Below are positions 1 through 64,000 of a DNA stretch of 64,000 nt, in pieces. A program made the position numbers and the translations under genes. The notes under the pieces are model-generated. The model searched no databases, was not told the origin of the DNA, and saw nothing but the letters and a program-made list of their open reading frames with translations. This DNA is from Candidatus Woesearchaeota archaeon (GTDB lineage: Archaea; Nanobdellota; Nanobdellia; Woesearchaeales; ARS49): positions 32,001 through 96,000 of the forward strand of contig JAWADY010000001.1 in assembly GCA_038891615.1 (NCBI GenBank), in the 5' to 3' direction. Within the stretch, counting starts at the first letter, position 1, and every line of letters begins with the position of its first letter.

Positions 1-1
1 C

Positions 2-421
2 GGTTCGCACATTGGTTATTTTTCCGGTATAACCACACTTGTTCCTGTACTTTCCTCTGCGCTGCGTTTTGGAAAGTCTCCATGGAGCGTTTTTCCACCA
101 AGCTTTTGGATTGCTCTTGCTTTGATTTTTGTTTCATCGCTAATAATATTCTTCTTAAAAAAATCTCTTAGCGAAGGGCTTCGCGCAATTGGAATGATGA
201 CAATGATTCCAGGCTTTTTTGCAGTTCTCTTTGGAATCATAAGTCAGGAAGAGGTCTTTTCTGCGCTGAATGCCAAATTTGTCGGTTTCTCTGTCATCCA
301 ACCTTATGTTAAGCTTTTCGTTGAGCACACTGTACCAAAAACTCTTGTAGTAGGGATACTTTACATATTAATTGGTCACCTCATCTGGAGGATAGGTGTT
401 AGACTCAGTCAAGGGTTTTAG
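2..421 (+). CDS. hypothetical multi-pass membrane protein, 5'-truncated by the window edge
   Basis: Frame is open from base 2 (GSHIGYFSG...) to TAG at 419-421; several hydrophobic segments; ORF track lists only 122..421. Confidence 0.7.
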   Translation, partial: GSHIGYFSGITTLVPVLSSALRFGKSPWSVFPPSFWIALALIFVSSLIIFFLKKSLSEGLRAIGMMTMIPGFFAVLFGIISQEEVFSALNAKFVGFSVIQPYVKLFVEHTVPKTLVVGILYILIGHLIWRIGVRLSQGF

Positions 422-434
422 TTCTATTGAGAAA

Positions 435-965
435 TCAGTATTCTATCCCTTTTCGTGCCACAATCTTTTTTGGCATCTTCAAAGTCACAAACTCTGTCAC
501 ATAATCCGCTGCTCTTATAAGTCCTTTTGGTGCAAAACGTCCTGTGATATAGACTGTTGTTTTTGGAGGAACATTCTTAAGAATTTTAAGTACTTCATTG
601 AGTGGCACAAGTTTGAATGCGACTGCGAGAGCAAGCTCATCAAGCACAAGAAGATGAGGTTTGCGCTTAAGACACTCCGCTGCAAACTTTAGGCCTTTGC
701 GCGCAAGCTCAATGTCAATTTTTGACGGATTGTGCAGATCAACCCACCCAACTCGACCAAACTGATGCACCTCGTAATAAGGCTTGAGTCTTTCCATTAT
801 TTTGTATTCCCCTATGTCCTTTCTGCCTTTTAGAAACTGTATGATTATGACCTTTTTCTTATGACCAACTGAGCGAAGAGCAACGCCTAGGCTTGATGTT
901 GTTTTGCCAGCACCTGTGCCTGTCCAAAGATAAATCGTACCTCTTTTTTTTGCTTTTTTTGGCAT
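435..965 (-). CDS. cobO: cob(I)alamin adenosyltransferase (CobA/CobO/BtuR family)
   Basis: WTGTGAGKTTSSLG P-loop, IIQFLKG, LVLDE, ITGR and terminal ARKGIEY motifs. Confidence 0.92.
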   Translation of the reverse strand: MPKKAKKRGTIYLWTGTGAGKTTSSLGVALRSVGHKKKVIIIQFLKGRKDIGEYKIMERLKPYYEVHQFGRVGWVDLHNPSKIDIELARKGLKFAAECLKRKPHLLVLDELALAVAFKLVPLNEVLKILKNVPPKTTVYITGRFAPKGLIRAADYVTEFVTLKMPKKIVARKGIEY

Positions 966-1022
966 AAAGTGATAATTTTCGGCTATTATAAATAATTTTC
1001 CACGATTATGCGCTTACAAAAG

Positions 1023-1030
1023 TTTAAATA
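1023..1030 (+). promoter_or_regulatory. archaeal TATA box upstream of the glutaredoxin-trxB pair
   Basis: TTTAAATA preceded by a purine-rich BRE-like run; SD GGAGGTG at 1060-1066 before ATG 1071. Confidence 0.55.
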
Positions 1031-1070
1031 GAACTATGACAAGCCTATTTAAACTTAAAGGAGGTGCAGC

Positions 1071-1313
1071 ATGCCAAAGGTTAAGATTTACACAACACCA
1101 ACCTGTCCATACTGTGCAATGGCAAAAGCTTTCTTTAAGGAAAACAAAATTCCTTATGAAGAGATTGACGTTGCATCGAACCAAAAGGCACTCGATGAGA
1201 TGGTCTCTAAGTCAGGGCAGATTGGTGTGCCGGTTATTGAAATCGATGGAAAAATAATAATAGGCTTTGATAGGCCTGCTCTTGCAAAAGCGTTAAAGCT
1301 TGAGCAGAAGTGA
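1071..1313 (+). CDS. glutaredoxin-like protein (NrdH/YruB family)
   Basis: CPYC active site, GVPVI and IIGFD motifs; strong SD. Confidence 0.9.
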   Translation: MPKVKIYTTPTCPYCAMAKAFFKENKIPYEEIDVASNQKALDEMVSKSGQIGVPVIEIDGKIIIGFDRPALAKALKLEQK

Positions 1314-1329
1314 CCCTTGCTAGCCAAAA

Positions 1330-2307
1330 ATGAGAAGAACGAATGGCTTGTTAAAAAAGCAAGGTTCAAAAAGCAAAGCAAGAGAAAAGGTTTACGACCT
1401 CATTATTATTGGTGCAGGTCCTGCTGGAATTGCAGCGGCAATCTACTGCGCAAGGCAAAAGCTCGATTTCGTGATTCTATCAAAGGATGTTGGTGGACAG
1501 ACATTGCTGAGCTCTGATGTTGAAAACTATCTCGGATTCCACTTTTTGTCAGGAGCTGATTTAGTAAAAAAATTCAGAGAGCACATTGCTGATTATGGCA
1601 TAGAAATTAGAGAGGGGGAGTCTGTCATAAAATTGGCTAGGAAAGGTAATGTGTTTTGGGTAAAAAGCAATAGGGGAATTTACAAAGCGCGAACAATCCT
1701 CATCGCAACTGGTAAAAAGCCCAAGAAACTTAATGTGCCTGGTGAGGATTCCCTTTATGGCAAAGGAGTTACCTTTTGCGCGACATGTGATGCACCCCTT
1801 TTCAAAGGCAAAGATGTTGCTGTGGTAGGTGGTGGTAATTCTGCAATGGATGCTGCGCTTTTTGCAGCTAAATATTCACCAAAAGTATACCTTGTGACAA
1901 TAAATCCTGCACTTGAGGGGGAGAAGGGCTTGATGCAAAAGGTTCTTTCCAACAAGAAAATAACAGTACTATACAATGCTATTACAAAAGCAATTCTTGG
2001 CAAAGATTTTGTTGATGGTATTATTATTGAACAGGATGGCAAGACTAAAAGGCTTTCTGTGCAAGGTGTTTTTGTTGAAATAGGGCTAATTCCAAGCTCT
2101 GATATTGTCAAAGGAATGGTCAAGCTTAATAAAAAAGGCGAAATCATTGTTAATAAAAATAATATGACGAGCGTTCCAGGAATATTTGCAGCAGGGGATG
2201 TAACAAACGTTTGCGAAAAGCAGATTTTGGTTGCAGCTGGAGAGGGTGCAAAAGCTGCTCTTGACATAATAAAATACTTGCAGAAGAAACCTGCTCAGAC
2301 TTATTAA
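1330..2307 (+). CDS. trxB: thioredoxin-disulfide reductase
   Basis: GAGPAG FAD motif, CATCD redox motif, GGGNSA NADPH motif, TSVPGIFAAGD. Confidence 0.93.
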   Translation: MRRTNGLLKKQGSKSKAREKVYDLIIIGAGPAGIAAAIYCARQKLDFVILSKDVGGQTLLSSDVENYLGFHFLSGADLVKKFREHIADYGIEIREGESVIKLARKGNVFWVKSNRGIYKARTILIATGKKPKKLNVPGEDSLYGKGVTFCATCDAPLFKGKDVAVVGGGNSAMDAALFAAKYSPKVYLVTINPALEGEKGLMQKVLSNKKITVLYNAITKAILGKDFVDGIIIEQDGKTKRLSVQGVFVEIGLIPSSDIVKGMVKLNKKGEIIVNKNNMTSVPGIFAAGDVTNVCEKQILVAAGEGAKAALDIIKYLQKKPAQTY

Positions 2308-2352
2308 AAAGAACTTTAAAATAAACTCCAAACACTGCATGCAAGGTGAGAA

Positions 2353-3327
2353 ATGGGAATGAAATACCATGTTGTGACAGTTGGTTCTGCAACTGTTGAT
2401 CTATTTGCCAGGATGACAAAGCGGTTTAGCGAGCCAAAGCCAGGAGACAAAGTACTTTTAGATTTCATCGACATAGAGGTTGGCGGAGGAGGGGTAAATC
2501 CAGCAATTGCTCTTTCACGAATGGGCTTGCGCACAGCGTTTTTAGGAAAGCTGGGTTCTGACCATAATGCTGATGAGATTGTGCGAACACTTGTGATGGA
2601 GGGTGTTGAACTTTTGAATCAGAAGATTTCAAAATTAAAGACTGCTTTCTCAATTATTTTGACAAGCAAAAAGGAAGCAGACAGGATACTTTATACCTAC
2701 AAGGGTGCTAGCAACGACCTTGGCTATGATGAAGTGGATGAGCGCGCCTTAGCAAATACAGATTGGATATACCTTGCAACAATGCTCGGAAAATCTTTTA
2801 AGACTGCTGAAAAAATAGCTCAATTTGCAAAGCAAAATGGCATAAATCTGCTATTCAACACAAGTCTTTATCTAGCTTCAATGGGAGCTAGCTATCTTTC
2901 AAAAATCCTCGAAGCTGCTTCGGTTCTAATCCTCAACAGAGAAGAAGCTGCAGTTTTGCTTGACAAACGGCAATCAACGCCTGTCAGAACGCTCCTAAAC
3001 GGCCTTGCTGCGCTTGGACCGCGAATATGTATTGTTACAGATGGTGCAAGAGGAGTTCACGCCTTTGATGGTGGTTGTTATTATTTTATGAAGCCTTATA
3101 GGGTGAAAGTTGTGAGTACTGCAGGCGCAGGTGATGCCTTTAATTCTGGTCTTCTCGCTGGCCTAATTAGGACGAGTAGTCTTGAAACAGCAATCAAGGT
3201 AGGAATGGCAAACGCAGCATCCGTAATTAAATATTGGGGAACAAAAAATAGGCTGCTTAGCTGGTCAGAAGCGCTGCAATTCATCAGAAAGCACACTGAA
3301 AGCGTGCTAAAAACAGTCTGCCAATGA
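2353..3327 (+). CDS. PfkB/ribokinase family carbohydrate kinase
   Basis: GGGGVNPA..LSRMG, NREEA, TDGARG, STAGAGDAF signature. Confidence 0.9.
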   Translation: MGMKYHVVTVGSATVDLFARMTKRFSEPKPGDKVLLDFIDIEVGGGGVNPAIALSRMGLRTAFLGKLGSDHNADEIVRTLVMEGVELLNQKISKLKTAFSIILTSKKEADRILYTYKGASNDLGYDEVDERALANTDWIYLATMLGKSFKTAEKIAQFAKQNGINLLFNTSLYLASMGASYLSKILEAASVLILNREEAAVLLDKRQSTPVRTLLNGLAALGPRICIVTDGARGVHAFDGGCYYFMKPYRVKVVSTAGAGDAFNSGLLAGLIRTSSLETAIKVGMANAASVIKYWGTKNRLLSWSEALQFIRKHTESVLKTVCQ

Positions 3328-3344
3328 GCCAGCGTTAAGAGCCT

Positions 3345-4148
3345 TCAGCCAAGCTGCTTCAATGCCCTGTCAACGTCTTGCCCTTCAAAAATTATTTTCT
3401 TTATCGCCCTTGTAATTCTAAGCGGGTTGCTATGGCTCCAAACATTTCTTCCAACAGCAATTCCAGCAGCACCTGCTGACATTGCTTCTGAAGTCATTTG
3501 GAGAAATTCTCTGTCAGGCATTGGCTCTCCTCCAGCCACAACAACCCTTGCTTTTCCAGCATTTGCTACAACCCATTTAAAGCCAAGAACATCACGATTA
3601 TATTTTACCTTGACGATATCTGCACCTAGCTCAAGTCCTGCTCTTGCTGCATGTGCTATCACATCTGTAGAAAACTCATTGACAACAGAAGAGCCACGCG
3701 GGTACATCCATCCAATGACAGGAATACCACTGTTGTGTGCTTCTTCGACAATATTTCCGAACTCTTTAAACATCTGCCCTTCGTGATGACTACCGACATA
3801 AATGGTATAACCAACAGCGTCCGCGCCAAGCTTTAATGCGCGTTTAACAGAGCAGTGCTGTAACGATAGGGGTTCTGTCTTTGCAATGCTTGTTCTGCCA
3901 TTCAACTTTATGATAAGTGGCACTTTTTTTATCGTGCCATAATACTTTTCAGCAATGCCTGGCTGAAGGACGACGCCACTGTAGCCTCCTTTCTCTGCTA
4001 TTTCTATTATTCGTTCTGGCTTACAATTTTCGAGATTGAAATCCGCAGATGGGCCATGTTCAAGCCCATGATCATAGGCAAGAAAGATTGCCTTTCCTTC
4101 CCTTAAAATCTTATACAGCCTTACCATTTTCCTCTTTTTGACACTCAA
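3345..4148 (-). CDS. class I (DhnA/archaeal-type) fructose-bisphosphate aldolase; start may be ATG 4127
   Basis: LAYDHGLEHGP, WMYPRG, AARAGLELGADIVKVKY Schiff-base Lys, GIAVGRNVW. Confidence 0.92.
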   Translation of the reverse strand: MSVKKRKMVRLYKILREGKAIFLAYDHGLEHGPSADFNLENCKPERIIEIAEKGGYSGVVLQPGIAEKYYGTIKKVPLIIKLNGRTSIAKTEPLSLQHCSVKRALKLGADAVGYTIYVGSHHEGQMFKEFGNIVEEAHNSGIPVIGWMYPRGSSVVNEFSTDVIAHAARAGLELGADIVKVKYNRDVLGFKWVVANAGKARVVVAGGEPMPDREFLQMTSEAMSAGAAGIAVGRNVWSHSNPLRITRAIKKIIFEGQDVDRALKQLG

Positions 4149-4220
4149 ATTGTATTATCATGTTGCTTTTATAAAGTTTTTTACCAAAAAATTTTTAATC
4201 CTGCCTTTTTCCTTTTCTTT

Positions 4221-4874
4221 ATGTTTACAAAAAAAGAGCTTGCTAGCCGTATTGATGCCTCAATTCTAAGGCCCGATGTGACAATATCCGAGCTAAAACG
4301 CTTTTGCACTCAAGCAAAAAAATATGGCTTTCATTCTGTTGCAGTCAATTCAATAAATGTTGCAAGTGCCAAGGCTTTTTTAAGAGGCAGTCCTGTTCGC
4401 GTTACTTCAACAATTGGGTATCCTCTTGGAGCAGTGCCAACAAAAGTAAAACTTGAAGAAGTCAGAATCGCGATTGCAGCAGGAGCGGATGAACTTGATG
4501 TAGTTATGAACATTGGCGCTTTAAAGTCAAAACAATACGACAGGGTTCGTAAGGATCTAGAGGCAGTTGTAAAAGCCGCGCGCGGGAGGATTGTTAAAGT
4601 AATAATTGAAACCGGATTGTTGAGTGAGGAGGAAATAATAGCTGCCTGCAAGTGCGTCAAGGAAGCTGGAGCGCAGTTTGTGAAGAGTGGCACCGGTTGG
4701 GGTCCTGCAGTTACTGTAAAAGACATAAAGCTGATAAGAAAAACTGTTGGTCCTGGATTTGGGGTAAAGGCAGCTGGCGGCATTCGCACAGCCAGGCAAG
4801 CCTTTGCTCTTCTAAAGGCTGGTGCTGACAGGCTTGGGATAAGTGCAGCGGCAAAAATTGTTGATGAGCTTTAA
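4221..4874 (+). CDS. deoC: deoxyribose-phosphate aldolase
   Basis: IGYPLG, GADELDVV, KVIIET, FVKSGTG, GVKAAGGIR motifs. Confidence 0.93.
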   Translation: MFTKKELASRIDASILRPDVTISELKRFCTQAKKYGFHSVAVNSINVASAKAFLRGSPVRVTSTIGYPLGAVPTKVKLEEVRIAIAAGADELDVVMNIGALKSKQYDRVRKDLEAVVKAARGRIVKVIIETGLLSEEEIIAACKCVKEAGAQFVKSGTGWGPAVTVKDIKLIRKTVGPGFGVKAAGGIRTARQAFALLKAGADRLGISAAAKIVDEL

Positions 4875-5037
4875 TAAGAAAAAATCTTTTTGTTGAAAAA
4901 AACGTTGCTATGGAAATATTTATAAACAAAAAAGCTTTTCTTACTTTGACCAAAGGGGGATTTTTTTAGTTGGAGACCTCCAAACTAATGAGATTTCTTA
5001 AAGCAATGCTTAAAAACTATTCAAACATTCCTTTCTA

Positions 5038-5109
5038 GGGCCCTTAGCTCAGCAGTAGAGCGCATCGTTCGCTGCGATGAGGCCGCGGGTGCGAATCCCG
5101 CAGGGTCCA
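5038..5109 (+). tRNA. tRNA-Ala(CGC)
   Basis: Cloverleaf GGGCCCT/AGGGTCC with G3:U70; anticodon stem CATCG/CGATG, loop TT-CGC-TG; discriminator A. Confidence 0.88.
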
Positions 5110-5174
5110 TAAAGTTTGTTTTCATACAACTTCGAGATAGTTTTTTAAACGAAATTTTATTTCAGAGCCTTTGC

Positions 5175-5258
5175 GGGCCGGTGGCGTAATGGTATCGTGC
5201 TCCCTTGGCTTTGAAACCAGAAAGGGAGAGACTCCGGGTTCGAATCCCGGCCGGTCCA
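5175..5258 (+). tRNA. tRNA-Ala(GGC) with 12-nt intron at 37/38 (5211-5222)
   Basis: GGGCCGG/CCGGTCC with G3:U70; CTCCC/GGGAG stem; BHB helix TTGG/CCAG; TTCGAAT T-loop. Confidence 0.88.
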
Positions 5259-5386
5259 TCACGCTTTGAAAACTTTAGCCACAACCCGAAAAATCAAAGC
5301 TTGCCAGAAACAGCAGATTTACAATGAATCTAATCTAATCACAATATTTAAATATATTGCCACGAAATTTTACTTTTGGGTAAAAA

Positions 5387-6025
5387 GTGATAAAAGCAGT
5401 TTTGTTTGATTTTTGGGGAACTATTGTGGAAAATGGAACCTTTTCTCCACTCAGACAGACTTATGTAATCCTCCGTGTAAACATGCCTTTTTCATCTTTT
5501 GTCCAGCGCTTCGAGGAGGCTTTTATGACAAAAAAATTTGAGGACCTCTCAAGCGCGCTTAAATCTGCAATTGGAGCATTTCCAGGCTTGGAACCAAGCC
5601 CTTTTGTCATTGAAAAGTTGATTGGAATTTGGAACAAAAACAGGCTTTTGGCAAAACCTTTCCCAGAAACAACTGCTGTGCTTGAAGAGCTAAAGACAAA
5701 AGGGTTAAAGATTGGGCTAATCTCAAATGCAGATTGCTTTAGCATCGAGCCTCTGTTAGAAAGGTTTGACCTTGCAAAATACTTTGATGCAATGCATCTA
5801 TCATGGCAGACTGGGTTTCTAAAAACAAATCCAAAATCATTTGAGATTCTGCTTAGACAACTTGGTGTTTCAAAAGATGAGACACTAATGGTTGGTGATA
5901 GCCTTGAAACAGACATCGAAGGCGCTAGAAAGGCCGGAATACGGGCAATTCTTATTGACAGAAAGGGGAAAAGGGATTATCCGAATAAGATAGGCAACCT
6001 AAATGAACTCATGAGGTTCTTGTGA
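5387..6025 (+). CDS. HAD-superfamily hydrolase
   Basis: LFDFWGT motif I, ISN motif II, K..P motif III, MVGDSLETDI motif IV. Confidence 0.88.
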   Translation: MIKAVLFDFWGTIVENGTFSPLRQTYVILRVNMPFSSFVQRFEEAFMTKKFEDLSSALKSAIGAFPGLEPSPFVIEKLIGIWNKNRLLAKPFPETTAVLEELKTKGLKIGLISNADCFSIEPLLERFDLAKYFDAMHLSWQTGFLKTNPKSFEILLRQLGVSKDETLMVGDSLETDIEGARKAGIRAILIDRKGKRDYPNKIGNLNELMRFL

Positions 6026-6027
6026 AA

Positions 6028-6435
6028 ATGTCTGATTGCATTTTCTGCAAAATAATCAAAAAAGAAATTCCTGCAAACATTGTTTATGAAAACGACAAAG
6101 TAATTGCATTTTTAGACATAAGGCCAATAAACACAGGGCACATGCTTGTTGTGCCAAAGACTCATAATGTCAACCTTTTAGACACCCCAGAAGACATTCT
6201 TTGCGAATTAGCAATTGCAACAAAAAAGATTTCAGCAGCCGTAATCAAAGCAGTTGGCGCGCAAGGCTTTAACATTGGAATGAATAACGGCAAAGCAGCA
6301 GGTCAGCTCGTCATGCACGCACATTTGCACATAATCCCAAGATTTCCAAACGATGGACTTAGGCACTGGCCTGGAAAGGAAAGTTCAAAAGAAGAGCTTG
6401 AAGCTATAGCCAAAGAAATAGTTAAGCTTTTATAA
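6028..6435 (+). CDS. HIT family nucleotide hydrolase
   Basis: DCIFCKI N-terminus and HAHLHIIPR histidine triad. Confidence 0.93.
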   Translation: MSDCIFCKIIKKEIPANIVYENDKVIAFLDIRPINTGHMLVVPKTHNVNLLDTPEDILCELAIATKKISAAVIKAVGAQGFNIGMNNGKAAGQLVMHAHLHIIPRFPNDGLRHWPGKESSKEELEAIAKEIVKLL

Positions 6436-6462
6436 ACACTTTTTCTTGTTTTGACTAAAAAA

Positions 6463-6536
6463 GCCGGTGTAGCTCAGCCTGGCAGAGCGACGGTCTCATA
6501 ATCCGTAGGTCATGGGTTCAAATCCCATCACCGGCA
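6463..6536 (+). tRNA. tRNA-Met(CAT), elongator type
   Basis: GCCGGTG/CACCGGC acceptor; anticodon CT-CAT-AA; U31-U39; lacks the initiator A1:U72 and three G:C anticodon-stem pairs. Confidence 0.88.
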
Positions 6537-6542
6537 CGTAAT

Positions 6543-6637
6543 GCCGCCGTGGCACAATGGTACTGCGCGGGACTGGAGACAAAGTTCAGCAATCCCGTTC
6601 CCGAAAGGGTTTCCCGGTTCGATTCCGGGCGGCGGCG
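6543..6637 (+). tRNA. tRNA-Ser(GGA) with 13-nt intron at 37/38 (6579-6591)
   Basis: GCCGCCG/CGGCGGC, discriminator G, long variable arm CCC-GAAA-GGG, CGGGA/TCCCG stem. Confidence 0.9.
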
Positions 6638-6698
6638 TTTTCGCACAACGCTAATTCACGAAAGCTTTAAAACAGCCCTCTTTCTTTCAAATGCGTTA

Positions 6699-6808
6699 GC
6701 CCCTGTAGTCTAGCCCGGTCAAGGATACAGCCCTCTCGGCGTGTTTGCCAAACAAAAAGTACAAACGTGAGAAAGGCTGTGACGCGGGTTCAAATCCCGC
6801 CGGGGGCA
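6699..6808 (+). tRNA. tRNA-Glu(CTC) with 35-nt intron at 37/38 (6739-6773)
   Basis: GCCCCTG/CGGGGGC, CAGCC/GGCTG stem, CT-CTC-G, TTCAAAT T-loop. Confidence 0.88.
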
Positions 6809-6908
6809 TTAAAAACAACTTTTAGTTTCAATGCCACTATTCAAGCCAACTCACTGATTTTAAAAGATGCAGAACATTTATAAGGAAGCCACATTTTTTT
6901 AATTAAAA

Positions 6909-7019
6909 ATGAAGCGAAGCTCAAGGCGGTGGAAAAAAAAGAGGCAAATGCGTTGGAAGTGGCAGCGCAAGCGCATGAAGAAAGAGAAGCGAAAGCGCAA
7001 GGCAATGGCTGCAAAGTAA
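6909..7019 (+). CDS. rpl41e: ribosomal protein L41e (eL41/eS32), 36 aa; below the ORF-track size cutoff
   Basis: Manual translation MKRSSRRWKKKRQMRWKWQRKRMKKEKRKRKAMAAK; W-K-K-K-x-x-M-R-W-K-W pattern of long archaeal L41e; TTTATAA box upstream. Confidence 0.8.
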   Translation: MKRSSRRWKKKRQMRWKWQRKRMKKEKRKRKAMAAK

Positions 7020-7036
7020 GCATGCGCTTGGATTTA

Positions 7037-7124
7037 TGGGCCGAGGCGGATTCGAACCGCCGACCTCCACCTTTCATAGACATTGCTTGTAAGGGTGGTG
7101 TCATAACCACTAGACCATCGGCCC
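7037..7124 (-). tRNA. tRNA-Val(TAC) with 15-nt intron at 37/38 (7073-7087)
   Basis: Reverse complement GGGCCGA...CCACC-CT-TAC-A[intron]A-GGTGG...TTCGAAT...TCGGCCC-A. Confidence 0.9.
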
Positions 7125-7237
7125 TTATCGTGTTAAAGCAGCTTGTTTAAAAAGCCTTTCCCATGACCTTAGTAACAAAACTTTTATTTGACTGCAACAT
7201 AAATATTTAAAAAGAGAAGAAAACAAAGCTTTCTTGA

Positions 7238-7342
7238 GGGCCCGTAGCTTAGCCTGGTTATAGCGACGGTCTTATATGGCATTGCTATAAACAAAATGCC
7301 TAGGCGAGCCGTAGGTCTGGAGTTCAAATCTCCACGGGCCCA
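7238..7342 (+). tRNA. tRNA-Ile(TAT) with 30-nt intron at 37/38 (7277-7306)
   Basis: GGGCCCG/CGGGCCC-A Ile-type acceptor; ACGGT-CT-TAT-A[intron]A-GCCGT; BHB with CTTA/TAGG helix and GGCATT/AATGCC outer helix. Confidence 0.88.
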
Positions 7343-7366
7343 TATAACTTCAAATGGAGGGTAAAA

Positions 7367-7627
7367 ATGGAAAAGCTTGACCTTTACACAAGCGACCAAG
7401 AATTTGTAAAGTATTTGAACGAGCACGGCTACCACCTTGAAGATGCGTGCGGTGCAGGAGTTGTTGTTTTTTCAGTGGTTGATGAATCCCTATACAAAGT
7501 AATCGAAGAAAAAAAGTTTAGTGCCGAAATTCGCGACACCAAAGGTAGTTTTGTAAGGGTGTATAACAAAGGGAAGCCCCTTTCAGATTCGGAGCTTGAA
7601 AACAGACTTAAAGGGCTCTCAAAGTGA
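7367..7627 (+). CDS. hypothetical protein (86 aa)
   Basis: ORF with SD GGAGGG directly after tRNA-Ile; no recognisable motif. Confidence 0.65.
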   Translation: MEKLDLYTSDQEFVKYLNEHGYHLEDACGAGVVVFSVVDESLYKVIEEKKFSAEIRDTKGSFVRVYNKGKPLSDSELENRLKGLSK

Positions 7628-7752
7628 CCACTTGCGCGCGAGCTCCAAACATTAAGAAGCAACTGTTACAGAAATTTATCTTAACGCAATGTAACATTTC
7701 TAAAAAAAGTTTAAATAGATTTTAAACAATCATTGTTCTCTGTCTGAGACTT

Positions 7753-7823
7753 GCGCCTGTGGTTTAGTGGTAGCACGTGACCTTGCCAAGGTCAAGGCGC
7801 GGGTTCGATTCCCGCCAGGCGCA
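7753..7823 (+). tRNA. tRNA-Gly(GCC)
   Basis: GCGCCTG/CAGGCGC-A, TGACC-TT-GCC-AA-GGTCA, TTCGATT. Confidence 0.93.
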
Positions 7824-7879
7824 TTCAGTAGTTAACGAGGCCAAAAGATTATTAAGCCCAAAGAGACAAATACCAAGCA

Positions 7880-8614
7880 ATGCAAGAAAAAATATTTCAC
7901 ATTCTTGTCGAGAATGATGATATTGGATGGAAGTCGATGATTTATGAGCTAATAAACTCAGAACAGCTTGATCCATGGGATATTGATATTTCAGTGCTCA
8001 CTCAAAAGTACATTGAACAAATTAAAAAATATAAAGCCCTTGATTTCAAACTTTCAGGAAAGGTGTTGCTTGCCGCCGCCATTCTGTTAAAAATAAAATC
8101 AAAAAGGCTTGTGGGTGACGACATAAACGAATTTGACAGGTTACTTGTGTCAGGAGAGCTTAACGAGGAAGCATTTTATGAACAACTTGAGGCAGAGCAG
8201 CGAGTTGTTCAGCCAGAGAGTTATGAGCTAGTGTCAAGGATGCCTCAACCAAGAAAAAGAAAAATTTCTGTTTTCGACCTTGTCAGGGCATTAGAAAAAG
8301 CGCTAGAGGTTAAGCATCGAAGGCTAATGAGATTTACTCTTCCAGAGCTTGTCATTCCTCCAAAACAAATTGACATAACGCTGGAAATCAAGAAAATTTA
8401 CAAACGAATACTTGAGGTATTTCTTCAAGGCAAGCGCGAGTTGGAGTTCAGTGAGCTATTAAACGTTGGAGACAAAAAAGAAAAAATTTACACACTCATC
8501 CCGCTGCTTCATCTTTCAAACCAACGCAAGATTGATCTTGAACAAAAAGTACCTTTTGGTGAAATTCAAATAAAGCTTGCTGGCCGGCCTGCTAGCAAGC
8601 GTAACTCAAACTAA
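7880..8614 (+). CDS. scpA: segregation and condensation protein A (SMC kleisin)
   Basis: LDPWDIDISVLTQKY, GKVLLAAAILLKIKS, C-terminal LLHL..Q.KIDLEQ..PFGEI. Confidence 0.9.
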   Translation: MQEKIFHILVENDDIGWKSMIYELINSEQLDPWDIDISVLTQKYIEQIKKYKALDFKLSGKVLLAAAILLKIKSKRLVGDDINEFDRLLVSGELNEEAFYEQLEAEQRVVQPESYELVSRMPQPRKRKISVFDLVRALEKALEVKHRRLMRFTLPELVIPPKQIDITLEIKKIYKRILEVFLQGKRELEFSELLNVGDKKEKIYTLIPLLHLSNQRKIDLEQKVPFGEIQIKLAGRPASKRNSN

Positions 8615-8714
8615 AACGAGGTCGATTGAAAACATCCTGGAGTTCCAAAATGAGGTTATACAAATTCTCAAGTCCTGAAGAGACTACCTAAAGCAATTTC
8701 AAAGTTTGATAAAT

Positions 8715-9263
8715 ATGAAAATCAAAAATATAGATCTTAAAATTAAAATGCTTATCACTCTGACGATACTTGTTATAGCACTAAGCTCATATTTTCTTCA
8801 TCAAAAAACAAAGGTTACAAATTTCGATGAATGTATCAAGGCAGGCAATCAAATAATTGAGACTTTTCCTCGTCAATGTGTTTTCAATGGTAAAAGATTT
8901 GTAGAAGGAATTATAAGAGCCGCATTAGAAACTTCATTTCATCTTAAATTTAATAACACAGCTCTTATCGATGATAATATTAGAGTGAAATTTTTAAGAA
9001 TAGACGAAGATTCTAGGTGCCCTTCTGATGTTCTATGTCCGTGGGAAGGGCAGGCGACTATCGTTGTTAACATTATAAAAGATAACAAAAATCTTGGCAA
9101 CTTTCCTTTAACTATCAGAGCTGGAGGCGGCGAGAATCTTTCAGCCAAAGTTTTTGATGAGCTTTCTATCAGGTTGATAAAGCTGGAGCCATACCCAAGA
9201 ACCGACAAAAAAATAACACCTTCAGATTATGTAGCTACACTCATTGTTTCAAAAGAGAAATAA
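8715..9263 (+). CDS. hypothetical membrane-anchored secreted protein
   Basis: N-terminal TM; TNFDECIKAGNQIIETFPRQC and DSRCPSDVLCPWEG Cys motifs; AT-rich coding. Confidence 0.72.
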   Translation: MKIKNIDLKIKMLITLTILVIALSSYFLHQKTKVTNFDECIKAGNQIIETFPRQCVFNGKRFVEGIIRAALETSFHLKFNNTALIDDNIRVKFLRIDEDSRCPSDVLCPWEGQATIVVNIIKDNKNLGNFPLTIRAGGGENLSAKVFDELSIRLIKLEPYPRTDKKITPSDYVATLIVSKEK

Positions 9264-9358
9264 TCTTTTCAAAATCTATAAAGTGTCTCACAACAGTTTT
9301 TAGTTATATCAAATTTAACGTTGATTTAATTTAATATTTGGTTAATTTCATTTTTCAT

Positions 9359-9839
9359 TTAAGAATTTATTCTTTCTGGTCTTAAATTTTTTGCAAGATT
9401 GATAAACATTTCATGCATTTTTGGACCACGTTCATAGTACTCCACAATTTTATAATCCTCTATGTATGGTTCTGGATGGTCAATATCAAAGATAGGAAAC
9501 CTAGATGAATTTTCTTTAATTGCGGATGATACAGATGCCTCTATAGCTTCCCTTGTGATTATATCTGCAATAAACACCAAAAAATCACCTCTATTTCTGT
9601 AATTCTTTTTTTCTCATATATTTTTTAATTAAAGGATGTTTGACGTATATTTCAAGTACTCCTTCTTTTTCAATAAATTCACTTATTCTTTTTGTTTCTT
9701 TTGTAGAAAAGCGAATATCTCTAAATAAGCCTGTAATTGAAGGTTCTGGAACAATAGTTATATGAATTTCTGTTGTTTTATCCTCGTATTTTGCTGTTAC
9801 AGTCGCTTTTTCCCCTATATGTTCGTTGCCTTTTACTTT
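9359..9839 (-). pseudogene. AT-rich start-less gene remnant, possibly frameshifted at an A7 run
   Basis: Open frame KVKGNEHIGEK...EIYVKHPLIKKYMRK (9839 to ~9610) has no plausible start; a shift in the T7 run at 9606-9612 joins it to the 9359..9580 ORF (KNYRNRGDFLVFIADIITREA). The downstream part also has its own GAGGTGA SD, so two genes remain possible. Confidence 0.45.
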
Positions 9840-9988
9840 TTATTGAAAACCAAATACAAGAGTTTGAGAATATTTTCCAAAGTTAAAAAACAAAATATAA
9901 TAATATAATAGACAAATGTTATACCTTGAGGGTTCATTAAATACATTTAAATATCCCCATCCCCAACCATAATCCATATATAACCAAA

Positions 9989-10213
9989 ATGGTCAGAAAA
10001 AAGAAAGGGAGAAAGGCTAAGAGGGCTAAGAAAAAAGCCGAAAAGGTGAAGGAAGAGACACCAACAGAGCACAAGGCAAAACATAGCAAGGCGGTTGAGG
10101 CGCTTTTGAGAGAGATAGAAAAAAAGGAACAGGAAATAAAGGAAGAAGAGCTCCACGAGCTGTACCGTGAGTTGGAAGCGCCTATGGAGGAAACTGAGAT
10201 AGAAGAAGAATAG
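9989..10213 (+). CDS. hypothetical small protein, basic N-terminus and acidic C-terminus
   Basis: 74 aa, MVRKKKGRKAKRAKKK...EETEIEEE; TTTAAATA box ~35 bp upstream. Confidence 0.7.
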   Translation: MVRKKKGRKAKRAKKKAEKVKEETPTEHKAKHSKAVEALLREIEKKEQEIKEEELHELYRELEAPMEETEIEEE

Positions 10214-10237
10214 TTTCTATTTGACTTATGTTCTGTT

Positions 10238-10651
10238 CTAAGTTGCCGAATCTATTTCTTTCCGCTTTTTTACAAGCTCATTTAGCTGTTGATGTTTCTG
10301 GATTCCTTCGCTAAGCTCTTTTTTAATGTCTTTCAACTCTTCCTCATTCATTTGCATAAATCTTTGTGATTCTTCATTAGCCTTTGTTGCTTCTTTCTTG
10401 AGCTTTTCGAGTTCCTTTTTTATGTTGGTTATCTCTTCCTCAAAAGAGTTGCTCCCTTCAAGAAGTTCTTTGATAGTTTTTTCTGATTCGGCAGCTGATT
10501 CAGTGGATGGAGTCTTCTTTTTGGTTCCAAGAATTATCTCTCGCGCCCTTGCATAAGCTTCTTCGGCTGTTGCAACAATGTGAAGCTCCTTTAGGCTTTT
10601 TGCAAGGCTGCTTATGCGCTCGGCTGTTTTTGCATCTATTTCTTCTACCAT
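10238..10651 (-). CDS. hypothetical coiled-coil protein
   Basis: Likely start MVEEIDAK at ATG 10651, which avoids overlap with the divergent gene; heptad E/K-rich C-terminal half. Confidence 0.7.
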   Translation of the reverse strand: MVEEIDAKTAERISSLAKSLKELHIVATAEEAYARAREIILGTKKKTPSTESAAESEKTIKELLEGSNSFEEEITNIKKELEKLKKEATKANEESQRFMQMNEEELKDIKKELSEGIQKHQQLNELVKKRKEIDSAT

Positions 10652-10711
10652 TTGTTTAAACTTTTCTTTTTTTCTTATTAAACTTTTCCATAACTTTTTT
10701 ATAGTCTTATT

Positions 10712-11299
10712 GTGCCCAAAAGGGTGAAGATAAAGGCAAAAGAGGTGGTTTTCATGCCTAACATTAGGGAAAACATTCGCGTCATGAAGGACCTTTCTGA
10801 GCTCATTGTTGACCTTGCTTACAGCGCACTTTTCCTTCACGAACCAAAAATTGCAGAAGAGGTTGAAAGCCTTTACGACCAAATCAAGCTTTTGGAAAAA
10901 GAAACGCTAAAGCTTCTTTTTAGGATTAAAGGTTCTGAGGAAGAGCGCATCTACATCATAGAACTCATTGATGAGATACGAGACATAGCTGGTTGCGCAA
11001 GGCGCATTTCTTATCTTTCAAAAGGCAAGGTTGTGCCTTCAATCATTAAGGAGATATTGAAGGAAACCGATGAAAGAATTATTCTCCAAACCATTAGTGC
11101 CCGTTCAAGCTTAGCGGGGAAAAAGATTGGCGAGGCTGAAGTTAAAAAGCACACACGCGCACACATCATTGCCATAAAGCGAAAAGGAAGGTGGATATTC
11201 AAAGTAAGCAGGGAAACAAGGATTCTCCCTGGAGACCTACTGGTCGCAGTTGGTAGCAAGTTTGCCGAAGAGCCGTTAAAGCGTGCAGCAACATCTTAA
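10712..11299 (+). CDS. PhoU-like plus TrkA-C (RCK-C) domain regulatory protein
   Basis: MKDLSELIVDLAYSALF PhoU helix; SSLAGKKI...IIAIKR...ILPGDLLV RCK-C; precedes MgtE genes. Confidence 0.85.
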   Translation: MPKRVKIKAKEVVFMPNIRENIRVMKDLSELIVDLAYSALFLHEPKIAEEVESLYDQIKLLEKETLKLLFRIKGSEEERIYIIELIDEIRDIAGCARRISYLSKGKVVPSIIKEILKETDERIILQTISARSSLAGKKIGEAEVKKHTRAHIIAIKRKGRWIFKVSRETRILPGDLLVAVGSKFAEEPLKRAATS

Positions 11300-11309
11300 G
11301 CCTTGCTAA

Positions 11310-11855
11310 GTGGTTTTTAATCCAATGGAAAAGGCGTTCAAGGAAATTCTTGTTTCAGAATTTGTATCAATAACAGGTGGTCTTGCTGCTGGAACAATCC
11401 TCGCGCTTTTTACAGAGAAGCTCTTGCTTGTGCCAGGCCTTTTTATATTGTTGCCTGGCTTTCTTGAGATGCGAGGAAACATTGCCGGTTCGCTTTCAGC
11501 TCGCCTAAATAGCGCACTTCACATTGGTTCATTAAGGCCTGGTGAAAAAAATCCGATTCTTAGTGCGAACAATGTAGCAGCATTTGTATTGGGAATCCTC
11601 GTAAGCGCAATTTTAGGCGTTATTGCTTATCTTGCAACATTCTTCATACTTGGTGTCTCAAATCCATCAATAATTGTTGTTTCACTCATAGCTGCGGTGC
11701 TTTCTAACATTGCTATGATTTGGCTCACTACTTCAACAACCATTTGGCTTTTCAAAAAAGGGTTTGACCCAGAAAACATAATGGGCCCCTACATAACAAC
11801 CGTGGGAGACATCATTAGCATCGTTTCGCTGCTCGTGGCAATAGTTATTGTATAA
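11310..11855 (+). CDS. MgtE-family divalent cation transporter, membrane domain
   Basis: MRGNIAGSLSARL and FDPENIMGPYITTVGD motifs. Confidence 0.88.
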   Translation: MVFNPMEKAFKEILVSEFVSITGGLAAGTILALFTEKLLLVPGLFILLPGFLEMRGNIAGSLSARLNSALHIGSLRPGEKNPILSANNVAAFVLGILVSAILGVIAYLATFFILGVSNPSIIVVSLIAAVLSNIAMIWLTTSTTIWLFKKGFDPENIMGPYITTVGDIISIVSLLVAIVIV

Positions 11856-11897
11856 TGCTTAGATGCTTACAAATAAGTAATTCATCAAAAAAGTAAA

Positions 11898-12485
11898 ATG
11901 GTTCAACCAGAAAATTTAGGTGCTGGAAAACTTATAAGAAAGATAGTATTTGAAAGTATTGGCATTTTGGTGTTTGCTTCAATCACTAGCTCTATAGGTG
12001 GAATTGGCATAGAGTTGATAGAGCGCAAGATAATATTTTTCCTTCCGTTGCTCATAGTCATACCTGCCCTTAACGACATGATCGGTGATTTTGGAACCAT
12101 AACTGCTTCAAACTTTACCACACTTTTATACATGGGTAGAATTAATGCAAAAAATTGGAATAAGAACTTTGAATTAAGAAAGCTTTTCATTAGGATTGTA
12201 CTTACTTCTTTTCTCAGCGCGCTTTATCTTGGGGTAGGAGCCTATTTGTTAGCTATGGCAAAAGGCTTTGAGTTTGACCTTTCACTTTTTTTGAAGGTCC
12301 TCTTTACAACCGTCTCGATTACCGCAGCTCTTGTATTTATAATATTCCTTCTTTCTGTCATTGGAGGCTTTTATGTCTATAAGCAAAACCACGACCCAGA
12401 TAACTATCTCATCCCCTTGACAACAGCTATTGCAGATGTTGTGAGCATGCTTGTACTAGCGTTCATGGTTTCCTGGCTGTTCTAA
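11898..12485 (+). CDS. MgtE-family divalent cation transporter, membrane domain
   Basis: IPALNDMIGDFG and HDPDNYLIPLTTAIAD motifs. Confidence 0.85.
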   Translation: MVQPENLGAGKLIRKIVFESIGILVFASITSSIGGIGIELIERKIIFFLPLLIVIPALNDMIGDFGTITASNFTTLLYMGRINAKNWNKNFELRKLFIRIVLTSFLSALYLGVGAYLLAMAKGFEFDLSLFLKVLFTTVSITAALVFIIFLLSVIGGFYVYKQNHDPDNYLIPLTTAIADVVSMLVLAFMVSWLF

Positions 12486-12542
12486 CCAGTAAGATTTATA
12501 TACACTACAGATTAAAAAGAAGCAAAAGACGAGGTGATGTTC

Positions 12543-12722
12543 ATGCCAAAAGCACAGCCAAGCATTTCAGAGGTCCAGGACATAGAAGCTACTATTCGCG
12601 ACCTTAAAAACTGGGTATTTGTTTTTGCCAAGGAATACGACCTTCCACAAGAAGCAATCGATATGTTGCATAATAAGATAGATGAGGTTGCATCAAAGGT
12701 TGGAAGGCTTACTTGCAAGTAA
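12543..12722 (+). CDS. hypothetical small helical protein
   Basis: TTTATATA box, SD GAGGTGA at 12531-12537, ATG 12543. Confidence 0.65.
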   Translation: MPKAQPSISEVQDIEATIRDLKNWVFVFAKEYDLPQEAIDMLHNKIDEVASKVGRLTCK

Positions 12723-12749
12723 GAACTCTCTATTGTTTCCAAAGAAATT

Positions 12750-13421
12750 TTACTCCGTCTTCTTTTCTAACAACTCTTCAGCCTTCCTTTTTGCTATCCT
12801 GTGGGCAAAGTGTAGCGGTTCAGGCATCTTGTGAGGAGGTCTTATGCATTTAAGAACGATTTCAACAGCGCTCTTGATAGTTATCAGATTTCCTGGACTA
12901 ACAAAGATAGGCCTTGCGTACTGCTTTGTTTGGACCACCATCCCAACGACTTCATTCTCAAGAACTATGTCCGATCCCTTCAGCTCACCAGCCACTAAGC
13001 TTTTTGCAACGCCAATGGTTGGCTTTGCCAGCTCAACGCCAATATAAGTAGCAAGTCCTGCCTTGTTTGGATGAGCTATACCATGACCATCAACAAGAAT
13101 CACATCAGGTTCATTTTCAAGGTTATAATAGCTCTCAAGAATTAGCGGACCTTCCCTGAATGCGAGCAGAGTTGGCACATAAGGCATTGGTGCTTTCTTG
13201 ACGAGCGTTCTTTTTTCAATAACCTCTAGCTGCGGGAACGACATGACAACAGAACCACAAACAAGCTGTTCTGGCTGGCCTTTCGCAGCAGGAACTGCTG
13301 CAGCATCAAATCCTGCTATCTTTTTAATCTCGCTTATATTTATTGAGTCTTCAAGAATAACCTTATTTTTTATTTCCTCTTGCAACTTCCGCAGCCTTGC
13401 AATGCCAAAATGCGCATACAT
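12750..13421 (-). CDS. nfi: endonuclease V
   Basis: AGFD, PYVPTLLAFRE, ILVDGHGIAHP, PTIGVAK, PIFVSPG, PEPL..AH. Confidence 0.92.
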   Translation of the reverse strand: MYAHFGIARLRKLQEEIKNKVILEDSINISEIKKIAGFDAAAVPAAKGQPEQLVCGSVVMSFPQLEVIEKRTLVKKAPMPYVPTLLAFREGPLILESYYNLENEPDVILVDGHGIAHPNKAGLATYIGVELAKPTIGVAKSLVAGELKGSDIVLENEVVGMVVQTKQYARPIFVSPGNLITIKSAVEIVLKCIRPPHKMPEPLHFAHRIAKRKAEELLEKKTE

Positions 13422-13496
13422 GGAGCAAAACCTCTTTTGAAAAAATTGTTTTTAGCGAATATTTAAATCTTTACACAAAGAAAATGCTTGCGAGAA

Positions 13497-14045
13497 TCAT
13501 TTCAGCTTTGTCTTAATAGCTTTTTCAGAAATTATTGCGGAGTTTCCAGTTTTGTCTTCAATTATCACCTTAATCTTTTCTTCGCCCCATAACACTCGCT
13601 GAATTTTCTTTAAGAGATTCTTTGCCTTTTTTCTTGTTTCCTCATCCTCTTCGCTATCACGCAGATGTTCTATCTGTTCTTTTATTTTTGTTATGAGCCC
13701 TTCTATGTTTGTTACATACCCTTCAGAGGCTGTTCCTGGCTTGATTTCTCCGATGTAAGGAATCTTGACTATTGCCTCGCTTGATTTTACAACCCGAACA
13801 TTAAGGTCTTCCTTTGCAGTAACTTCAAAAGTATACCTGGCTGGCTCGTGACGTTCGGCAGCCTCAACATCAGAAGTGTGATAATTGCAGTTGCTGCATG
13901 TCATTGAGAAAAGATATGTCTTTCCAAAAAAAGGAATGTCAAGTTCAACTTCTGTTAGAGTAAGGCTTTTCTTACCACACAAAGGGCAAAGGTTTCCTTT
14001 GAGAATAGCATTAATCTTGTGTCCCTGCTCTTCATTCATTAGCAA
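13497..14045 (-). CDS. ZPR1 zinc-finger protein
   Basis: CPLC...DIPFFG...CSNCNY, DLNVRVVKS, TNIEG, IEDKTGNS. Confidence 0.92.
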   Translation of the reverse strand: MLMNEEQGHKINAILKGNLCPLCGKKSLTLTEVELDIPFFGKTYLFSMTCSNCNYHTSDVEAAERHEPARYTFEVTAKEDLNVRVVKSSEAIVKIPYIGEIKPGTASEGYVTNIEGLITKIKEQIEHLRDSEEDEETRKKAKNLLKKIQRVLWGEEKIKVIIEDKTGNSAIISEKAIKTKLK

Positions 14046-14148
14046 GATTCAGCCCTAACTTATTTAAAAAGTTTGCGAACGCCAAAAATAGAATCCCCTA
14101 AACCACAATCAGATTTGTAAAAGCATCAAGCATCACATAAGAGATGCC

Positions 14149-14547
14149 TTATTCTGAAACACGCTCTTCCTTTACTTCTCTTGTTTGTTTGCTTCTGTAA
14201 ATCGTAGCAAACGAAGGTGTTGCCACAATGAAGTCGTCGCCAAAACCAGCGACTTCGCCTTCCAGCGCATCTGTTGTTTTCTTTAGCTTGTTTATTGCCC
14301 TCTTTAGTTCAACAAGGTCTTTTTCTCTTAATGGCTTTATGTTTATGAGCGCAACAGTATATCCTTCACGTAAGGAATCGAGGACTGGTTTTATGTCGTC
14401 AAACTCCTCAAGAACAAAAGGTCTTATCACAATTTTGGCTTTTTCCTCACCTTCTGTGTCAACATGAACATAATCTTCTTCCTCCTCGCCTACCTCTTCA
14501 TATTTTGGCCCAATTATTTTTTCTTTTATTTGCGAAAGAAATCCCAT
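14149..14547 (-). CDS. sepF: cell division protein SepF (archaeal type)
   Basis: MGFLSQIKEKI amphipathic N-terminus; LREG..ALINI..L, ELKRAINKLK, GEVAG...IVATP; SD GGAGGT. Confidence 0.88.
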   Translation of the reverse strand: MGFLSQIKEKIIGPKYEEVGEEEEDYVHVDTEGEEKAKIVIRPFVLEEFDDIKPVLDSLREGYTVALINIKPLREKDLVELKRAINKLKKTTDALEGEVAGFGDDFIVATPSFATIYRSKQTREVKEERVSE

Positions 14548-14757
14548 TTTTTTACAACCTCCTTAATCATCAACTTTTACCTTTTTTTTGTTTTTGCAAA
14601 TTACAGCCGCCCAAATATATAAATCTTATGCTTTTTGTCTGCACTCTTCAGTGGACTGAAAAGGCAGCCTGCGCAAAGGAATTTTTCCAAACACTAAGAG
14701 TTTTGACGGCGTGGCTATTAGAAATGTTTTTAAAGATGTGTCCGCAAATCTTGAGTC

Positions 14758-15030
14758 ATGAAAGGGAGAATTGATAACTTTTGCGGTGGTTTAAGGACAA
14801 GGAACAAGGGGCGACATCTAATAGTAAAACCTGAAAGCATTTCTGATAAAAACTCAGCAGCAAGCCTTGTTGGGAAGGCTGTTGTTTGGAAGAATCCTGA
14901 AGGCAAGCAGCGTAAGGAAATAAAGGGTGTTGTAAGGGCAACGCATGGAAGCAGGGGTTCTGTGAGGGTTGTTTTTGAACGTGGCCTTCCTGGGCAAGCA
15001 TTGGGGACAGAGGTTGAGATTGTAGATTAG
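14758..15030 (+). CDS. rpl35ae: 50S ribosomal protein L35Ae
   Basis: LVGKAVVWK, G.V.ATHGSRGSVRV.FE.GLPGQALG. Confidence 0.92.
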   Translation: MKGRIDNFCGGLRTRNKGRHLIVKPESISDKNSAASLVGKAVVWKNPEGKQRKEIKGVVRATHGSRGSVRVVFERGLPGQALGTEVEIVD

Positions 15031-15056
15031 TGCTACTTTGTGTTTCATTTTTTTAA

Positions 15057-16820
15057 ATGGTTTTCAAAAAAGAGAAGTGGACGCTTAAGGAACTAATCCC
15101 GAGCACGAATGCGAAGGGTGTGCAAAAGGTTATTATGGCTTCTGAGGGTGTTTTAAAAAAAATTGAAGGCTATAAAAACAGCTTTACTCACTCAATCACT
15201 GAAAAAAAATTCAACGAACTTGTTGATTTGTGGGAAAGGTATCTTTTACTGGCAGCACGCGCTAGTCAGTTTGCGCAGCTGAAGTTTGCTGAAAACAGCA
15301 AAGATGCTGCTGCAGGAGCTCTTGAGGCAAAAGTGAGGCAAACCCTTTCAGAACATGACAATAGACTGTTATGGCTCAAACTTGGTTTTGCACGATTTCC
15401 AAAAAAAGACATTAACAGGTTGATTGATTCATGCCCAAATGCAGCCTATTTTCTCAAACGGCTTGTTGCCACAAAGGACTTTCTGTTAAGTGAAAAGGAG
15501 GAAAAAATAATAAATTTGAAGAATGTCAATGGAGTAAGTGCTCTTTCCACACTTTATGACATCCTCACAACAGGATTTACCTACACCTTCATGGGAAAAG
15601 AGCTCACCCAAAACGAACTTCTGAGCTATGTGCGAAGCGCCGATGCAAAGACAAGAGAACTAGCTTACGAGACGCTTCTAAAACAGTTTCAAAAGCATGA
15701 AACGGTTTTTGGAGAGCTTTATCGCGCAATTGTTTCGGATTGGTATAGTGAATACTGTGAGTTGCGAGGATATCCAACTCCTATTTCTGTCAGGAACATT
15801 GCAAATGATATTCCTGATGAGGTCGTCGAGATGTTATTATCTCTCGCAGAAAAAAACCAGGTACTCTTTCAGAGGTATTTTAAACTTAAAGCAATGGCAT
15901 TGGGGCTAAAGAAGTTGAGGCGATTTGACCTTTATGCACCAATAGGCAAACTTGACAAGAAAATAAGTTATTCAGATGCTTGCAGGCTTGTGCTGGAAGC
16001 TTTTAGGGCGTTCTCGCCAAAGTTTTATTTGGCTGCAAGAATGCTTTTTGAACGAAAACATATTCATTCAGCCATTTCAGTTGGAAAAAACCAGGGAGCC
16101 TTTTGTTCAGGAGCTGTGCCAAATGTTGGTCCTTTTGTCCTTCTTAACTTTACTGGAGATTTGAGGAGTGTTTTAACATTGGCACACGAGCTTGGTCATG
16201 CGGTTCATTACGCACTTGCGGCTGAAAAACAGTCAATTTTTCATGTGGATGCTCCTCTCCCTATTGCAGAAACAGCCTCAACCTTCTCAGAACTTCTTCT
16301 CATTGAAAGCTTGAAAAAAGAAAAACCAGAACTTGTTAAATCACTGCTTTTCCAGGAGCTTGACGAAGCATATGCCTCGATAGGAAGGCAGCTTGAGTTT
16401 GTGGCATTTGAGAAGGAAGCACATGAACTCATAAAGAATGGTGGCTCAACAGACGACCTTAAAATGCTTTATCTGAACAGACTTAGAAAGCATTTCGGTC
16501 CAAGTGTCAAAGTGCATAAGGGCTTTGAGATAGAATGGAGCTATATCTCGCACATCTTTCACACTCCGTTTTATTGTTATGCGTATGGCTTTGGCAACCT
16601 TCTCGCCTTTGCAGTTTATGCTACATACAAGCAGCAGCTAAAAAAGACTGTTGATAGATTCATAAAAATGCTTGCAGCTGGAGGCTCAAAAAGTCCTGCA
16701 GAACTTGTAGGAATGCTTGGATTCGATATAACAAAAGAAAGCTTTTGGCAAAGAGGATTTAATGTCATAAGCAGAATGATTGATGAATTGGAAGCCTACC
16801 TCAATAAAAAACAATCCTAA
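15057..16820 (+). CDS. pepF: oligoendopeptidase F (peptidase M3B)
   Basis: TLAHELGHAVH zinc motif, AETASTFSE, HIFHTPFYCYAY. Confidence 0.92.
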   Translation: MVFKKEKWTLKELIPSTNAKGVQKVIMASEGVLKKIEGYKNSFTHSITEKKFNELVDLWERYLLLAARASQFAQLKFAENSKDAAAGALEAKVRQTLSEHDNRLLWLKLGFARFPKKDINRLIDSCPNAAYFLKRLVATKDFLLSEKEEKIINLKNVNGVSALSTLYDILTTGFTYTFMGKELTQNELLSYVRSADAKTRELAYETLLKQFQKHETVFGELYRAIVSDWYSEYCELRGYPTPISVRNIANDIPDEVVEMLLSLAEKNQVLFQRYFKLKAMALGLKKLRRFDLYAPIGKLDKKISYSDACRLVLEAFRAFSPKFYLAARMLFERKHIHSAISVGKNQGAFCSGAVPNVGPFVLLNFTGDLRSVLTLAHELGHAVHYALAAEKQSIFHVDAPLPIAETASTFSELLLIESLKKEKPELVKSLLFQELDEAYASIGRQLEFVAFEKEAHELIKNGGSTDDLKMLYLNRLRKHFGPSVKVHKGFEIEWSYISHIFHTPFYCYAYGFGNLLAFAVYATYKQQLKKTVDRFIKMLAAGGSKSPAELVGMLGFDITKESFWQRGFNVISRMIDELEAYLNKKQS

Positions 16821-16857
16821 CAGCTACTCTCCTTTTTCATTTTTTGCCAGGCTTCAG

Positions 16858-18060
16858 TTAGTTAAAAACCAGCCAAAGAATGGTTGGCAGTAAAAGACAT
16901 CCCATGCAATGACTTCTGGATGTGCCAAGTCTTATGGCAAGAATTCCAATCAAGGTCCCAACTATAAGCACTGCAAGGCCCTTCAAGCCAGAAACAAAGA
17001 GCACAAGAAGTGAAACAAACACAAAGACTCCAATTGAGAGCAGCTGATAATTAAGCTTTGGAACTATTTTTGAGAACTTTGCTGCAAGCGCTAATGTGAC
17101 AAAATAGGAAGCCATAGCAATGCCTATCGCCGCTCCAAAGAATAATGCAATTGCACTTGCATCAAGTTTTGGCAGCACTTGTGAAATCGCTGCAGTGCTT
17201 CCATTCCTTGCCTTGCCAATTGTTGCGGCTGAAATCATTGATAAAAGGATGTTGATGGTGTTTACACCACCAATCATTGTCAAATAGCTGCCCTCTTTTC
17301 TCAAAACATTTGAGAACATTGCAGCTGCTTGGCTTGGGCCAAGCGCGGGAAACAAAAGGATTGTACTACCAGCAAGTGTTGCAGCCACTGCTGCTTTTGC
17401 TGCTTCAACATTGTTTATTGGCAGTTTTCCTGTAGACACAATCTGCTCAGGAAAGGAATTTTTTCTTAAAAAAGAAATGACAAGACCAGAAAAGCCAAAA
17501 AGCCCTGAAAGCATAGGGAGCAATGGTTCTTTTACATTTGAATCAAGAACAAAAAGTCCAAAAAGGCCTGTTAGGAGAAACACAAGGAGAGCAGAGAGCA
17601 TTCTATCAATGTTTTGTTCGCTTGTTATTAAGAAAGAAGCTATGACAATCAACAAAACCCCAAGAAATGGCTTTAAAACCGAGTAGAGCAGTGGCAGCAT
17701 AAAGTAAAATATTGGCGCAATGGCTATAGAACAAACAACTCCAAGTGCAGAGCCGAGAACAGAAAGCCTCACTGCGTCATAAGCCTTTCCCCGAAGAAGC
17801 ATCCTATGGCCTGGCAGCACCGCCATGACCGTATCTTCGTCAGGCGCTCCAAGGAAAACAGAAGGAATTATCGAAACAAAAGAATGGACCAGCGCTACAG
17901 AGAAAATAAAAAGAGCAATGGCTTGTTGAGAGGCAAAGCTCAAAATCGGCGCGAGAGAAAGGGCTGTGGCTGCGATAAGATTTGTATGCAGTCCTGGAAT
18001 TAGTCCAGTACCGATTCCAACCAACCAGCCGGCAAGCGTGGCAAGCGCTTCAACCAACAT
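16858..18060 (-). CDS. TctA-family (tripartite tricarboxylate transporter-like) permease
   Basis: GLIPGLHTN, IPSVFLGAP..DT..AVLPGH, many TM helices, CLLLPT end. Confidence 0.85.
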   Translation of the reverse strand: MLVEALATLAGWLVGIGTGLIPGLHTNLIAATALSLAPILSFASQQAIALFIFSVALVHSFVSIIPSVFLGAPDEDTVMAVLPGHRMLLRGKAYDAVRLSVLGSALGVVCSIAIAPIFYFMLPLLYSVLKPFLGVLLIVIASFLITSEQNIDRMLSALLVFLLTGLFGLFVLDSNVKEPLLPMLSGLFGFSGLVISFLRKNSFPEQIVSTGKLPINNVEAAKAAVAATLAGSTILLFPALGPSQAAAMFSNVLRKEGSYLTMIGGVNTINILLSMISAATIGKARNGSTAAISQVLPKLDASAIALFFGAAIGIAMASYFVTLALAAKFSKIVPKLNYQLLSIGVFVFVSLLVLFVSGLKGLAVLIVGTLIGILAIRLGTSRSHCMGCLLLPTILWLVFN

Positions 18061-18314
18061 TTGTTGTTGTTTGTAAGCATTTTTTAATATGCATTCTCTG
18101 TCATTTTTCGAAGGATTTTCGAACAAAATAATGGTTATTTTAACATTTGATTGCTTATGGCGGGTGCATTTAACTGCTTATCTGAATGTCTTGCCTCAAA
18201 TTCAACTTTTGTCAAAGCCACGCAAAACATCCAAAAGATTTGATAAGAAAACTATTCCGTGAGGTTTTGTTAAGACGCAAAGATATTTAAATTTGCACTT
18301 GTAGCAATTTCATA

Positions 18315-19247
18315 ATGCCAAAAAGAATTCAAAGCCCAAGCTCCATTAATATTTACAAGGAATGCCCAAGAAAATATTATTATAGATATGTTATGGGGCT
18401 TCCAATGAGGCCGACTTTGCAACAAACTCGAGGCAAAATAGTTCACGCAGTCCTTTACAGATTCTTTGATGAGCTTCCAAAGCAACTCAACCATCCAGAC
18501 ATCTCTATCTCATGCGATGGAGCTACAGACGCAAATACAGAAATTTGCAATGATTTTTGGGAAAATGCAGATGAGTTGATTACAAAAACAATTCAAAATC
18601 TTTTGGCAGAGGAATGGTTCAAAGCTCGCAGTGAACTTGATAAGTTTGCACTCAACAGAGCAGAAGAGGCAGCTTATTTTGAAGAAAGTCTAGCAATGCT
18701 CCTCAATTGGGCTGGTTGGTTTAGAAAAAGACTTGAAGCACTGAGAGGACTTTCTTTTGCAGAAGCCTTTTTTAAGCTTACTCCGATTGCACGCGAGTGG
18801 GAATATATTTCTGTAGAACACTCTGTTCGTGGGATAATTGATGCAGTAGAACTTTCGGCTGATGGTGACGTGACAATAATTGATTACAAAACAACAGGCG
18901 AAGGAGAGGTGAATGATTATAAGATACAACTTGCAACCTATGCCCAGCTTTATACAGAATTTCATGGAAAAATGCCTGAAAAAGTTGGTGTGCACTTCTT
19001 AAAAGATGGCGTTTTCAAAGCAATCCCTGTCGATCCATCGCTACTTGCTTTTGCAAAATCAGAATTTGAGCAAATTCATATAAAAACTGCTTCAGACAAC
19101 ATAGAGGATTATCCGCAGGTGATTGGTTCTCATTGCAAGTGGTCAGGAGGAAAGTGCGATTTTTATGAGCTTTGCTTTCCAAATGGCAGGCAAGCGCCCA
19201 GAGCTAGAGCGCAAGGTCTGGACGTTGGTTCTGCGCAAAAATTATAA
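18315..19247 (+). CDS. PD-(D/E)xK RecB-family (Cas4/AddB-like) nuclease
   Basis: SPSSINIYKECPRKY, G.IVH, GIIDAV, IIDYKT, QLATY; C-terminal C-x6-C-x5-C. Confidence 0.88.
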   Translation: MPKRIQSPSSINIYKECPRKYYYRYVMGLPMRPTLQQTRGKIVHAVLYRFFDELPKQLNHPDISISCDGATDANTEICNDFWENADELITKTIQNLLAEEWFKARSELDKFALNRAEEAAYFEESLAMLLNWAGWFRKRLEALRGLSFAEAFFKLTPIAREWEYISVEHSVRGIIDAVELSADGDVTIIDYKTTGEGEVNDYKIQLATYAQLYTEFHGKMPEKVGVHFLKDGVFKAIPVDPSLLAFAKSEFEQIHIKTASDNIEDYPQVIGSHCKWSGGKCDFYELCFPNGRQAPRARAQGLDVGSAQKL

Positions 19248-19270
19248 ATCAGAAAAGCACCTCTCAAGCA

Positions 19271-19438
19271 ATGACAACATTTAATTGTCATACTTGCGGA
19301 TTTAAATCAACAAAAAAGGGTTTGTGTCCGAATTGCGGAAAGCCCTTGCATGCCACATGCCCTGTGTGTGGCTATGGCAAGGATTATTGCATCTGCACAG
19401 CTGACATTGCTTCAACAAAGGCGCATAAGCCTCGATGA
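19271..19438 (+). CDS. 55-aa double zinc-ribbon microprotein; not in the ORF track
   Basis: Manual translation MTTFNCHTCGFKSTKKGLCPNCGKPLHATCPVCGYGKDYCICTADIASTKAHKPR; three CxxC plus CxC; TTATAAA about 25 bp upstream. Confidence 0.75.
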   Translation: MTTFNCHTCGFKSTKKGLCPNCGKPLHATCPVCGYGKDYCICTADIASTKAHKPR

Positions 19439-19448
19439 GCTTAATTTT

Positions 19449-20366
19449 TTATTCTTCGCATCGCTCTCCCATCCTTGGAATCTTGTGCCCACCAAATTTG
19501 TGTCTTATGATTGCAACAACTTTTGATGCAAAGTTAGGCTTTTTTCTTGAACGATATCTTTGCCTAATTGCAAGTCTCACTGAAGGTAAGCTAATACCAA
19601 ACCTTTTTGCGCTATTGATAGCCCATTTGCCAGTCGTTCCTCCACAAACAATCCCTGATATTCGCGAGAGTTTTGGGTCCTCTTCTAGTGCTTCTTGTAG
19701 TAGATCAAGAAGCCAGGAGCGTATGACAGAACCATTTCGCCAAAGCTTTGTGACTTTTCGAAGGTCGATTTTTGGCCTTGAGACGGCTAGGAGTTGGTAT
19801 CCTTCGCCATACCCCTCGAGTAAACAGTACTCTATTGCGTTGTGTACCATCTTCACAAAATGACCAGTGCCCGGCCCTCCGAGATGAGCAAAGCCGTCTT
19901 TTGCTGAAAGGGCTTCAAGAACTGGCTTGATCCTCACAAAAGCCCTTTTTTCACATCCAACCCCAATAGAAGCTCCTTCTCTTGCACCTTTTATTCCTCC
20001 AGAAACCCCTGCGTCAACAAAGAAAACGCCTTTTTTTGCAAGGCTCTTTGCCCGCTTTATCGAGTCCTCGTAAAAAGAATTTCCACCATCAACTATCACA
20101 TCCCCTTGACTCAGGTGAGGTAAAAGAGCAGTTATCACAGAATCAACAGCCTTTCCAGCGGGTATCATCAACCAGATTATTCTTGGGGCTGGGACTTTTA
20201 TTGCCAGGTCAGCAAGACTTTTTGCAGCAATCGCTCCAACCTTTGATGCCTTTTTCCTTGAACTTTGCCTTCTGGCATACGCAACAACCGTCCAGCCCTT
20301 TTTAATAAGTCTTGCTGTCATGTTTAAACCCATTTTACCAAGACCTACAAAACCAATTGTTTTCAT
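19449..20366 (-). CDS. gnd: 6-phosphogluconate dehydrogenase, decarboxylating (short type)
   Basis: GFVGLGKMG, VDGGNS, DAGVSGG, GHFVKMVHNAIEY, GSVIRSWLL, FGGH. Confidence 0.93.
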   Translation of the reverse strand: MKTIGFVGLGKMGLNMTARLIKKGWTVVAYARRQSSRKKASKVGAIAAKSLADLAIKVPAPRIIWLMIPAGKAVDSVITALLPHLSQGDVIVDGGNSFYEDSIKRAKSLAKKGVFFVDAGVSGGIKGAREGASIGVGCEKRAFVRIKPVLEALSAKDGFAHLGGPGTGHFVKMVHNAIEYCLLEGYGEGYQLLAVSRPKIDLRKVTKLWRNGSVIRSWLLDLLQEALEEDPKLSRISGIVCGGTTGKWAINSAKRFGISLPSVRLAIRQRYRSRKKPNFASKVVAIIRHKFGGHKIPRMGERCEE

Positions 20367-20395
20367 TCTTTCTTCACCTTAGTTAGGCAATTTGC

Positions 20396-21835
20396 TTACT
20401 TCACAACCAAATGCCAGCTCCTTCCATCTTTTCTTATCAACTCATCAGCTTCTTTTGGATAGCTTCCAGGATTATAAATGCTGATTTTAGGCTTTTTTGC
20501 TATGAGGTCATCAATTATTTTCCATGAAAGTTCTATCTCGTCATCCCTCAAGAAAACAGACTGGTCACCTGCTACAACATCCGCAATAAGATTTTCATAA
20601 GCCTCAGGAGTGTTTGGTCCAAAGATGCACGGATGACAAAACTCAAGCTTTATTGGAGTTATGTCCATCTTTCCAGGAACCTTTGCATTAAGCCTTATGT
20701 AAAAGCCTTCTTCAGGTTGTATTTGTATGACAAGATAATTTGGCACAAAAAGACATATCCCTTCAAACAAAAGACACGGCGCCTGTTTGAATTGGATGTA
20801 TATTGAAGTTATCTTCTCTTTCATCTTCTTTCCTGTTATAAAATAGAATGGAAGGCCTGACCAACGCCAACTATCAACAAAAAGCTTTGCTGCTACAAAT
20901 GTTTCTGTTTTCGAATTCTTTTTCACACCTTTCTCACGAGTGTAACCGCGGTACTGTCCTAGCACCACATCTTTAGGATTAATTTTTCTTATCGCCTTTA
21001 GAATCTTCATTTTCTCGTCACGAATGCTATCTGCAGTCAATCTGTACGGAGACTCCATTGCAGTAAGACACAACAGTTGCAACATGTGATTTTGAACAAC
21101 ATCCTTTAGCGCACCATACCTGTCATAGTACGCACCGCGACCTTCTATCCCGAAGTCTTCACTCAAGATAATCTGAATGTGGTCTATGTTTTCTTTGTTC
21201 CAGAGAGGTTCGAGTATTTGATTGGTAAACCTAAGAACAGAAATGTTTTGAACAAGCTCTTTCCCAAGGTAATGGTCTATTCGGTAGATCTGGCTCTCGT
21301 CAAAGACCTTTCTGATTGTCTTATTTATGTGCTTTGCCGAAGCAAGGTCACTGCCAAATGGTTTTTCAAAAACAACCCTTCGCCATCCATTTCCAGCTTT
21401 CTGCGCTGCAAGCCCTTGCTTGTGCAATTGTTCTATAATTACCTCAAAGTGCTCAGGCATGGTTGCAAGGTGAAAGATTCTGTTTCCACTAAGTTTGTGT
21501 TTTTGTTCAATGGCTCTGATAAAAGCTCCAAACTCAGCCCAACGCTGGCTCTCATAAAAGTCTGCCCTGAAATAATAACTTATTTTTTTAAGCGTCTTCC
21601 AGTTCTTTTTCTCAAGGTTCTTTATATACGGCCTGGAAGCTTCAAGCCATTTATCTGTGCTTAAAGGTCTGCGCCCAACCCCTATAAGCGCAAAATCTCC
21701 GACCCTTTTGTTCACAAATAGTCTATAAATGGCAGGGACAAGCTTTTTCTTTGCTAAGTCGCCTGTGGCTCCAAGAATGACTATAAGAAAAGGTTCTCTT
21801 CCTTTTAGTTCATTTCCAGTTTTTTTCTCAACCAT
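20396..21835 (-). CDS. zwf: glucose-6-phosphate 1-dehydrogenase (bacterial/eukaryotic type)
   Basis: GATGDLA, EKPFG, YRIDHYLGKE, DVVQNH motifs. Confidence 0.96.
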   Translation of the reverse strand: MVEKKTGNELKGREPFLIVILGATGDLAKKKLVPAIYRLFVNKRVGDFALIGVGRRPLSTDKWLEASRPYIKNLEKKNWKTLKKISYYFRADFYESQRWAEFGAFIRAIEQKHKLSGNRIFHLATMPEHFEVIIEQLHKQGLAAQKAGNGWRRVVFEKPFGSDLASAKHINKTIRKVFDESQIYRIDHYLGKELVQNISVLRFTNQILEPLWNKENIDHIQIILSEDFGIEGRGAYYDRYGALKDVVQNHMLQLLCLTAMESPYRLTADSIRDEKMKILKAIRKINPKDVVLGQYRGYTREKGVKKNSKTETFVAAKLFVDSWRWSGLPFYFITGKKMKEKITSIYIQFKQAPCLLFEGICLFVPNYLVIQIQPEEGFYIRLNAKVPGKMDITPIKLEFCHPCIFGPNTPEAYENLIADVVAGDQSVFLRDDEIELSWKIIDDLIAKKPKISIYNPGSYPKEADELIRKDGRSWHLVVK

Positions 21836-21838
21836 CTT

Positions 21839-23188
21839 TTAATAGCCGTTGCCTTTTTCAAACCTTTTAGCAAGCAATACTCTTGTCTCAGCCTTATATT
21901 TCTCAACAGCAGGTTGGTCAAATGGGTTTACATTAAGCAGGCTTCCAATAAGAACAGTTTCAATCATTTTCAACATAATAAACTGACCTATGCTTTTTGT
22001 TGATAAGTCTGGAAGAGTTATCTCTGCAAATGGTCTTTTGTTTTTTTTATATGCGGCTTGAACCCCATCAAGAATTGTATTCCTCAATTCATCAATCCTT
22101 TTTCCTTGAATTTTTGGAACAATCCTTTCATACTCCTCAATGACTGGCAGCCTTGGACTTTCCTTGTTTTCGATAACTCTTACAAAAGTAGTCCATTTAT
22201 CGAAAGGTCCTGCAAGATATAGAGGAGCCATTGAGTGCATGTCATTGCTTCCGATAGAAACAGTTGGAGTTATCCCTTCAAACACCCTTTTACCATTCAA
22301 ATCGAATTCTTTTGCAAGACCTTCCCCTACCAATTGCCTCCACCATTTTCCAATCCCTTCCAGATTAGGACTCCACAGGAAAAGGTCATGAATGGGTTTG
22401 CCTTTTTTGTAATGAATGTAGGCAAGTGAAGCACCAATAACAGCTGGATTGCTCATAATGTTTTGGTCTTGCTTTAAGCAATACTTTGCCATTTCTGCTG
22501 CACCATCAACAAGGCTTTTTATGTCGGTCCTTAAAAGTGCCAGCGGAAACAGTCCAACCGCAGAAAGCACAGAATATCTTCCTCCTACTTTTTTTGGAAT
22601 CTCTAACAATGACCATCCATTTCGAATAGCAAGCCTCCAGAGCTTTGAATCCCTATCTGTTGTTGCAATAATATTACTCTGGTACTTCTTTGGGCTATGT
22701 TTTTTTAGCAGCCACTCCAGTAGTTCAAAATTTGCAATTGTTTCGGTTGTTGTTCCTGATTTGCTAACAATATTTATAAGAACTTTCTGCCCTTTTTTTA
22801 ATAGGCCATTTATAAGATGTAAGATTGTGGCAATGCTTAGAGGATCAAGAGTGTCCACATAAAAGACCTTTGTACCTTTTCCTGACTCATTGTAAAGCTT
22901 TCCAAGCACTGCCTCTTGTACCGCAAGTGTACCTAATATGCTTCCGCCAATCCCAACAACAAAAATGGCAGCTGGTTTGAGCTTAAGCTTTTCCTTTGCA
23001 AGAGCCGTTGTGGCTTTGATATTCTCATGGTCAAATGGCAAATTTATAAAGCTCCTCTCATTCGAATAATCGCCATTCTTTCTAACTTCTCTAAACAGCT
23101 CTAGCTCTGACTCTAACTTTTTTGTGACTTTTACAAGTTCTTGCTTTGGTACATTGCTGTTTTCATACCGCAGCTTTAAGGTTATCAT
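21839..23188 (-). CDS. pgi: glucose-6-phosphate isomerase
   Basis: GIGGS.LG, SKSGTTTET, VGGRYSVLS, NPFDQPAVE.YK. Confidence 0.93.
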   Translation of the reverse strand: MITLKLRYENSNVPKQELVKVTKKLESELELFREVRKNGDYSNERSFINLPFDHENIKATTALAKEKLKLKPAAIFVVGIGGSILGTLAVQEAVLGKLYNESGKGTKVFYVDTLDPLSIATILHLINGLLKKGQKVLINIVSKSGTTTETIANFELLEWLLKKHSPKKYQSNIIATTDRDSKLWRLAIRNGWSLLEIPKKVGGRYSVLSAVGLFPLALLRTDIKSLVDGAAEMAKYCLKQDQNIMSNPAVIGASLAYIHYKKGKPIHDLFLWSPNLEGIGKWWRQLVGEGLAKEFDLNGKRVFEGITPTVSIGSNDMHSMAPLYLAGPFDKWTTFVRVIENKESPRLPVIEEYERIVPKIQGKRIDELRNTILDGVQAAYKKNKRPFAEITLPDLSTKSIGQFIMLKMIETVLIGSLLNVNPFDQPAVEKYKAETRVLLAKRFEKGNGY

Positions 23189-23192
23189 TTGC

Positions 23193-24029
23193 TCATTGCT
23201 TGCGAACTTTTCTTTTCAACCCAAGCACCGCATATTCAGGAACAACATCGGCAGTAAACCTTCTCATCCCTTCTTCAGTCTTAGGGTGCTGTAGACATCC
23301 TTTTATGACATCAAATGGGCAAGTTGCAATATCTGCTCCAACAAGAGCTGCCTCACGTACCTGCCTTGGGTTTCTCATTGAGGCTGCAAGCACTTGCGCA
23401 TTAAAGCCATACTTTTTCTTTATCTCAACAGTCTGTCGCACGAGTTCTATCCCTGATATTATTCCATTGTCCTCAAGGATTGTATTATCCTTGCGCCAAC
23501 CATAGGCTGGGAAATAATCTCCTTTTTGAAATTGGATGTTATTTAGTTCCCTAATTCTATCATCAACCCTGCCTGCAAAAAGGCTCACAATCTTTGCACC
23601 AGCCTTGGCAGCCAACAGTGCCTGTTCTGGAGTGTGAATAAGGGTACAGTTAACAGGGATTCCAGCTGCTGTTAAGGTCCTTATTGCCTTCAAACCATCT
23701 GTGCTTGGCTCATCACTAAAAGAAGGATTCACTGGAATTTTTATGTAAACATTCCTTGCAACCGGATTAAAGATTCTGTAAAGTCTTTTGCCTTCTTCCA
23801 CCATTTTTTCATAGGCAAAAGATGAAACCTCAAGGCTTACAGGAGTTCCTTTTGCTACGCGCAGAATCTCTTTGATATAGCTCAAAAGTTCAACCCTTTT
23901 GCCTTTTGCTTTCAGCTCATCAACCGCCTTTTTTAGAAGCGAAGGATTTGTTGTCACACCATCAACAATTCTTGCAGAATAACAGTATGCTATTTCATCT
24001 AGCTTTGCAGAGTCGAGGAATATTTTCAC
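23193..24029 (-). CDS. tal: transaldolase (TalC/FSA-like family)
   Basis: IFLDSA, GVTTNPSL, YIKIP, VNCTL, AASMR; SD GAGGTGA upstream. Confidence 0.9.
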   Translation of the reverse strand: MKIFLDSAKLDEIAYCYSARIVDGVTTNPSLLKKAVDELKAKGKRVELLSYIKEILRVAKGTPVSLEVSSFAYEKMVEEGKRLYRIFNPVARNVYIKIPVNPSFSDEPSTDGLKAIRTLTAAGIPVNCTLIHTPEQALLAAKAGAKIVSLFAGRVDDRIRELNNIQFQKGDYFPAYGWRKDNTILEDNGIISGIELVRQTVEIKKKYGFNAQVLAASMRNPRQVREAALVGADIATCPFDVIKGCLQHPKTEEGMRRFTADVVPEYAVLGLKRKVRKQ

Positions 24030-24336
24030 CTTTTCACCTCTTTTTCATCTCCTTTTGGCATAACTCCAATGGAAGCTAACAAACTCTGAATACAATCATA
24101 AAATATTATATAAAGTTATCTTGTTTGTTAAATAACTTTTCAAAATTAAGCCACGGCTAAAATTAATGCTATCAAAATCTAGAAGGGTCATAATAAGCTA
24201 ATCATGTTTTGATTGCTTGCACATGCAACTAAAACAATAACAAAATTAATTGATATAGTGTTGATGCTTTGTTTAAAGTTTATGAAGAGGCGATACACCT
24301 CTGCGAAGCGCTAAAAAATCAAAATTTTATATGATT

Positions 24337-26136
24337 TCACACAAGCCTTTCGACAGCATTTGCAATCGCCGTAGCATCAATTCCATATGCCGACATTAGT
24401 TCTTCTGGCTTTCCTGAGCGAGGAACTTCCCTTATGCAAAGACTAACTACCTTGCCAACAATCTCCGCAACAACCGATGCAATGCCGTTGGGATAATGGT
24501 CCTCTACGACAACCACTTTGTGCTCGCAAGCAGCTGCATTCTCAAGCAGTCCCTGGGCATTTACAGGCCGTAGTGAATACAAGTCTATGACGCGTACGTT
24601 TATTCCTTTTTTCTTAAGCATAGAATAAGCCTTTAGTGCTTCATGAACTGTAATTCCTGCAGCAACCACTAGTGCTTTGTCGTCGGGATCTGAACGAAGG
24701 AGCTTATAACCTCCAAGGGGAAAGGTTTCATCATTTTCATAAATAACTGGGGTTTTTTCGCGAGTTGTTCTAATGTATGATATTCCTTTATGCTTCGCAA
24801 CCTCGTTCACTAACTTCTCTGTTGAAACAGCATCGCAAGGATACACCACTGCAGAATCTGGCATTGCAAGGAACATTGAAAGGTCCTCGAGCCCCATTTG
24901 CGATGGCCCATCCTGTCCAATGCTAACTCCTGCATGCGAACCACAGAATTTTATGTTTGCCCTTGAATATTGCGCCATTCTTATGAAATCATGAGCTCTT
25001 GAAAGAAAACAGGAAAAGGTCGCCACAAACGGAATAAATCCTTGAGTTTGCAAGCCAACCGCTGCCCCAACCATGTTCTGCTCAGCAATAAAAAATTCAA
25101 ATGCCCGTTTTGGAAAGCGTTCAAAGAAATATTCTGTTCTCGTAGAATTCTTCACATCTCCATCAAGCACAACAACAGCTTGGTTTTTCTCGCCAAGCTT
25201 AACAAGTGCCCTTCCATAAGCCTCACGGGTTGCAACCATTTCGCCAAGCGCATACCGTGTTGGCTGAAATGGTCTTATCTTGACCTTTTGTCGTGGAAGG
25301 CTTTTGTTTATTTTTGAAGAAAGGCTGAATTTCTCGCTAATCGATGGAAGCTCTTTTAGAGCCTTCTCAAACTCTTCAACAGTCAATGCTTTTCCATGCC
25401 AACCATTTTTGTCCTCAAGAAAAGAAACTCCCTTTCCTTTTATTGTTTTTGCGATGATGACAAAAGGTTTTCTACTACGCCTGGATTGCTTTAGTGCTGA
25501 AATAATCTGTTTCACATTATGACCATCAATTGTTCGTGCCTCCCAACCAAAGGCTGAAAACTTTCTTGCATAAATTTCAAGGTCGTGGCCATGCTTTGTT
25601 TCTTGCGATTGCCCCAGTCTGTTAACATCAATAATCGCACAAAGATTGTTTAGCTTATAATACGTAGCAAGGTTTGCTGCTTCCCATATAGCACCTTCTG
25701 CACACTCTCCATCTCCGAGTAGGACAAAAACATTCCCCTTTTTCTTCAAAAGTCTTTTGCCTAGAGCCATGCCGAGCCCAGCAGAAAGGCCCTGGCCAAG
25801 GCTTCCAGTAGCAACCTTTACATACGGCATGAGCGAAGTTGGATGACCCTCAAGTGGGCTTGTGAATTTTCTAAGGTTCAAAAGCTCAGAAGGTGGGAAA
25901 AGGCCTGCTTCTGCATAGCACGCCCAAAGAATTGGTGCCGCATGACCCTTAGAAAGCACAAACTCGTCTTCCTTTTCAAGTTCTGAAAAGAAAAGGCAAC
26001 TCATTAGCTCTGCAGCTGACAAGCAGGATGTGGGGTGACCTGAACCTGCGGTGGTTGTTGACTTCAAAGAATGAATCCTTAACTTGTTCGCCATCACCTC
26101 AAGGGCTTTTATCTTGTTTGTCTTTGTCATGCTCAT
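24337..26136 (-). CDS. tkt: transketolase (single chain)
   Basis: GSGHPTSC, SKGHAAP, GSLGQG, GDGE, GWHGK, IAEQNM, GQDGPSQM. Confidence 0.94.
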   Translation of the reverse strand: MSMTKTNKIKALEVMANKLRIHSLKSTTTAGSGHPTSCLSAAELMSCLFFSELEKEDEFVLSKGHAAPILWACYAEAGLFPPSELLNLRKFTSPLEGHPTSLMPYVKVATGSLGQGLSAGLGMALGKRLLKKKGNVFVLLGDGECAEGAIWEAANLATYYKLNNLCAIIDVNRLGQSQETKHGHDLEIYARKFSAFGWEARTIDGHNVKQIISALKQSRRSRKPFVIIAKTIKGKGVSFLEDKNGWHGKALTVEEFEKALKELPSISEKFSLSSKINKSLPRQKVKIRPFQPTRYALGEMVATREAYGRALVKLGEKNQAVVVLDGDVKNSTRTEYFFERFPKRAFEFFIAEQNMVGAAVGLQTQGFIPFVATFSCFLSRAHDFIRMAQYSRANIKFCGSHAGVSIGQDGPSQMGLEDLSMFLAMPDSAVVYPCDAVSTEKLVNEVAKHKGISYIRTTREKTPVIYENDETFPLGGYKLLRSDPDDKALVVAAGITVHEALKAYSMLKKKGINVRVIDLYSLRPVNAQGLLENAAACEHKVVVVEDHYPNGIASVVAEIVGKVVSLCIREVPRSGKPEELMSAYGIDATAIANAVERLV

Positions 26137-26138
26137 TT

Positions 26139-26783
26139 TTATTCAAGCGATGCTTGAAGCACTTCAACTGCTTGCTTCACATCTTCTGCTTGGACAAGAT
26201 AGGAACCTACAACAAATCTGTTTGCACCTGCCCTACTCACAAGCCCTATTGTTTGAGGGTTTATCCCGCCATCAGCCTCAATATCTAGCCCTGGCTTTAG
26301 CTTTCTTATATCTCTTATCTTATGAACAGTATCAGGCTCAAAAGGGTTTCCATAATCTCCAGGCGTGACTGTCATTATCAGTGCCTGGTCGATGATATCA
26401 AGAAGCCCTTTTATTTTTCCAACAGGAGTTGGAGGATTTATTGCTATCCCTGCCTTTAGATTTTTCGATTTTATTAGCCCAATAATCTCTGCTGCTTCTT
26501 TTTGATTTTTTGTTGCCTCTGCATGGAAAATTATTGCATCAACCTTCTTCCACAGCCTTTCAACCATTGCAGCAGGCTCTGTAACCATCAGATGCGCCTC
26601 AAATCTACATCCTTTTTTTGGAAGTTTGAAGTCAAAGTTCAGAGAGCGATTGCCAACAAACTTCCCGTCCATGATGTCCAGATGCAACCATTCTGCCCCT
26701 TTGCTTAGCTTTTCAACCAGCACATCTAGCTGCTCCTGCCTTTCTGCAATAACAGAAGGAATTATTACCTTTACTTTTTCCAT
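26139..26783 (-). CDS. rpe: ribulose-phosphate 3-epimerase
   Basis: HLDIMDGKFV, EAHLM, FHAE, MTVTPG, IEADGGI. Confidence 0.93.
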   Translation of the reverse strand: MEKVKVIIPSVIAERQEQLDVLVEKLSKGAEWLHLDIMDGKFVGNRSLNFDFKLPKKGCRFEAHLMVTEPAAMVERLWKKVDAIIFHAEATKNQKEAAEIIGLIKSKNLKAGIAINPPTPVGKIKGLLDIIDQALIMTVTPGDYGNPFEPDTVHKIRDIRKLKPGLDIEADGGINPQTIGLVSRAGANRFVVGSYLVQAEDVKQAVEVLQASLE

Positions 26784-27271
26784 TTTCCAACTTTTTCTTT
26801 TTCTTCGATTTCACTTATTTTTTTAAGTCTTCTCACATGTCTGGGCTCTTCAGAAAAAGGGGTTGAAAGCCACGCAGACACAATCCTTTTTGCTTTTGCC
26901 AATTTGATCCCTAGTCCGCGAACCTTTTTCAGCAGCCCTCCCCCAGCCAAGCAGAGTATGTTAGCGTCATTGTGCTTCCTCGTAAGCTTTGCTGCTACAA
27001 CGCTTGGTGGTGCAACAGCCCTTACACCATTTACCTTGTTTGCAGCAATGCAAATTCCTTCTGCAGAGCCGCATACTAGAATTCCAAAACTCCCTGGTGT
27101 TTTTGCAACAGCCTTTGCGACCTTGTAGGCAAAATCAGGGTAATCATCGTTTGGCTCATAGCGGGTGTTGCCAAGGTCAAAAACTTGATATTTTTTCATT
27201 GTTCCAAGCCACCCTTTTAGCTTTTCCTTCAATTCAAATCCGGCATGGTCTGCACCAAGAAAAATTTTCAT
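26771..27271 (-). CDS. rpiB: ribose-5-phosphate isomerase B
   Basis: MKIFLGADHAG, DDYPD, CGS..G..IAANK..GVRA, HNDANIL, RHVRR. Confidence 0.93.
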   Translation of the reverse strand: MKIFLGADHAGFELKEKLKGWLGTMKKYQVFDLGNTRYEPNDDYPDFAYKVAKAVAKTPGSFGILVCGSAEGICIAANKVNGVRAVAPPSVVAAKLTRKHNDANILCLAGGGLLKKVRGLGIKLAKAKRIVSAWLSTPFSEEPRHVRRLKKISEIEEKEKVGKWKK

Positions 27272-27467
27272 ATCAAGCCCTCTTTTTTGACCAAACAACG
27301 CCAAGAGCTTATAAATTTTCTTATAGCTTTTTCATTTTTAGATTTTTCTATTCTTCTTAGCCAAGCAATTGCAGAAGGCGTTGGTAAAATGTAGGTATAT
27401 TTCAAGGAGCTTTTAGTGCAATCCAATCAAAAGTTTTATAAACATCCCTATCACGAATTCTTAAACA

Positions 27468-27698
27468 ATGGTTGAAACAACCTCAAGACCGCTTGATGCA
27501 TTGAACAAGGCGCGTGGCAAAAAAGTCATCATAGAACTAAAAAACGGAAGACAATATGTAGGCAATCTTAGCGCATTTGATATGCACATCAACACTGTCC
27601 TTGAAGATGTTGAAGAAAGGGTTGATGGCGAGCTTCGGAGAAAGCTTGGGGTTGTTTTTCTAAGGGGTGATGCAATAATAATGATATCGCCAGCATAG
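27468..27698 (+). CDS. Sm-like archaeal protein (SmAP/Lsm)
   Basis: RPLDAL, G.L.AFD.HIN.VL, LRGD; adjacent to L37e as is usual in archaea. Confidence 0.93.
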   Translation: MVETTSRPLDALNKARGKKVIIELKNGRQYVGNLSAFDMHINTVLEDVEERVDGELRRKLGVVFLRGDAIIMISPA

Positions 27699-27761
27699 AA
27701 CGCCAAGCCAACAACCCATGCTGGCACAATTCGTTGTTTGACATTTTTGTAGAGAAACATC

Positions 27762-27926
27762 ATGGTAAAAGGAACACCTTCAAAGGGAAAAAGATCAAAA
27801 GGAACAGTTCACATAACATGTAGGCGCTGTGGTAGGCATTCCTATCACAAAAAGAAAAGCATATGCAGTCATTGTGGTTATGGTAAAAGCCCAAGACTAA
27901 GGAGTTACTCTTGGCAGACTTTTTGA
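27762..27926 (+). CDS. rpl37e: 50S ribosomal protein L37e; not in the ORF track
   Basis: Manual translation [54 protein letters not shown]. Confidence 0.95.
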
Positions 27927-28103
27927 GTTCTTTGGAGTGCCTTAATAAGTGTTCTGCCGCCCAAAGGCCAGCTACTACGAGCTCAGGCGTGAGCAACAAA
28001 TGGTTTTTTGGATTTATGTTGAATTGGTGAAAAACTAAAAAGAACAAAGGCTCTGAAGCGCAACTATTATATAATATATAGCCGTGCCATCTTATATTTC
28101 CTT

Positions 28104-28262
28104 GCGGAGGTGCCGGAGTGGCCAAACGGGCCAGAAGGAATTGTCAAAAGGCATTTCCTGGCAAAGCTTAGGTTTTGCCTGTTTAAGCAAACTTTGTTTA
28201 AACAGGTTAAAAGGAAACCTGGTGGCTTAGTGCCTGCGCAGGTTCAAATCCTGCCCTCCGCA
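28104..28262 (+). tRNA. tRNA-Leu(TAG) with two introns: 30/31 (28135-28165) and 37/38 (28173-28216)
   Basis: GCGGAGG/CCTCCGC-A, long variable arm, TTCAAAT; the CCAGG-CT-TAG-GA-CCTGG anticodon arm forms only after removing both hairpin inserts. Confidence 0.82.
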
Positions 28263-28598
28263 TGCGCTTTTATGCAAACTTTGAAGGGCTTAAGGGTTTA
28301 AAATGGTAATATTGCCAAATTCAAAAGGTGTACTTATTCAAAAACAAAAGTGTATACTGACTTGCTTGCAGATTTGCTTTTGTTTAACCAGACCACTCAA
28401 AAGTAATTAAATTGACAATGAGTGTGCTAGCAACCTTACGGACAAATGTATAAAGACAAATGCAGCGCTTTGTAAAGCTTTATTGTCAAAGATTTTTGTT
28501 TTCGCGCAACTTTTATCGTCGACAAATAAATGGCAAGCATATGCCATAAAAATCAAAAAAAGTGTATACAATAAAATATATTTTATACAAGATAAAAC

Positions 28599-28608
28599 TT
28601 TATAAATA
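28599..28608 (+). promoter_or_regulatory. TATA box of the S-layer gene
   Basis: TTTATAAATA preceded by purine-rich GATAAAAC; SD GAGGTGA at 28692-28698 before GTG 28705. Confidence 0.55.
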
Positions 28609-28704
28609 AAGCGGAGTTTTAGCTAGAAAAAAGGGTGAAGAGTGAAGAAAAATTTCACCTAACAAAAAAGTTAATCCAAAACACGCAAAACGAGGTGATT
28701 TAGC

Positions 28705-31101
28705 GTGAAACTTAGAACAGCTGTAAAAAAGATGGTTGCTTTAGGAACAGGGCTGGCAATGTTGGGAGCCACTGCATTTGGTGCGCTGGCTGCTGACCTG
28801 AGCCAATATCCAAGCCCCTTGTTCGTAAAGGATGGCCAGTTTGATGCCTTTTTTGTTGTAGGCGCAAACGCAAAGACAGACGATGTTCTTGGCGCAATAG
28901 AAGTTGCAACATCGCTGCAAACAGTTGCAGTGAAGAAAAAGACAATCCAAACAACAACACAAGTTAGTGTACCAACAGGAGTGCAGATTAAGAGAACAGG
29001 AAACCAGCTGACCTATGGTAAGTACTTGAACGACGTGCAGAACACTGCCCTTGATGAGACAGACCTGCCATCACTACTCGCAGACGGAAAATACGATGAC
29101 ACTGAAGGAGAGACTGATAACTCTGTTACATACACACAGGAGCTTTTCTTCCCGGCTGGAAACGGCCAACTGCTCTTCTTCCAAGACGACGATGACATGC
29201 CAATTGCTCAGCCAACGCTATTCTTGGACAAAAAAGTCCTCTACAACTACACTCTTGAGTTTGATGAGGAAGTTGAGTACGATAACTCAACCGCTTCAAA
29301 TGCTCAGGATGACATAGAAGATACTGTTCTAGAAATACTTGGCAACAAGTACACAATAACAGACGTAGGCACCACAACAGCAAACAAGATTAACAAGCTA
29401 ACCCTGCTTGCAGGTGAGACAGTTGTCTGGCTTGCGCAAGGAGATGTTGTTACAAAAACTATTGCAGGGGTTGACCATACAGTATCCCTTACAGATGTCA
29501 ATGAGGATGCTGACAAGTGTGGTCTCAGCGTTGATGGCACAGTTGCCTGGATTAAGAAGGGAGAGACAAAAACTGTCAATGGAGTTACTATTGGAGTTTC
29601 TGACGCAATTGCAGTCCACAAAGAATCAGGCAAGGATGTATGCCAGGTTAATATCGGAGCAACAAAAATAGTTCTTGAAGACGGCAAGGAAGTTGAAGTT
29701 GATGACAAGGACATTGACGGTTCAACTGTTGGGCTAATTGGTACTCCAGGAAAATGGGGCGGGTTTAGTGTGACATTTAAACCCGAAGAAAAAGAATACC
29801 TTGCAAAAGGAGAGGACTTAATTGACCCAATATTCAAGTCCTTCAAAATAAACTTTGAAGGGCTGACAGATGAAAAGACAGAGACCTACAAGTTGACTGC
29901 TTCAGGAGACGACTTGACTCTTACTTTCCTGAACAATGACGGAAAAGAAGTCAAGATCCAGTGGACTCTTGATTCAAGCAATAAAATAATCCTTGGAACA
30001 GATGACGACATTGATGAGCGCATCTACCTTGAAGGCCAAAATGCGACAGTAACTTCTGACATAACAGAGCTTGAAGGTGCAAAGTTCTATGTCGTGACAA
30101 GTGGTGGTGAGGCACACGTCATGGAGATAAGGGACTTTGACACAACCAACAACAAAATAACAATAAAGGACAGGACTTATGATGCAGAGAAGACTTCTGA
30201 CTTTGATGAGGGGACTCTTGGCGCTAAGACAATAGACCTGCCAGCAGGTGCTGGAACAGCAATACTGAGTTGGCTAAATTCAACTGGTGGAACAGGAACA
30301 GGCACCACTGGTAGAGTGTTGAACTTTACATCCACAGGTTCTAGTAGGCAAGCAGAAACACTCTACAACGAAGAAGGTATAACTCTTGGCGTGATACCAA
30401 CAACTGGAGCAGACCCTGCAACCTTGTTTTATGTCAAAGACGAGACTGATGACGGTGTCAGCGCAATAACCTTTGGTGTAAACGCAACTTTCGACTCAAG
30501 CGATAAAGACATAAACATTAATGCACCTTGGGCAATATCTGGTTCCTTCCATGCGAGTGGTGTTGACTTTAGCAGCACAAATGACGATGACAAGTGGTAT
30601 GTGACAAACTGGTCTACAACAATCCTTTATGACAGTGAAAACAATGATGAGTTGACAATTACATACCCAGATGACTACAGATTTGGGCAGGTGTTTGTGG
30701 CTCCAGTCGCAGCAGAAGTTGTAACAACTGCTGGAGGGATTGAGACAGTCGAGCTTGTACCAATACAGGTTGGTTCTGCAAAGCTTGACACAGAAATTAC
30801 AGACCCTGCTGCTCAGAACCTTATAGTTGTTGGCGGGCCTTGTGCAAACTCAGTGGCTGCAAAGTTGCTGGGAAACCCTGCTGACTGCACTGAAGGCTTT
30901 ACTCCAGGAGAAGCATGGATAAAGCTCTTCGAGCATACAACGGGCAAGGTGTCCCTGCTGGTTGCTGGCTACTCTGCCCTTGACACAAGGAGGGCAACAA
31001 GAGTGCTTGCAAACTACAAGGACTATGCCGCAAACCTCAAGGGTTCTGCAGTGAAGGTCAAGGGAACAACCCTGACAGACATAACTGTGAGCGCTGCTTA
31101 A
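28705..31101 (+). CDS. S-layer protein
   Basis: KKMVALGTGLAMLGAT..GALAADL..YP signal/N-domain, VVGA.A..DDV.GA, C-terminal NLIVVGGPCAN and LLVAGYSA.DT; acidic, N-glycosylation sequons, C-ending codon bias. Confidence 0.9.
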   Translation: MKLRTAVKKMVALGTGLAMLGATAFGALAADLSQYPSPLFVKDGQFDAFFVVGANAKTDDVLGAIEVATSLQTVAVKKKTIQTTTQVSVPTGVQIKRTGNQLTYGKYLNDVQNTALDETDLPSLLADGKYDDTEGETDNSVTYTQELFFPAGNGQLLFFQDDDDMPIAQPTLFLDKKVLYNYTLEFDEEVEYDNSTASNAQDDIEDTVLEILGNKYTITDVGTTTANKINKLTLLAGETVVWLAQGDVVTKTIAGVDHTVSLTDVNEDADKCGLSVDGTVAWIKKGETKTVNGVTIGVSDAIAVHKESGKDVCQVNIGATKIVLEDGKEVEVDDKDIDGSTVGLIGTPGKWGGFSVTFKPEEKEYLAKGEDLIDPIFKSFKINFEGLTDEKTETYKLTASGDDLTLTFLNNDGKEVKIQWTLDSSNKIILGTDDDIDERIYLEGQNATVTSDITELEGAKFYVVTSGGEAHVMEIRDFDTTNNKITIKDRTYDAEKTSDFDEGTLGAKTIDLPAGAGTAILSWLNSTGGTGTGTTGRVLNFTSTGSSRQAETLYNEEGITLGVIPTTGADPATLFYVKDETDDGVSAITFGVNATFDSSDKDININAPWAISGSFHASGVDFSSTNDDDKWYVTNWSTTILYDSENNDELTITYPDDYRFGQVFVAPVAAEVVTTAGGIETVELVPIQVGSAKLDTEITDPAAQNLIVVGGPCANSVAAKLLGNPADCTEGFTPGEAWIKLFEHTTGKVSLLVAGYSALDTRRATRVLANYKDYAANLKGSAVKVKGTTLTDITVSAA

Positions 31102-31111
31102 AAGCAGCTGC

Positions 31112-31146
31112 CTTTTTCTTTTTTGTTTAATTTTCTTCTGTTTTTA
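31112..31146 (+). terminator. oligo-T archaeal terminator after the S-layer gene
   Basis: TTTTTCTTTTTTGTTT...TTTTT directly after the stop. Confidence 0.5.
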
Positions 31147-31361
31147 ATTATAGCCAATTTGGAGTAGAGTACTTTCTTGAGCATTTGAGCATTGCTACAT
31201 AACATAGTAAATGGCTTTTTTGTTGTAAAAGGTATACCAACAACTATTCTCTTTCGGACATTGCCAAAAAAATTCTGTAGAAAAGCTAGTTGCAAAGAAA
31301 GGCAAATGGCCATATTACACAAAGCTTAAATATTTGGTTAATTGCCTTTAGGTGGTTTGCC

Positions 31362-32075
31362 ATGGCTGAAGAAAAAATATTACTGACTTATGAAACTCTC
31401 TATGAACTTGTGCGGAGGGAGAAATCCAAAGAAGAGCTTCAACCCCTTGATGCTAATTTTTTTAACAGCCTTGTTGAATATCTAAAAGAAAAGAATCTTC
31501 TTTATGAAGAGTCTCTTAAGAAGAATGACATTTTTTCTGTCGCAGACAGGGAAAGGCTTGCAACACAGCTTGCAAACATCCTAAAGCTAGTTCGCGACCT
31601 TTACGAAAGGCGGGAGAAGAAAATAATAGCTCTGGCAATTAATAAGTCAAGGACAAACTCTTCAATCATTGACACATCAAACCTACTTGCAGAGGAAAGA
31701 GCATTTTTTAATAGCCTTGTTGGTGTTCTTGACGAGTATAGAAAAGGTGTTCTTGGAAGCATTCTTGAGCTAAGGCTTCCAACCATAGCAGGAGAACATT
31801 CTAAAAGCATTACGGACCAAAGCAATTCCACAGAACCAAGTCCAGACAGCAGCCTAGAAGGACAAAAGAGGAGCGATGTTGAAGCAACATCTTCTGAACA
31901 AAAAAAGACAGCGTTAGTGACCTTCATCCAGCCAGTGCCACAGCTTGTAGGCCCTGAGCTAGAAACCTATGGACCATTTGAGCCTGGCTCAAAGGCTTAT
32001 CTACCAAATGACCTTGCAGCAATTCTTGTTGAACAGAAAAAAGCACTTTTTTCAGAAGAGGAGAATGAGCCTTGA
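31362..32075 (+). CDS. DNA replication GINS family protein (Gins51-like)
   Basis: LYELVRREK..EELQPL..NFF, RREKKI..LA; low-complexity linker; C-terminal B domain YGPFEPG..A.LP..LA.IL; upstream of L44e. Confidence 0.85.
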   Translation: MAEEKILLTYETLYELVRREKSKEELQPLDANFFNSLVEYLKEKNLLYEESLKKNDIFSVADRERLATQLANILKLVRDLYERREKKIIALAINKSRTNSSIIDTSNLLAEERAFFNSLVGVLDEYRKGVLGSILELRLPTIAGEHSKSITDQSNSTEPSPDSSLEGQKRSDVEATSSEQKKTALVTFIQPVPQLVGPELETYGPFEPGSKAYLPNDLAAILVEQKKALFSEEENEP

Positions 32076-32127
32076 GAAAGGTTTACCAACGCAATGTTTT
32101 TAAACCTTCACATTTTCTTTCAAAGCC

Positions 32128-32442
32128 ATGAAGCTTCCAAAAACAAGACGGACATACTGTCCTACATGCAAAAAGTACACTGTGCATAATCTTAGCGAAG
32201 CCAAGAGAAAGACTCCTGGTAGCGCGCACCCAATGAGCTATGGAAGTAAGTTGAGGGCAAAGTTGCGCGGAAGAATGGGAAAAGGCAACATGGGTCGTTA
32301 TTCTAAAGGAGCACTCTCTGGATGGAAGATGTATGGCAAGAAAACCTCAAAAAAGACAGACATAAGGCTTGAATGCAGCGTGTGTAAAAAGATTAGGCCG
32401 CAGGCAGAGGGTTTCAGGGCAAGAAGGATTGAATTCAAGTAA
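32128..32442 (+). CDS. rpl44e: 50S ribosomal protein L44e
   Basis: PKTRRTYCPTC..YT.H, KTSKK..IRLECSVC. Confidence 0.95.
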   Translation: MKLPKTRRTYCPTCKKYTVHNLSEAKRKTPGSAHPMSYGSKLRAKLRGRMGKGNMGRYSKGALSGWKMYGKKTSKKTDIRLECSVCKKIRPQAEGFRARRIEFK

Positions 32443-32482
32443 AGACAGAATCTGATTTAACCAAATGGCGAGGTGGCTATGA

Positions 32483-32668
32483 ATGAAGCTTTTAAGGGAA
32501 CCAAGCACAAAATTTGTTAAAGTACGATGTCCAAAGTGCAAAAACGAACAGATTATTTTTGGCAAAGCCTCTACAACTGTCAACTGTCTTGTTTGTGGGA
32601 AATTCTTTGCAGAACCAACTGGCGGCAAGGCGAAAATAAAAGCAAGGATTCTCGAGGTGCTTGAATAA
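32483..32668 (+). CDS. rps27e: 30S ribosomal protein S27e
   Basis: FVKVRCPKC.NEQIIF..AST.V.C.VCG...AEPTGGKA. Confidence 0.96.
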   Translation: MKLLREPSTKFVKVRCPKCKNEQIIFGKASTTVNCLVCGKFFAEPTGGKAKIKARILEVLE

Positions 32669-32671
32669 TCA

Positions 32672-33439
32672 ATGCTGCTGAAAAAAGAAGGCTTTCCGGA
32701 AGAGGACGAACTCGTTCTTTGTACTGTCACTGCTGTGCAAAGTCACTCTGTTTTTTGCAAACTAGACGAATATGAGAAGCAGGGAATGATAAACATCTCA
32801 GAGGTTGCACCTGGTAGGATAAGGAACATCCGGGACTATGTCGTCGAAGGCAAAAAGATTGTTTGTCAGGTGTTGCGCGTAGACAAAGAAAAAGGTTATA
32901 TAGACCTCTCGCTAAGAAGGGTGAGCGAGACGCAGCGCAAGAAAAAGCTAAATGAAATAAAACAAGAACAGCTTGCAGAAAAGATTGTAGAACAGGTTGC
33001 AAAACAGCGTGATGAACCGCTTGAGGTGCTTTATAAAAAGGTTAGAGCAGTTCTCAAAGATTGGCCAAATCTTTTTCCTGCGTTTGAGAAAGTGGCAAAA
33101 AGAGAACTTAGTCTTGAAAAGGTTGGATTTGAGCCAGAGCTTGCGCGACAGCTTGAAGAGGTCATACTTACTAGAATAAAGCCTCCACAGAAAATTCTTG
33201 AAGGGATACTAACCTTGACAAGCTATGCCAGCAATGGCATACAATTAATAAAAGAAACGCTTTTGGCTGGTTTGATTCCCGGCATTACAATAACATATTC
33301 TGGCGCTGGGAAATATCGTATAGTCTCCATGGCGCCTGAGCCAAAGGAGGCTGAAAGGCTCTTAAAAGAATCTGTGGCAAGGATGATTTCAATCGGACAG
33401 GATAAGAAGTTAGTCATCGAATTCAAAAGGATTGATTGA
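32672..33439 (+). CDS. eif2a: translation initiation factor 2 subunit alpha
   Basis: FPEEDELV, S1 domain ISEVA.GRIRNIRD, VLRVD.EKGYIDLSLRRV. Confidence 0.94.
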   Translation: MLLKKEGFPEEDELVLCTVTAVQSHSVFCKLDEYEKQGMINISEVAPGRIRNIRDYVVEGKKIVCQVLRVDKEKGYIDLSLRRVSETQRKKKLNEIKQEQLAEKIVEQVAKQRDEPLEVLYKKVRAVLKDWPNLFPAFEKVAKRELSLEKVGFEPELARQLEEVILTRIKPPQKILEGILTLTSYASNGIQLIKETLLAGLIPGITITYSGAGKYRIVSMAPEPKEAERLLKESVARMISIGQDKKLVIEFKRID

Positions 33440-33450
33440 ACTAAGGCAGT

Positions 33451-33624
33451 ATGAAGCGCATACTAAAGTGTGAAGCATGCGAAAGATATACGATGAAAGA
33501 GATATGTAGTTGCGGTGGAAAGGCTGTTATAACAATTCCACCAAAATACGTTCCTGGCGATAAATATGCTGACTATCGCAGAAAAGCAAAAAGGGCCCAA
33601 TTGGAAGCAAAGGGGCTTCTCTGA
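33451..33624 (+). CDS. nop10: H/ACA RNP protein Nop10; not in the ORF track
   Basis: Manual translation MKRILKCEACERYTMKEICSCGGKAVITIPPKYVPGDKYADYRRKAK...; conserved aIF2a-nop10-PAC2 order. Confidence 0.92.
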   Translation: MKRILKCEACERYTMKEICSCGGKAVITIPPKYVPGDKYADYRRKAKRAQLEAKGLL

Positions 33625-33639
33625 AGAGTGTGAATAGCA

Positions 33640-34413
33640 ATGTGGAGACCAATCGCATTTGGAAAAAAGCCAAAGCTGAACAAACCATTTCTCATTGTTG
33701 GGTTGCCTGGGATTGGTAGTGTTGGAAAGATTGCAGTGGATTTTCTCATTGACGAATTGAAAGCAAAGAAAATATTCTCATTCGAGTCAACAGAAATACC
33801 AAGCTTTGCTTTTGTGAATGAGAAAAACCTTGTAGAACTTCCTACCATTGAGCTTTATTTGAAAAAGCGGAACGGCAAAGGTGCACAAGACTTGCTTTTG
33901 CTTGCAGGAGATTACCAACCAATCAACGAAGCCTCTTGTTACGAGTTTTCACAAAAACTATTAGATGTTTGCGTCGAACTTGGCTGTGAAGAATTAGTCG
34001 CCCTTGGAGGAATAGGATTAAAGAACATTCCAAAAAAGCCAAAAGTTTATTGTACGGCCGTAGAAGAAGAAGTTGTAAAGTCTTTTGCAAAAGCAAAGGC
34101 ATCGCCAAGGTTGTACGGCGTAGTTGGCCCAATTGTTGGGACAACAGGTTTGATTGTTGGGCTTGCAGGTAAACGCAAATTAAAGGCTGCTGCTTTGCTT
34201 GCCGAGACTTATGCCCACCCTGCATATCTGGGGGTTATGGGTGCGCGCGAGCTGTTAAAGACGCTTAACAAGAAATACAATCTTGGCATTTCGCTTGAAC
34301 ATTTTGATGAAGAAATAGCCCGCCTTGAAAAGGAATTCGCAGACATTCCCCCGCCTTCCAGACTTCGTGAGCCGACGACAAGTTCCAAGGGTGAGACAAG
34401 TTATATTGGATAG
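33640..34413 (+). CDS. proteasome assembly chaperone (PAC2 family)
   Basis: GLPGIGSVGKIA, GDYQP, LGG, C-terminal SYIG; synteny with nop10. Confidence 0.9.
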   Translation: MWRPIAFGKKPKLNKPFLIVGLPGIGSVGKIAVDFLIDELKAKKIFSFESTEIPSFAFVNEKNLVELPTIELYLKKRNGKGAQDLLLLAGDYQPINEASCYEFSQKLLDVCVELGCEELVALGGIGLKNIPKKPKVYCTAVEEEVVKSFAKAKASPRLYGVVGPIVGTTGLIVGLAGKRKLKAAALLAETYAHPAYLGVMGARELLKTLNKKYNLGISLEHFDEEIARLEKEFADIPPPSRLREPTTSSKGETSYIG

Positions 34414-34479
34414 CTTTGTCGACAATAGGTCGTGATTAATCGTCTGAAAAAAGCGGTGATTTATTTAATGGTGATGTAA

Positions 34480-36657
34480 ATGGTTGGTCCGGTGAGTGGC
34501 TCAAGAGCTTTTGCAGGTAAAAGAGGAAAGAGGAATCCAAAAACCGCAGAACAACAGCCTGGCAAGCTTGACAAACAACCTATCATTATCACCAGCGCCC
34601 TTACATATTCGAATGGTCCGTTGCACATTGGGCACATATTAGAATACATCCAAACAGATATAATTGCAAGGGCTTTGAAGAGCTCAGGGAAAGAGGTTAT
34701 TTATTGTGGTGGCGAGGACACTCATGGCACGCCAATAGAAATAAGCGCGATGAGGCTTGGAATTTCTCCCGAACAGCTTATTACAAGATTCTTTAAGGAG
34801 CATAAGGAAGACCTTGATGCCTTCTTTGTTCAGCCAGACTCCTTCTACTCAACACACTCTTCTGAAAATAAAGAGCTGGTTGACTTTGTTTTTAATACGT
34901 TGAGAAAAAATGGACACATCTATAAAAAGGATGTTGAATTAACCTATTGCCCAAAGTGTAGCCGTTTTCTCCCTGACAGGTTTGTGAAAGGAACATGTCC
35001 AAGGTGTGGAGCAGCTGACCAGTATGGTGATGTTTGTGAAGTCTGCGGCAGCAGTTATGCGCCAATCGAGCTCAAGGAGCCTTATTGTGCCATTTGTCAT
35101 AGTGCACCAACAAGAAAGGTATCAAAGCACTACTTTTTTAAGCTCTCATCTTTCTCAGACCAACTTGCTGACTGGCTGACTTCAAACAAAGCACTTCAGC
35201 CAGAAATAAAGAATCATGTTTTGCGATGGATTGAAAGTGGTTTGCAGGACTGGGACATAAGCAGGGATGGTCCTTATTTTGGTTTCAAGATTCCAGGGGA
35301 AGAAAATAAATACTACTATGTATGGATGGACGCACCAATAGGTTATATCTCGAGTCTTGCACATTGGTTTAAGGGCGACCTGCGCAAGGCTATTGAGTAT
35401 TGGAATAATGCCTATATTTTGCACATAATTGGCAAAGACATATTCTATTTTCATTTCCTTTTTTGGCCAGCCATGTTAATGGCAGCAGGTCTAAGAAAAC
35501 CAGACAGCATACTAGTTCATGGCTTTGTTACGATAAATGGAGAAAAAATGTCAAAGTCCAAAGGGACTTTTCTTACAGCAAAGGACGCGCTGAAAATTGC
35601 AAAGCCTGAATATTTTAGGTGGTATTTTGCATCCCATCTTGGAAGGACATTGGCCGATGTGGATCTAAATTTAACAGAGTTTAAGGAAAAAATAAACAGC
35701 GACCTCGTTAGCAACATTGCAAACTTTTGCTACAGGGTTCTTTCATTTGTTAACAGCCATCTAGACTCAAAGCTTGGCCATATCGACCCTGTAGATAAAG
35801 ATGTTTGTGAAGCATCGTTAGAAATAATAAAAAAAATAAAAACCGCTTATCTTAATTTTGAGATAAAAGAAGCTGTAAAAGGACTTCTTGAGCTTTCTTC
35901 TCTTGGCAACGCTTATTTCCAAAAAAACGCTCCTTGGAAGCTTATTAAAGGAGGTGTGAATGAAAAGATTAGGGCAAAATCTGTTGTCACCCTTGCAACA
36001 AACATTGTCAAGAATATTGCCATTCTCTCATATCCAATCTTGCCATCATTTTCAGCATCGATTGAAGCCCAGCTAAGGCTTAAAAACCTAAACTTTTCCG
36101 ATACAGGCTTTAATCTTGAAGACAGAAGTATTGGTACTGCAAAGGCTGTCTTTACAAAGCTCGTTGACATAAGGCTTACTGCAGAAGAACCATTTTCAAA
36201 GCTTGAGCTAAGGGTTGGAAAGATAATTGAAGCAAAAGTCCATCCAAATGCTGAGAAGCTTCTTGTGCTACAGGTTGATCTAGGTAGCGTTGGGAAGAGG
36301 CAACTTGTTGCAGGTATAAGACAGTGGTATACACCTGAAGAGCTCGTTGGCAAAAAAGTACTTGTGCTTGTCAATCTAAAACCCATAAAGCTGAGAGGAG
36401 TTGAAAGCCAAGGAATGATACTTGCGGCAAAGCGAGGAACTGATACAAGATTGGTTGAAGCAAAAAGCTCAGAGCCGGGTGATATTGTTTTTGTTGATGG
36501 TGTTGAACAAAAGCCAGAAAAACAAATAAAAATAGAACAGTTTGCGGATGTGAAACTTGTAACACGAAACAAAAAGGTCTTTTACTACGACAAACCATTA
36601 AAAACAAAAAAAGAAGAGCTGATTTCAGACATCGGCGACGATGCTGTTATTTCTTGA
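34480..36657 (+). CDS. metG: methionyl-tRNA synthetase with C-terminal tRNA-binding OB domain
   Basis: LHIGH, zinc knuckles, WDISRD, YVWMDAPIGY, KMSKS, C-terminal HPNAEKL...GVESQGM. Confidence 0.96.
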   Translation: MVGPVSGSRAFAGKRGKRNPKTAEQQPGKLDKQPIIITSALTYSNGPLHIGHILEYIQTDIIARALKSSGKEVIYCGGEDTHGTPIEISAMRLGISPEQLITRFFKEHKEDLDAFFVQPDSFYSTHSSENKELVDFVFNTLRKNGHIYKKDVELTYCPKCSRFLPDRFVKGTCPRCGAADQYGDVCEVCGSSYAPIELKEPYCAICHSAPTRKVSKHYFFKLSSFSDQLADWLTSNKALQPEIKNHVLRWIESGLQDWDISRDGPYFGFKIPGEENKYYYVWMDAPIGYISSLAHWFKGDLRKAIEYWNNAYILHIIGKDIFYFHFLFWPAMLMAAGLRKPDSILVHGFVTINGEKMSKSKGTFLTAKDALKIAKPEYFRWYFASHLGRTLADVDLNLTEFKEKINSDLVSNIANFCYRVLSFVNSHLDSKLGHIDPVDKDVCEASLEIIKKIKTAYLNFEIKEAVKGLLELSSLGNAYFQKNAPWKLIKGGVNEKIRAKSVVTLATNIVKNIAILSYPILPSFSASIEAQLRLKNLNFSDTGFNLEDRSIGTAKAVFTKLVDIRLTAEEPFSKLELRVGKIIEAKVHPNAEKLLVLQVDLGSVGKRQLVAGIRQWYTPEELVGKKVLVLVNLKPIKLRGVESQGMILAAKRGTDTRLVEAKSSEPGDIVFVDGVEQKPEKQIKIEQFADVKLVTRNKKVFYYDKPLKTKKEELISDIGDDAVIS

Positions 36658-36713
36658 TAATCCGCATATGTAAGCTTGCAAAAATTATAAAAGCAAAAAA
36701 TCACCTGATTGAT

Positions 36714-37310
36714 ATGAATTATAGGAAATTGTCAAGTTGGTTTGCAACAGCGCTTCTCCCTTTACTTTTTTATCTCCTAAGTATACTTGTCGTAGTCTAT
36801 TCCGAACATTTCCACCAAAAAGAGTTTGAGAAACTTGGAATTCCCCAAAATTTGAGAGAGCTTGATGGAAAAATTCTTTCTTACTTTGCGACGGGAGATG
36901 AAAAGGTGATTGAGAAGACAGGACTAAGAGAGGCTGAAAAAAGTCACTTGGCTGATGTGCGGAAGCTTGTAAAAGATGCAGAGAAGATTTTTGCGGTACT
37001 GCTTTTATTCTGGTTATTGGTTTTTTACACCAGCAATGAGAGAAAGAATGCACTTTTTGTTGGTAGTCTTTTGATAATAAGTATTCCTTTAATCTTAGCA
37101 GCAATCCCATTTGACAGCCTTTTTGTTGCGTTTCATCTTATAACCTTTCCACAAGGAGGATGGCTTTTTCCTCCTGGATGGGTGCTCACGCAAGTTTACC
37201 CAGTTGCTTTCTTTAGAGATGCTGCAATTAGCATAGCTCTTCACGGAGCGATTTTTGGAATCGTTCTTATGTTTTTTTCCAAGTTTGGAGATGAAAATTT
37301 TAATGCTTAA
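36714..37310 (+). CDS. DUF1461/TIGR01906 (Lit-like) integral membrane protein
   Basis: EKSHLADVRKL, F..FHLITFP.GGW.F, L.QVYP..FF; four TM helices. Confidence 0.75.
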   Translation: MNYRKLSSWFATALLPLLFYLLSILVVVYSEHFHQKEFEKLGIPQNLRELDGKILSYFATGDEKVIEKTGLREAEKSHLADVRKLVKDAEKIFAVLLLFWLLVFYTSNERKNALFVGSLLIISIPLILAAIPFDSLFVAFHLITFPQGGWLFPPGWVLTQVYPVAFFRDAAISIALHGAIFGIVLMFFSKFGDENFNA

Positions 37311-37414
37311 AAGGATAAACTTTTCTGATGCTTAATGAAAAGAATGTGCTAAAATTGTAAGCAGCATGCTCCACAGAAATATATTTAAATGGCGATTAGG
37401 GATAAATTTTTAAT

Positions 37415-37503
37415 GGGCGCATAGCTCAGCCTGGTAGAGCACTTGGCTCTTAACTTCTTTGATAGAGACCAAGTGGTCGGGGGTTCAAATCCCCTTGCGC
37501 CCG
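37415..37503 (+). tRNA. tRNA-Lys(CTT) with 15-nt intron at 37/38 (37453-37467)
   Basis: GGGCGCA/TGCGCCC-G, CTTGG-CT-CTT-A[intron]A-CCAAG, TTCAAAT. Confidence 0.9.
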
Positions 37504-37506
37504 TTT

Positions 37507-37704
37507 CACCGAACGCTAGCGAGGAGCGTCGCAGCAAGGGAACGAAGTGACCGTTGGCGAGACGCCCGCAGCAAGTGAGGTGAAACCACCGAACGCTAGC
37601 GAGGAGTGTCGCAGCAAGGGAACGAAGTGACCGTTGGCGAGACGCCCGCAGCAAGTGAGGTGAAACCACCGAACGCTAGCGAGGAGCGTCGCAGCAAGGG
37701 AACG
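37507..37704 (+). repeat. 80-bp GC-rich tandem repeat, about 2.5 copies
   Basis: Unit CACCGAACGCTAGCGAGGAGCGTCGCAGCAAGGGAACGAAGTGACCGTTGGCGAGACGCCCGCAGCAAGTGAGGTGAAAC starts at 37507, 37587 and 37667; one C>T difference at 37607. Confidence 0.95.
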
Positions 37705-37731
37705 CTGGCAATAAAAAACAAACATCCTAAA

Positions 37732-38802
37732 ATGCCGTCAAAAAGAGGTCAGCTGACACTTTTTATAATGATTGGAGTTTTTGTTCTTATTCTGCTGGTA
37801 GCTGCAGTATACCTAAACAGCTATCTGCAGGCAAAGAAATCTGAAAAGGTCCTTTTGACAACCCTTAAGCTTGCGCATCGTCCAGAAGTAATCACTCCAA
37901 CAGTCTGTGCTGATGGCACTGAGATTGGAAGCTGTTCAAAAACAAAGCCCTTCTTTTGCAACAAACAAAAAAGGTTAGTTGCAGACTGTCAGCGTTGTGG
38001 CTGCTTTCCAGGTAGTGACTGCCTTCCTGACGGGACCTGCACCAAACCTATTTTTACAGAAGGCAACTTTACCATTTACTTTTTGCCAATAAATTATGCA
38101 CCAAACGAATCAGGCTTTCTTAGTAGGGTTGCTGTTCTAAAGGAGCTACTTCAGGCAGAGTTGGGGCTTTCTGAAAAAAATTTTGTAATCATAGACGAAT
38201 CTCTTTTTTTTCCAACCACAGAGTGTAATCAAACAGCAAGCCAACTTCATCGTTTTGTTGATGTGTGGGCACAAAAGCGCACAGGCGCTGGTCTTGGAGG
38301 TGTAAAATTTACAGCCGGCATTCCTATTTATGATTACAGGATAATTGGTTTGGACAAGAACAACCAATCAATCGAGAACTGTGGCTGTGGATACACCTTT
38401 ATGTATTCACCATTAATTTACATAGGTGGAGCGGCCTGCAGCTTACAGCAAAATGCGCTGGCACACGAGATAGGACATAGCTTTGGTCTTTGCGACGAAT
38501 ACGACACTTGTGTTTGGCAGGCAACCTCTCTTGAGCTTTCAAACGCCTATGGTCATCCTTGTTTCAATAAAATGCCTGATGAAAATAATAGCAACTGCGG
38601 AAAGCGTTGTTGTGCAGGCGAAGAAGGACATCCTTTTGGCAAGGCATGTTGTGCTGGTAAATATGCAGACAAAAAAGAAGATGGCTGGTTTAGCTACCTT
38701 GGCTCTTCTAACATCCCCCCTCCTCGAAGGTCAACAGCAGAAATGAAAGCAGTCATTTTGGAATTTTTGTGCACCAATCTTGGGGTGTGTCAAGATGTTT
38801 GA
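37732..38802 (+). CDS. Cys-rich secreted zinc metallopeptidase with class III (prepilin-like) signal peptide
   Basis: MPSKRG/QLTLFIMIGVFVLILL N-terminus; AHEIGHSFGLCDEY zincin motif; many Cys. Confidence 0.8.
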   Translation: MPSKRGQLTLFIMIGVFVLILLVAAVYLNSYLQAKKSEKVLLTTLKLAHRPEVITPTVCADGTEIGSCSKTKPFFCNKQKRLVADCQRCGCFPGSDCLPDGTCTKPIFTEGNFTIYFLPINYAPNESGFLSRVAVLKELLQAELGLSEKNFVIIDESLFFPTTECNQTASQLHRFVDVWAQKRTGAGLGGVKFTAGIPIYDYRIIGLDKNNQSIENCGCGYTFMYSPLIYIGGAACSLQQNALAHEIGHSFGLCDEYDTCVWQATSLELSNAYGHPCFNKMPDENNSNCGKRCCAGEEGHPFGKACCAGKYADKKEDGWFSYLGSSNIPPPRRSTAEMKAVILEFLCTNLGVCQDV

Positions 38803-39469
38803 AAAGGAAAGAAAAGGTTGGCAAAGGGCATGTATTACCTACTTCGGCATCATTCTTTTCTTTGTTTTGCTATCAAAAGTTGTCCTAGCAGAGTCTGAAA
38901 AGGTATTAAATTTTGACTTTATTGTTATGAAAAATGGCAGTGCACAGTTCAGCGATGCGAGGGTAAGTTTTGGTACCGCTGACCAGCCAAGCAGCCTTAG
39001 ACAGGATTGGTCTATTCGGTTTGGCAATTATTTTAGCTACATCCCACTTGTTTTTGTTCTTTATAAGGATCCGCCAGTGCTTGTTGACAGTTTGTTGGTA
39101 TCAAAAAAGCTTCCCTACACAAACAACACTGGTGTTCTTGAAGTTGCTTTCAAAAACAAAACCGTCCTGGCTTTTGATTTGGTGAAGCTTTGTGATGGAG
39201 ATAGCTTTTGTGAAGAGTTTGAAAACGCCCTCAGTTGTCCTTCTGATTGCCCTCTTGACAGGGTTGATGAGCTTTGCATTCCTGCTTTTGATGGCATCTG
39301 TGACCCAGACTGCATTGGCTCGTTAGACACTGATTGCATTGAAAAACAACTCCGCCCTTCACCGCTTACTGGCTCGACAATAATGCTTGTTTTAATTGCA
39401 GCAGTCATTTTATTTGTTATTGCTTTTCTTTTTCATTACATGAGAAGGAGGAAAGATACTTTTAAATAG
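38795..39469 (+). CDS. secreted Cys-rich protein with C-terminal membrane anchor
   Basis: Signal peptide; CDGDSFCEEFENALSCPSDC and DGICDPDC motifs; TM followed by RRRK; overlaps the upstream stop. Confidence 0.75.
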   Translation: MFEKERKGWQRACITYFGIILFFVLLSKVVLAESEKVLNFDFIVMKNGSAQFSDARVSFGTADQPSSLRQDWSIRFGNYFSYIPLVFVLYKDPPVLVDSLLVSKKLPYTNNTGVLEVAFKNKTVLAFDLVKLCDGDSFCEEFENALSCPSDCPLDRVDELCIPAFDGICDPDCIGSLDTDCIEKQLRPSPLTGSTIMLVLIAAVILFVIAFLFHYMRRRKDTFK

Positions 39470-39506
39470 ACGAGTAGCAAAGGGATGGCTTGAAAAGGGG
39501 TGTGAC

Positions 39507-40772
39507 ATGTCAAATATCCTTTCTGTCAAGGCAAGGCAGGTGTTTGATTCGAGAGGGAATCCAACAGTTGAGGCAGAGGTACGTACTGCAAAAGGGGTTT
39601 TTACAGCAATAGCGCCTTCTGGCGCAAGCGTGGGCAGACATGAAGCGCTGGAACTTCGCGATGGCGGTGCTGCATATCTTGGTAAAGGGGTTCTAAAGGC
39701 GGTTGGGAATGTCAATAGGTTGATCGCAAAAGCGATTGTTGGAATGAGCTGCATCAATCAGCGTGAAATAGATAAGACTTTGATAGAACTCGATGGGACA
39801 GAAAACAAATCAAGATTGGGAGCTAACGCAACGATTGCTGTTAGCATGGCCGTCTGCAGGGCTGGCGCTGCAGAGCAGCGAGTGCCACTATACGAGCACA
39901 TTGCGAGGCTTTTTAAGAACAAGAGGCCACTTTTGCCAATGCCTGCCTTTAACATAATCAATGGTGGACGTCATGCTGGCAATAAGCTCGACTTCCAAGA
40001 ATACCTGTTGATTCCAAAAGGTGCAAAGTCATTTGCAGAAGCTATTCAAATTGCGACAGAGGTCTACCACATTCTAAAGGACAAGCTTGACAGAGATTTA
40101 GGGACAATGGCAACAAATGTTGGTGATGAGGGTGGTTTTGCACCACAACTGAATTGCATCGAAGAGCCATTTGATTACATTTTGGATGCGGTAAACGAGC
40201 TTGGCTATTGGAAAAAGATAGGGCTTGGCGTAGATGCTGCTGCAACAACATTTAGGGAAGGCAATGCTTACAGAGTTGAAGGTCAGAGCTATACAACTCC
40301 AGAGCTTATAGCAAAATATGAAGAACTCACAAAAAGCTATCCTTTAATTTCAATTGAAGACCCATTTCATGAGGAAGCTTTTGAAGACTTCGCAGAACTG
40401 AATGTGCGAATTGGCAAGAGAGTGCAAGTTGTTGGCGACGACCTGCTCACAACAAACATATTAAGGATAAAAAAAGCCTTATTGCACTCATCATGCACTT
40501 GTTTGCTGTTGAAGCCAAATCAGATTGGAACATTGACAGAGAGCTTTGAAGCCGCAAAGGTTGTTCTCGATGCAGGGTGGTCAGTTATGGTTTCGCACAG
40601 GTCGGGTGAAAGCGAAGATGCCTTTATTGCAGACTTGGCTGTTGGTTTGGGAGCTGGACAGATAAAAGCAGGAGCGCCCTGTCGCGGAGAACGACTTGCT
40701 AAATACAATAGACTTTTACGAATTGAAGAAGAGCTTGGAAGGAAGGCGAAGCTTGCCAAGTTTCCAAAGTGA
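39507..40772 (+). CDS. eno: enolase
   Basis: DSRGNPTVE, ELRD, VGDEGG, LLKPNQIG, SHRSGESED, IKAG. Confidence 0.97.
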   Translation: MSNILSVKARQVFDSRGNPTVEAEVRTAKGVFTAIAPSGASVGRHEALELRDGGAAYLGKGVLKAVGNVNRLIAKAIVGMSCINQREIDKTLIELDGTENKSRLGANATIAVSMAVCRAGAAEQRVPLYEHIARLFKNKRPLLPMPAFNIINGGRHAGNKLDFQEYLLIPKGAKSFAEAIQIATEVYHILKDKLDRDLGTMATNVGDEGGFAPQLNCIEEPFDYILDAVNELGYWKKIGLGVDAAATTFREGNAYRVEGQSYTTPELIAKYEELTKSYPLISIEDPFHEEAFEDFAELNVRIGKRVQVVGDDLLTTNILRIKKALLHSSCTCLLLKPNQIGTLTESFEAAKVVLDAGWSVMVSHRSGESEDAFIADLAVGLGAGQIKAGAPCRGERLAKYNRLLRIEEELGRKAKLAKFPK

Positions 40773-40793
40773 GCAAAAGGTGATAAAATTAAG

Positions 40794-42338
40794 ATGAACA
40801 AGAGCATGCTGCAAAAGCCAAAAAAGCCCTTTGTCTTAGTTATTCTTGATGGATGGGGTATAAGAAAGGACAGAAGAGGAAATGCAGTTGCACAAGCAAG
40901 GCTACCTAACTATAAATCATTTCTTAGAAAATATCCGCACACAGAACTAAAAGCAGCTGAAGAAGCTGTAGGGCTTGTCAAAGGTGCGATTGGCAATTCT
41001 GAAGTTGGGCATATGAACATAGGAGCTGGAAGAATAGTATATCAGGAGCTCGTAAGAATAAATCGCTCAATCGCTGATGGAAGCTTTTTCAGAAATCCTG
41101 TGCTTTTGGAAGCTGCCAAAAAAGTCAAAAAGGCAGGTTCTGCGCTACATCTGTTTGGGCTTTTGTCAGACGGAAAGGTACATTCTGAAATTTCGCACCT
41201 CTTTGCATTGTTGAGATTTGCAAAAAAGCAAGACATTGTTAATACTTGGATTCATTGCATCCTTGATGGCCGTGATGTTGCACCAAAGAGCGCTGAGAGG
41301 TATTTGCTAGAGTTGCAAAGGGAGATGAGAAGGATTGGTATTGGAAAGATAGCAACAGTCATTGGTCGATACTACGCAATGGACAGAGATAAGCGTTGGG
41401 AAAGAACTGAAAAGGCATACAATGCAATGTTAGGAATTGGCCCAAGGTTTAAGACCGCGCTTGGAGCTTTAAAGGGCTACTATGCCCGTGGAATCACAGA
41501 CGAGTTTGTCCTTCCAACAGTCATTGGTAATTTTGAAGGAATCAAAAATGATGATGTGCTCGTTTTCTTCAACTTTCGTTCAGACAGAGCAAGGCAGCTT
41601 ACAATGGCTTTTATTAACAAAAGGTTTGGTTGGTTCAAGCGTAAGCTGGTGAAAGTTCATTTTGTCGGAATGTGTGAATACGACCCAAAGTTTCATATAC
41701 CTGTTATCTGCCCTCCAGTCATTCCAAAAGGCATCTTAGGGGAGCTCCTCTCCAAGGCAGGACTTAGGCAGTTGAGAATTGCTGAGAGCGAAAAGTATGC
41801 TCACGTAACTTATTTCTTTAACAACGGCATTGAAAAGCCCTTTCCAAATGAAGATAGAATAATCATTCCTAGTCCAAAGGTTGCAACATACGACTTGGCA
41901 CCAGAAATGAGAACAAAGGAAATAACAGACGCGCTTTTAAACGAACTTCAAGAAGACATCTATGATTTTGCAGTTGTTAATTTTGCTAGTCCTGATATGG
42001 TTGGCCATACTGGAAAGATTGATGCAGCAATTCGTGCCCTTGAAGTTGTTGACAATCAGCTTGGTAGGATTGTACAGCTTGTGTTGGAAAAAAAAGGAGT
42101 GGTAATAATAACAGCAGACCACGGCAATTGCGAGGAGATGATAGGAAAACGACGAACATCGCACACATTGGCGCCTGTTCCTTTCATTCTTATTGATGGA
42201 CGTGTTCCGGTTGGTCTTTCGAGGCATCGCCCAGTCAGGCTTAGGAAGGGCTTGTTAGGGGATGTTGCCCCAACAATCCTCAAACTTATGGGAATAAAAA
42301 AACCAAAGGAAATGACCGGGAAAAGTTTAATGGTCTAA
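40794..42338 (+). CDS. gpmI: 2,3-bisphosphoglycerate-independent phosphoglycerate mutase (bacterial type)
   Basis: ILDGWG, GNSEVGH, GRYYAMDRD, ESEKYAHVT, DMVGHTG, TADHGN. Confidence 0.96.
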   Translation: MNKSMLQKPKKPFVLVILDGWGIRKDRRGNAVAQARLPNYKSFLRKYPHTELKAAEEAVGLVKGAIGNSEVGHMNIGAGRIVYQELVRINRSIADGSFFRNPVLLEAAKKVKKAGSALHLFGLLSDGKVHSEISHLFALLRFAKKQDIVNTWIHCILDGRDVAPKSAERYLLELQREMRRIGIGKIATVIGRYYAMDRDKRWERTEKAYNAMLGIGPRFKTALGALKGYYARGITDEFVLPTVIGNFEGIKNDDVLVFFNFRSDRARQLTMAFINKRFGWFKRKLVKVHFVGMCEYDPKFHIPVICPPVIPKGILGELLSKAGLRQLRIAESEKYAHVTYFFNNGIEKPFPNEDRIIIPSPKVATYDLAPEMRTKEITDALLNELQEDIYDFAVVNFASPDMVGHTGKIDAAIRALEVVDNQLGRIVQLVLEKKGVVIITADHGNCEEMIGKRRTSHTLAPVPFILIDGRVPVGLSRHRPVRLRKGLLGDVAPTILKLMGIKKPKEMTGKSLMV

Positions 42339-42356
42339 AACGACAGCGCGCTTTTG

Positions 42357-44168
42357 TCATTGCTCGCTTTTCTCGATAGCCAGATTGTGCGCCTTGATGT
42401 AATTTCTAATGAACTTTCTCCAATCTGCTGTTGCCGCAATCATCCGCGCAGTGAATTTGTTTTCTGTTCGTTCTTCAGGTGTCATGTGTGCATAATCGTA
42501 CATGAAGTTCGCAAGGTCCTTGATAACATCCTCATCCTTTCTTTTGTATCTTTTTAGCACAAACACACCAGGATATCTCCCTTGCTCGCATTCTGTGCAA
42601 ATGTATCTTCCAAAGCCCGAGAGGTCTGTTGTTACTGAAGAAACTCCAAGCGCGGCTGCTTCAAGTGGAGTGTAGCCCCATGGCTCGTAGAAAGAAGGAA
42701 ATATCCCAAGATGACTTCCAAGCATCGATTCATAATATGTCGTGTCAAGTAAGCCATCAGCGCCAGTGAGATAAATTGGATAAAATACAACTTTTACCCT
42801 GTCACTTTCTTCGTTTGTCAGACCAGCTACCTTCAATGAGTTTATTATCAAATCTGATTCCTCATTGTAGAGGTCGTGCGTTGATATAGGAACTTTGCCC
42901 TTTTTAAGCAGCCTCAAAGTCTTAATCCTGAGTTCCTCGAATTCTTCTTCACTGAACAACTCTTTTTTTGAAATCTCTCGATTGGCAATAAGTGCATATA
43001 AAATCCTGTCACGAATATCTTCACTCATGTCATCGACACTGTCTTTTATGTCTCCAAAAAGGGTTTTGTTCTCAAGGAGCTCAGGCTTTATCCCTTTTGC
43101 ATTTCCAGGAATCCAAAAGAATGCGACTATGGTTATTGGAGATTTTTCTTTTTTAAGTCGCTCATTTAGCAAAGAGAGTGCCTTTATGAAAATGTCAACT
43201 CCTTTATCGTGAAACTCATAACGTCCTGCAAGAAAATAAATGAGCGTCTTCTTTATCTCAAAACGGTAGTATGGAAAAAAGTAGAAAAGGATAAAATGCC
43301 TTATCCTATCATTGAATAGTTTATGCTTAACGGATGCTTCTTCAAATGTTGGAAATTTTTCCATATCAAGACCATTTGGTAGCAATAAGTCTGCCTTTCT
43401 TCCAAGAATGTGCTCGGCCTCCATCGCAGTCAGTTCGCTTACTGTGCTAAAAACATCTGCACTTTTTGCACAGGCTTGTTCTAATTGATGTTTTGCTAAC
43501 AATCCGGGCCCCCTTGCCCGCGCCTCCTGCTGTGCGTTTATTTTTGGAATTATGTCATAGAAGTCTGCCCTTTCGCTCGCCAATGCCCTACCGAGAGTAG
43601 TGGCATGGGTTGTAAAGACTGTTCCAACTTTTGCTTCCACGCTCTTTAAATAAAGTAAGCCAGCGCCTGAAAGCCATTCATGAAATTGTGCGACAACCTT
43701 TCCTCCAAAAACCTTTGCCAATTCCTCAATAACCTTCCCAGCAGCCCATGACCAAATGACAGGCTCGTCAAAATCATAGTACTCTGTGTAAAGCGAATCT
43801 ATACCATACAATTCCCACAGCCTACGCTTTATATCGTTTTTATTCTTTGCAAAATTTGTGAAATCTATGAGTATGACCAAAGGATTGCCCTTAGTGAGCC
43901 ATCTGCCACAATGGCACTCAATCCCATCCTTTCGGAGTTTGTCAAATGGCTCCTTGCATTCGGCTGGCGCAATTGTTTCTTCAAAAATTCCAGACGCCTT
44001 TTGAGGAAAATAAGGACCAAGGAGAAAATACTTTCTGCCGTAAATATTCACCATTTGTTGCGCTTTAGATTGAACAACAGTAAAAATTCCTCCAATCTTG
44101 TTGCAAACTTCCCAAGAAACCTCAAACACAATCCCTGCTTGTGGTTGAATCTCTTGTTCCTGCGCCAT
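42357..44168 (-). CDS. glycogen synthase, GT3 family
   Basis: FEVSWEVCNKIGGI, FHEWLSG, FTTHAT.LGR, AGRYEF..KG, FPSFYEPWGYTPLE. Confidence 0.92.
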   Translation of the reverse strand: MAQEQEIQPQAGIVFEVSWEVCNKIGGIFTVVQSKAQQMVNIYGRKYFLLGPYFPQKASGIFEETIAPAECKEPFDKLRKDGIECHCGRWLTKGNPLVILIDFTNFAKNKNDIKRRLWELYGIDSLYTEYYDFDEPVIWSWAAGKVIEELAKVFGGKVVAQFHEWLSGAGLLYLKSVEAKVGTVFTTHATTLGRALASERADFYDIIPKINAQQEARARGPGLLAKHQLEQACAKSADVFSTVSELTAMEAEHILGRKADLLLPNGLDMEKFPTFEEASVKHKLFNDRIRHFILFYFFPYYRFEIKKTLIYFLAGRYEFHDKGVDIFIKALSLLNERLKKEKSPITIVAFFWIPGNAKGIKPELLENKTLFGDIKDSVDDMSEDIRDRILYALIANREISKKELFSEEEFEELRIKTLRLLKKGKVPISTHDLYNEESDLIINSLKVAGLTNEESDRVKVVFYPIYLTGADGLLDTTYYESMLGSHLGIFPSFYEPWGYTPLEAAALGVSSVTTDLSGFGRYICTECEQGRYPGVFVLKRYKRKDEDVIKDLANFMYDYAHMTPEERTENKFTARMIAATADWRKFIRNYIKAHNLAIEKSEQ

Positions 44169-44255
44169 TTTGCTTTTGCAGTCTGTTGAGTAATTAAAAA
44201 TTTCACACTACTTTTAAGTAGGAATTCTTAGATGAGTCCTCTTAAGCAATCTAGC

Positions 44256-44666
44256 CTATCCAAACTGCCAGCCGATATAGCTGTCAATGCTCAGTTTTCC
44301 TGCCCCAAGCAGGAAGAGTGCAGCAGCCACAGCCAAAACAAGCAAGTCCCAGTCCCATTCGGCTTCCCCTGAAGCAAAATTCTTCTTCCACTTAAACACT
44401 TTCAGGTATAAAATGGTGATAAACTCAAAGATAATGAGGGCGGCAGCGACTCTTGTGAAGACTCCTGCGATGAGCGCAAGTCCTCCAATAAATTCAGAAA
44501 TAACAAGGAGAAATGCCCAAAAACTTCCTGGTTTAAATCCAATCCCTTTAAGCCAGCCTGCTGTCTGACTAAATCCTTTCACCTTTGGCAAGCCGTGCCC
44601 TACCATTAGTAATCCAAGTGCTGCTCTTAAGAAAACAGGCGCCCATCCAACAATCAACTCAGCCAT
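44256..44666 (-). CDS. DoxX family membrane protein
   Basis: LRAALGLLMVGHGLPK, EFIGG..LI.G..TR, GAGKLSID; SD GGAGGTGA. Confidence 0.88.
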   Translation of the reverse strand: MAELIVGWAPVFLRAALGLLMVGHGLPKVKGFSQTAGWLKGIGFKPGSFWAFLLVISEFIGGLALIAGVFTRVAAALIIFEFITILYLKVFKWKKNFASGEAEWDWDLLVLAVAAALFLLGAGKLSIDSYIGWQFG

Positions 44667-44711
44667 GTCTTCACCTCCAATTCATTCAACACTTCGCGCT
44701 CTGTGGGATGT

Positions 44712-45146
44712 TTAAAGCAGTGATGTTACGACAATGAGATATGCTGCAATAAGTAGCCACACAATATTCTCAAAAAGCTTTGACCAACTTAAAGGAACTT
44801 TTATTGCTGTTCCATAGCAGCCGCAGTTTTCCATCTTTATCTTTCTTACCAAAGCTGTGAAAACAAAAAAAGTGTTAATGAGCATTAGAAAAAAAGAAGC
44901 TATTGCGACAATCCTTAACCCAATGCCAGTGAGCAGCAAAATCCCTACTGTCATCTCAGCAAATGGGAGTATGTGTGCAGACAGCCTTGCAAGTGGGAAA
45001 GGCAAAATTCCATATTTCATAACAATCCTGCTAAATCCCTTTAGGTCCGGAATCTTGAGGACGGCGCTGAAGAAAAATATGAATCCCAAAAGGAGTCTTG
45101 CGACAAATACCGCCTCAGGGCCAATAAGATTTACGAAAGCTACCAT
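44712..45146 (-). CDS. MauE/DoxX family membrane protein
   Basis: ARLLLG..F..SA..K, LP..E..VG.LLL.G, NCGCYG. Confidence 0.85.
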   Translation of the reverse strand: MVAFVNLIGPEAVFVARLLLGFIFFFSAVLKIPDLKGFSRIVMKYGILPFPLARLSAHILPFAEMTVGILLLTGIGLRIVAIASFFLMLINTFFVFTALVRKIKMENCGCYGTAIKVPLSWSKLFENIVWLLIAAYLIVVTSLL

Positions 45147-45380
45147 CTTTTTATAGTTGTTTTTTGTATTATTTAAAAACCTATCGTAACATTGACTGTA
45201 AAGTTAGCAGCACCTATTTTGTTGCAAAAAGATAATCTAGCACCAAAAGATTATATGCTTCAGGTACCGAATACCTTGCCTCGTAGGTATATAAATTTTT
45301 TACAAGCTACCGCATAACCTTTATAATGTTCAGCAATTTATCTTGTCAAAAATCTGTGAATTAAAAGAGGTAAGGTAAAT

Positions 45381-45616
45381 ATGCCATTTGCCAGGACGCC
45401 AAGTGGTTCCGGGAAGTCCACAATGATGGCGCTGCTTGGCTGTCTTGACTTTCCATAAAAGGGAAAGGTGTTTCTTGACCAGAAAGATATAACAAAGCTA
45501 AGCGAAAACCGCTTGGCGCGCTTGCATTCTCATTCATGATATGAATGCTATCTGGCGTGCTTCCCGCATTGCAGGCATCAAGGCTGAAGCCAATAGAGTC
45601 ATTGCGCTACGAATGA
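45381..45616 (+). pseudogene. deletion remnant of a MacB/LolCDE-type ABC transporter (ATPase N-fragment plus permease C-terminus)
   Basis: PSGSGKSTMMALLGCLDFP*KGKVFLDQKDITKLSENRLARL (45381-45539, internal TAA 45456-45458), then MLSGVLPALQASRLKPIESLRYE* (45545-45616). Confidence 0.8.
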
Positions 45617-45690
45617 TGTGGTGCTGTTCTCTGCGGACGGCAGACTTAGGGAGAAAACGGGCAATGGATTTGATAGGGTTAAGTGTTATG

Positions 45691-46308
45691 TTATGCGCTT
45701 TCTGTGCGTGCCTTCTTAAGTGCTCTTGCCCACCAGAGAAGCTCATTAAGGAATCTCTCCACAGGATCGCCCATAGTGCCTTTACGCACTGGTTCGAACA
45801 TTTCAGGACCCTGAGGACCTTTGCCCATCATCGCCGCAAAAAATATATCAACTGGAATATGAATTGAGTTTCTAATAGGTGCCATTTGAAGTTCAATGGC
45901 AACTTGCCGAAGCTGTTCAACTGCGCGAGCACCTAAAGCACTGCCATAACTTACAAAACCGACTGGTTTTCTATTCCATTCTGGGTATATCACATCCATT
46001 GCGTTTTTGAGAACCGCAGGATAGCCATGATTATATTCCGGGGTTACTATAATAAACGCGTCTCCATCATTAATTTTTTCTGACCATTTTTTTACTACTT
46101 CATTTGGATATTGTCTCTTTGCCATCGAAGGTGATATTGTTTCATCAAAAAATGGCATCGGATAATCGCGCAGATCTAGGAGCTCAGCTTCCACATCTTT
46201 CAGCTTTTTTATTTCTTCAAAAATCCACTGTGCCGGTTTTTCGCTGAAACGATTTTGCCTAGTGCTGCCAATAATGATTTTAATTTTAATACTGCTCATA
46301 CTATTCAT
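45691..46308 (-). CDS. NADPH-dependent FMN reductase (flavodoxin-like)
   Basis: IIGSTR..RFS, TPEYNHGYPAVLKNA.D, KPVGFVSYG...GARAVEQLR. Confidence 0.92.
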   Translation of the reverse strand: MNSMSSIKIKIIIGSTRQNRFSEKPAQWIFEEIKKLKDVEAELLDLRDYPMPFFDETISPSMAKRQYPNEVVKKWSEKINDGDAFIIVTPEYNHGYPAVLKNAMDVIYPEWNRKPVGFVSYGSALGARAVEQLRQVAIELQMAPIRNSIHIPVDIFFAAMMGKGPQGPEMFEPVRKGTMGDPVERFLNELLWWARALKKARTESA

Positions 46309-46633
46309 TACCTCCTTGATTTATTTTATAAAATTTTTGTTTTTGAACTTCTTTTGATAAATTCTTCAGAATTCTGAGAATATAATCTGTGTTAATTGTG
46401 TAAGATATTTCTTGTCCTTTTCTTTCGTTAATCACGATATTGTTGTTTTTAAGTAGTCTAAGATGCTGTGATACTGCAGGTTGAGACAGTCCAGCTATCT
46501 TGACCAATTCCCTAACTGTTTTTTGTCCATTAAGCAGAGCCTCCACAATTTTATAGCGAGATGTACTCTCTATACTTTTACCAAATTTTTCTATCTCATT
46601 TGTGAACAGACATAGATGACTTTTACTTTACAT
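46301..46633 (-). CDS. ArsR/SmtB family transcriptional regulator, apparently with a nonsense codon at position 2 (GTG 46546 gives a truncated form)
   Basis: TVRELVKIAGLSQPAVSQHLRLLK..IV..ERKGQEISY wHTH; frame extends upstream (FTNEIEKFGKSIESTSRYKIV) to ATG 46633 followed at once by TAA. Confidence 0.75.
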
Positions 46634-46634
46634 C

Positions 46635-49277
46635 TCATAAAACATTTTCTTTAGCCATTCTTATCATCAGCCACTTGTGCAACTCGATGTAAAACGCGCC
46701 TGTAAGTGAAATAAGCACTATAATGACAAATTTACTTAGAGGCAATGCTGTTGTGTGGAAAAACTTGTTCAGTAATGGTGTATAGACAATTGCGAGTTGG
46801 AGTGCTAGAGAGATAAGGAATGTTGCAACAAGCGATTTGTTTCTGAACGGCCCTATCTTAAGCACGGGTTTTTCAATCGATCTGCTGCTAAAAGACTGAA
46901 AAAGCTCATAAAGAACAACAGATGTAAATGCAGCTGTTTGTGCCATCGTAAGCGAACTTTTTGCAAACCAACTAAAAATCAAGAGAACTCCTACGCTCGA
47001 CACAATTGGATAGCCTATAAGGAAGTGTTGCATACCTTCAAAAATGTTCTTTTCAGGTTTTCGTGGAGGCCTTGACATTAGCCCATGCTCTGGAGGGTCA
47101 ACTCCGAGCGCCAGTGCAGGCAACCCATCTGTAAAGAGGTTTATCAGCAAAATGTGTATAGCAGCAAGTGGGAGCGGTAGACCTATTAGTATTGATGAAA
47201 GGATAATAAGGACTTCAGCCAGATTTCCAGAAAAAAGATAAGCAAAGAACTTCCTGATGTTATCATAAATTCTTCGCCCTTCTTCAACTGCTGCAACAAT
47301 GCTTGCAAAATTATCGTCCGCAATTACCATTGCGCTTGCCTCGCGCGCGACATCAGTTCCTGTCTTTCCCATCGCAATGCCAATCGAGGCTTTTTTTAAG
47401 GCTGGTGCGTCATTAACGCCATCACCAGTCATTGCAACGATGTGACCTTTTGACTCAAAAGCTTCAATTATCCTTATCTTTTGGATTGGGTCGACCCTCG
47501 CATAGATGCCAATTTCCTCAACAATCTGTTTAAGGCGTTCATCATCAGTATGAGCAAGTTCAAGGCCAGTCATTGCCTTTCCTTCAATGCCAAGCTCTTT
47601 TGCTATTGCAATGGCAGTTGCAAGATGGTCCCCAGTTACCATCACAACTTTAATTCCAGCACTTTTGCATTTTTTAATGGCTTCTTTTACCTCTTGCCTT
47701 GGAGGATCGACCATGGCTTGCATGCCTACAAAAATCATTCCCTTTTCAACTTCTGTGGCAACAACCTTCTCATCCTTCAGCTCTTTGTAGGCAAAACCAA
47801 GAACCCTCAAAGCCATGTTTGCGAGCTTTTCGTTTTCTTCAAGAACAGTCTCTTTTTCTGCCTTTGTGAAGCGAAGGATTCTGCCATTCACGAGCTGATA
47901 ATCGCAAAGGCCAACAATTATTTCGGGTGCGCCCTTAGTAAATGCAACTTTTTTCTTTCCATACCTGTGGATTGTTGTCATTCGCTTTCTCTCAGGAGTA
48001 AATGCTATCTCGCTTTCTTTTGGATTTTCAATCTTCAACTTCTCAATGTCTATGCCTGCCTTCTCTGCCGCAACAATAAGGGCTGCTTCGGTTGGATCCC
48101 CGACAATCTCTGCCTCTTCAGGTCCCAATCTGCGCAACTGACAATTGTTGTTCAGAACACCCATTTGGAGCAGCAACTCAAAATCTTTAGGGCTCGAGTC
48201 AAAAGTTCCTTTTAGAGAGTATCCAGAACCGCTGACATTTATCAGCCTTTTGTTGGCATAGATTTTTCTTACAGTCATCTCGTTGCATGTCAGTGTCCCT
48301 GTCTTATCAGCGCAAATGACAGTGCATGCACCAAGGCTTTCAACAGCAGGAAGGCTCCGCATGAGAGCGTTACGCTTTGCCATTCGCTTAACTCCAAATG
48401 CAAGAGATATTGTGACAACGGCAGGCAAGCCCTCTGGGATTGCTGCAACCGCAAGCGCAATCGCAGATAAAAGAATTGTTTCTTTGGCTATGCCACGTAT
48501 CATTCCAAGAGCAAAGGTAATCACTGCAATCCCAAGCACAACCAATATGATAAACCTGCTCAACTTTCTTAGTTTTTTCTGAAGTATTGTTTCAACAGGT
48601 TTTGCCTTTTCTATCATTCGCGCAGTCTTTCCAACCTCGGTTGCTTTTCCAGTTGCAGTCACCACTGCTTTTGCCCTTCCCGCAGTCACCACTGTTCCTG
48701 CAAAAACGCTGTTTGTTCTGTCAGCCACAGATGTATCGGTTGGCAATGGCTCAAGCTGCTTTACGACAGGAACAGATTCGCCTGTTAGACTTGCTTCTTG
48801 GCACTCAAGATTGTAAAGCTCAATGAGCCTTGCATCAGCTGGAATCTTGTCTCCACTTTCAAGAACAAGAATGTCTCCAGGGACAACTTCGCGCGCATCA
48901 ATAATCTTCTCAATGCCATCGCGCACGACTTTTGCCTTTTGGGCAGTCATTTGCTTAAGGGCTTCAATTGCAGCCTCAGCTTTATATTCTTGCACAAATC
49001 CCAAAACGGCATTTAGTATTACAATTGCAGCAATTGCGGTTGCATCGGTTAGTTCGCCAATAGTTGCAGCAAAGATTGTTGCTGCTATAAGAACCAGCAC
49101 AATTGGGCTCTTGAATTGTCCGATGAGAATCTTCAGCCAAGAGATTCTTTCCTCGCGTTCAATCGTATTTGGTCCGTGCAGTCTTAACCTGACTTTGGCT
49201 TCTGTATCCGTCAAGCCATTCAGGCTGCTTCTAAGAGCCTTTAATACCTCTTTTGCATCTTCGTCATAATAATGCAT
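46635..49277 (-). CDS. cation-transporting P-type ATPase (type II, Ca2+-like)
   Basis: LTGES, IPEGLP, DKTGTLT, KGAPE, TGD, GDGVNDAPALK, NLFTDGLPALAL. Confidence 0.95.
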   Translation of the reverse strand: MHYYDEDAKEVLKALRSSLNGLTDTEAKVRLRLHGPNTIEREERISWLKILIGQFKSPIVLVLIAATIFAATIGELTDATAIAAIVILNAVLGFVQEYKAEAAIEALKQMTAQKAKVVRDGIEKIIDAREVVPGDILVLESGDKIPADARLIELYNLECQEASLTGESVPVVKQLEPLPTDTSVADRTNSVFAGTVVTAGRAKAVVTATGKATEVGKTARMIEKAKPVETILQKKLRKLSRFIILVVLGIAVITFALGMIRGIAKETILLSAIALAVAAIPEGLPAVVTISLAFGVKRMAKRNALMRSLPAVESLGACTVICADKTGTLTCNEMTVRKIYANKRLINVSGSGYSLKGTFDSSPKDFELLLQMGVLNNNCQLRRLGPEEAEIVGDPTEAALIVAAEKAGIDIEKLKIENPKESEIAFTPERKRMTTIHRYGKKKVAFTKGAPEIIVGLCDYQLVNGRILRFTKAEKETVLEENEKLANMALRVLGFAYKELKDEKVVATEVEKGMIFVGMQAMVDPPRQEVKEAIKKCKSAGIKVVMVTGDHLATAIAIAKELGIEGKAMTGLELAHTDDERLKQIVEEIGIYARVDPIQKIRIIEAFESKGHIVAMTGDGVNDAPALKKASIGIAMGKTGTDVAREASAMVIADDNFASIVAAVEEGRRIYDNIRKFFAYLFSGNLAEVLIILSSILIGLPLPLAAIHILLINLFTDGLPALALGVDPPEHGLMSRPPRKPEKNIFEGMQHFLIGYPIVSSVGVLLIFSWFAKSSLTMAQTAAFTSVVLYELFQSFSSRSIEKPVLKIGPFRNKSLVATFLISLALQLAIVYTPLLNKFFHTTALPLSKFVIIVLISLTGAFYIELHKWLMIRMAKENVL

Positions 49278-49424
49278 TTCTTCTCTCCAAGCATTTTGCA
49301 CCCGCTTTATATAAACTTTTGTAGGCAAAGTTTCCCTTTAAAGTGGTTTTTCAAAAAAAGTGACCGCCCTTTTCAACAGGTTGACCAGATACATTTATAA
49401 ATGAGCCCTAAACATCCATGAATC

Positions 49425-49877
49425 ATGGTTAGCTTTAAGCTCGTCATTGGAACAAAGACAGGAGTTTGCGTACAAAAGGAATTGCAAGAGCCAGGTTCAA
49501 GGGTGTTTTTGGGTAAAAAGATAGGCGAAGTTGTTAAAGGGGATGAACTTGGGCTTCCTGAGCTTGCAGGCTATGAATTTCTCATTACAGGGGGTTCTGA
49601 TGACTGCGGTTTTCCAATGAGAGCGGATGTGGCTGGGGTTGGGAGAAGAAGGATTCTTGCAGTAGCTGGTGTTGGCGTGAAAAAGGTTGGAAAGGGCATA
49701 AGAATAAGAAAAACTGTTTGTGGAAACACAATTCATCCAAAGATTTCTCAAATAAACCTCAAAGTGACAAAAGAAGGAAGCAAACCACTTTTTGTGGCTG
49801 GAGCTGGTGAAACAGCAAAGGCTGAAAAGGAAAAGTCTGCAGAGGCTGAAAAGCAAGAAAAGCCTGCAAAGCAGTAA
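49425..49877 (+). CDS. rps6e: 30S ribosomal protein S6e
   Basis: GKKIGE, ITGGSD..GFPMR.D, RKTV.GN, QINLK. Confidence 0.95.
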   Translation: MVSFKLVIGTKTGVCVQKELQEPGSRVFLGKKIGEVVKGDELGLPELAGYEFLITGGSDDCGFPMRADVAGVGRRRILAVAGVGVKKVGKGIRIRKTVCGNTIHPKISQINLKVTKEGSKPLFVAGAGETAKAEKEKSAEAEKQEKPAKQ

Positions 49878-50032
49878 ATCGTAAAAGGCTGCATAGAGGC
49901 TAAGCCTTGAGCAGTCGTCAATTAGTTGCGGACATTACTCAACTTTGCTTTTCTTCTGAAAACCGCGAAAGTTTTATAAAGCATTTGAGCGTTTGCTTTT
50001 TAAAATTTAGTTCAACTGTCCGGTTAAAAAAG

Positions 50033-50974
50033 GTGGTGTTTTTGGAACAAAACGAGTTCATAAAAAAATTTGTTGAGCGCTATAAAGAAGTTGAAAAGTT
50101 TCTATCAAACCATGATGTTGATAGGGCAAAAAAAGCCTATAACGACCTTCTTGAGAGCTATAAGGATTTATCTGATTCAAACTTAAGTGAAATCCACAAG
50201 ATGATTGCATATGACAAGACGCGCAGTCTTTATGACAGACTAAATGAGATGGAAATAAACTCAAGGGAGGCCAAACTTAAGAAGACTGACTTGAAAAAAC
50301 CCCAGGCACTAAAAGCAGCCCTCATGCTAATATCAATTATCTTTGCTTTGGCAATCCTTTTTCAGCCAAAATTTGCAGGCCTTGTTACGCTTTCAAATTT
50401 TACTTTTGTAGATGTTCTCAGCGCTCAATTTGAGGGTAATGAAAATCACACTTTTATTCTCCACAAACAACCAATATCCCTTAAGGTCAGTGGATATCTA
50501 ACTTCAAACGGAAGTGCAAAACTTTACCTTTTGACCAACGGAACAAGGATGTTAGTTTATGACAGCTCGATGAATGGAAGGGAATTTGAAGAAGTCTGCA
50601 TTGAAACTTGCAGCCTTCAAGGCGTCCCAAAGAACATAACTCTTGCTTCGGAACTTGCGAATACATCATTAGTCCTAACAAAAATAAATTATGTATCTGA
50701 TGTCAGCACAAATAAAGCACCAGAGTGGAAAGCGGGTTATATCTTTAACATTCCTGTTGGCACGCCTTACAAGATATACCTTGATGATTATTTTGTAGAC
50801 CCGGATGGCGACAGGCTGGTCTATTTGGCAACACAAGCAGAAGGTTTGGAGGTTAAAGTGGAGGGCAATGTTGTTACATTGTTAGCCAAAAGTACTGGAA
50901 CAAGAGAGCTAACCTTCATCGCATCCGACCTTGTGAGTGTAACCCGTGTGCCTGTCAAGATTTTCATATCATAG
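50033..50974 (+). CDS. single-pass membrane protein with C-terminal cadherin/Ig-like domain (start uncertain; ORF open from 49907)
   Basis: Helical N-domain, one TM, extracellular sequons, NKAP.W...LDDYFVDPDGDRL.Y. Confidence 0.72.
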   Translation: MVFLEQNEFIKKFVERYKEVEKFLSNHDVDRAKKAYNDLLESYKDLSDSNLSEIHKMIAYDKTRSLYDRLNEMEINSREAKLKKTDLKKPQALKAALMLISIIFALAILFQPKFAGLVTLSNFTFVDVLSAQFEGNENHTFILHKQPISLKVSGYLTSNGSAKLYLLTNGTRMLVYDSSMNGREFEEVCIETCSLQGVPKNITLASELANTSLVLTKINYVSDVSTNKAPEWKAGYIFNIPVGTPYKIYLDDYFVDPDGDRLVYLATQAEGLEVKVEGNVVTLLAKSTGTRELTFIASDLVSVTRVPVKIFIS

Positions 50975-50988
50975 CTAAGCATTTCAAA

Positions 50989-53361
50989 ATGCAAAAAAGA
51001 GCACAGCTAACAATTTTCATAATAATAGGAGTTGTTTTGATTCTATCCGTAGGAACAATTATATACTTGGCAAGTCTGAGAAGGGCTCCTGTTTCGCGCG
51101 AGGTTGTTACACCAACACTTCCTGAAGTTCCTGTTGAAGTGCAACCGATAAAGGAGTTTGTAACAACTTGTATTGCCCAAGTTTCAGAAAATGGCTTAAG
51201 ACTCCTTGGCGAAAAAGGAGGCTATATTGATCCTGTAAAAGCGGGTCTCAAATTTAATTCTGTAGAGCCAACGGATTCCGAACTTGTTGAGCTTGTCTCT
51301 GGGGGACCTAAAATCCCGTACTGGTGGTACATGGCAGGAAAGAATGATTGCATAGGCACTTGCCCATTTTCATCCAAAAGGCCAAGCCTTTTCCGAGACG
51401 GCAGTGGCAAGAGTATTGAAGAGCAACTGGATGAATATATCAAGTCAAAGTTGAGGGATTGCACATCTGCTTTTAAAAATTTTAAAGAGCAAGGTTTTGA
51501 GATTGAAGAGCTTGGAGAGATAAAAGTTGAAACAAGTGTGGCTAAAAAAGGAGTGAATTTTTTTGTTCGGTGGCCCTTGCTTGTAAGGAAAGCAGGTGCA
51601 GAGTTCAGGCTTGATGAGTTTTTTGTCAGCCAACCTGTTGCCTTGGCAGATATATATGAGTTAGGCACAAAACTTGCAAATCTTGAGGCAGAATTTAACT
51701 ATCTGGAGAGAATGTCTAGAAACCTTATTGACAGCTTTTCAGACATCAACCCAGCTCTTCTTCCTCCAATTAGTGATGTGGATTTCTCACCAAAAATAGT
51801 AACTTGGCTCAAGAGCTCGGTTGCGAGAAAGCTGCAACAACTGCTTATGACTTATGTTCAATTCTTGCAAGTCATTGGAAGCAGGAACTATGTTTTTGTT
51901 GAAGCACCAGTTGAGGTTCGTGACAAAGCGCTTTTCAGAAAGAATTTTAATACGGATTTCGCAATTCCAATACCAGAGCATGGTCAAGAGAACAAGACGG
52001 ATTTTGGAATTGCTAACCTAAAAACCTATCCGAATATTGAAGCAAAATTCGCCTATCTTGGCTGGAAGCCGTACTTTGACCTAAACTGTAAGGGAGAACT
52101 ATGCCAACCCCAATCCGTTGGAACCACTTTTCCTTTCCAATTCAACATAAATAGATATTCTTTTGCATACGACCTAAGCTTTCCCGTTCTTGTGACTTTG
52201 ACAGATCCAGATGCCTATGGTGGCAAAGGATATACTTTTCAATTCTTTCTAGAAGGAAATTTGAGGAACAATGAGGCAATGTCAAGCGTATTTGAACCTC
52301 TTGGATTGGCTGCAGGAGTACCCTCGGCTTCCATGTTCTGTGATATTGAAAAAAGAATCCCAAATAACATAACTGTTACTGTTTTCAATGGAACTAACAA
52401 TAAGCCAATGCCAAATGTAGTTATTTATTTTGCATGTGGTGATGAGGCATGCGCCATTGGAGAAACTGGCGAAGAAGGAAGCTTTACAGGCTACTTCCCA
52501 GGTTGCTTTGGAGGTGTTGTTTCGGCTCTTGCTGAAGATAGTTATCCTGCTTATGCTCCCCTTGACACCTATGAGATAGGAGAACAATCAGTCAATTTGA
52601 CTGTTGAGCCTTATCGCTATGTAAACTTTGAAGTCAAGAAGCATCCTATACAAAAAAAGCCTGTTTATAGAGAAATCGTAAGAAGACCATTTTTTGGTGA
52701 GCAAGAAGAAATTAGAAAAGTGCTAACTGGCTTTAGATGGGAAACATTTAATCCTAGCAAAGACTCTGCATTGCCTTTGGCAGATGACGAGGAAGCCACT
52801 ATTACAATGACAAGACTAGTAGCAGAAGGCGAGGAACCATTTGTAGCTGTTGGAAGCTATGCACCAGGAATAAGGCAAGAAGATAGGTTGTCTGAAGGAC
52901 TAAGGCTTATCCCTGGAACCTATGAGGTCAAGATACAACTGCTCAAGCGGCCAGAAGAGGGTTTGATTATACCTCCAGAAGCGCACTGGGCTAGGAAAAA
53001 GAAGTTTCTTGGTGGTTCTGAATGTGTTGCGCGATGGTGTGTTCCTAGCGAAAAGATGGTTTTCAACGAAGACAATCCTCTTTTTGTCGGAGAGGCAACG
53101 CTTAATTGGACTCTAACAAAAGAGCTGCTTGACTCAGGCAACACAATCGTCTTTTATGTCCCATACCTTGACCTTGCAAGCTTATCAGATAAATGCTATC
53201 TTGGAGAGACGCCTGTTGGTCCGGAAACCAATTGGCATTGTGGACAATGCGTGGACACCTTTTGTGAACGAACGCTTGAAGATTTGAGCTATTTTAACAT
53301 GTACCAAGACCTCGTAGGAACGAATATCGATGAATTCATTCCAGATGTGGTGAAGAAATGA
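50989..53361 (+). CDS. large surface protein with class III (prepilin-like) signal peptide, paralog A
   Basis: MQKRA/QLTIFIIIGVVLIL; 790 aa; aligns by eye with 59366..61363. Confidence 0.8.
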   Translation: MQKRAQLTIFIIIGVVLILSVGTIIYLASLRRAPVSREVVTPTLPEVPVEVQPIKEFVTTCIAQVSENGLRLLGEKGGYIDPVKAGLKFNSVEPTDSELVELVSGGPKIPYWWYMAGKNDCIGTCPFSSKRPSLFRDGSGKSIEEQLDEYIKSKLRDCTSAFKNFKEQGFEIEELGEIKVETSVAKKGVNFFVRWPLLVRKAGAEFRLDEFFVSQPVALADIYELGTKLANLEAEFNYLERMSRNLIDSFSDINPALLPPISDVDFSPKIVTWLKSSVARKLQQLLMTYVQFLQVIGSRNYVFVEAPVEVRDKALFRKNFNTDFAIPIPEHGQENKTDFGIANLKTYPNIEAKFAYLGWKPYFDLNCKGELCQPQSVGTTFPFQFNINRYSFAYDLSFPVLVTLTDPDAYGGKGYTFQFFLEGNLRNNEAMSSVFEPLGLAAGVPSASMFCDIEKRIPNNITVTVFNGTNNKPMPNVVIYFACGDEACAIGETGEEGSFTGYFPGCFGGVVSALAEDSYPAYAPLDTYEIGEQSVNLTVEPYRYVNFEVKKHPIQKKPVYREIVRRPFFGEQEEIRKVLTGFRWETFNPSKDSALPLADDEEATITMTRLVAEGEEPFVAVGSYAPGIRQEDRLSEGLRLIPGTYEVKIQLLKRPEEGLIIPPEAHWARKKKFLGGSECVARWCVPSEKMVFNEDNPLFVGEATLNWTLTKELLDSGNTIVFYVPYLDLASLSDKCYLGETPVGPETNWHCGQCVDTFCERTLEDLSYFNMYQDLVGTNIDEFIPDVVKK

Positions 53362-56300
53362 AAAGAGGTTTTGCGCTAAGGGTGGTTGCGCTGCTGTTAA
53401 GCGTTTTGGTAATCAGTATTCCAGTTGCCTTTAGCCAGCAGCTGTCAGTTTCTATAAAAGGAAGTGATGGCATAGAAGGATTTGCCAGGTCAACAGACAC
53501 CCTAAGCATAAACGCAACAGCCTTCCTTCCAGAAAATCAAACTGCCATTTTAAGGATGTTTTTTGAAGAACAGCAAGAAATTATTCCTTGCACCAAAACA
53601 AATGAACCTGGAAATGTCTGGAGTTGCGCTACGACAATGTTCATAGGTCCTGGTGCTCTTTCTGACAGCCTAACTTTTGTGCTTTATAATCCAAAATTTC
53701 CTACAGATATAGAAAAGGCTTATGCAGTTGTTGAAAAGGCTTTTGTCGTCGATAGAGCAGCTCCTGCTGTTGTAAGCCTTGAGGTTGCACCCAATGTTAC
53801 AAAGGATTCTCTCCAAGTGAAATATGCAGTAGAAGACTATGCAGAGCCTGGAAACACATCTGTTTGTGTTGGGATAAAGGAGATAAGATTTTATGAAGGA
53901 AATACCATTGTTCGCACTGAACAGGGTGCGCGTGAGAAATGTAAAGCCTCCGGAACTTTCACTTATACAACCGAAATAAGTCCTATTACAGGCAAACATA
54001 CGCTATCGGCTGATGTCATTGATTTCTTTGGTCAAGCAAGCCAGAAGAGCAGTCCAAAAACCTTTACTGTAGACAATGTTGCTCCGTTTGTGATTCCTTC
54101 TAGCCTAAAAATTGTTGATTCCCAAGGAAATGTCAGAAAGCATGTAAGAACACCAACAACTTCTGCTGACCAGTGGGTTGGAACTGTTTTCGTAACAATT
54201 GAAGGAACAGACATTGAACCAAAAAGCGTTTTGGCAGACCTTTCAAAGCTAACTGGTGATGGCTTGAAAGGAGGCAGGGTTGAAGAAGGAAATGAAACAA
54301 CAACAACCTTTGCTTTTCCATTCACATTCACAATGTTTGAGCAGCCATGTACAATAACCTTTTCTGGCAAGGACAAAATAGGCAATGCTTTTGAGCAATC
54401 TGTTGGCTGCGGCCTTGTGCTTGATGAAAAGCCACCTATTTTCAAAGAAATTTATTCCTCAACTCTTGGCAAGCCAGAGTTCCGGCTTTCTGATGAGAAA
54501 GGAAGACCATTTGTTGGCTTTAACACGAGCCTTCATGTTTTTTTTGAAGAGCTCGACAACACAGGCGGTGAAGGTTCTGGAATGACTAATGGAATGGCTT
54601 ACTTAGACCTTAGTCAGATAGGCCTTCAAGGCTCTGTAAGGGCAACAAATTGCACAAAATCTGGGCAAAAAATTTGGGACTGCAGGTGGGACTTTGGAGA
54701 GCAGCTTCCAGTCCGTAGTGGAATTTTCAACATCACACTACTCAAAAGTACGAGTGACTATCTTGGCAATGGGCTTGCGGTTGAACTCACACGTGAAGTA
54801 AATTCAAATGTTGAATTTCCAACAATAGTTTCTGAAAAAGTACGACACATCCCGTCCCAGGCTGGTTATCCTGGTCCTGTAAAGGGAGACACACTTTTCT
54901 TTGAATTCAACATCTCGAGCCCACCAGAGTCTCCGCCAATAGGTATTGCAAACCTTTCAGAGCTAACAATGAGTCCAGAGACAGAAACTTTCTTATGCAG
55001 CTACAATGAAGGTGCAAAGCTCTGGCAGTGTTCTGTTTCTGCAAACATAAAACGCTCAGGTCCTTTTAATGCAACGCTGACTTTTGATTTTTTCAATCCA
55101 AACAGGCTTAGCTACACAAAGTCAATATCAGTTTTTGGCATTTCAAACGAAACAAATCCAAACCACTGGGAAAGTAGTGTTACCTGCGAGCCAATTATTG
55201 ACAGGCAAACTGCACCATTGATTCCAGGAGGGCCCAAGGTTTACTGCACTGTTAAGCTTAAGTCGCTTTCTCCGCAAGCTTCAACAGCTTCCATAGAGTT
55301 TGGAAGGTTTAATGATTGCTCTGCATCAAATGGCCTTGTGACAGCTGCAAAGCTTCTCAACAACCAACCAGGTTCAACAACGCCAATCTTTGCCCTTACG
55401 CTCGCGCCAAGCGAATACAGAACAAATGAGCTTGTGTTCACCTGCCCTCTCAAGATACTCTCTAAAATAAATCAAGAATTCACTGAAAATCCAGAGATTG
55501 AAAATGTCTCGATGCGAATCCGCTTCTTTAATCTACCACTAGGAGAGCTTTCCAAGAGCTATGATGAAAGAATAGCATCTGCCAAGAAAAGCGCATGTGG
55601 TGGAATACAAAAGGTTGTTGCAACGCTGACAAAATTAGTTAACACCTTTAACAAAATATGCAGACTCAAGCAAGCATTTACTTCTGTTGTTGTTGGTATG
55701 GCAGCGGTTTATGTTCTTGTAAAAGGAACAGGCGAAGCTCTAATGAAAAATCCATTTACAGCCCCAGCTGGGTTTAAGATTTTTGGTATTGGCGTAAACC
55801 TTTGCGGAGGAACGCTTGCAACAGAAGGGACATTTAACAGCATCTTCAACTTTTTGGACACAGCATGTGCAGTTGTGAACTGCCAGCATACAGGAAAGAC
55901 TGGTCTTGCTTCTTCATTTGGTTTTGCAGCTGCAATATCAAAAAGCTGGGGAGAGCTGTGCCAGCACGCAAGGGTATGGGAATATAGGGCTTTTAATATT
56001 CAAGGAGTTGATGAAAAAGAACTTGTGAGAATAGGATTTGACCTTAAGCCTCCAATTGCTCGTGATGTAAAAGACAGCCTTGTGTTGAGCACTGCTTGCC
56101 TTTGCCTGCCTGGAATCATTTATAACATAAACAAATACAACCAAATACAGTGCGACTATGTCAACTGCCTCAAGGATGCAAAAAAGCAAGGGCTTCCAAT
56201 ATCTTATTGCGCAAATGTGAAGTCAGAAGCTTCTTGCGCATTTGTTTTTGGAGAGTTATTCCAACTTCTTCCATTCACAGCCCTTTTCAACAGAATAGTA

Positions 56301-56537
56301 GGAATCTTAATAGACATACTTTCTAATCCTTTTACAGCCTTGCAGGTTATTGCTGCATATTATTGCGGGCCAAAGATATGCCCTGCGATGGGCGAACCCG
56401 CGCCTTCAACTCCATGCAGAACAATATACCTTGTTCAAAAAGTAACAGACGCAATCAACTCATTGGTAAACATCAAAAATGCATTTAACTTTGAAATTGG
56501 GACAAAGTCGTGTGATGAGGCATGCAAGGAGGAATAA
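53358..56537 (+). CDS. giant secreted protein: Ig-like beta domains plus Cys-rich hydrophobic helical C-terminus (B)
   Basis: 1059 aa, signal peptide, repeated (V/L)D..(A/P)P linkers and D..GN turns; ATGA overlap with the upstream gene. Confidence 0.78.
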   Translation: MKRGFALRVVALLLSVLVISIPVAFSQQLSVSIKGSDGIEGFARSTDTLSINATAFLPENQTAILRMFFEEQQEIIPCTKTNEPGNVWSCATTMFIGPGALSDSLTFVLYNPKFPTDIEKAYAVVEKAFVVDRAAPAVVSLEVAPNVTKDSLQVKYAVEDYAEPGNTSVCVGIKEIRFYEGNTIVRTEQGAREKCKASGTFTYTTEISPITGKHTLSADVIDFFGQASQKSSPKTFTVDNVAPFVIPSSLKIVDSQGNVRKHVRTPTTSADQWVGTVFVTIEGTDIEPKSVLADLSKLTGDGLKGGRVEEGNETTTTFAFPFTFTMFEQPCTITFSGKDKIGNAFEQSVGCGLVLDEKPPIFKEIYSSTLGKPEFRLSDEKGRPFVGFNTSLHVFFEELDNTGGEGSGMTNGMAYLDLSQIGLQGSVRATNCTKSGQKIWDCRWDFGEQLPVRSGIFNITLLKSTSDYLGNGLAVELTREVNSNVEFPTIVSEKVRHIPSQAGYPGPVKGDTLFFEFNISSPPESPPIGIANLSELTMSPETETFLCSYNEGAKLWQCSVSANIKRSGPFNATLTFDFFNPNRLSYTKSISVFGISNETNPNHWESSVTCEPIIDRQTAPLIPGGPKVYCTVKLKSLSPQASTASIEFGRFNDCSASNGLVTAAKLLNNQPGSTTPIFALTLAPSEYRTNELVFTCPLKILSKINQEFTENPEIENVSMRIRFFNLPLGELSKSYDERIASAKKSACGGIQKVVATLTKLVNTFNKICRLKQAFTSVVVGMAAVYVLVKGTGEALMKNPFTAPAGFKIFGIGVNLCGGTLATEGTFNSIFNFLDTACAVVNCQHTGKTGLASSFGFAAAISKSWGELCQHARVWEYRAFNIQGVDEKELVRIGFDLKPPIARDVKDSLVLSTACLCLPGIIYNINKYNQIQCDYVNCLKDAKKQGLPISYCANVKSEASCAFVFGELFQLLPFTALFNRIVGILIDILSNPFTALQVIAAYYCGPKICPAMGEPAPSTPCRTIYLVQKVTDAINSLVNIKNAFNFEIGTKSCDEACKEE

Positions 56538-56562
56538 ACAAAAAGCCCTCAAGTGATGCAAA

Positions 56563-58311
56563 ATGAAAGGAACCGTGCTTGTAGTGCTTTTAGTTGCAAT
56601 TGTATTTGTCTCAGCTTTTGTTTGGAGTGCTGCATTTGCTCAAAAAATAGAAGTTAAGCCAAGTGCAACATCAGAAGAAGCCTTACCTCCAGCAGCTGCT
56701 GGCGAGGCTGCAAAAGAACAACTAACAACTGAGCCAATGTATTTCTGGACAGGAAAAGGTTTTGATTACTGGGAACCTAGGAGGTATACTAAGGAGCAGA
56801 TTGAAAACTATTACACAACAAAAGGCATTACACCAGAACCCGTAGATGCAAGGATTGGAAGATATGGTGTTCAAAACAAAGGAAGTAGGTTGGTTGACAA
56901 GGCAACAGTAAGTCTTAAAGATGGAACACTAAGCCGTTTTGTAGAGCGTGGAACTGTTATTATAAGAGCAGATAAAAAGGTTGAAGTGCAGGACCTGAGT
57001 GGCAAAAAGCTATGGGAAGAAGAAAATGAGCAAAGCTTTAATGACAGGTTTGGCTTTGTTGGCACTGACAATGCGCCCCTCTTCATTTCTGTAATGGCAG
57101 AAAAAGGGGTTTTACTTGAGAAGCTTCCAAAGGCAACTGTTGGCAAAACAATTAGCTATGAGGACTTAGAGATATTCAGGGATTCCCAGGGTAATCTTGT
57201 GGTTGTTGAGAAGGACAGACAACTTACTGAAAGATGGAATTCTGCTGGAGAAAAGATTGAAAGAATATTTGGGCCTGAGGAAGGGCCGACTGAGGGTTAT
57301 AAATTTGTTGACAATAAAATGCAGATTTACAGCAATGGAAGATTGGCTTATACTGCTGACACAGAACTAATTAATGGAAAGAGGAGGGTAGTTTTTGTTG
57401 TAGATGGCAAGTCATACTATTTGAATGATGCCAGTGTTCTAATCGATAAAAACACAAATAAGCCAGCTGATGAAAAGACGGTTGAGAAAGTAAAAGATGT
57501 TATTGGCAAGGACAACTATGAGTTGATTGTTTCCTCAAACGCAGCAAAAGCTGGCGCTCTAACTGTTGGAGAGTATTGGAATAGCGTTTGGCGTGCTGGA
57601 GGAATTGTTGGAGTGCTAAACCAGTTTGTTCAAAACTATTATCAGTGGTCTGGAATTGGTAACCTTGGCTCGCTCTTCATCGGACAAAAGAAGCTTGCTG
57701 AGCAAAGGCAAAAGGCTGCAGAAAGTCTTTGCAAAACCATAATACTTGGTGGCACGAAGTGCTGGACATCAAAGATTTGTCAAAAAAGCTCTGACATAAC
57801 AATAGGAGGAAACACTGCAATCCTCACAACACAGAAAGGAGGGATATACATAAGGCCTGAAAAGAGCACTAGGTTTGAGTTTGTCAATGAAACAACTGGT
57901 GAGAGGATAAGCAAGAGGCTTTACAAGGTCGAGTACAGGGTTTTAAACCTGGAAAAAGAGCCAATCAGCTATAACATTGTTTTTGTTCGCAATGACAGCA
58001 TGGAGAAGAACTACTTTGCATCAGGTGACACTAATGCACAACTAAAACCAGGCGAATCAGTTGTTAGAAGTTCAACTGACCCAATAATAAATTATGCAAG
58101 TAGCGAATACATAGAAGCATGCATTGTCTTTAGCAAGGCAGTGAAAAGTAGAACAGGGAAAATGCGTCACAAACTTTGTCATCCATTCGTAGAGGTTGGC
58201 CGTGAACCAACAATTCTTGAGCTCTCACAGATTGATAAAGAAAAGGCAAGAGGGGCAGGCCCAGAAAGTCAGCCTGCTGTGCCAAAGCCAGGGACAGAGG
58301 TCTGGGATTAA
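56563..58311 (+). CDS. hypothetical secreted protein (C)
   Basis: 582 aa, signal peptide, Gly-rich amphipathic middle segment, LCKTIILGGTKCWTSKIC Cys motif. Confidence 0.75.
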   Translation: MKGTVLVVLLVAIVFVSAFVWSAAFAQKIEVKPSATSEEALPPAAAGEAAKEQLTTEPMYFWTGKGFDYWEPRRYTKEQIENYYTTKGITPEPVDARIGRYGVQNKGSRLVDKATVSLKDGTLSRFVERGTVIIRADKKVEVQDLSGKKLWEEENEQSFNDRFGFVGTDNAPLFISVMAEKGVLLEKLPKATVGKTISYEDLEIFRDSQGNLVVVEKDRQLTERWNSAGEKIERIFGPEEGPTEGYKFVDNKMQIYSNGRLAYTADTELINGKRRVVFVVDGKSYYLNDASVLIDKNTNKPADEKTVEKVKDVIGKDNYELIVSSNAAKAGALTVGEYWNSVWRAGGIVGVLNQFVQNYYQWSGIGNLGSLFIGQKKLAEQRQKAAESLCKTIILGGTKCWTSKICQKSSDITIGGNTAILTTQKGGIYIRPEKSTRFEFVNETTGERISKRLYKVEYRVLNLEKEPISYNIVFVRNDSMEKNYFASGDTNAQLKPGESVVRSSTDPIINYASSEYIEACIVFSKAVKSRTGKMRHKLCHPFVEVGREPTILELSQIDKEKARGAGPESQPAVPKPGTEVWD

Positions 58312-58380
58312 TGGAAGCAAAAAGCTTATCTTTGTCTGAATATGAGCACAAAAAGGTCATAGAAAATAGGAGGGAAATCT

Positions 58381-59247
58381 ATGGTTAAAGCAAAAAAAGT
58401 TGGTGCAAAAAAACAGCTTGCCAACACCACAAGAAAAGGCTACTTTGCAGGACTTTTTAAATGGTTTGCGAGCTCTTTTGTTGCAAAGCCGCAACAGCTT
58501 GGAATTAGCATTGTCTATGATGCAGTCTACTATACCTTGGCAATACTTGTTGGAATGCTGTTATACCTTCCTGTAAAAAAGGCATTTTTTTCTGTTCAAG
58601 CGCTAATGAGTGCTGCTGAGTCGGTTGGCCAGGCCTTACCAGAATTAACAACAACCGCAACCCAGAAACTGCTCTGGTCGCTAGGTGCTTTTGTTGTGCT
58701 TCTACCTATTGCATTGCTTTTTATATACACTGCATTTAAAGGAATGGTTTGGGCAGTCATTATTGGTAAGCCCTCGCTAGCTGCTTTTGGCAAAGGCTTC
58801 TATTGGAAGTTTTTTGCACTCAACCTTGTTTGGTTTGTGTTTTCGCTGCCACTCTTTAGCCTTTTGCTCCTTTTTTCGCGTTATGTTGCTGTGCTAGCAA
58901 ACTCTGCAACCCTGGCTTTTGTTTTATCAATAGTGCTCATGCTTTTGTTTTTGCACCTCCTCACAACAATGCACTACAGTTTTGCAAAAACCCAGCTTGT
59001 TGGAAAGTCGCTAGCAAGCATATTCACAATTGGTTTTGGCAAGATACATAGGCTTGGTCCTGCATATGTTCTTGGATTGGTTGTTTTCATCGTCTGGTCA
59101 CAAGTCTTATGGAGAGCGATAACAGCAATTGGGCTCTCGCCATCAGCGCAGTTCGCGCTGCTAATTACAATAATAATAACCCCTGTCCTTGCATGGCTAA
59201 GAATATTTGCATCAGGGCTAATAGAAAAAGAATCAAAAGGAGCATAG
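58381..59247 (+). CDS. hypothetical polytopic membrane protein (D)
   Basis: 288 aa with about 6 long hydrophobic helices. Confidence 0.78.
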   Translation: MVKAKKVGAKKQLANTTRKGYFAGLFKWFASSFVAKPQQLGISIVYDAVYYTLAILVGMLLYLPVKKAFFSVQALMSAAESVGQALPELTTTATQKLLWSLGAFVVLLPIALLFIYTAFKGMVWAVIIGKPSLAAFGKGFYWKFFALNLVWFVFSLPLFSLLLLFSRYVAVLANSATLAFVLSIVLMLLFLHLLTTMHYSFAKTQLVGKSLASIFTIGFGKIHRLGPAYVLGLVVFIVWSQVLWRAITAIGLSPSAQFALLITIIITPVLAWLRIFASGLIEKESKGA

Positions 59248-59365
59248 TTTGAAAGAAGTGATGAGGGGCAAGATATGAAAAACAAAGCCAATCTTCAAAG
59301 GATGCCAAGCGACAGGTTGGCTTTAAAAGACAAGATTAAAAAGTAAAAAGTTAAGAATTAATCAG

Positions 59366-61363
59366 ATGTCAAGAAAAAGAGGTGTTCGTGGTCAATCTCG
59401 CCTTTTAAAAGCTAAGAAGGCGCAGCTAACAGTTTTCATAATCTTAGGATTGCTTTTTGTTCTCACAGCTGTTCTCATCTTTTACCTTACAACAGCCGCT
59501 GTAAGGGTTGAGAAAGCTGTAGCAGTACCGCGAGAGCAGCGACCTGTTTATGACTTTGTCGTTGAATGCCTTAAGTCAGTTGCACATGATGCAATTGTAC
59601 AAATGGGCCAACAATCTGGCTATTTGGTTATACCAGATTCGATTGCGAGGTCTCCTGCAAGCTATGTTCCTGCTGACCCAACAGGAACTTTCAAGATTCC
59701 ATTTTGGTATTACCTCGGTGAAGATAGAAGTCCAAGTATTGGAGATATGGAAAGGGCAATTTCAAGAAATGTTGAGGATAACCTCAGAGAATGTCTTGGA
59801 AACTTCACTGCATTCAAGGATTTAAGGATTTCAGAGATAGGTAATATGAGCGCAAAAACGACAATTGCAGAAAAGAATGTTGTGGTAGAGTTGGAGTGGC
59901 CGCTTGAGCTTGCAAGTGAGAAAGGGATTGAAAGGATAACGCGCTACACTGCCTTGCTTGATGTTAGGCTTAAAGAAGCATATGACCTTGCCCAGCGATT
60001 CATGACAGCAGAAAACACGCACAAATTGCTTGAGCAGAAAACCATCGACCTCATGGCACTTAACCCAGACATTCCAATGAATGGTTTGGAATTCACCTGT
60101 GAGCAAAAGGTCTGGTTTGCAAACGATATTAAAACTATGCTTCAAACAATGCTTCGAGATAACATTCCTGTCATAAGAATAAAAAACACAGCTTACCCCC
60201 CATTTGATGAGCCGCTGGCTAACTATGAGAAATTAAAAGCATACAGCCCCCAAGACATACTTGCAAACAGAGTACCAAAGCATACCCCCGAAGATGCCTA
60301 TGAGTTCTTCAACCTTTTCTTTGAAGTTGGACAGCCACCTACAGACCTCAAAGCAACCCTGCTTTACTCTCCTGACTGGGGGATGGATTTTGATGTTCAG
60401 CCAAGTGATAATGGTGTGCTTAAATCAAATGTTGCACGAGGGGTGCAAAAATACCTTCCATTTCTTTGCATAAATCAGTACCATTTTGTTTACGACATCA
60501 TTTATCCTGTTGTGCTTCGAGTGAAGGACGAACAAGCTTTCAAGGGCGAGGGCTTTGTTTTTCAGATTGCATTTCCAGTTCTGATAAACAATAACGAAGG
60601 AAATAGAATTGCTGTCCCAATAAAAAGGTTTGAGACAAGAAAGTTCCCATTAGAGTTTTGCAAATCTCTGAGCAACCAGGTCGTTGATGTTAGAGCAATC
60701 GGCCTTGAGCAGGGCTATGTTACTGAGCTAAAAGATGTAAATATGACCTTTAGATGTTTTGACCAACTGTGTCCTTTGGGAAAGACGACTGCAGACCCAA
60801 CCGCAGGCGCAAGGCGATTATTCACCAAAATTCCCGAAGGTTGTACAAATGCCTTTATTCGCGCTGAGAAGGCAGGCTATCTTGCAAATGAGCAACAACT
60901 CACAGAAGATGTTCTTGCGCAAGACAAGGTTGTCATACCATTAACCGCTCTAAAAACAATGAAAATAAAGGTGCTAAAGCATGGCTATTATGCTCCTGAA
61001 AAAAGGTGGCTCACAGAACCAAGAGAGCTGAGGGAAGGCGAGGAGGTTTCAATCGCGATAATCGCGAGGAACAAGCAGTTCGAGCAGTTCATTGATTATC
61101 CAACCACGAAAAGTCTAGAGCTCATTCAGGAGGATTCTAACTATGACATAACGGTTATGCTGCGCCTTTTTGGAAGGATGACAGGCGGCTATGCAGCAGA
61201 GAACCTTCCAATAAGATTTTCTGACATCGATGGCAAAGAAGTTATGATAATCCATGTGTTTGAATATTTGCCGATGGCTTTTGACAGGAGCTATGACAAT
61301 GATGTGGTATCATATCTGTACCAGGGAGGATATCAGCAGATGCTGAAACCGGAGTTTGAATGA
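59366..61363 (+). CDS. large surface protein with class III (prepilin-like) signal peptide, paralog A'
   Basis: KAKKA/QLTVFIILGLLFVL; 665 aa; shares many blocks with 50989..53361. Confidence 0.8.
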   Translation: MSRKRGVRGQSRLLKAKKAQLTVFIILGLLFVLTAVLIFYLTTAAVRVEKAVAVPREQRPVYDFVVECLKSVAHDAIVQMGQQSGYLVIPDSIARSPASYVPADPTGTFKIPFWYYLGEDRSPSIGDMERAISRNVEDNLRECLGNFTAFKDLRISEIGNMSAKTTIAEKNVVVELEWPLELASEKGIERITRYTALLDVRLKEAYDLAQRFMTAENTHKLLEQKTIDLMALNPDIPMNGLEFTCEQKVWFANDIKTMLQTMLRDNIPVIRIKNTAYPPFDEPLANYEKLKAYSPQDILANRVPKHTPEDAYEFFNLFFEVGQPPTDLKATLLYSPDWGMDFDVQPSDNGVLKSNVARGVQKYLPFLCINQYHFVYDIIYPVVLRVKDEQAFKGEGFVFQIAFPVLINNNEGNRIAVPIKRFETRKFPLEFCKSLSNQVVDVRAIGLEQGYVTELKDVNMTFRCFDQLCPLGKTTADPTAGARRLFTKIPEGCTNAFIRAEKAGYLANEQQLTEDVLAQDKVVIPLTALKTMKIKVLKHGYYAPEKRWLTEPRELREGEEVSIAIIARNKQFEQFIDYPTTKSLELIQEDSNYDITVMLRLFGRMTGGYAAENLPIRFSDIDGKEVMIIHVFEYLPMAFDRSYDNDVVSYLYQGGYQQMLKPEFE

Positions 61364-64000
61364 AGATGAAAAAAAGTCTTAAGAGCATACTGCTGCTAAT
61401 GGCTTTCATCTTTTTAGCATTAGCTGTCTCAGTTTTTGGGCTAAGAATAACAGCTCCTGAAATTACCGAAATAAACACAACAAGCGTGACAATAACCTGG
61501 ACAAGTGATGTTGAATCAACAACACAAGTACTTTATGGTACTGCAAGAGATTTGAACCAGATATATGCCAACAATAGCCCTGTTACTTATCATTCTGCTC
61601 GGCTCACAAATCTTAGCCCTAATACAAAATATTATTTCTACATATTTTCTGCAAGCAAGGAACGCGCGGAATTTGCATCAGATGACAATAATGGCAAGCT
61701 TTATAACTTCACCACAGCGCCAGGAGCTGATGTTCGTGCGCCTGTCATCTCAAACATATCTGTTGCTACAGCAGAAACAACAACTGTAATCATTTGGGTG
61801 ACGGATGAGCCAGCCACAACCATGCTTTGGTATGGCACTGCGAGGGCTGAGAACCTTGCGCAAGATGGAAAGCTCACAACCGACCATCGCCTGTCAATTC
61901 CAACCGAAAAGGGCAAGGTTTACAGATTTGTGATTGGTGCTTGTGACGAGTTGAGAAATTGTGCAAACACAACAGAGCAGGGCTTTGTTGGCGGCTCTAC
62001 CGCAGCTTTCCTTTTTGTAGAAGTTCCTTCATTTGTTCAAGAAAACAGGATAGACATTGGTGGCAACACAACACCTTATGCTGCTGTTGAGGTTTTTGTA
62101 AATGGCGAGCTCAAACGTAAGGATGTAAATATTGGCGCAGACGGCAAATTCTTTTTTAGGAGCGTGCCACTCACGCTGGCAGAAAACAACATAACAATAA
62201 AAGCAATAGACAAAGCAGGCAACACAGTAAGCCAGAGCTTCACCACAACAATCGATGCAGAGCCTCCCATCATAGAGCTTGCAAATGTTTCAGAAGCAGT
62301 AACAGAGCCAAGGATTTTAATTAAAGGTAGGACAAATGAGCCTGTAACCCTACACTTTTCAAAACAAAAGGTACTTGATAAGCTTGCGCCTGTAAGGGTC
62401 TCAGGCTTGAAAGCTGAAGAACGCGCTTCTGTTGAATTGAGTTGGGAGCCAAATAAGGAAGAAGACTTGCTTGAGTATGCTGTTTATAGAAATGGCAAAA
62501 GGATTGCAGTTACAAGAACACCAAGCTATACCGATACTAATGTTGAGCCAGGAGTGAGCTACGCCTATAGGGTTTCTGCTGTTGACACGAGCTGCAACGA
62601 AGGAGGACTTTCAGATAGCGTTGAAATAACGACGGTTTATGGTCAAGAAGCAGTTGGAGAAGTGCCTGAAGTTCAATTCACTTGCACACCTCAAGAAACT
62701 ACCAAAGAACTTGGTGTTGGAGAGTTCGATATTGAGATTCCTTTAGAAGAGGGCTTGAACAGTATCAAGCTCAGATTTACTGATAGGGCAGGCAATTCGG
62801 TTGAGTTTGCAAAGGGCGTTATAGTTGATACGCAACCTCCACAAATTCTTGAGACAAACATTGATAGGCTAAGCCCAAGCTACTCTCCAGATGTTTTAAT
62901 AATCGGAAAGGTGAGCGAAAATGCAACTGTTTTTGTTGAAGTCCAAGGAGAAAAATATTTTGACCTCACTGATGATAAGGGGAATTTCAGAATCCCAGTT
63001 ACTCTTAAACGCGATGCAAGCATAAAGATCACCGAGAAAAGGGCAGAAGCAGAAACGGGTGAAGGTTGGAAAAACCACATAAAGGTCCAAGCGATTGACA
63101 TTGCTGGTCAGAAGTCTGATTTTGTTGAAGGGGATGTGATTTATGCCATTTGTGGCTTTGGCAGTTGGTTCAAGGTTGAGTTAAGCAAGCCAATGCCAAG
63201 TTCATTGACACCAAGATTGATGCTTGAGGGCCAACAGCAGCTTGGGTTTGGAGTCAACATAACTTATAGAGGAGGTTATGATGCAGTTATCAAGAGCATA
63301 AATGTCAGGCCAGCCACACTCAGTCCCGCGGCTTCTGAAAACTATGACCAAGGATGGTATCGTGCGGACATAAACCCTTCTCCAAGAGGAAAGAAGAGCT
63401 ATGTAGGTTATCTTAGGTTGCTATTCACAGGGGTTCCAGACGTTCCAGGCAAGACATTCCTGGAGCGGGAAGAAGTTCTTTCAAATCACAGGATTGGAAA
63501 GTGTAAAACAATTCCTCCTGGCACTGGATGTTTTAAAGGACTTCTCGAGTTAGAAATAAAAGCCCAAGAGCTCATACCGATAAAGCCGTTTACCCAAGTA
63601 ACAGGCCTCCCAACAGAGATCCAACCATCTGACATAACACAAAAGGTATGCATAGACATAGAATCAATGATTGATAGGCGTGTGAAGCCTCTTGCGCCGC
63701 GAGGTCTGCTGAAAAGTAGCATAAGCCTAATGGACGGAATATTAAAAGGAATTGATTCTGTGCTTAAGCCTGTCAGAACAATAGGGCAATTAACCTTGGG
63801 AGGCTGCTTTGCAACAAACCTGCTAAATTGGGCATTCTTTGTGCAGGAGCGCTTTGCTTGCACTCCTTCTCACGATTTGTTTGAAACAATTAAAAGCTTT
63901 TTGGGCATTTCCGAATTCAAGGATGTTGCAGAAATAGGGCTATGCAATGTCCATCCAAGGCTCAAAGACAATCCAACCGCAAAGGATGCCTGCAACAGGT
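61360..64000 (+). CDS. giant secreted FN3/Ig-domain protein (B'), 3'-truncated by the window edge; not in the ORF track
   Basis: Open frame from ATG 61360 to the window end (>880 aa): signal MKMKKSLKSILLLMAFIF, FN3 motifs (SVTITWT...LTNLSPNTKYYF; LSWEP...YAVYRNG...YAYRVSAVD), D.AGN Ig repeats; ATGA overlap. Confidence 0.82.
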   Translation, partial: MKMKKSLKSILLLMAFIFLALAVSVFGLRITAPEITEINTTSVTITWTSDVESTTQVLYGTARDLNQIYANNSPVTYHSARLTNLSPNTKYYFYIFSASKERAEFASDDNNGKLYNFTTAPGADVRAPVISNISVATAETTTVIIWVTDEPATTMLWYGTARAENLAQDGKLTTDHRLSIPTEKGKVYRFVIGACDELRNCANTTEQGFVGGSTAAFLFVEVPSFVQENRIDIGGNTTPYAAVEVFVNGELKRKDVNIGADGKFFFRSVPLTLAENNITIKAIDKAGNTVSQSFTTTIDAEPPIIELANVSEAVTEPRILIKGRTNEPVTLHFSKQKVLDKLAPVRVSGLKAEERASVELSWEPNKEEDLLEYAVYRNGKRIAVTRTPSYTDTNVEPGVSYAYRVSAVDTSCNEGGLSDSVEITTVYGQEAVGEVPEVQFTCTPQETTKELGVGEFDIEIPLEEGLNSIKLRFTDRAGNSVEFAKGVIVDTQPPQILETNIDRLSPSYSPDVLIIGKVSENATVFVEVQGEKYFDLTDDKGNFRIPVTLKRDASIKITEKRAEAETGEGWKNHIKVQAIDIAGQKSDFVEGDVIYAICGFGSWFKVELSKPMPSSLTPRLMLEGQQQLGFGVNITYRGGYDAVIKSINVRPATLSPAASENYDQGWYRADINPSPRGKKSYVGYLRLLFTGVPDVPGKTFLEREEVLSNHRIGKCKTIPPGTGCFKGLLELEIKAQELIPIKPFTQVTGLPTEIQPSDITQKVCIDIESMIDRRVKPLAPRGLLKSSISLMDGILKGIDSVLKPVRTIGQLTLGGCFATNLLNWAFFVQERFACTPSHDLFETIKSFLGISEFKDVAEIGLCNVHPRLKDNPTAKDACNR

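What the first reader, a model, noticed from the sequence alone, without database searches (positions are those of the whole stretch)
50033..64000. Candidate undescribed cell-surface apparatus: duplicated pair of pilin-signal protein and giant Ig/Cys-rich protein in a >14-kb operon
Seen: seven co-oriented, closely spaced genes, all predicted exported or membrane-bound and none with an enzyme motif, in the order cadherin-like, A, B, C, D (polytopic), A', B'. A and A' are clear paralogs (QPIKEFVTTCI/RPVYDFVVECL; KIPYWWY/KIPFWYY; INRYSFAYDLSFPV/INQYHFVYDIIYPV; FACGDEACAIGET/FRCFDQLCPLGKT). Both begin with K-[RK]-A/Q plus a hydrophobic helix. Each is coupled by an ATGA overlap (53358-53361; 61360-61363) to a giant secreted Ig/FN3 protein. 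Established: K/R-G/A followed by Q and a hydrophobic helix is the archaeal class III signal cut by PibD/FlaK, which normally marks small pilins or archaellins, not 665-790 aa proteins. Inference: a stoichiometric type IV filament-associated complex that a DPANN cell could use for host recognition, attachment or contact.
Basis: partly seen in the sequence, partly recalled or inferred. Interest (0 to 1): 0.8.

Follow-up and report, generated by a model that had tools for sequence, protein, structure and literature searches.

The report
Conserved pilin-anchored giant surface-protein operon
A tiny hot-spring archaeon spends almost 3% of its genome on a seven-gene operon, shared by nearly all its relatives, that most likely builds a cell-surface complex in which pilin-like anchor proteins hold giant stalk proteins, and none of its protein families has been described.

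Summary
Seven co-oriented genes sit after rpS6e: g1, A, B, C, D, A', B'. B' runs past the window and is 2086 aa, so the cluster is about 17.7 kb, 2.7% of a 661-kb genome.

A and A' are ancient paralogs. All 97 family members aligned carry a K[KR][GAS]|Q-x-T-x-F-I-I-x-G N-terminus, a class III (prepilin-type) signal. The genome has an A24 prepilin peptidase and one T2SSE ATPase. A third A-like gene, also coupled to a giant adhesin, lies inside the pilus locus on another contig.

B follows A in 69 of 71 related loci, overlapping by 1-8 nt in 40 of 71. The A family is in 192 of 201 genomes sampled from the phylum and has 9378 cluster representatives, with no Pfam family.

B and B' share only a disulfide-rich helical domain, which has no solved fold match.

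- Class III signals on large non-pilin proteins are already known (bindosome-type binding proteins).
- g1 is not demonstrably cadherin-like.
- A-B binding and host attachment remain inference. The complex prediction never ran.

The scan found this cluster before in other genomes (e1-5090763, e1-3357617, e1-2788295, e1-4480750). I found no paper describing it.

The parts
49907..50974 (+). g1: single-pass membrane protein. It has an N-terminal helical cytoplasmic part, a TM segment at about residues 134-152, and a beta-rich (Ig-like?) ectodomain. The start is uncertain: TTG 49907 or GTG 50033.
   Evidence: ORF. Hydropathy. Only weak Big_9 at E 0.047. 24 homologous ORFs in 23 of the 80 related loci, nearly all upstream of A.
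50989..53361 (+). A: 790-aa protein with a class III (prepilin-type) signal, MQKRA|QLTIFIIIG. The model shows an N-terminal hydrophobic helix, a linker, a 400-aa alpha/beta domain, then transthyretin-like and further beta-sandwich domains. It has 16 Cys.
   Evidence: motif; model, pLDDT 90.6; fold searches; family size; the 42 relatives carry no Pfam domain.
53358..56537 (+). B: 1059-aa secreted protein. It has a Sec-type signal, an Ig-like repeat stalk, and a C-terminal 370-aa disulfide-rich all-helical domain (residues 690-1059). It has 31 Cys. Its start overlaps the stop of A (ATGA).
   Evidence: family alignment, invariant Cys; overlap; model, pLDDT 76.7; no fold match; hydropathy.
56563..58311 (+). 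C: 582-aa secreted protein. It has a variable middle and a conserved C-terminal domain of about 230 aa with 5 invariant Cys.
   Evidence: alignment of 16; no family.
58381..59247 (+). D: 288-aa polytopic membrane protein with no Cys and no family.
   Evidence: 0 of 16 members hit Pfam.
59366..61363 (+). A': 665-aa ancient paralog of A with the same class III signal (KAKKA|QLTVFIILG).
   Evidence: 24 of 24 A' orthologs form one clade, support 1.0.
61360..64000 (+). B': giant secreted protein, 2086 aa in full, continuing about 3.6 kb past the window end. It has fn3 and Ig-like domains, then a Cys-rich region whose core is related to B's helical domain. Its start overlaps the stop of A' (ATGA).
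   Evidence: 84 relatives; profile-profile match to B's domain; overlap.

Best explanation
The cluster encodes a cell-surface complex of the Woesearchaeota-type (Nanoarchaeia, DPANN) envelope, built from two anciently duplicated modules.

In each module a large protein, A or A', is exported with a class III (prepilin-type) signal. It is probably cut after the G/A of K-[KR]-[GA]|Q by the genome's A24 peptidase. It is then held by its N-terminal hydrophobic helix, either in the membrane or in a short type IV filament-like base. This is how the Sulfolobus bindosome holds its sugar-binding proteins.

Each A is made in a fixed ratio, by overlapping stop and start codons, with a giant Sec-exported protein, B or B'. 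B has no clear membrane anchor of its own. It consists of an Ig-like stalk plus a disulfide-rich helical domain. A most likely tethers B to the cell.

g1 (single-pass), C (secreted, Cys-rich) and D (polytopic) are accessory or assembly parts. The likely role is adhesion or contact with another cell or surface.

Shown here: the genes, the signal motif, paralogy, synteny, coupling, distribution, predicted folds, and presence of the peptidase and ATPase.
Inferred: cleavage, A-B binding, use of the filament machinery, and the adhesive role.
For: - N-terminal motif, in 97 aligned A and A' sequences: Q at +1 in 97 of 97, K/R at -2 in 96, G/A/S at -1 in 96, T/S at +3 in 94, F at +5 in 95, G at +9 in 91. 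The median leader is 7 aa. That is far more constraint than a plain membrane anchor needs, and it fits the class III pattern.
- Machinery in the genome: an A24 peptidase (E 3.5e-17; it has GGGDVKLL) and a T2SSE ATPase next to a 729-aa ORF with about 7 hydrophobic segments.
- A third A-like gene (E 1.1e-14 to A residues 2-251) directly precedes a 1826-aa adhesin, overlapping it. That pair lies among pilin-like genes.
- B follows A in 69 of 71 loci that have at least 1.5 kb downstream. The genes overlap by 1-8 nt in 40 of 71 A-B pairs and 20 of 27 A'-B' pairs.
- A' lies downstream in 30 of 39 loci with at least 9.5 kb of flank; in 25 of those both A' and B' are seen.
- A/A' is an old duplication.
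- Anchoring: A and A' have a hydrophobic N-terminus in 97 of 97 sequences, and a second hydrophobic segment in only 1 of 97. B' relatives rarely have one after residue 60 (5 of 84).
- B and B' share the Cys-rich domain core.
- Distribution of the A family: 148 of 151 genomes of the order (the tally includes the unpublished G110 and G119) and 192 of 201 sampled from the phylum.
- Class III signals on large functional proteins have precedent (PMC13705601, passages).
Against: - The A model has a low-confidence linker (residues 33-48) between the N-terminal helix and the ectodomain. A pilin has a continuous alpha-1 helix packed on a sheet instead.
- No T2SSF platform family was detected at E <= 1.
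- A secretion-ATPase homolog lies near the cluster in only 5 of 80 related loci, on the opposite strand. No peptidase or platform homolog was found in those loci.
- The peptidase is near-universal (197 of 201 genomes). Its co-occurrence with A (189 of 192) therefore discriminates nothing.
- No fused A-B form was found (weak evidence). Two apparent fusions were read-through of masked N runs.
- 18 of 52 B orthologs have a segment with hydropathy >= 2.0 after residue 60. Some B proteins could therefore anchor themselves.
- Near-universal, syntenic conservation next to rpS6e fits a housekeeping envelope part at least as well as a host-specific adhesin.
- There is no evidence on expression or protein level.
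Confidence: 0.55

Rival explanations
1. A filament-independent envelope complex. The N-terminus of A is an uncleaved signal-anchor (type II membrane protein). The cluster then builds a housekeeping structural or scaffolding layer of the envelope, for example one that spans or organises the S-layer. It would have nothing to do with type IV filament machinery or host contact.
For: - A flexible linker follows the N-terminal helix in the model.
- The cluster is not linked to filament genes in 75 of 80 loci.
- It is near-universal and syntenic with rpS6e.
- The A beta-sandwich resembles that of the S-layer stalk protein SlaB, among many others (8qox_B: Z 10.1, rmsd 2.1 over 84 residues).
Against: - Q(+1), K/R(-2) and G/A/S(-1) are invariant or nearly so, and the leader is short. 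A simple anchor would not need this.
- An A-like gene sits inside the pilin locus.
- A canonical S-layer protein is encoded elsewhere in the window (PF05124, E 1.4e-17).
- The SlaB match is one generic transthyretin-like domain.
Confidence: 0.25
2. A host-membrane-engaging apparatus. The Ig stalk of B presents its disulfide-rich helical domain, which carries conserved hydrophobic helices. That domain grips or inserts into the envelope of another cell, as the first step of the intercellular bridges that DPANN cells need.
For: - The helical domain has family-conserved hydrophobic stretches (mean hydropathy 1.08-1.44 at B residues 770-788, 906-924, 959-977 and 987-1005).
- It has no solved fold counterpart in these searches.
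- The cluster takes 2.7% of a 661-kb genome.
Against: - The hydropathy peaks are below the usual transmembrane threshold and may simply be a buried core.
- pLDDT is only 76.7.
- Nothing resembled pore formers or fusogens. The best matches are generic helical hairpins (Z 8.4 or less).
- No host is known.
Confidence: 0.1
3. A bindosome-like nutrient-scavenging system. A and A' would be class III-anchored binding proteins or hydrolases that capture substrates for uptake.
For: - Class III signals on large binding proteins are reported as widespread in archaea (PMC13705601).
- Another protein in the window with the same N-terminal motif carries an HEIGH zinc-protease motif.
Against: - No substrate-binding or enzyme family was found in A, A', B or B'.
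- No ABC transporter is in the cluster.
- The partners are giant Ig-repeat proteins.
Confidence: 0.05
4. A virus- or mobile-element-derived module, such as fibre or spike genes of a provirus.
For: The beta-sandwich array of A resembles phage fibre and anchor proteins in BFVD (E down to 1.6e-7, but TM <= 0.14). B and B' hit PHROGs only through Ig and fn3 domains.
Against: - The cluster keeps the same chromosomal context after rpS6e (S6e is upstream in 14 of 80 loci).
- It is present in 192 of 201 sampled genomes.
- There is no compositional break.
- No phage-specific family was found.
Confidence: 0.02

Closest known systems
Bindosome-type class III signal proteins of Sulfolobales (GlcS, AraS, TreS with BasABC/BasEF), and the wider set of SPIII substrate-binding proteins (PMC13705601)
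   Same: These are large functional ectoproteins with a prepilin-type N-terminus and a hydrophobic helix. [quoted passage not shown]
   Different: A and A' have no substrate-binding domain and no ABC transporter neighbour. Each is translationally coupled to a giant Ig-repeat partner. The whole unit is duplicated and comes with C, D and g1.
Epd pili / archaeal T4F 'system 1' of Methanococcus maripaludis, with EppA-processed pilins that have Gln at +1 (recalled; the system is described in PMC13705601)
   Same: Both use a [KR]G|Q-type signal. System 1 is the type reported for Nanobdellati. Adhesin-like proteins occur in such loci.
   Different: Epd pilins are small, whereas A is 665-790 aa with five or more domains. 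The +5 residue is F and the motif is Q-x-T-x-F, not Q-x-S-x-E. This cluster holds no ATPase or platform gene.
Modular type IV pilins such as Streptococcus sanguinis PilB (PMC8179133; search listing and start of abstract only)
   Same: The concept is the same: a pilin-type N-terminus carries a large extra module that gives a filament an adhesive function.
   Different: PilB is bacterial. It has an intact pilin module followed by a vWA module. A shows no recognisable pilin head, and it would bring its function through a separate partner protein.
SlaA/SlaB two-component S-layer of Sulfolobus (PDB 8qox)
   Same: It pairs a membrane-anchored stalk protein with a large Ig-rich outer protein encoded next to it. 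One A domain superposes on a SlaB beta-sandwich (Z 10.1).
   Different: SlaB is anchored at its C-terminus, and the match is a single generic domain. This genome has its own S_layer_C-family protein at 28705-31101.

Membership tests
Archaeal class III signal peptide (prepilin-like) proteins, substrates of PibD/FlaK/EppA | Short basic leader, [KR][GA] before the cut, then about 20 hydrophobic residues at the extreme N-terminus | tested here: met
   among 97 sequences, K/R at -2 in 96, G/A/S at -1 in 96 and Q at +1 in 97. The median leader is 7 aa. All 97 have a hydrophobic N-terminus.
Archaeal class III signal peptide (prepilin-like) proteins, substrates of PibD/FlaK/EppA | An A24-family prepilin peptidase in the same genome | tested here: met
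   PF01478, E 3.5e-17, over the cut-off, at C1:230751-231077(-). In the sampled genomes, 189 of 192 with A also have it.
Archaeal class III signal peptide (prepilin-like) proteins, substrates of PibD/FlaK/EppA | Actual cleavage of the leader | not testable with these tools
   This needs N-terminal proteomics or an in vitro peptidase assay.
Type IV filament (T4F) subunit / pilin | Pilin fold: a continuous alpha-1 helix whose C-terminal half packs on the globular beta domain | tested here: inconclusive
   helix 2-32, then a low-confidence coil 33-48, then helix 49-75 at the start of an alpha/beta domain.
Type IV filament (T4F) subunit / pilin | Assembly ATPase and platform protein in the genome | tested here: inconclusive
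   The ATPase is present. PF00482 was not detected at E <= 1. The neighbouring 729-aa ORF with about 7 hydrophobic segments is only a candidate platform.
Bindosome-type SPIII substrate-binding proteins | A solute-binding domain and an ABC transporter neighbourhood | tested here: not met
   A and A' match no Pfam or NCBIfam family. Neither library gives a transporter or solute-binding family for any of the seven cluster genes or for S6e, nor Pfam for the 258-aa gene downstream of B' (HTH_8).
Cadherin (for g1) | A match to a cadherin domain family | tested here: not met
   at E <= 0.1 gives only DUF5344, Big_9 (0.047) and CTD12, all below their cut-offs. No cadherin family appears.
Two-component S-layer (SlaA/SlaB-like) | Whole-protein likeness to S-layer proteins, and no other S-layer gene in the genome | tested here: inconclusive
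   Only one beta-sandwich of A matches SlaB (Z 10.1). A separate S_layer_C protein lies in the window.

The most novel reading that the evidence does not exclude
This two-module cluster is the core cell-contact organelle of Nanoarchaeia (Woesearchaeota and Pacearchaeota). Prepilin-anchored A proteins dock giant B proteins. The distal, disulfide-locked helical domain of B is a fold with no solved counterpart in these searches and carries conserved hydrophobic helices. That domain engages or inserts into the envelope of the host cell. The cluster would then be the long-sought attachment and bridge-initiating machine of the largest DPANN lineage.
Probability: 0.15. Interest if true: 0.85.

Novelty: new variant of a known kind. 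Interest (0 to 1): 0.6.

Why it matters
Woesearchaeota-type archaea are among the most widespread uncultivated archaea. They are thought to depend on other cells, yet nothing is known about how they touch them.

This cluster has several properties that make it stand out:
- It takes 2.7% of a 661-kb genome.
- It is kept in order in most related loci with enough flank. The A family is in 192 of 201 sampled genomes and has thousands of metagenomic relatives.
- It matches no described family.
- It ties large surface proteins to the prepilin export route.

It therefore gives concrete targets for surface proteomics, cryo-ET labelling and heterologous expression. These are A, B's helical domain, and the Q-x-T-x-F signal. 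It also extends the recent idea that archaeal type IV filament machinery displays non-pilin cargo, from solute-binding proteins to giant adhesin-like complexes.

Tried and rejected
- **Complex prediction of A(45-450) with B(690-1059).** I handed it in 20 times. The queue was full each time, so it never ran.
- **Gene fusions as Rosetta-stone evidence.** Two ORFs spanning A+B (L037) and A'+B' (L019) were read-through of masked N runs. A search for longer fused forms of A found none among 8000 candidates, which is weak evidence.
- **Fold of A.** Foldseek against PDB, VIA-align wide and BFVD matched only the transthyretin/CnaB-like beta-sandwiches. The N-domain (residues 49-445) was therefore barely tested.
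- **Fold of B's helical domain.** Foldseek gave 0 hits at E <= 0.001. The best VIA Z was 8.4, on generic helical hairpins. The Atlas search of named clusters gave no usable hit.
- **Profile of A against PDB sequences.** Nothing meaningful; the best hit was a designed protein at E 0.0079.
- **Other profile comparisons.** B's domain showed no relation to the pilus-locus adhesin or to the C family.
- **PHROGs.** Only Ig and fn3 matches.
- **Expression.** No RNA holder was listed. The DNA occurs in 6 hot-spring metagenome runs of 2 studies, which may be its own source.
None was seen in 40 of 52 B orthologs scanned; 4 hit Big_3_3 only. None appears in the precomputed Pfam lists of 84 B' relatives.
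- **Promoter and terminator scan.** At chance level.
- **Literature.** Searches listed no paper on this family or cluster, judged from the listings and the passages read.
Full report
**What is there**

The window is C1:32001-96000 of a 661,270-bp genome in 5 contigs, 97.9% complete. Its close protein relatives are named Candidatus Woesearchaeota or Nanoarchaeota. Its DNA occurs in hot-spring metagenomes.

Seven genes follow ribosomal protein S6e (49425-49877, Pfam E 1.6e-30) on the + strand:

| Gene | Window coordinates | Length |
|---|---|---|
| g1 | 49907-50974 | 355 aa |
| A | 50989-53361 | 790 aa |
| B | 53358-56537 | 1059 aa |
| C | 56563-58311 | 582 aa |
| D | 58381-59247 | 288 aa |
| A' | 59366-61363 | 665 aa |
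| B' | 61360 onward | open at window end |

In the whole genome B' is 2086 aa and ends at C1:99620. The cluster therefore spans about 17.7 kb, 2.7% of the genome. The next gene encodes a 258-aa protein with an HTH_8 domain.

Gaps between genes are 14 to 118 nt. A/B and A'/B' overlap by ATGA. Base composition shows no break. The promoter and terminator scan is at chance level.

**The proteins**

- Pfam and NCBIfam give nothing for A, C, D and A'.
- B has only a sub-threshold Big_13 hit.
- B' has fn3, Big_13 and Pur_ac_phosph_N at its N-terminus.
- g1 has only Big_9 at E 0.047, so 'cadherin-like' is not supported.
- By hydropathy, g1 has one TM segment (134-152), D has about 6-7, and A, A', B, B' and C each have one N-terminal hydrophobic segment.
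- Cysteine counts are high: A 16, B 31, B' 48.

In a tree of 97 family members, the 24 A' orthologs form one clade with support 1.0 on a long branch. The duplication is therefore old.

B and B' are not alike by BLASTP. A profile of B's C-terminal domain does match a profile of B' residues 760-1500. That match has 80.7% probability, E 1.3e-5, and centres on the C-x-C-[LI]-P...L-x-K-[WY]-[KR]-Q-I motif.

**The N-terminal signal**

In an alignment of 97 A and A' sequences, the N-terminus reads K-[KR]-[GAS] | Q-[IV]-[TS]-[IV]-F-[IM]-I-x-G. One search gives these counts out of 97:

| Position | Residue | Count |
|---|---|---|
| -2 | K/R | 96 |
| -1 | G/A/S | 96 |
| +1 | Q | 97 |
| +3 | T/S | 94 |
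| +5 | F | 95 |
| +9 | G | 91 |
| +21 | Y | 84 |

The median leader is 7 residues. This is the class III (prepilin) pattern, and it is far more constrained than a plain anchor needs to be.

The genome encodes:
- an A24 prepilin peptidase;
- a 765-aa T2SSE ATPase;
- next to the ATPase, a 729-aa ORF with about 7 hydrophobic segments and no Pfam family.

PF00482 itself was not detected.

A pattern scan of the genome found 10 ORFs with [KR][GA]Q followed by a hydrophobic stretch. Four of them share the Q-L-T motif:
- A;
- A';
- a 395-aa A-like protein on contig 2;
- a protein of about 380-398 aa at window 37606-38802, which carries an HEIGH motif.

**Link to pili**

The A-like 395-aa gene (E 1.1e-14 to A residues 2-251) lies in the pilin-gene locus on contig 2. 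Earlier notes of this scan described that locus (e1-1202730, e1-1893657). The gene overlaps the start of a 1826-aa adhesin with TSP3 repeats and a C-terminal TM segment, and pilin-like genes follow.

So three A-type genes in this genome are each coupled to a giant exported protein, and one of the three sits among pilins.

**Conservation**

- A search of species-representative genomes found 288 relatives of A. The best 80 loci were fetched.
- B follows A in 69 of the 71 loci that have at least 1.5 kb downstream. One exception, L037, is an ORF read through a masked N run that contains both A and B. The other, L031, has no detectable B.
- A and B overlap by 1-8 nt in 40 of 71 pairs. A' and B' do so in 20 of 27.
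- Of 39 loci with at least 9.5 kb downstream, 25 show both A' and B', 5 more show A', and 9 show neither at E 1e-5.
- C and D homologs lie between B and A' in 16 loci each. g1 was found in 23 loci and S6e in 14.
- The A profile is found in 148 of 151 genomes of the order. This tally includes the unpublished G110 and G119.
- It is found in 192 of 201 genomes sampled from the phylum, all of which were of the same order or class. Most carry several copies.
- It matches 9378 cluster representatives at E <= 0.001, and 1992 at E <= 1e-30, among 1.84 billion.
- The A24 peptidase is in 197 of the same 201 genomes, and in 189 of the 192 that have A. Because it is near-universal, this is consistent but not discriminating.
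- A secretion-ATPase homolog lies near the cluster in only 5 of 80 loci.

**Structures**

*A* was modelled from the 97-sequence alignment, with mean pLDDT 90.6 and pTM 0.68. It shows:
- a helix at 2-32;
- a low-confidence linker at 33-48;
- an alpha/beta domain at 49 to about 445;
- a transthyretin/CarboxypepD_reg-like sandwich at 454-543;
- further sandwiches to about 735;
- C-terminal helices.

The sandwich at 454-543 matches 1qmu_A (Z 11.5, rmsd 1.9 over 82 residues) and SlaB 8qox_B (Z 10.1). Whole-model Foldseek hits are sortase pilins, SlaB and adhesins, with TM 0.13 or less. BFVD hits are phage fibre-like sandwich arrays with TM 0.14 or less. The N-domain is the best conserved part, but it could not be searched alone.

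*B's C-terminal 370 residues* were modelled from 52 sequences, with pLDDT 76.7 and pTM 0.65. The domain is all-helical, with one 49-residue helix and 14 invariant Cys. It has no Foldseek hit at E <= 0.001 and only generic helical-hairpin matches, with Z 8.4 or less.

Hydrophobic stretches in the domain are conserved in the family, but they average 1.08-1.44, below a TM threshold. 18 of 52 B orthologs reach 2.0 somewhere after residue 60, against 5 of 84 B' relatives.

**Reading**

The best-supported picture has four parts:
- A is a class III-signal ectoprotein, held by its N-terminal helix in the membrane or in a short filament-like base.
- A is made in fixed ratio with a giant Sec-exported stalk protein, which it probably tethers.
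- The module was duplicated long ago.
- g1, C and D accompany it as accessory or assembly parts.

The nearest precedent is the bindosome principle. A 2026 survey reports class III signals on many archaeal substrate-binding proteins and proposes that filament machinery displays them (PMC13705601, passages read).

The new elements here are the cargo type, the coupled giant partner, the duplicated architecture, and the unmatched helical domain.

Castelle et al. 2021 note that many DPANN-specific families are membrane-bound or extracellular and lack function predictions (PMC8204110, passages read). In the passages I read they do not describe this cluster. Searches listed no paper on it. Figure S10 of PMC13705601 (DPANN loci) could not be seen.

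**What remains open**

Cleavage, A-B binding, use of the ATPase and the biological role are all inferred. The complex prediction never ran because the queue was full. No RNA run was listed.

Near-universal, syntenic conservation fits a housekeeping envelope component about as well as a host adhesin. The S-layer itself is encoded separately, at 28705-31101.

The scan has reported the same cluster from other genomes (e1-5090763, e1-3357617, e1-2788295, e1-4480750). Their readings agree with this one. One lead from them, that relatives carry cell-wall-cutting enzymes, was not seen in the sequences I scanned.

Noticed in passing
window 28705-31101 (+): A 798-aa protein with the S_layer_C family (PF05124, E 1.4e-17). 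It is probably the S-layer protein of this organism, and it is separate from the cluster.
   Followed up: partly
window 37606-38802 (+) and 38780-39469 (+): A protein of about 380-398 aa has the same N-terminal motif as A (SKRGQLTLFIMIG), an HEIGH zinc-metalloprotease motif and many Cys, but no Pfam family. Its end overlaps a 229-aa Cys-rich protein that has a signal and a C-terminal TM segment. This may be a further 'class III protein plus coupled partner' pair.
   Followed up: partly
L092 (G000:C2:58001-74000), 6687-7874 and 7868-13348: A 395-aa A-like protein (KKGQLTVAIILG) overlaps the start of a 1826-aa adhesin with TSP3 repeats and a C-terminal TM segment. Pilin-like genes follow. Upstream are two paralogous Ig/Cys-rich proteins (510 and 753 aa) with near-identical C-terminal halves.
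   Followed up: partly
L093 (G000:C2:98001-114000), 5258-7447 (-) and 7476-9773 (-): This is the genome's only clear T2SSE ATPase (765 aa). It is followed by a 729-aa ORF with about 7 hydrophobic segments that matches no Pfam family. That ORF may be a very divergent platform protein, which would explain why PF00482 is not detected.
   Followed up: partly
L023, L025, L026, L058, L064 (upstream of A): Some relatives carry an extra B-like gene followed by an A-like gene between g1 and A. That would be a third module, in the reverse gene order.
   Followed up: no
G000:C1:99667-100443 (just past the window end): A 258-aa protein with a Fis-type HTH_8 domain (E 5.2e-15) directly follows B'. It is a possible regulator.
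   Followed up: no
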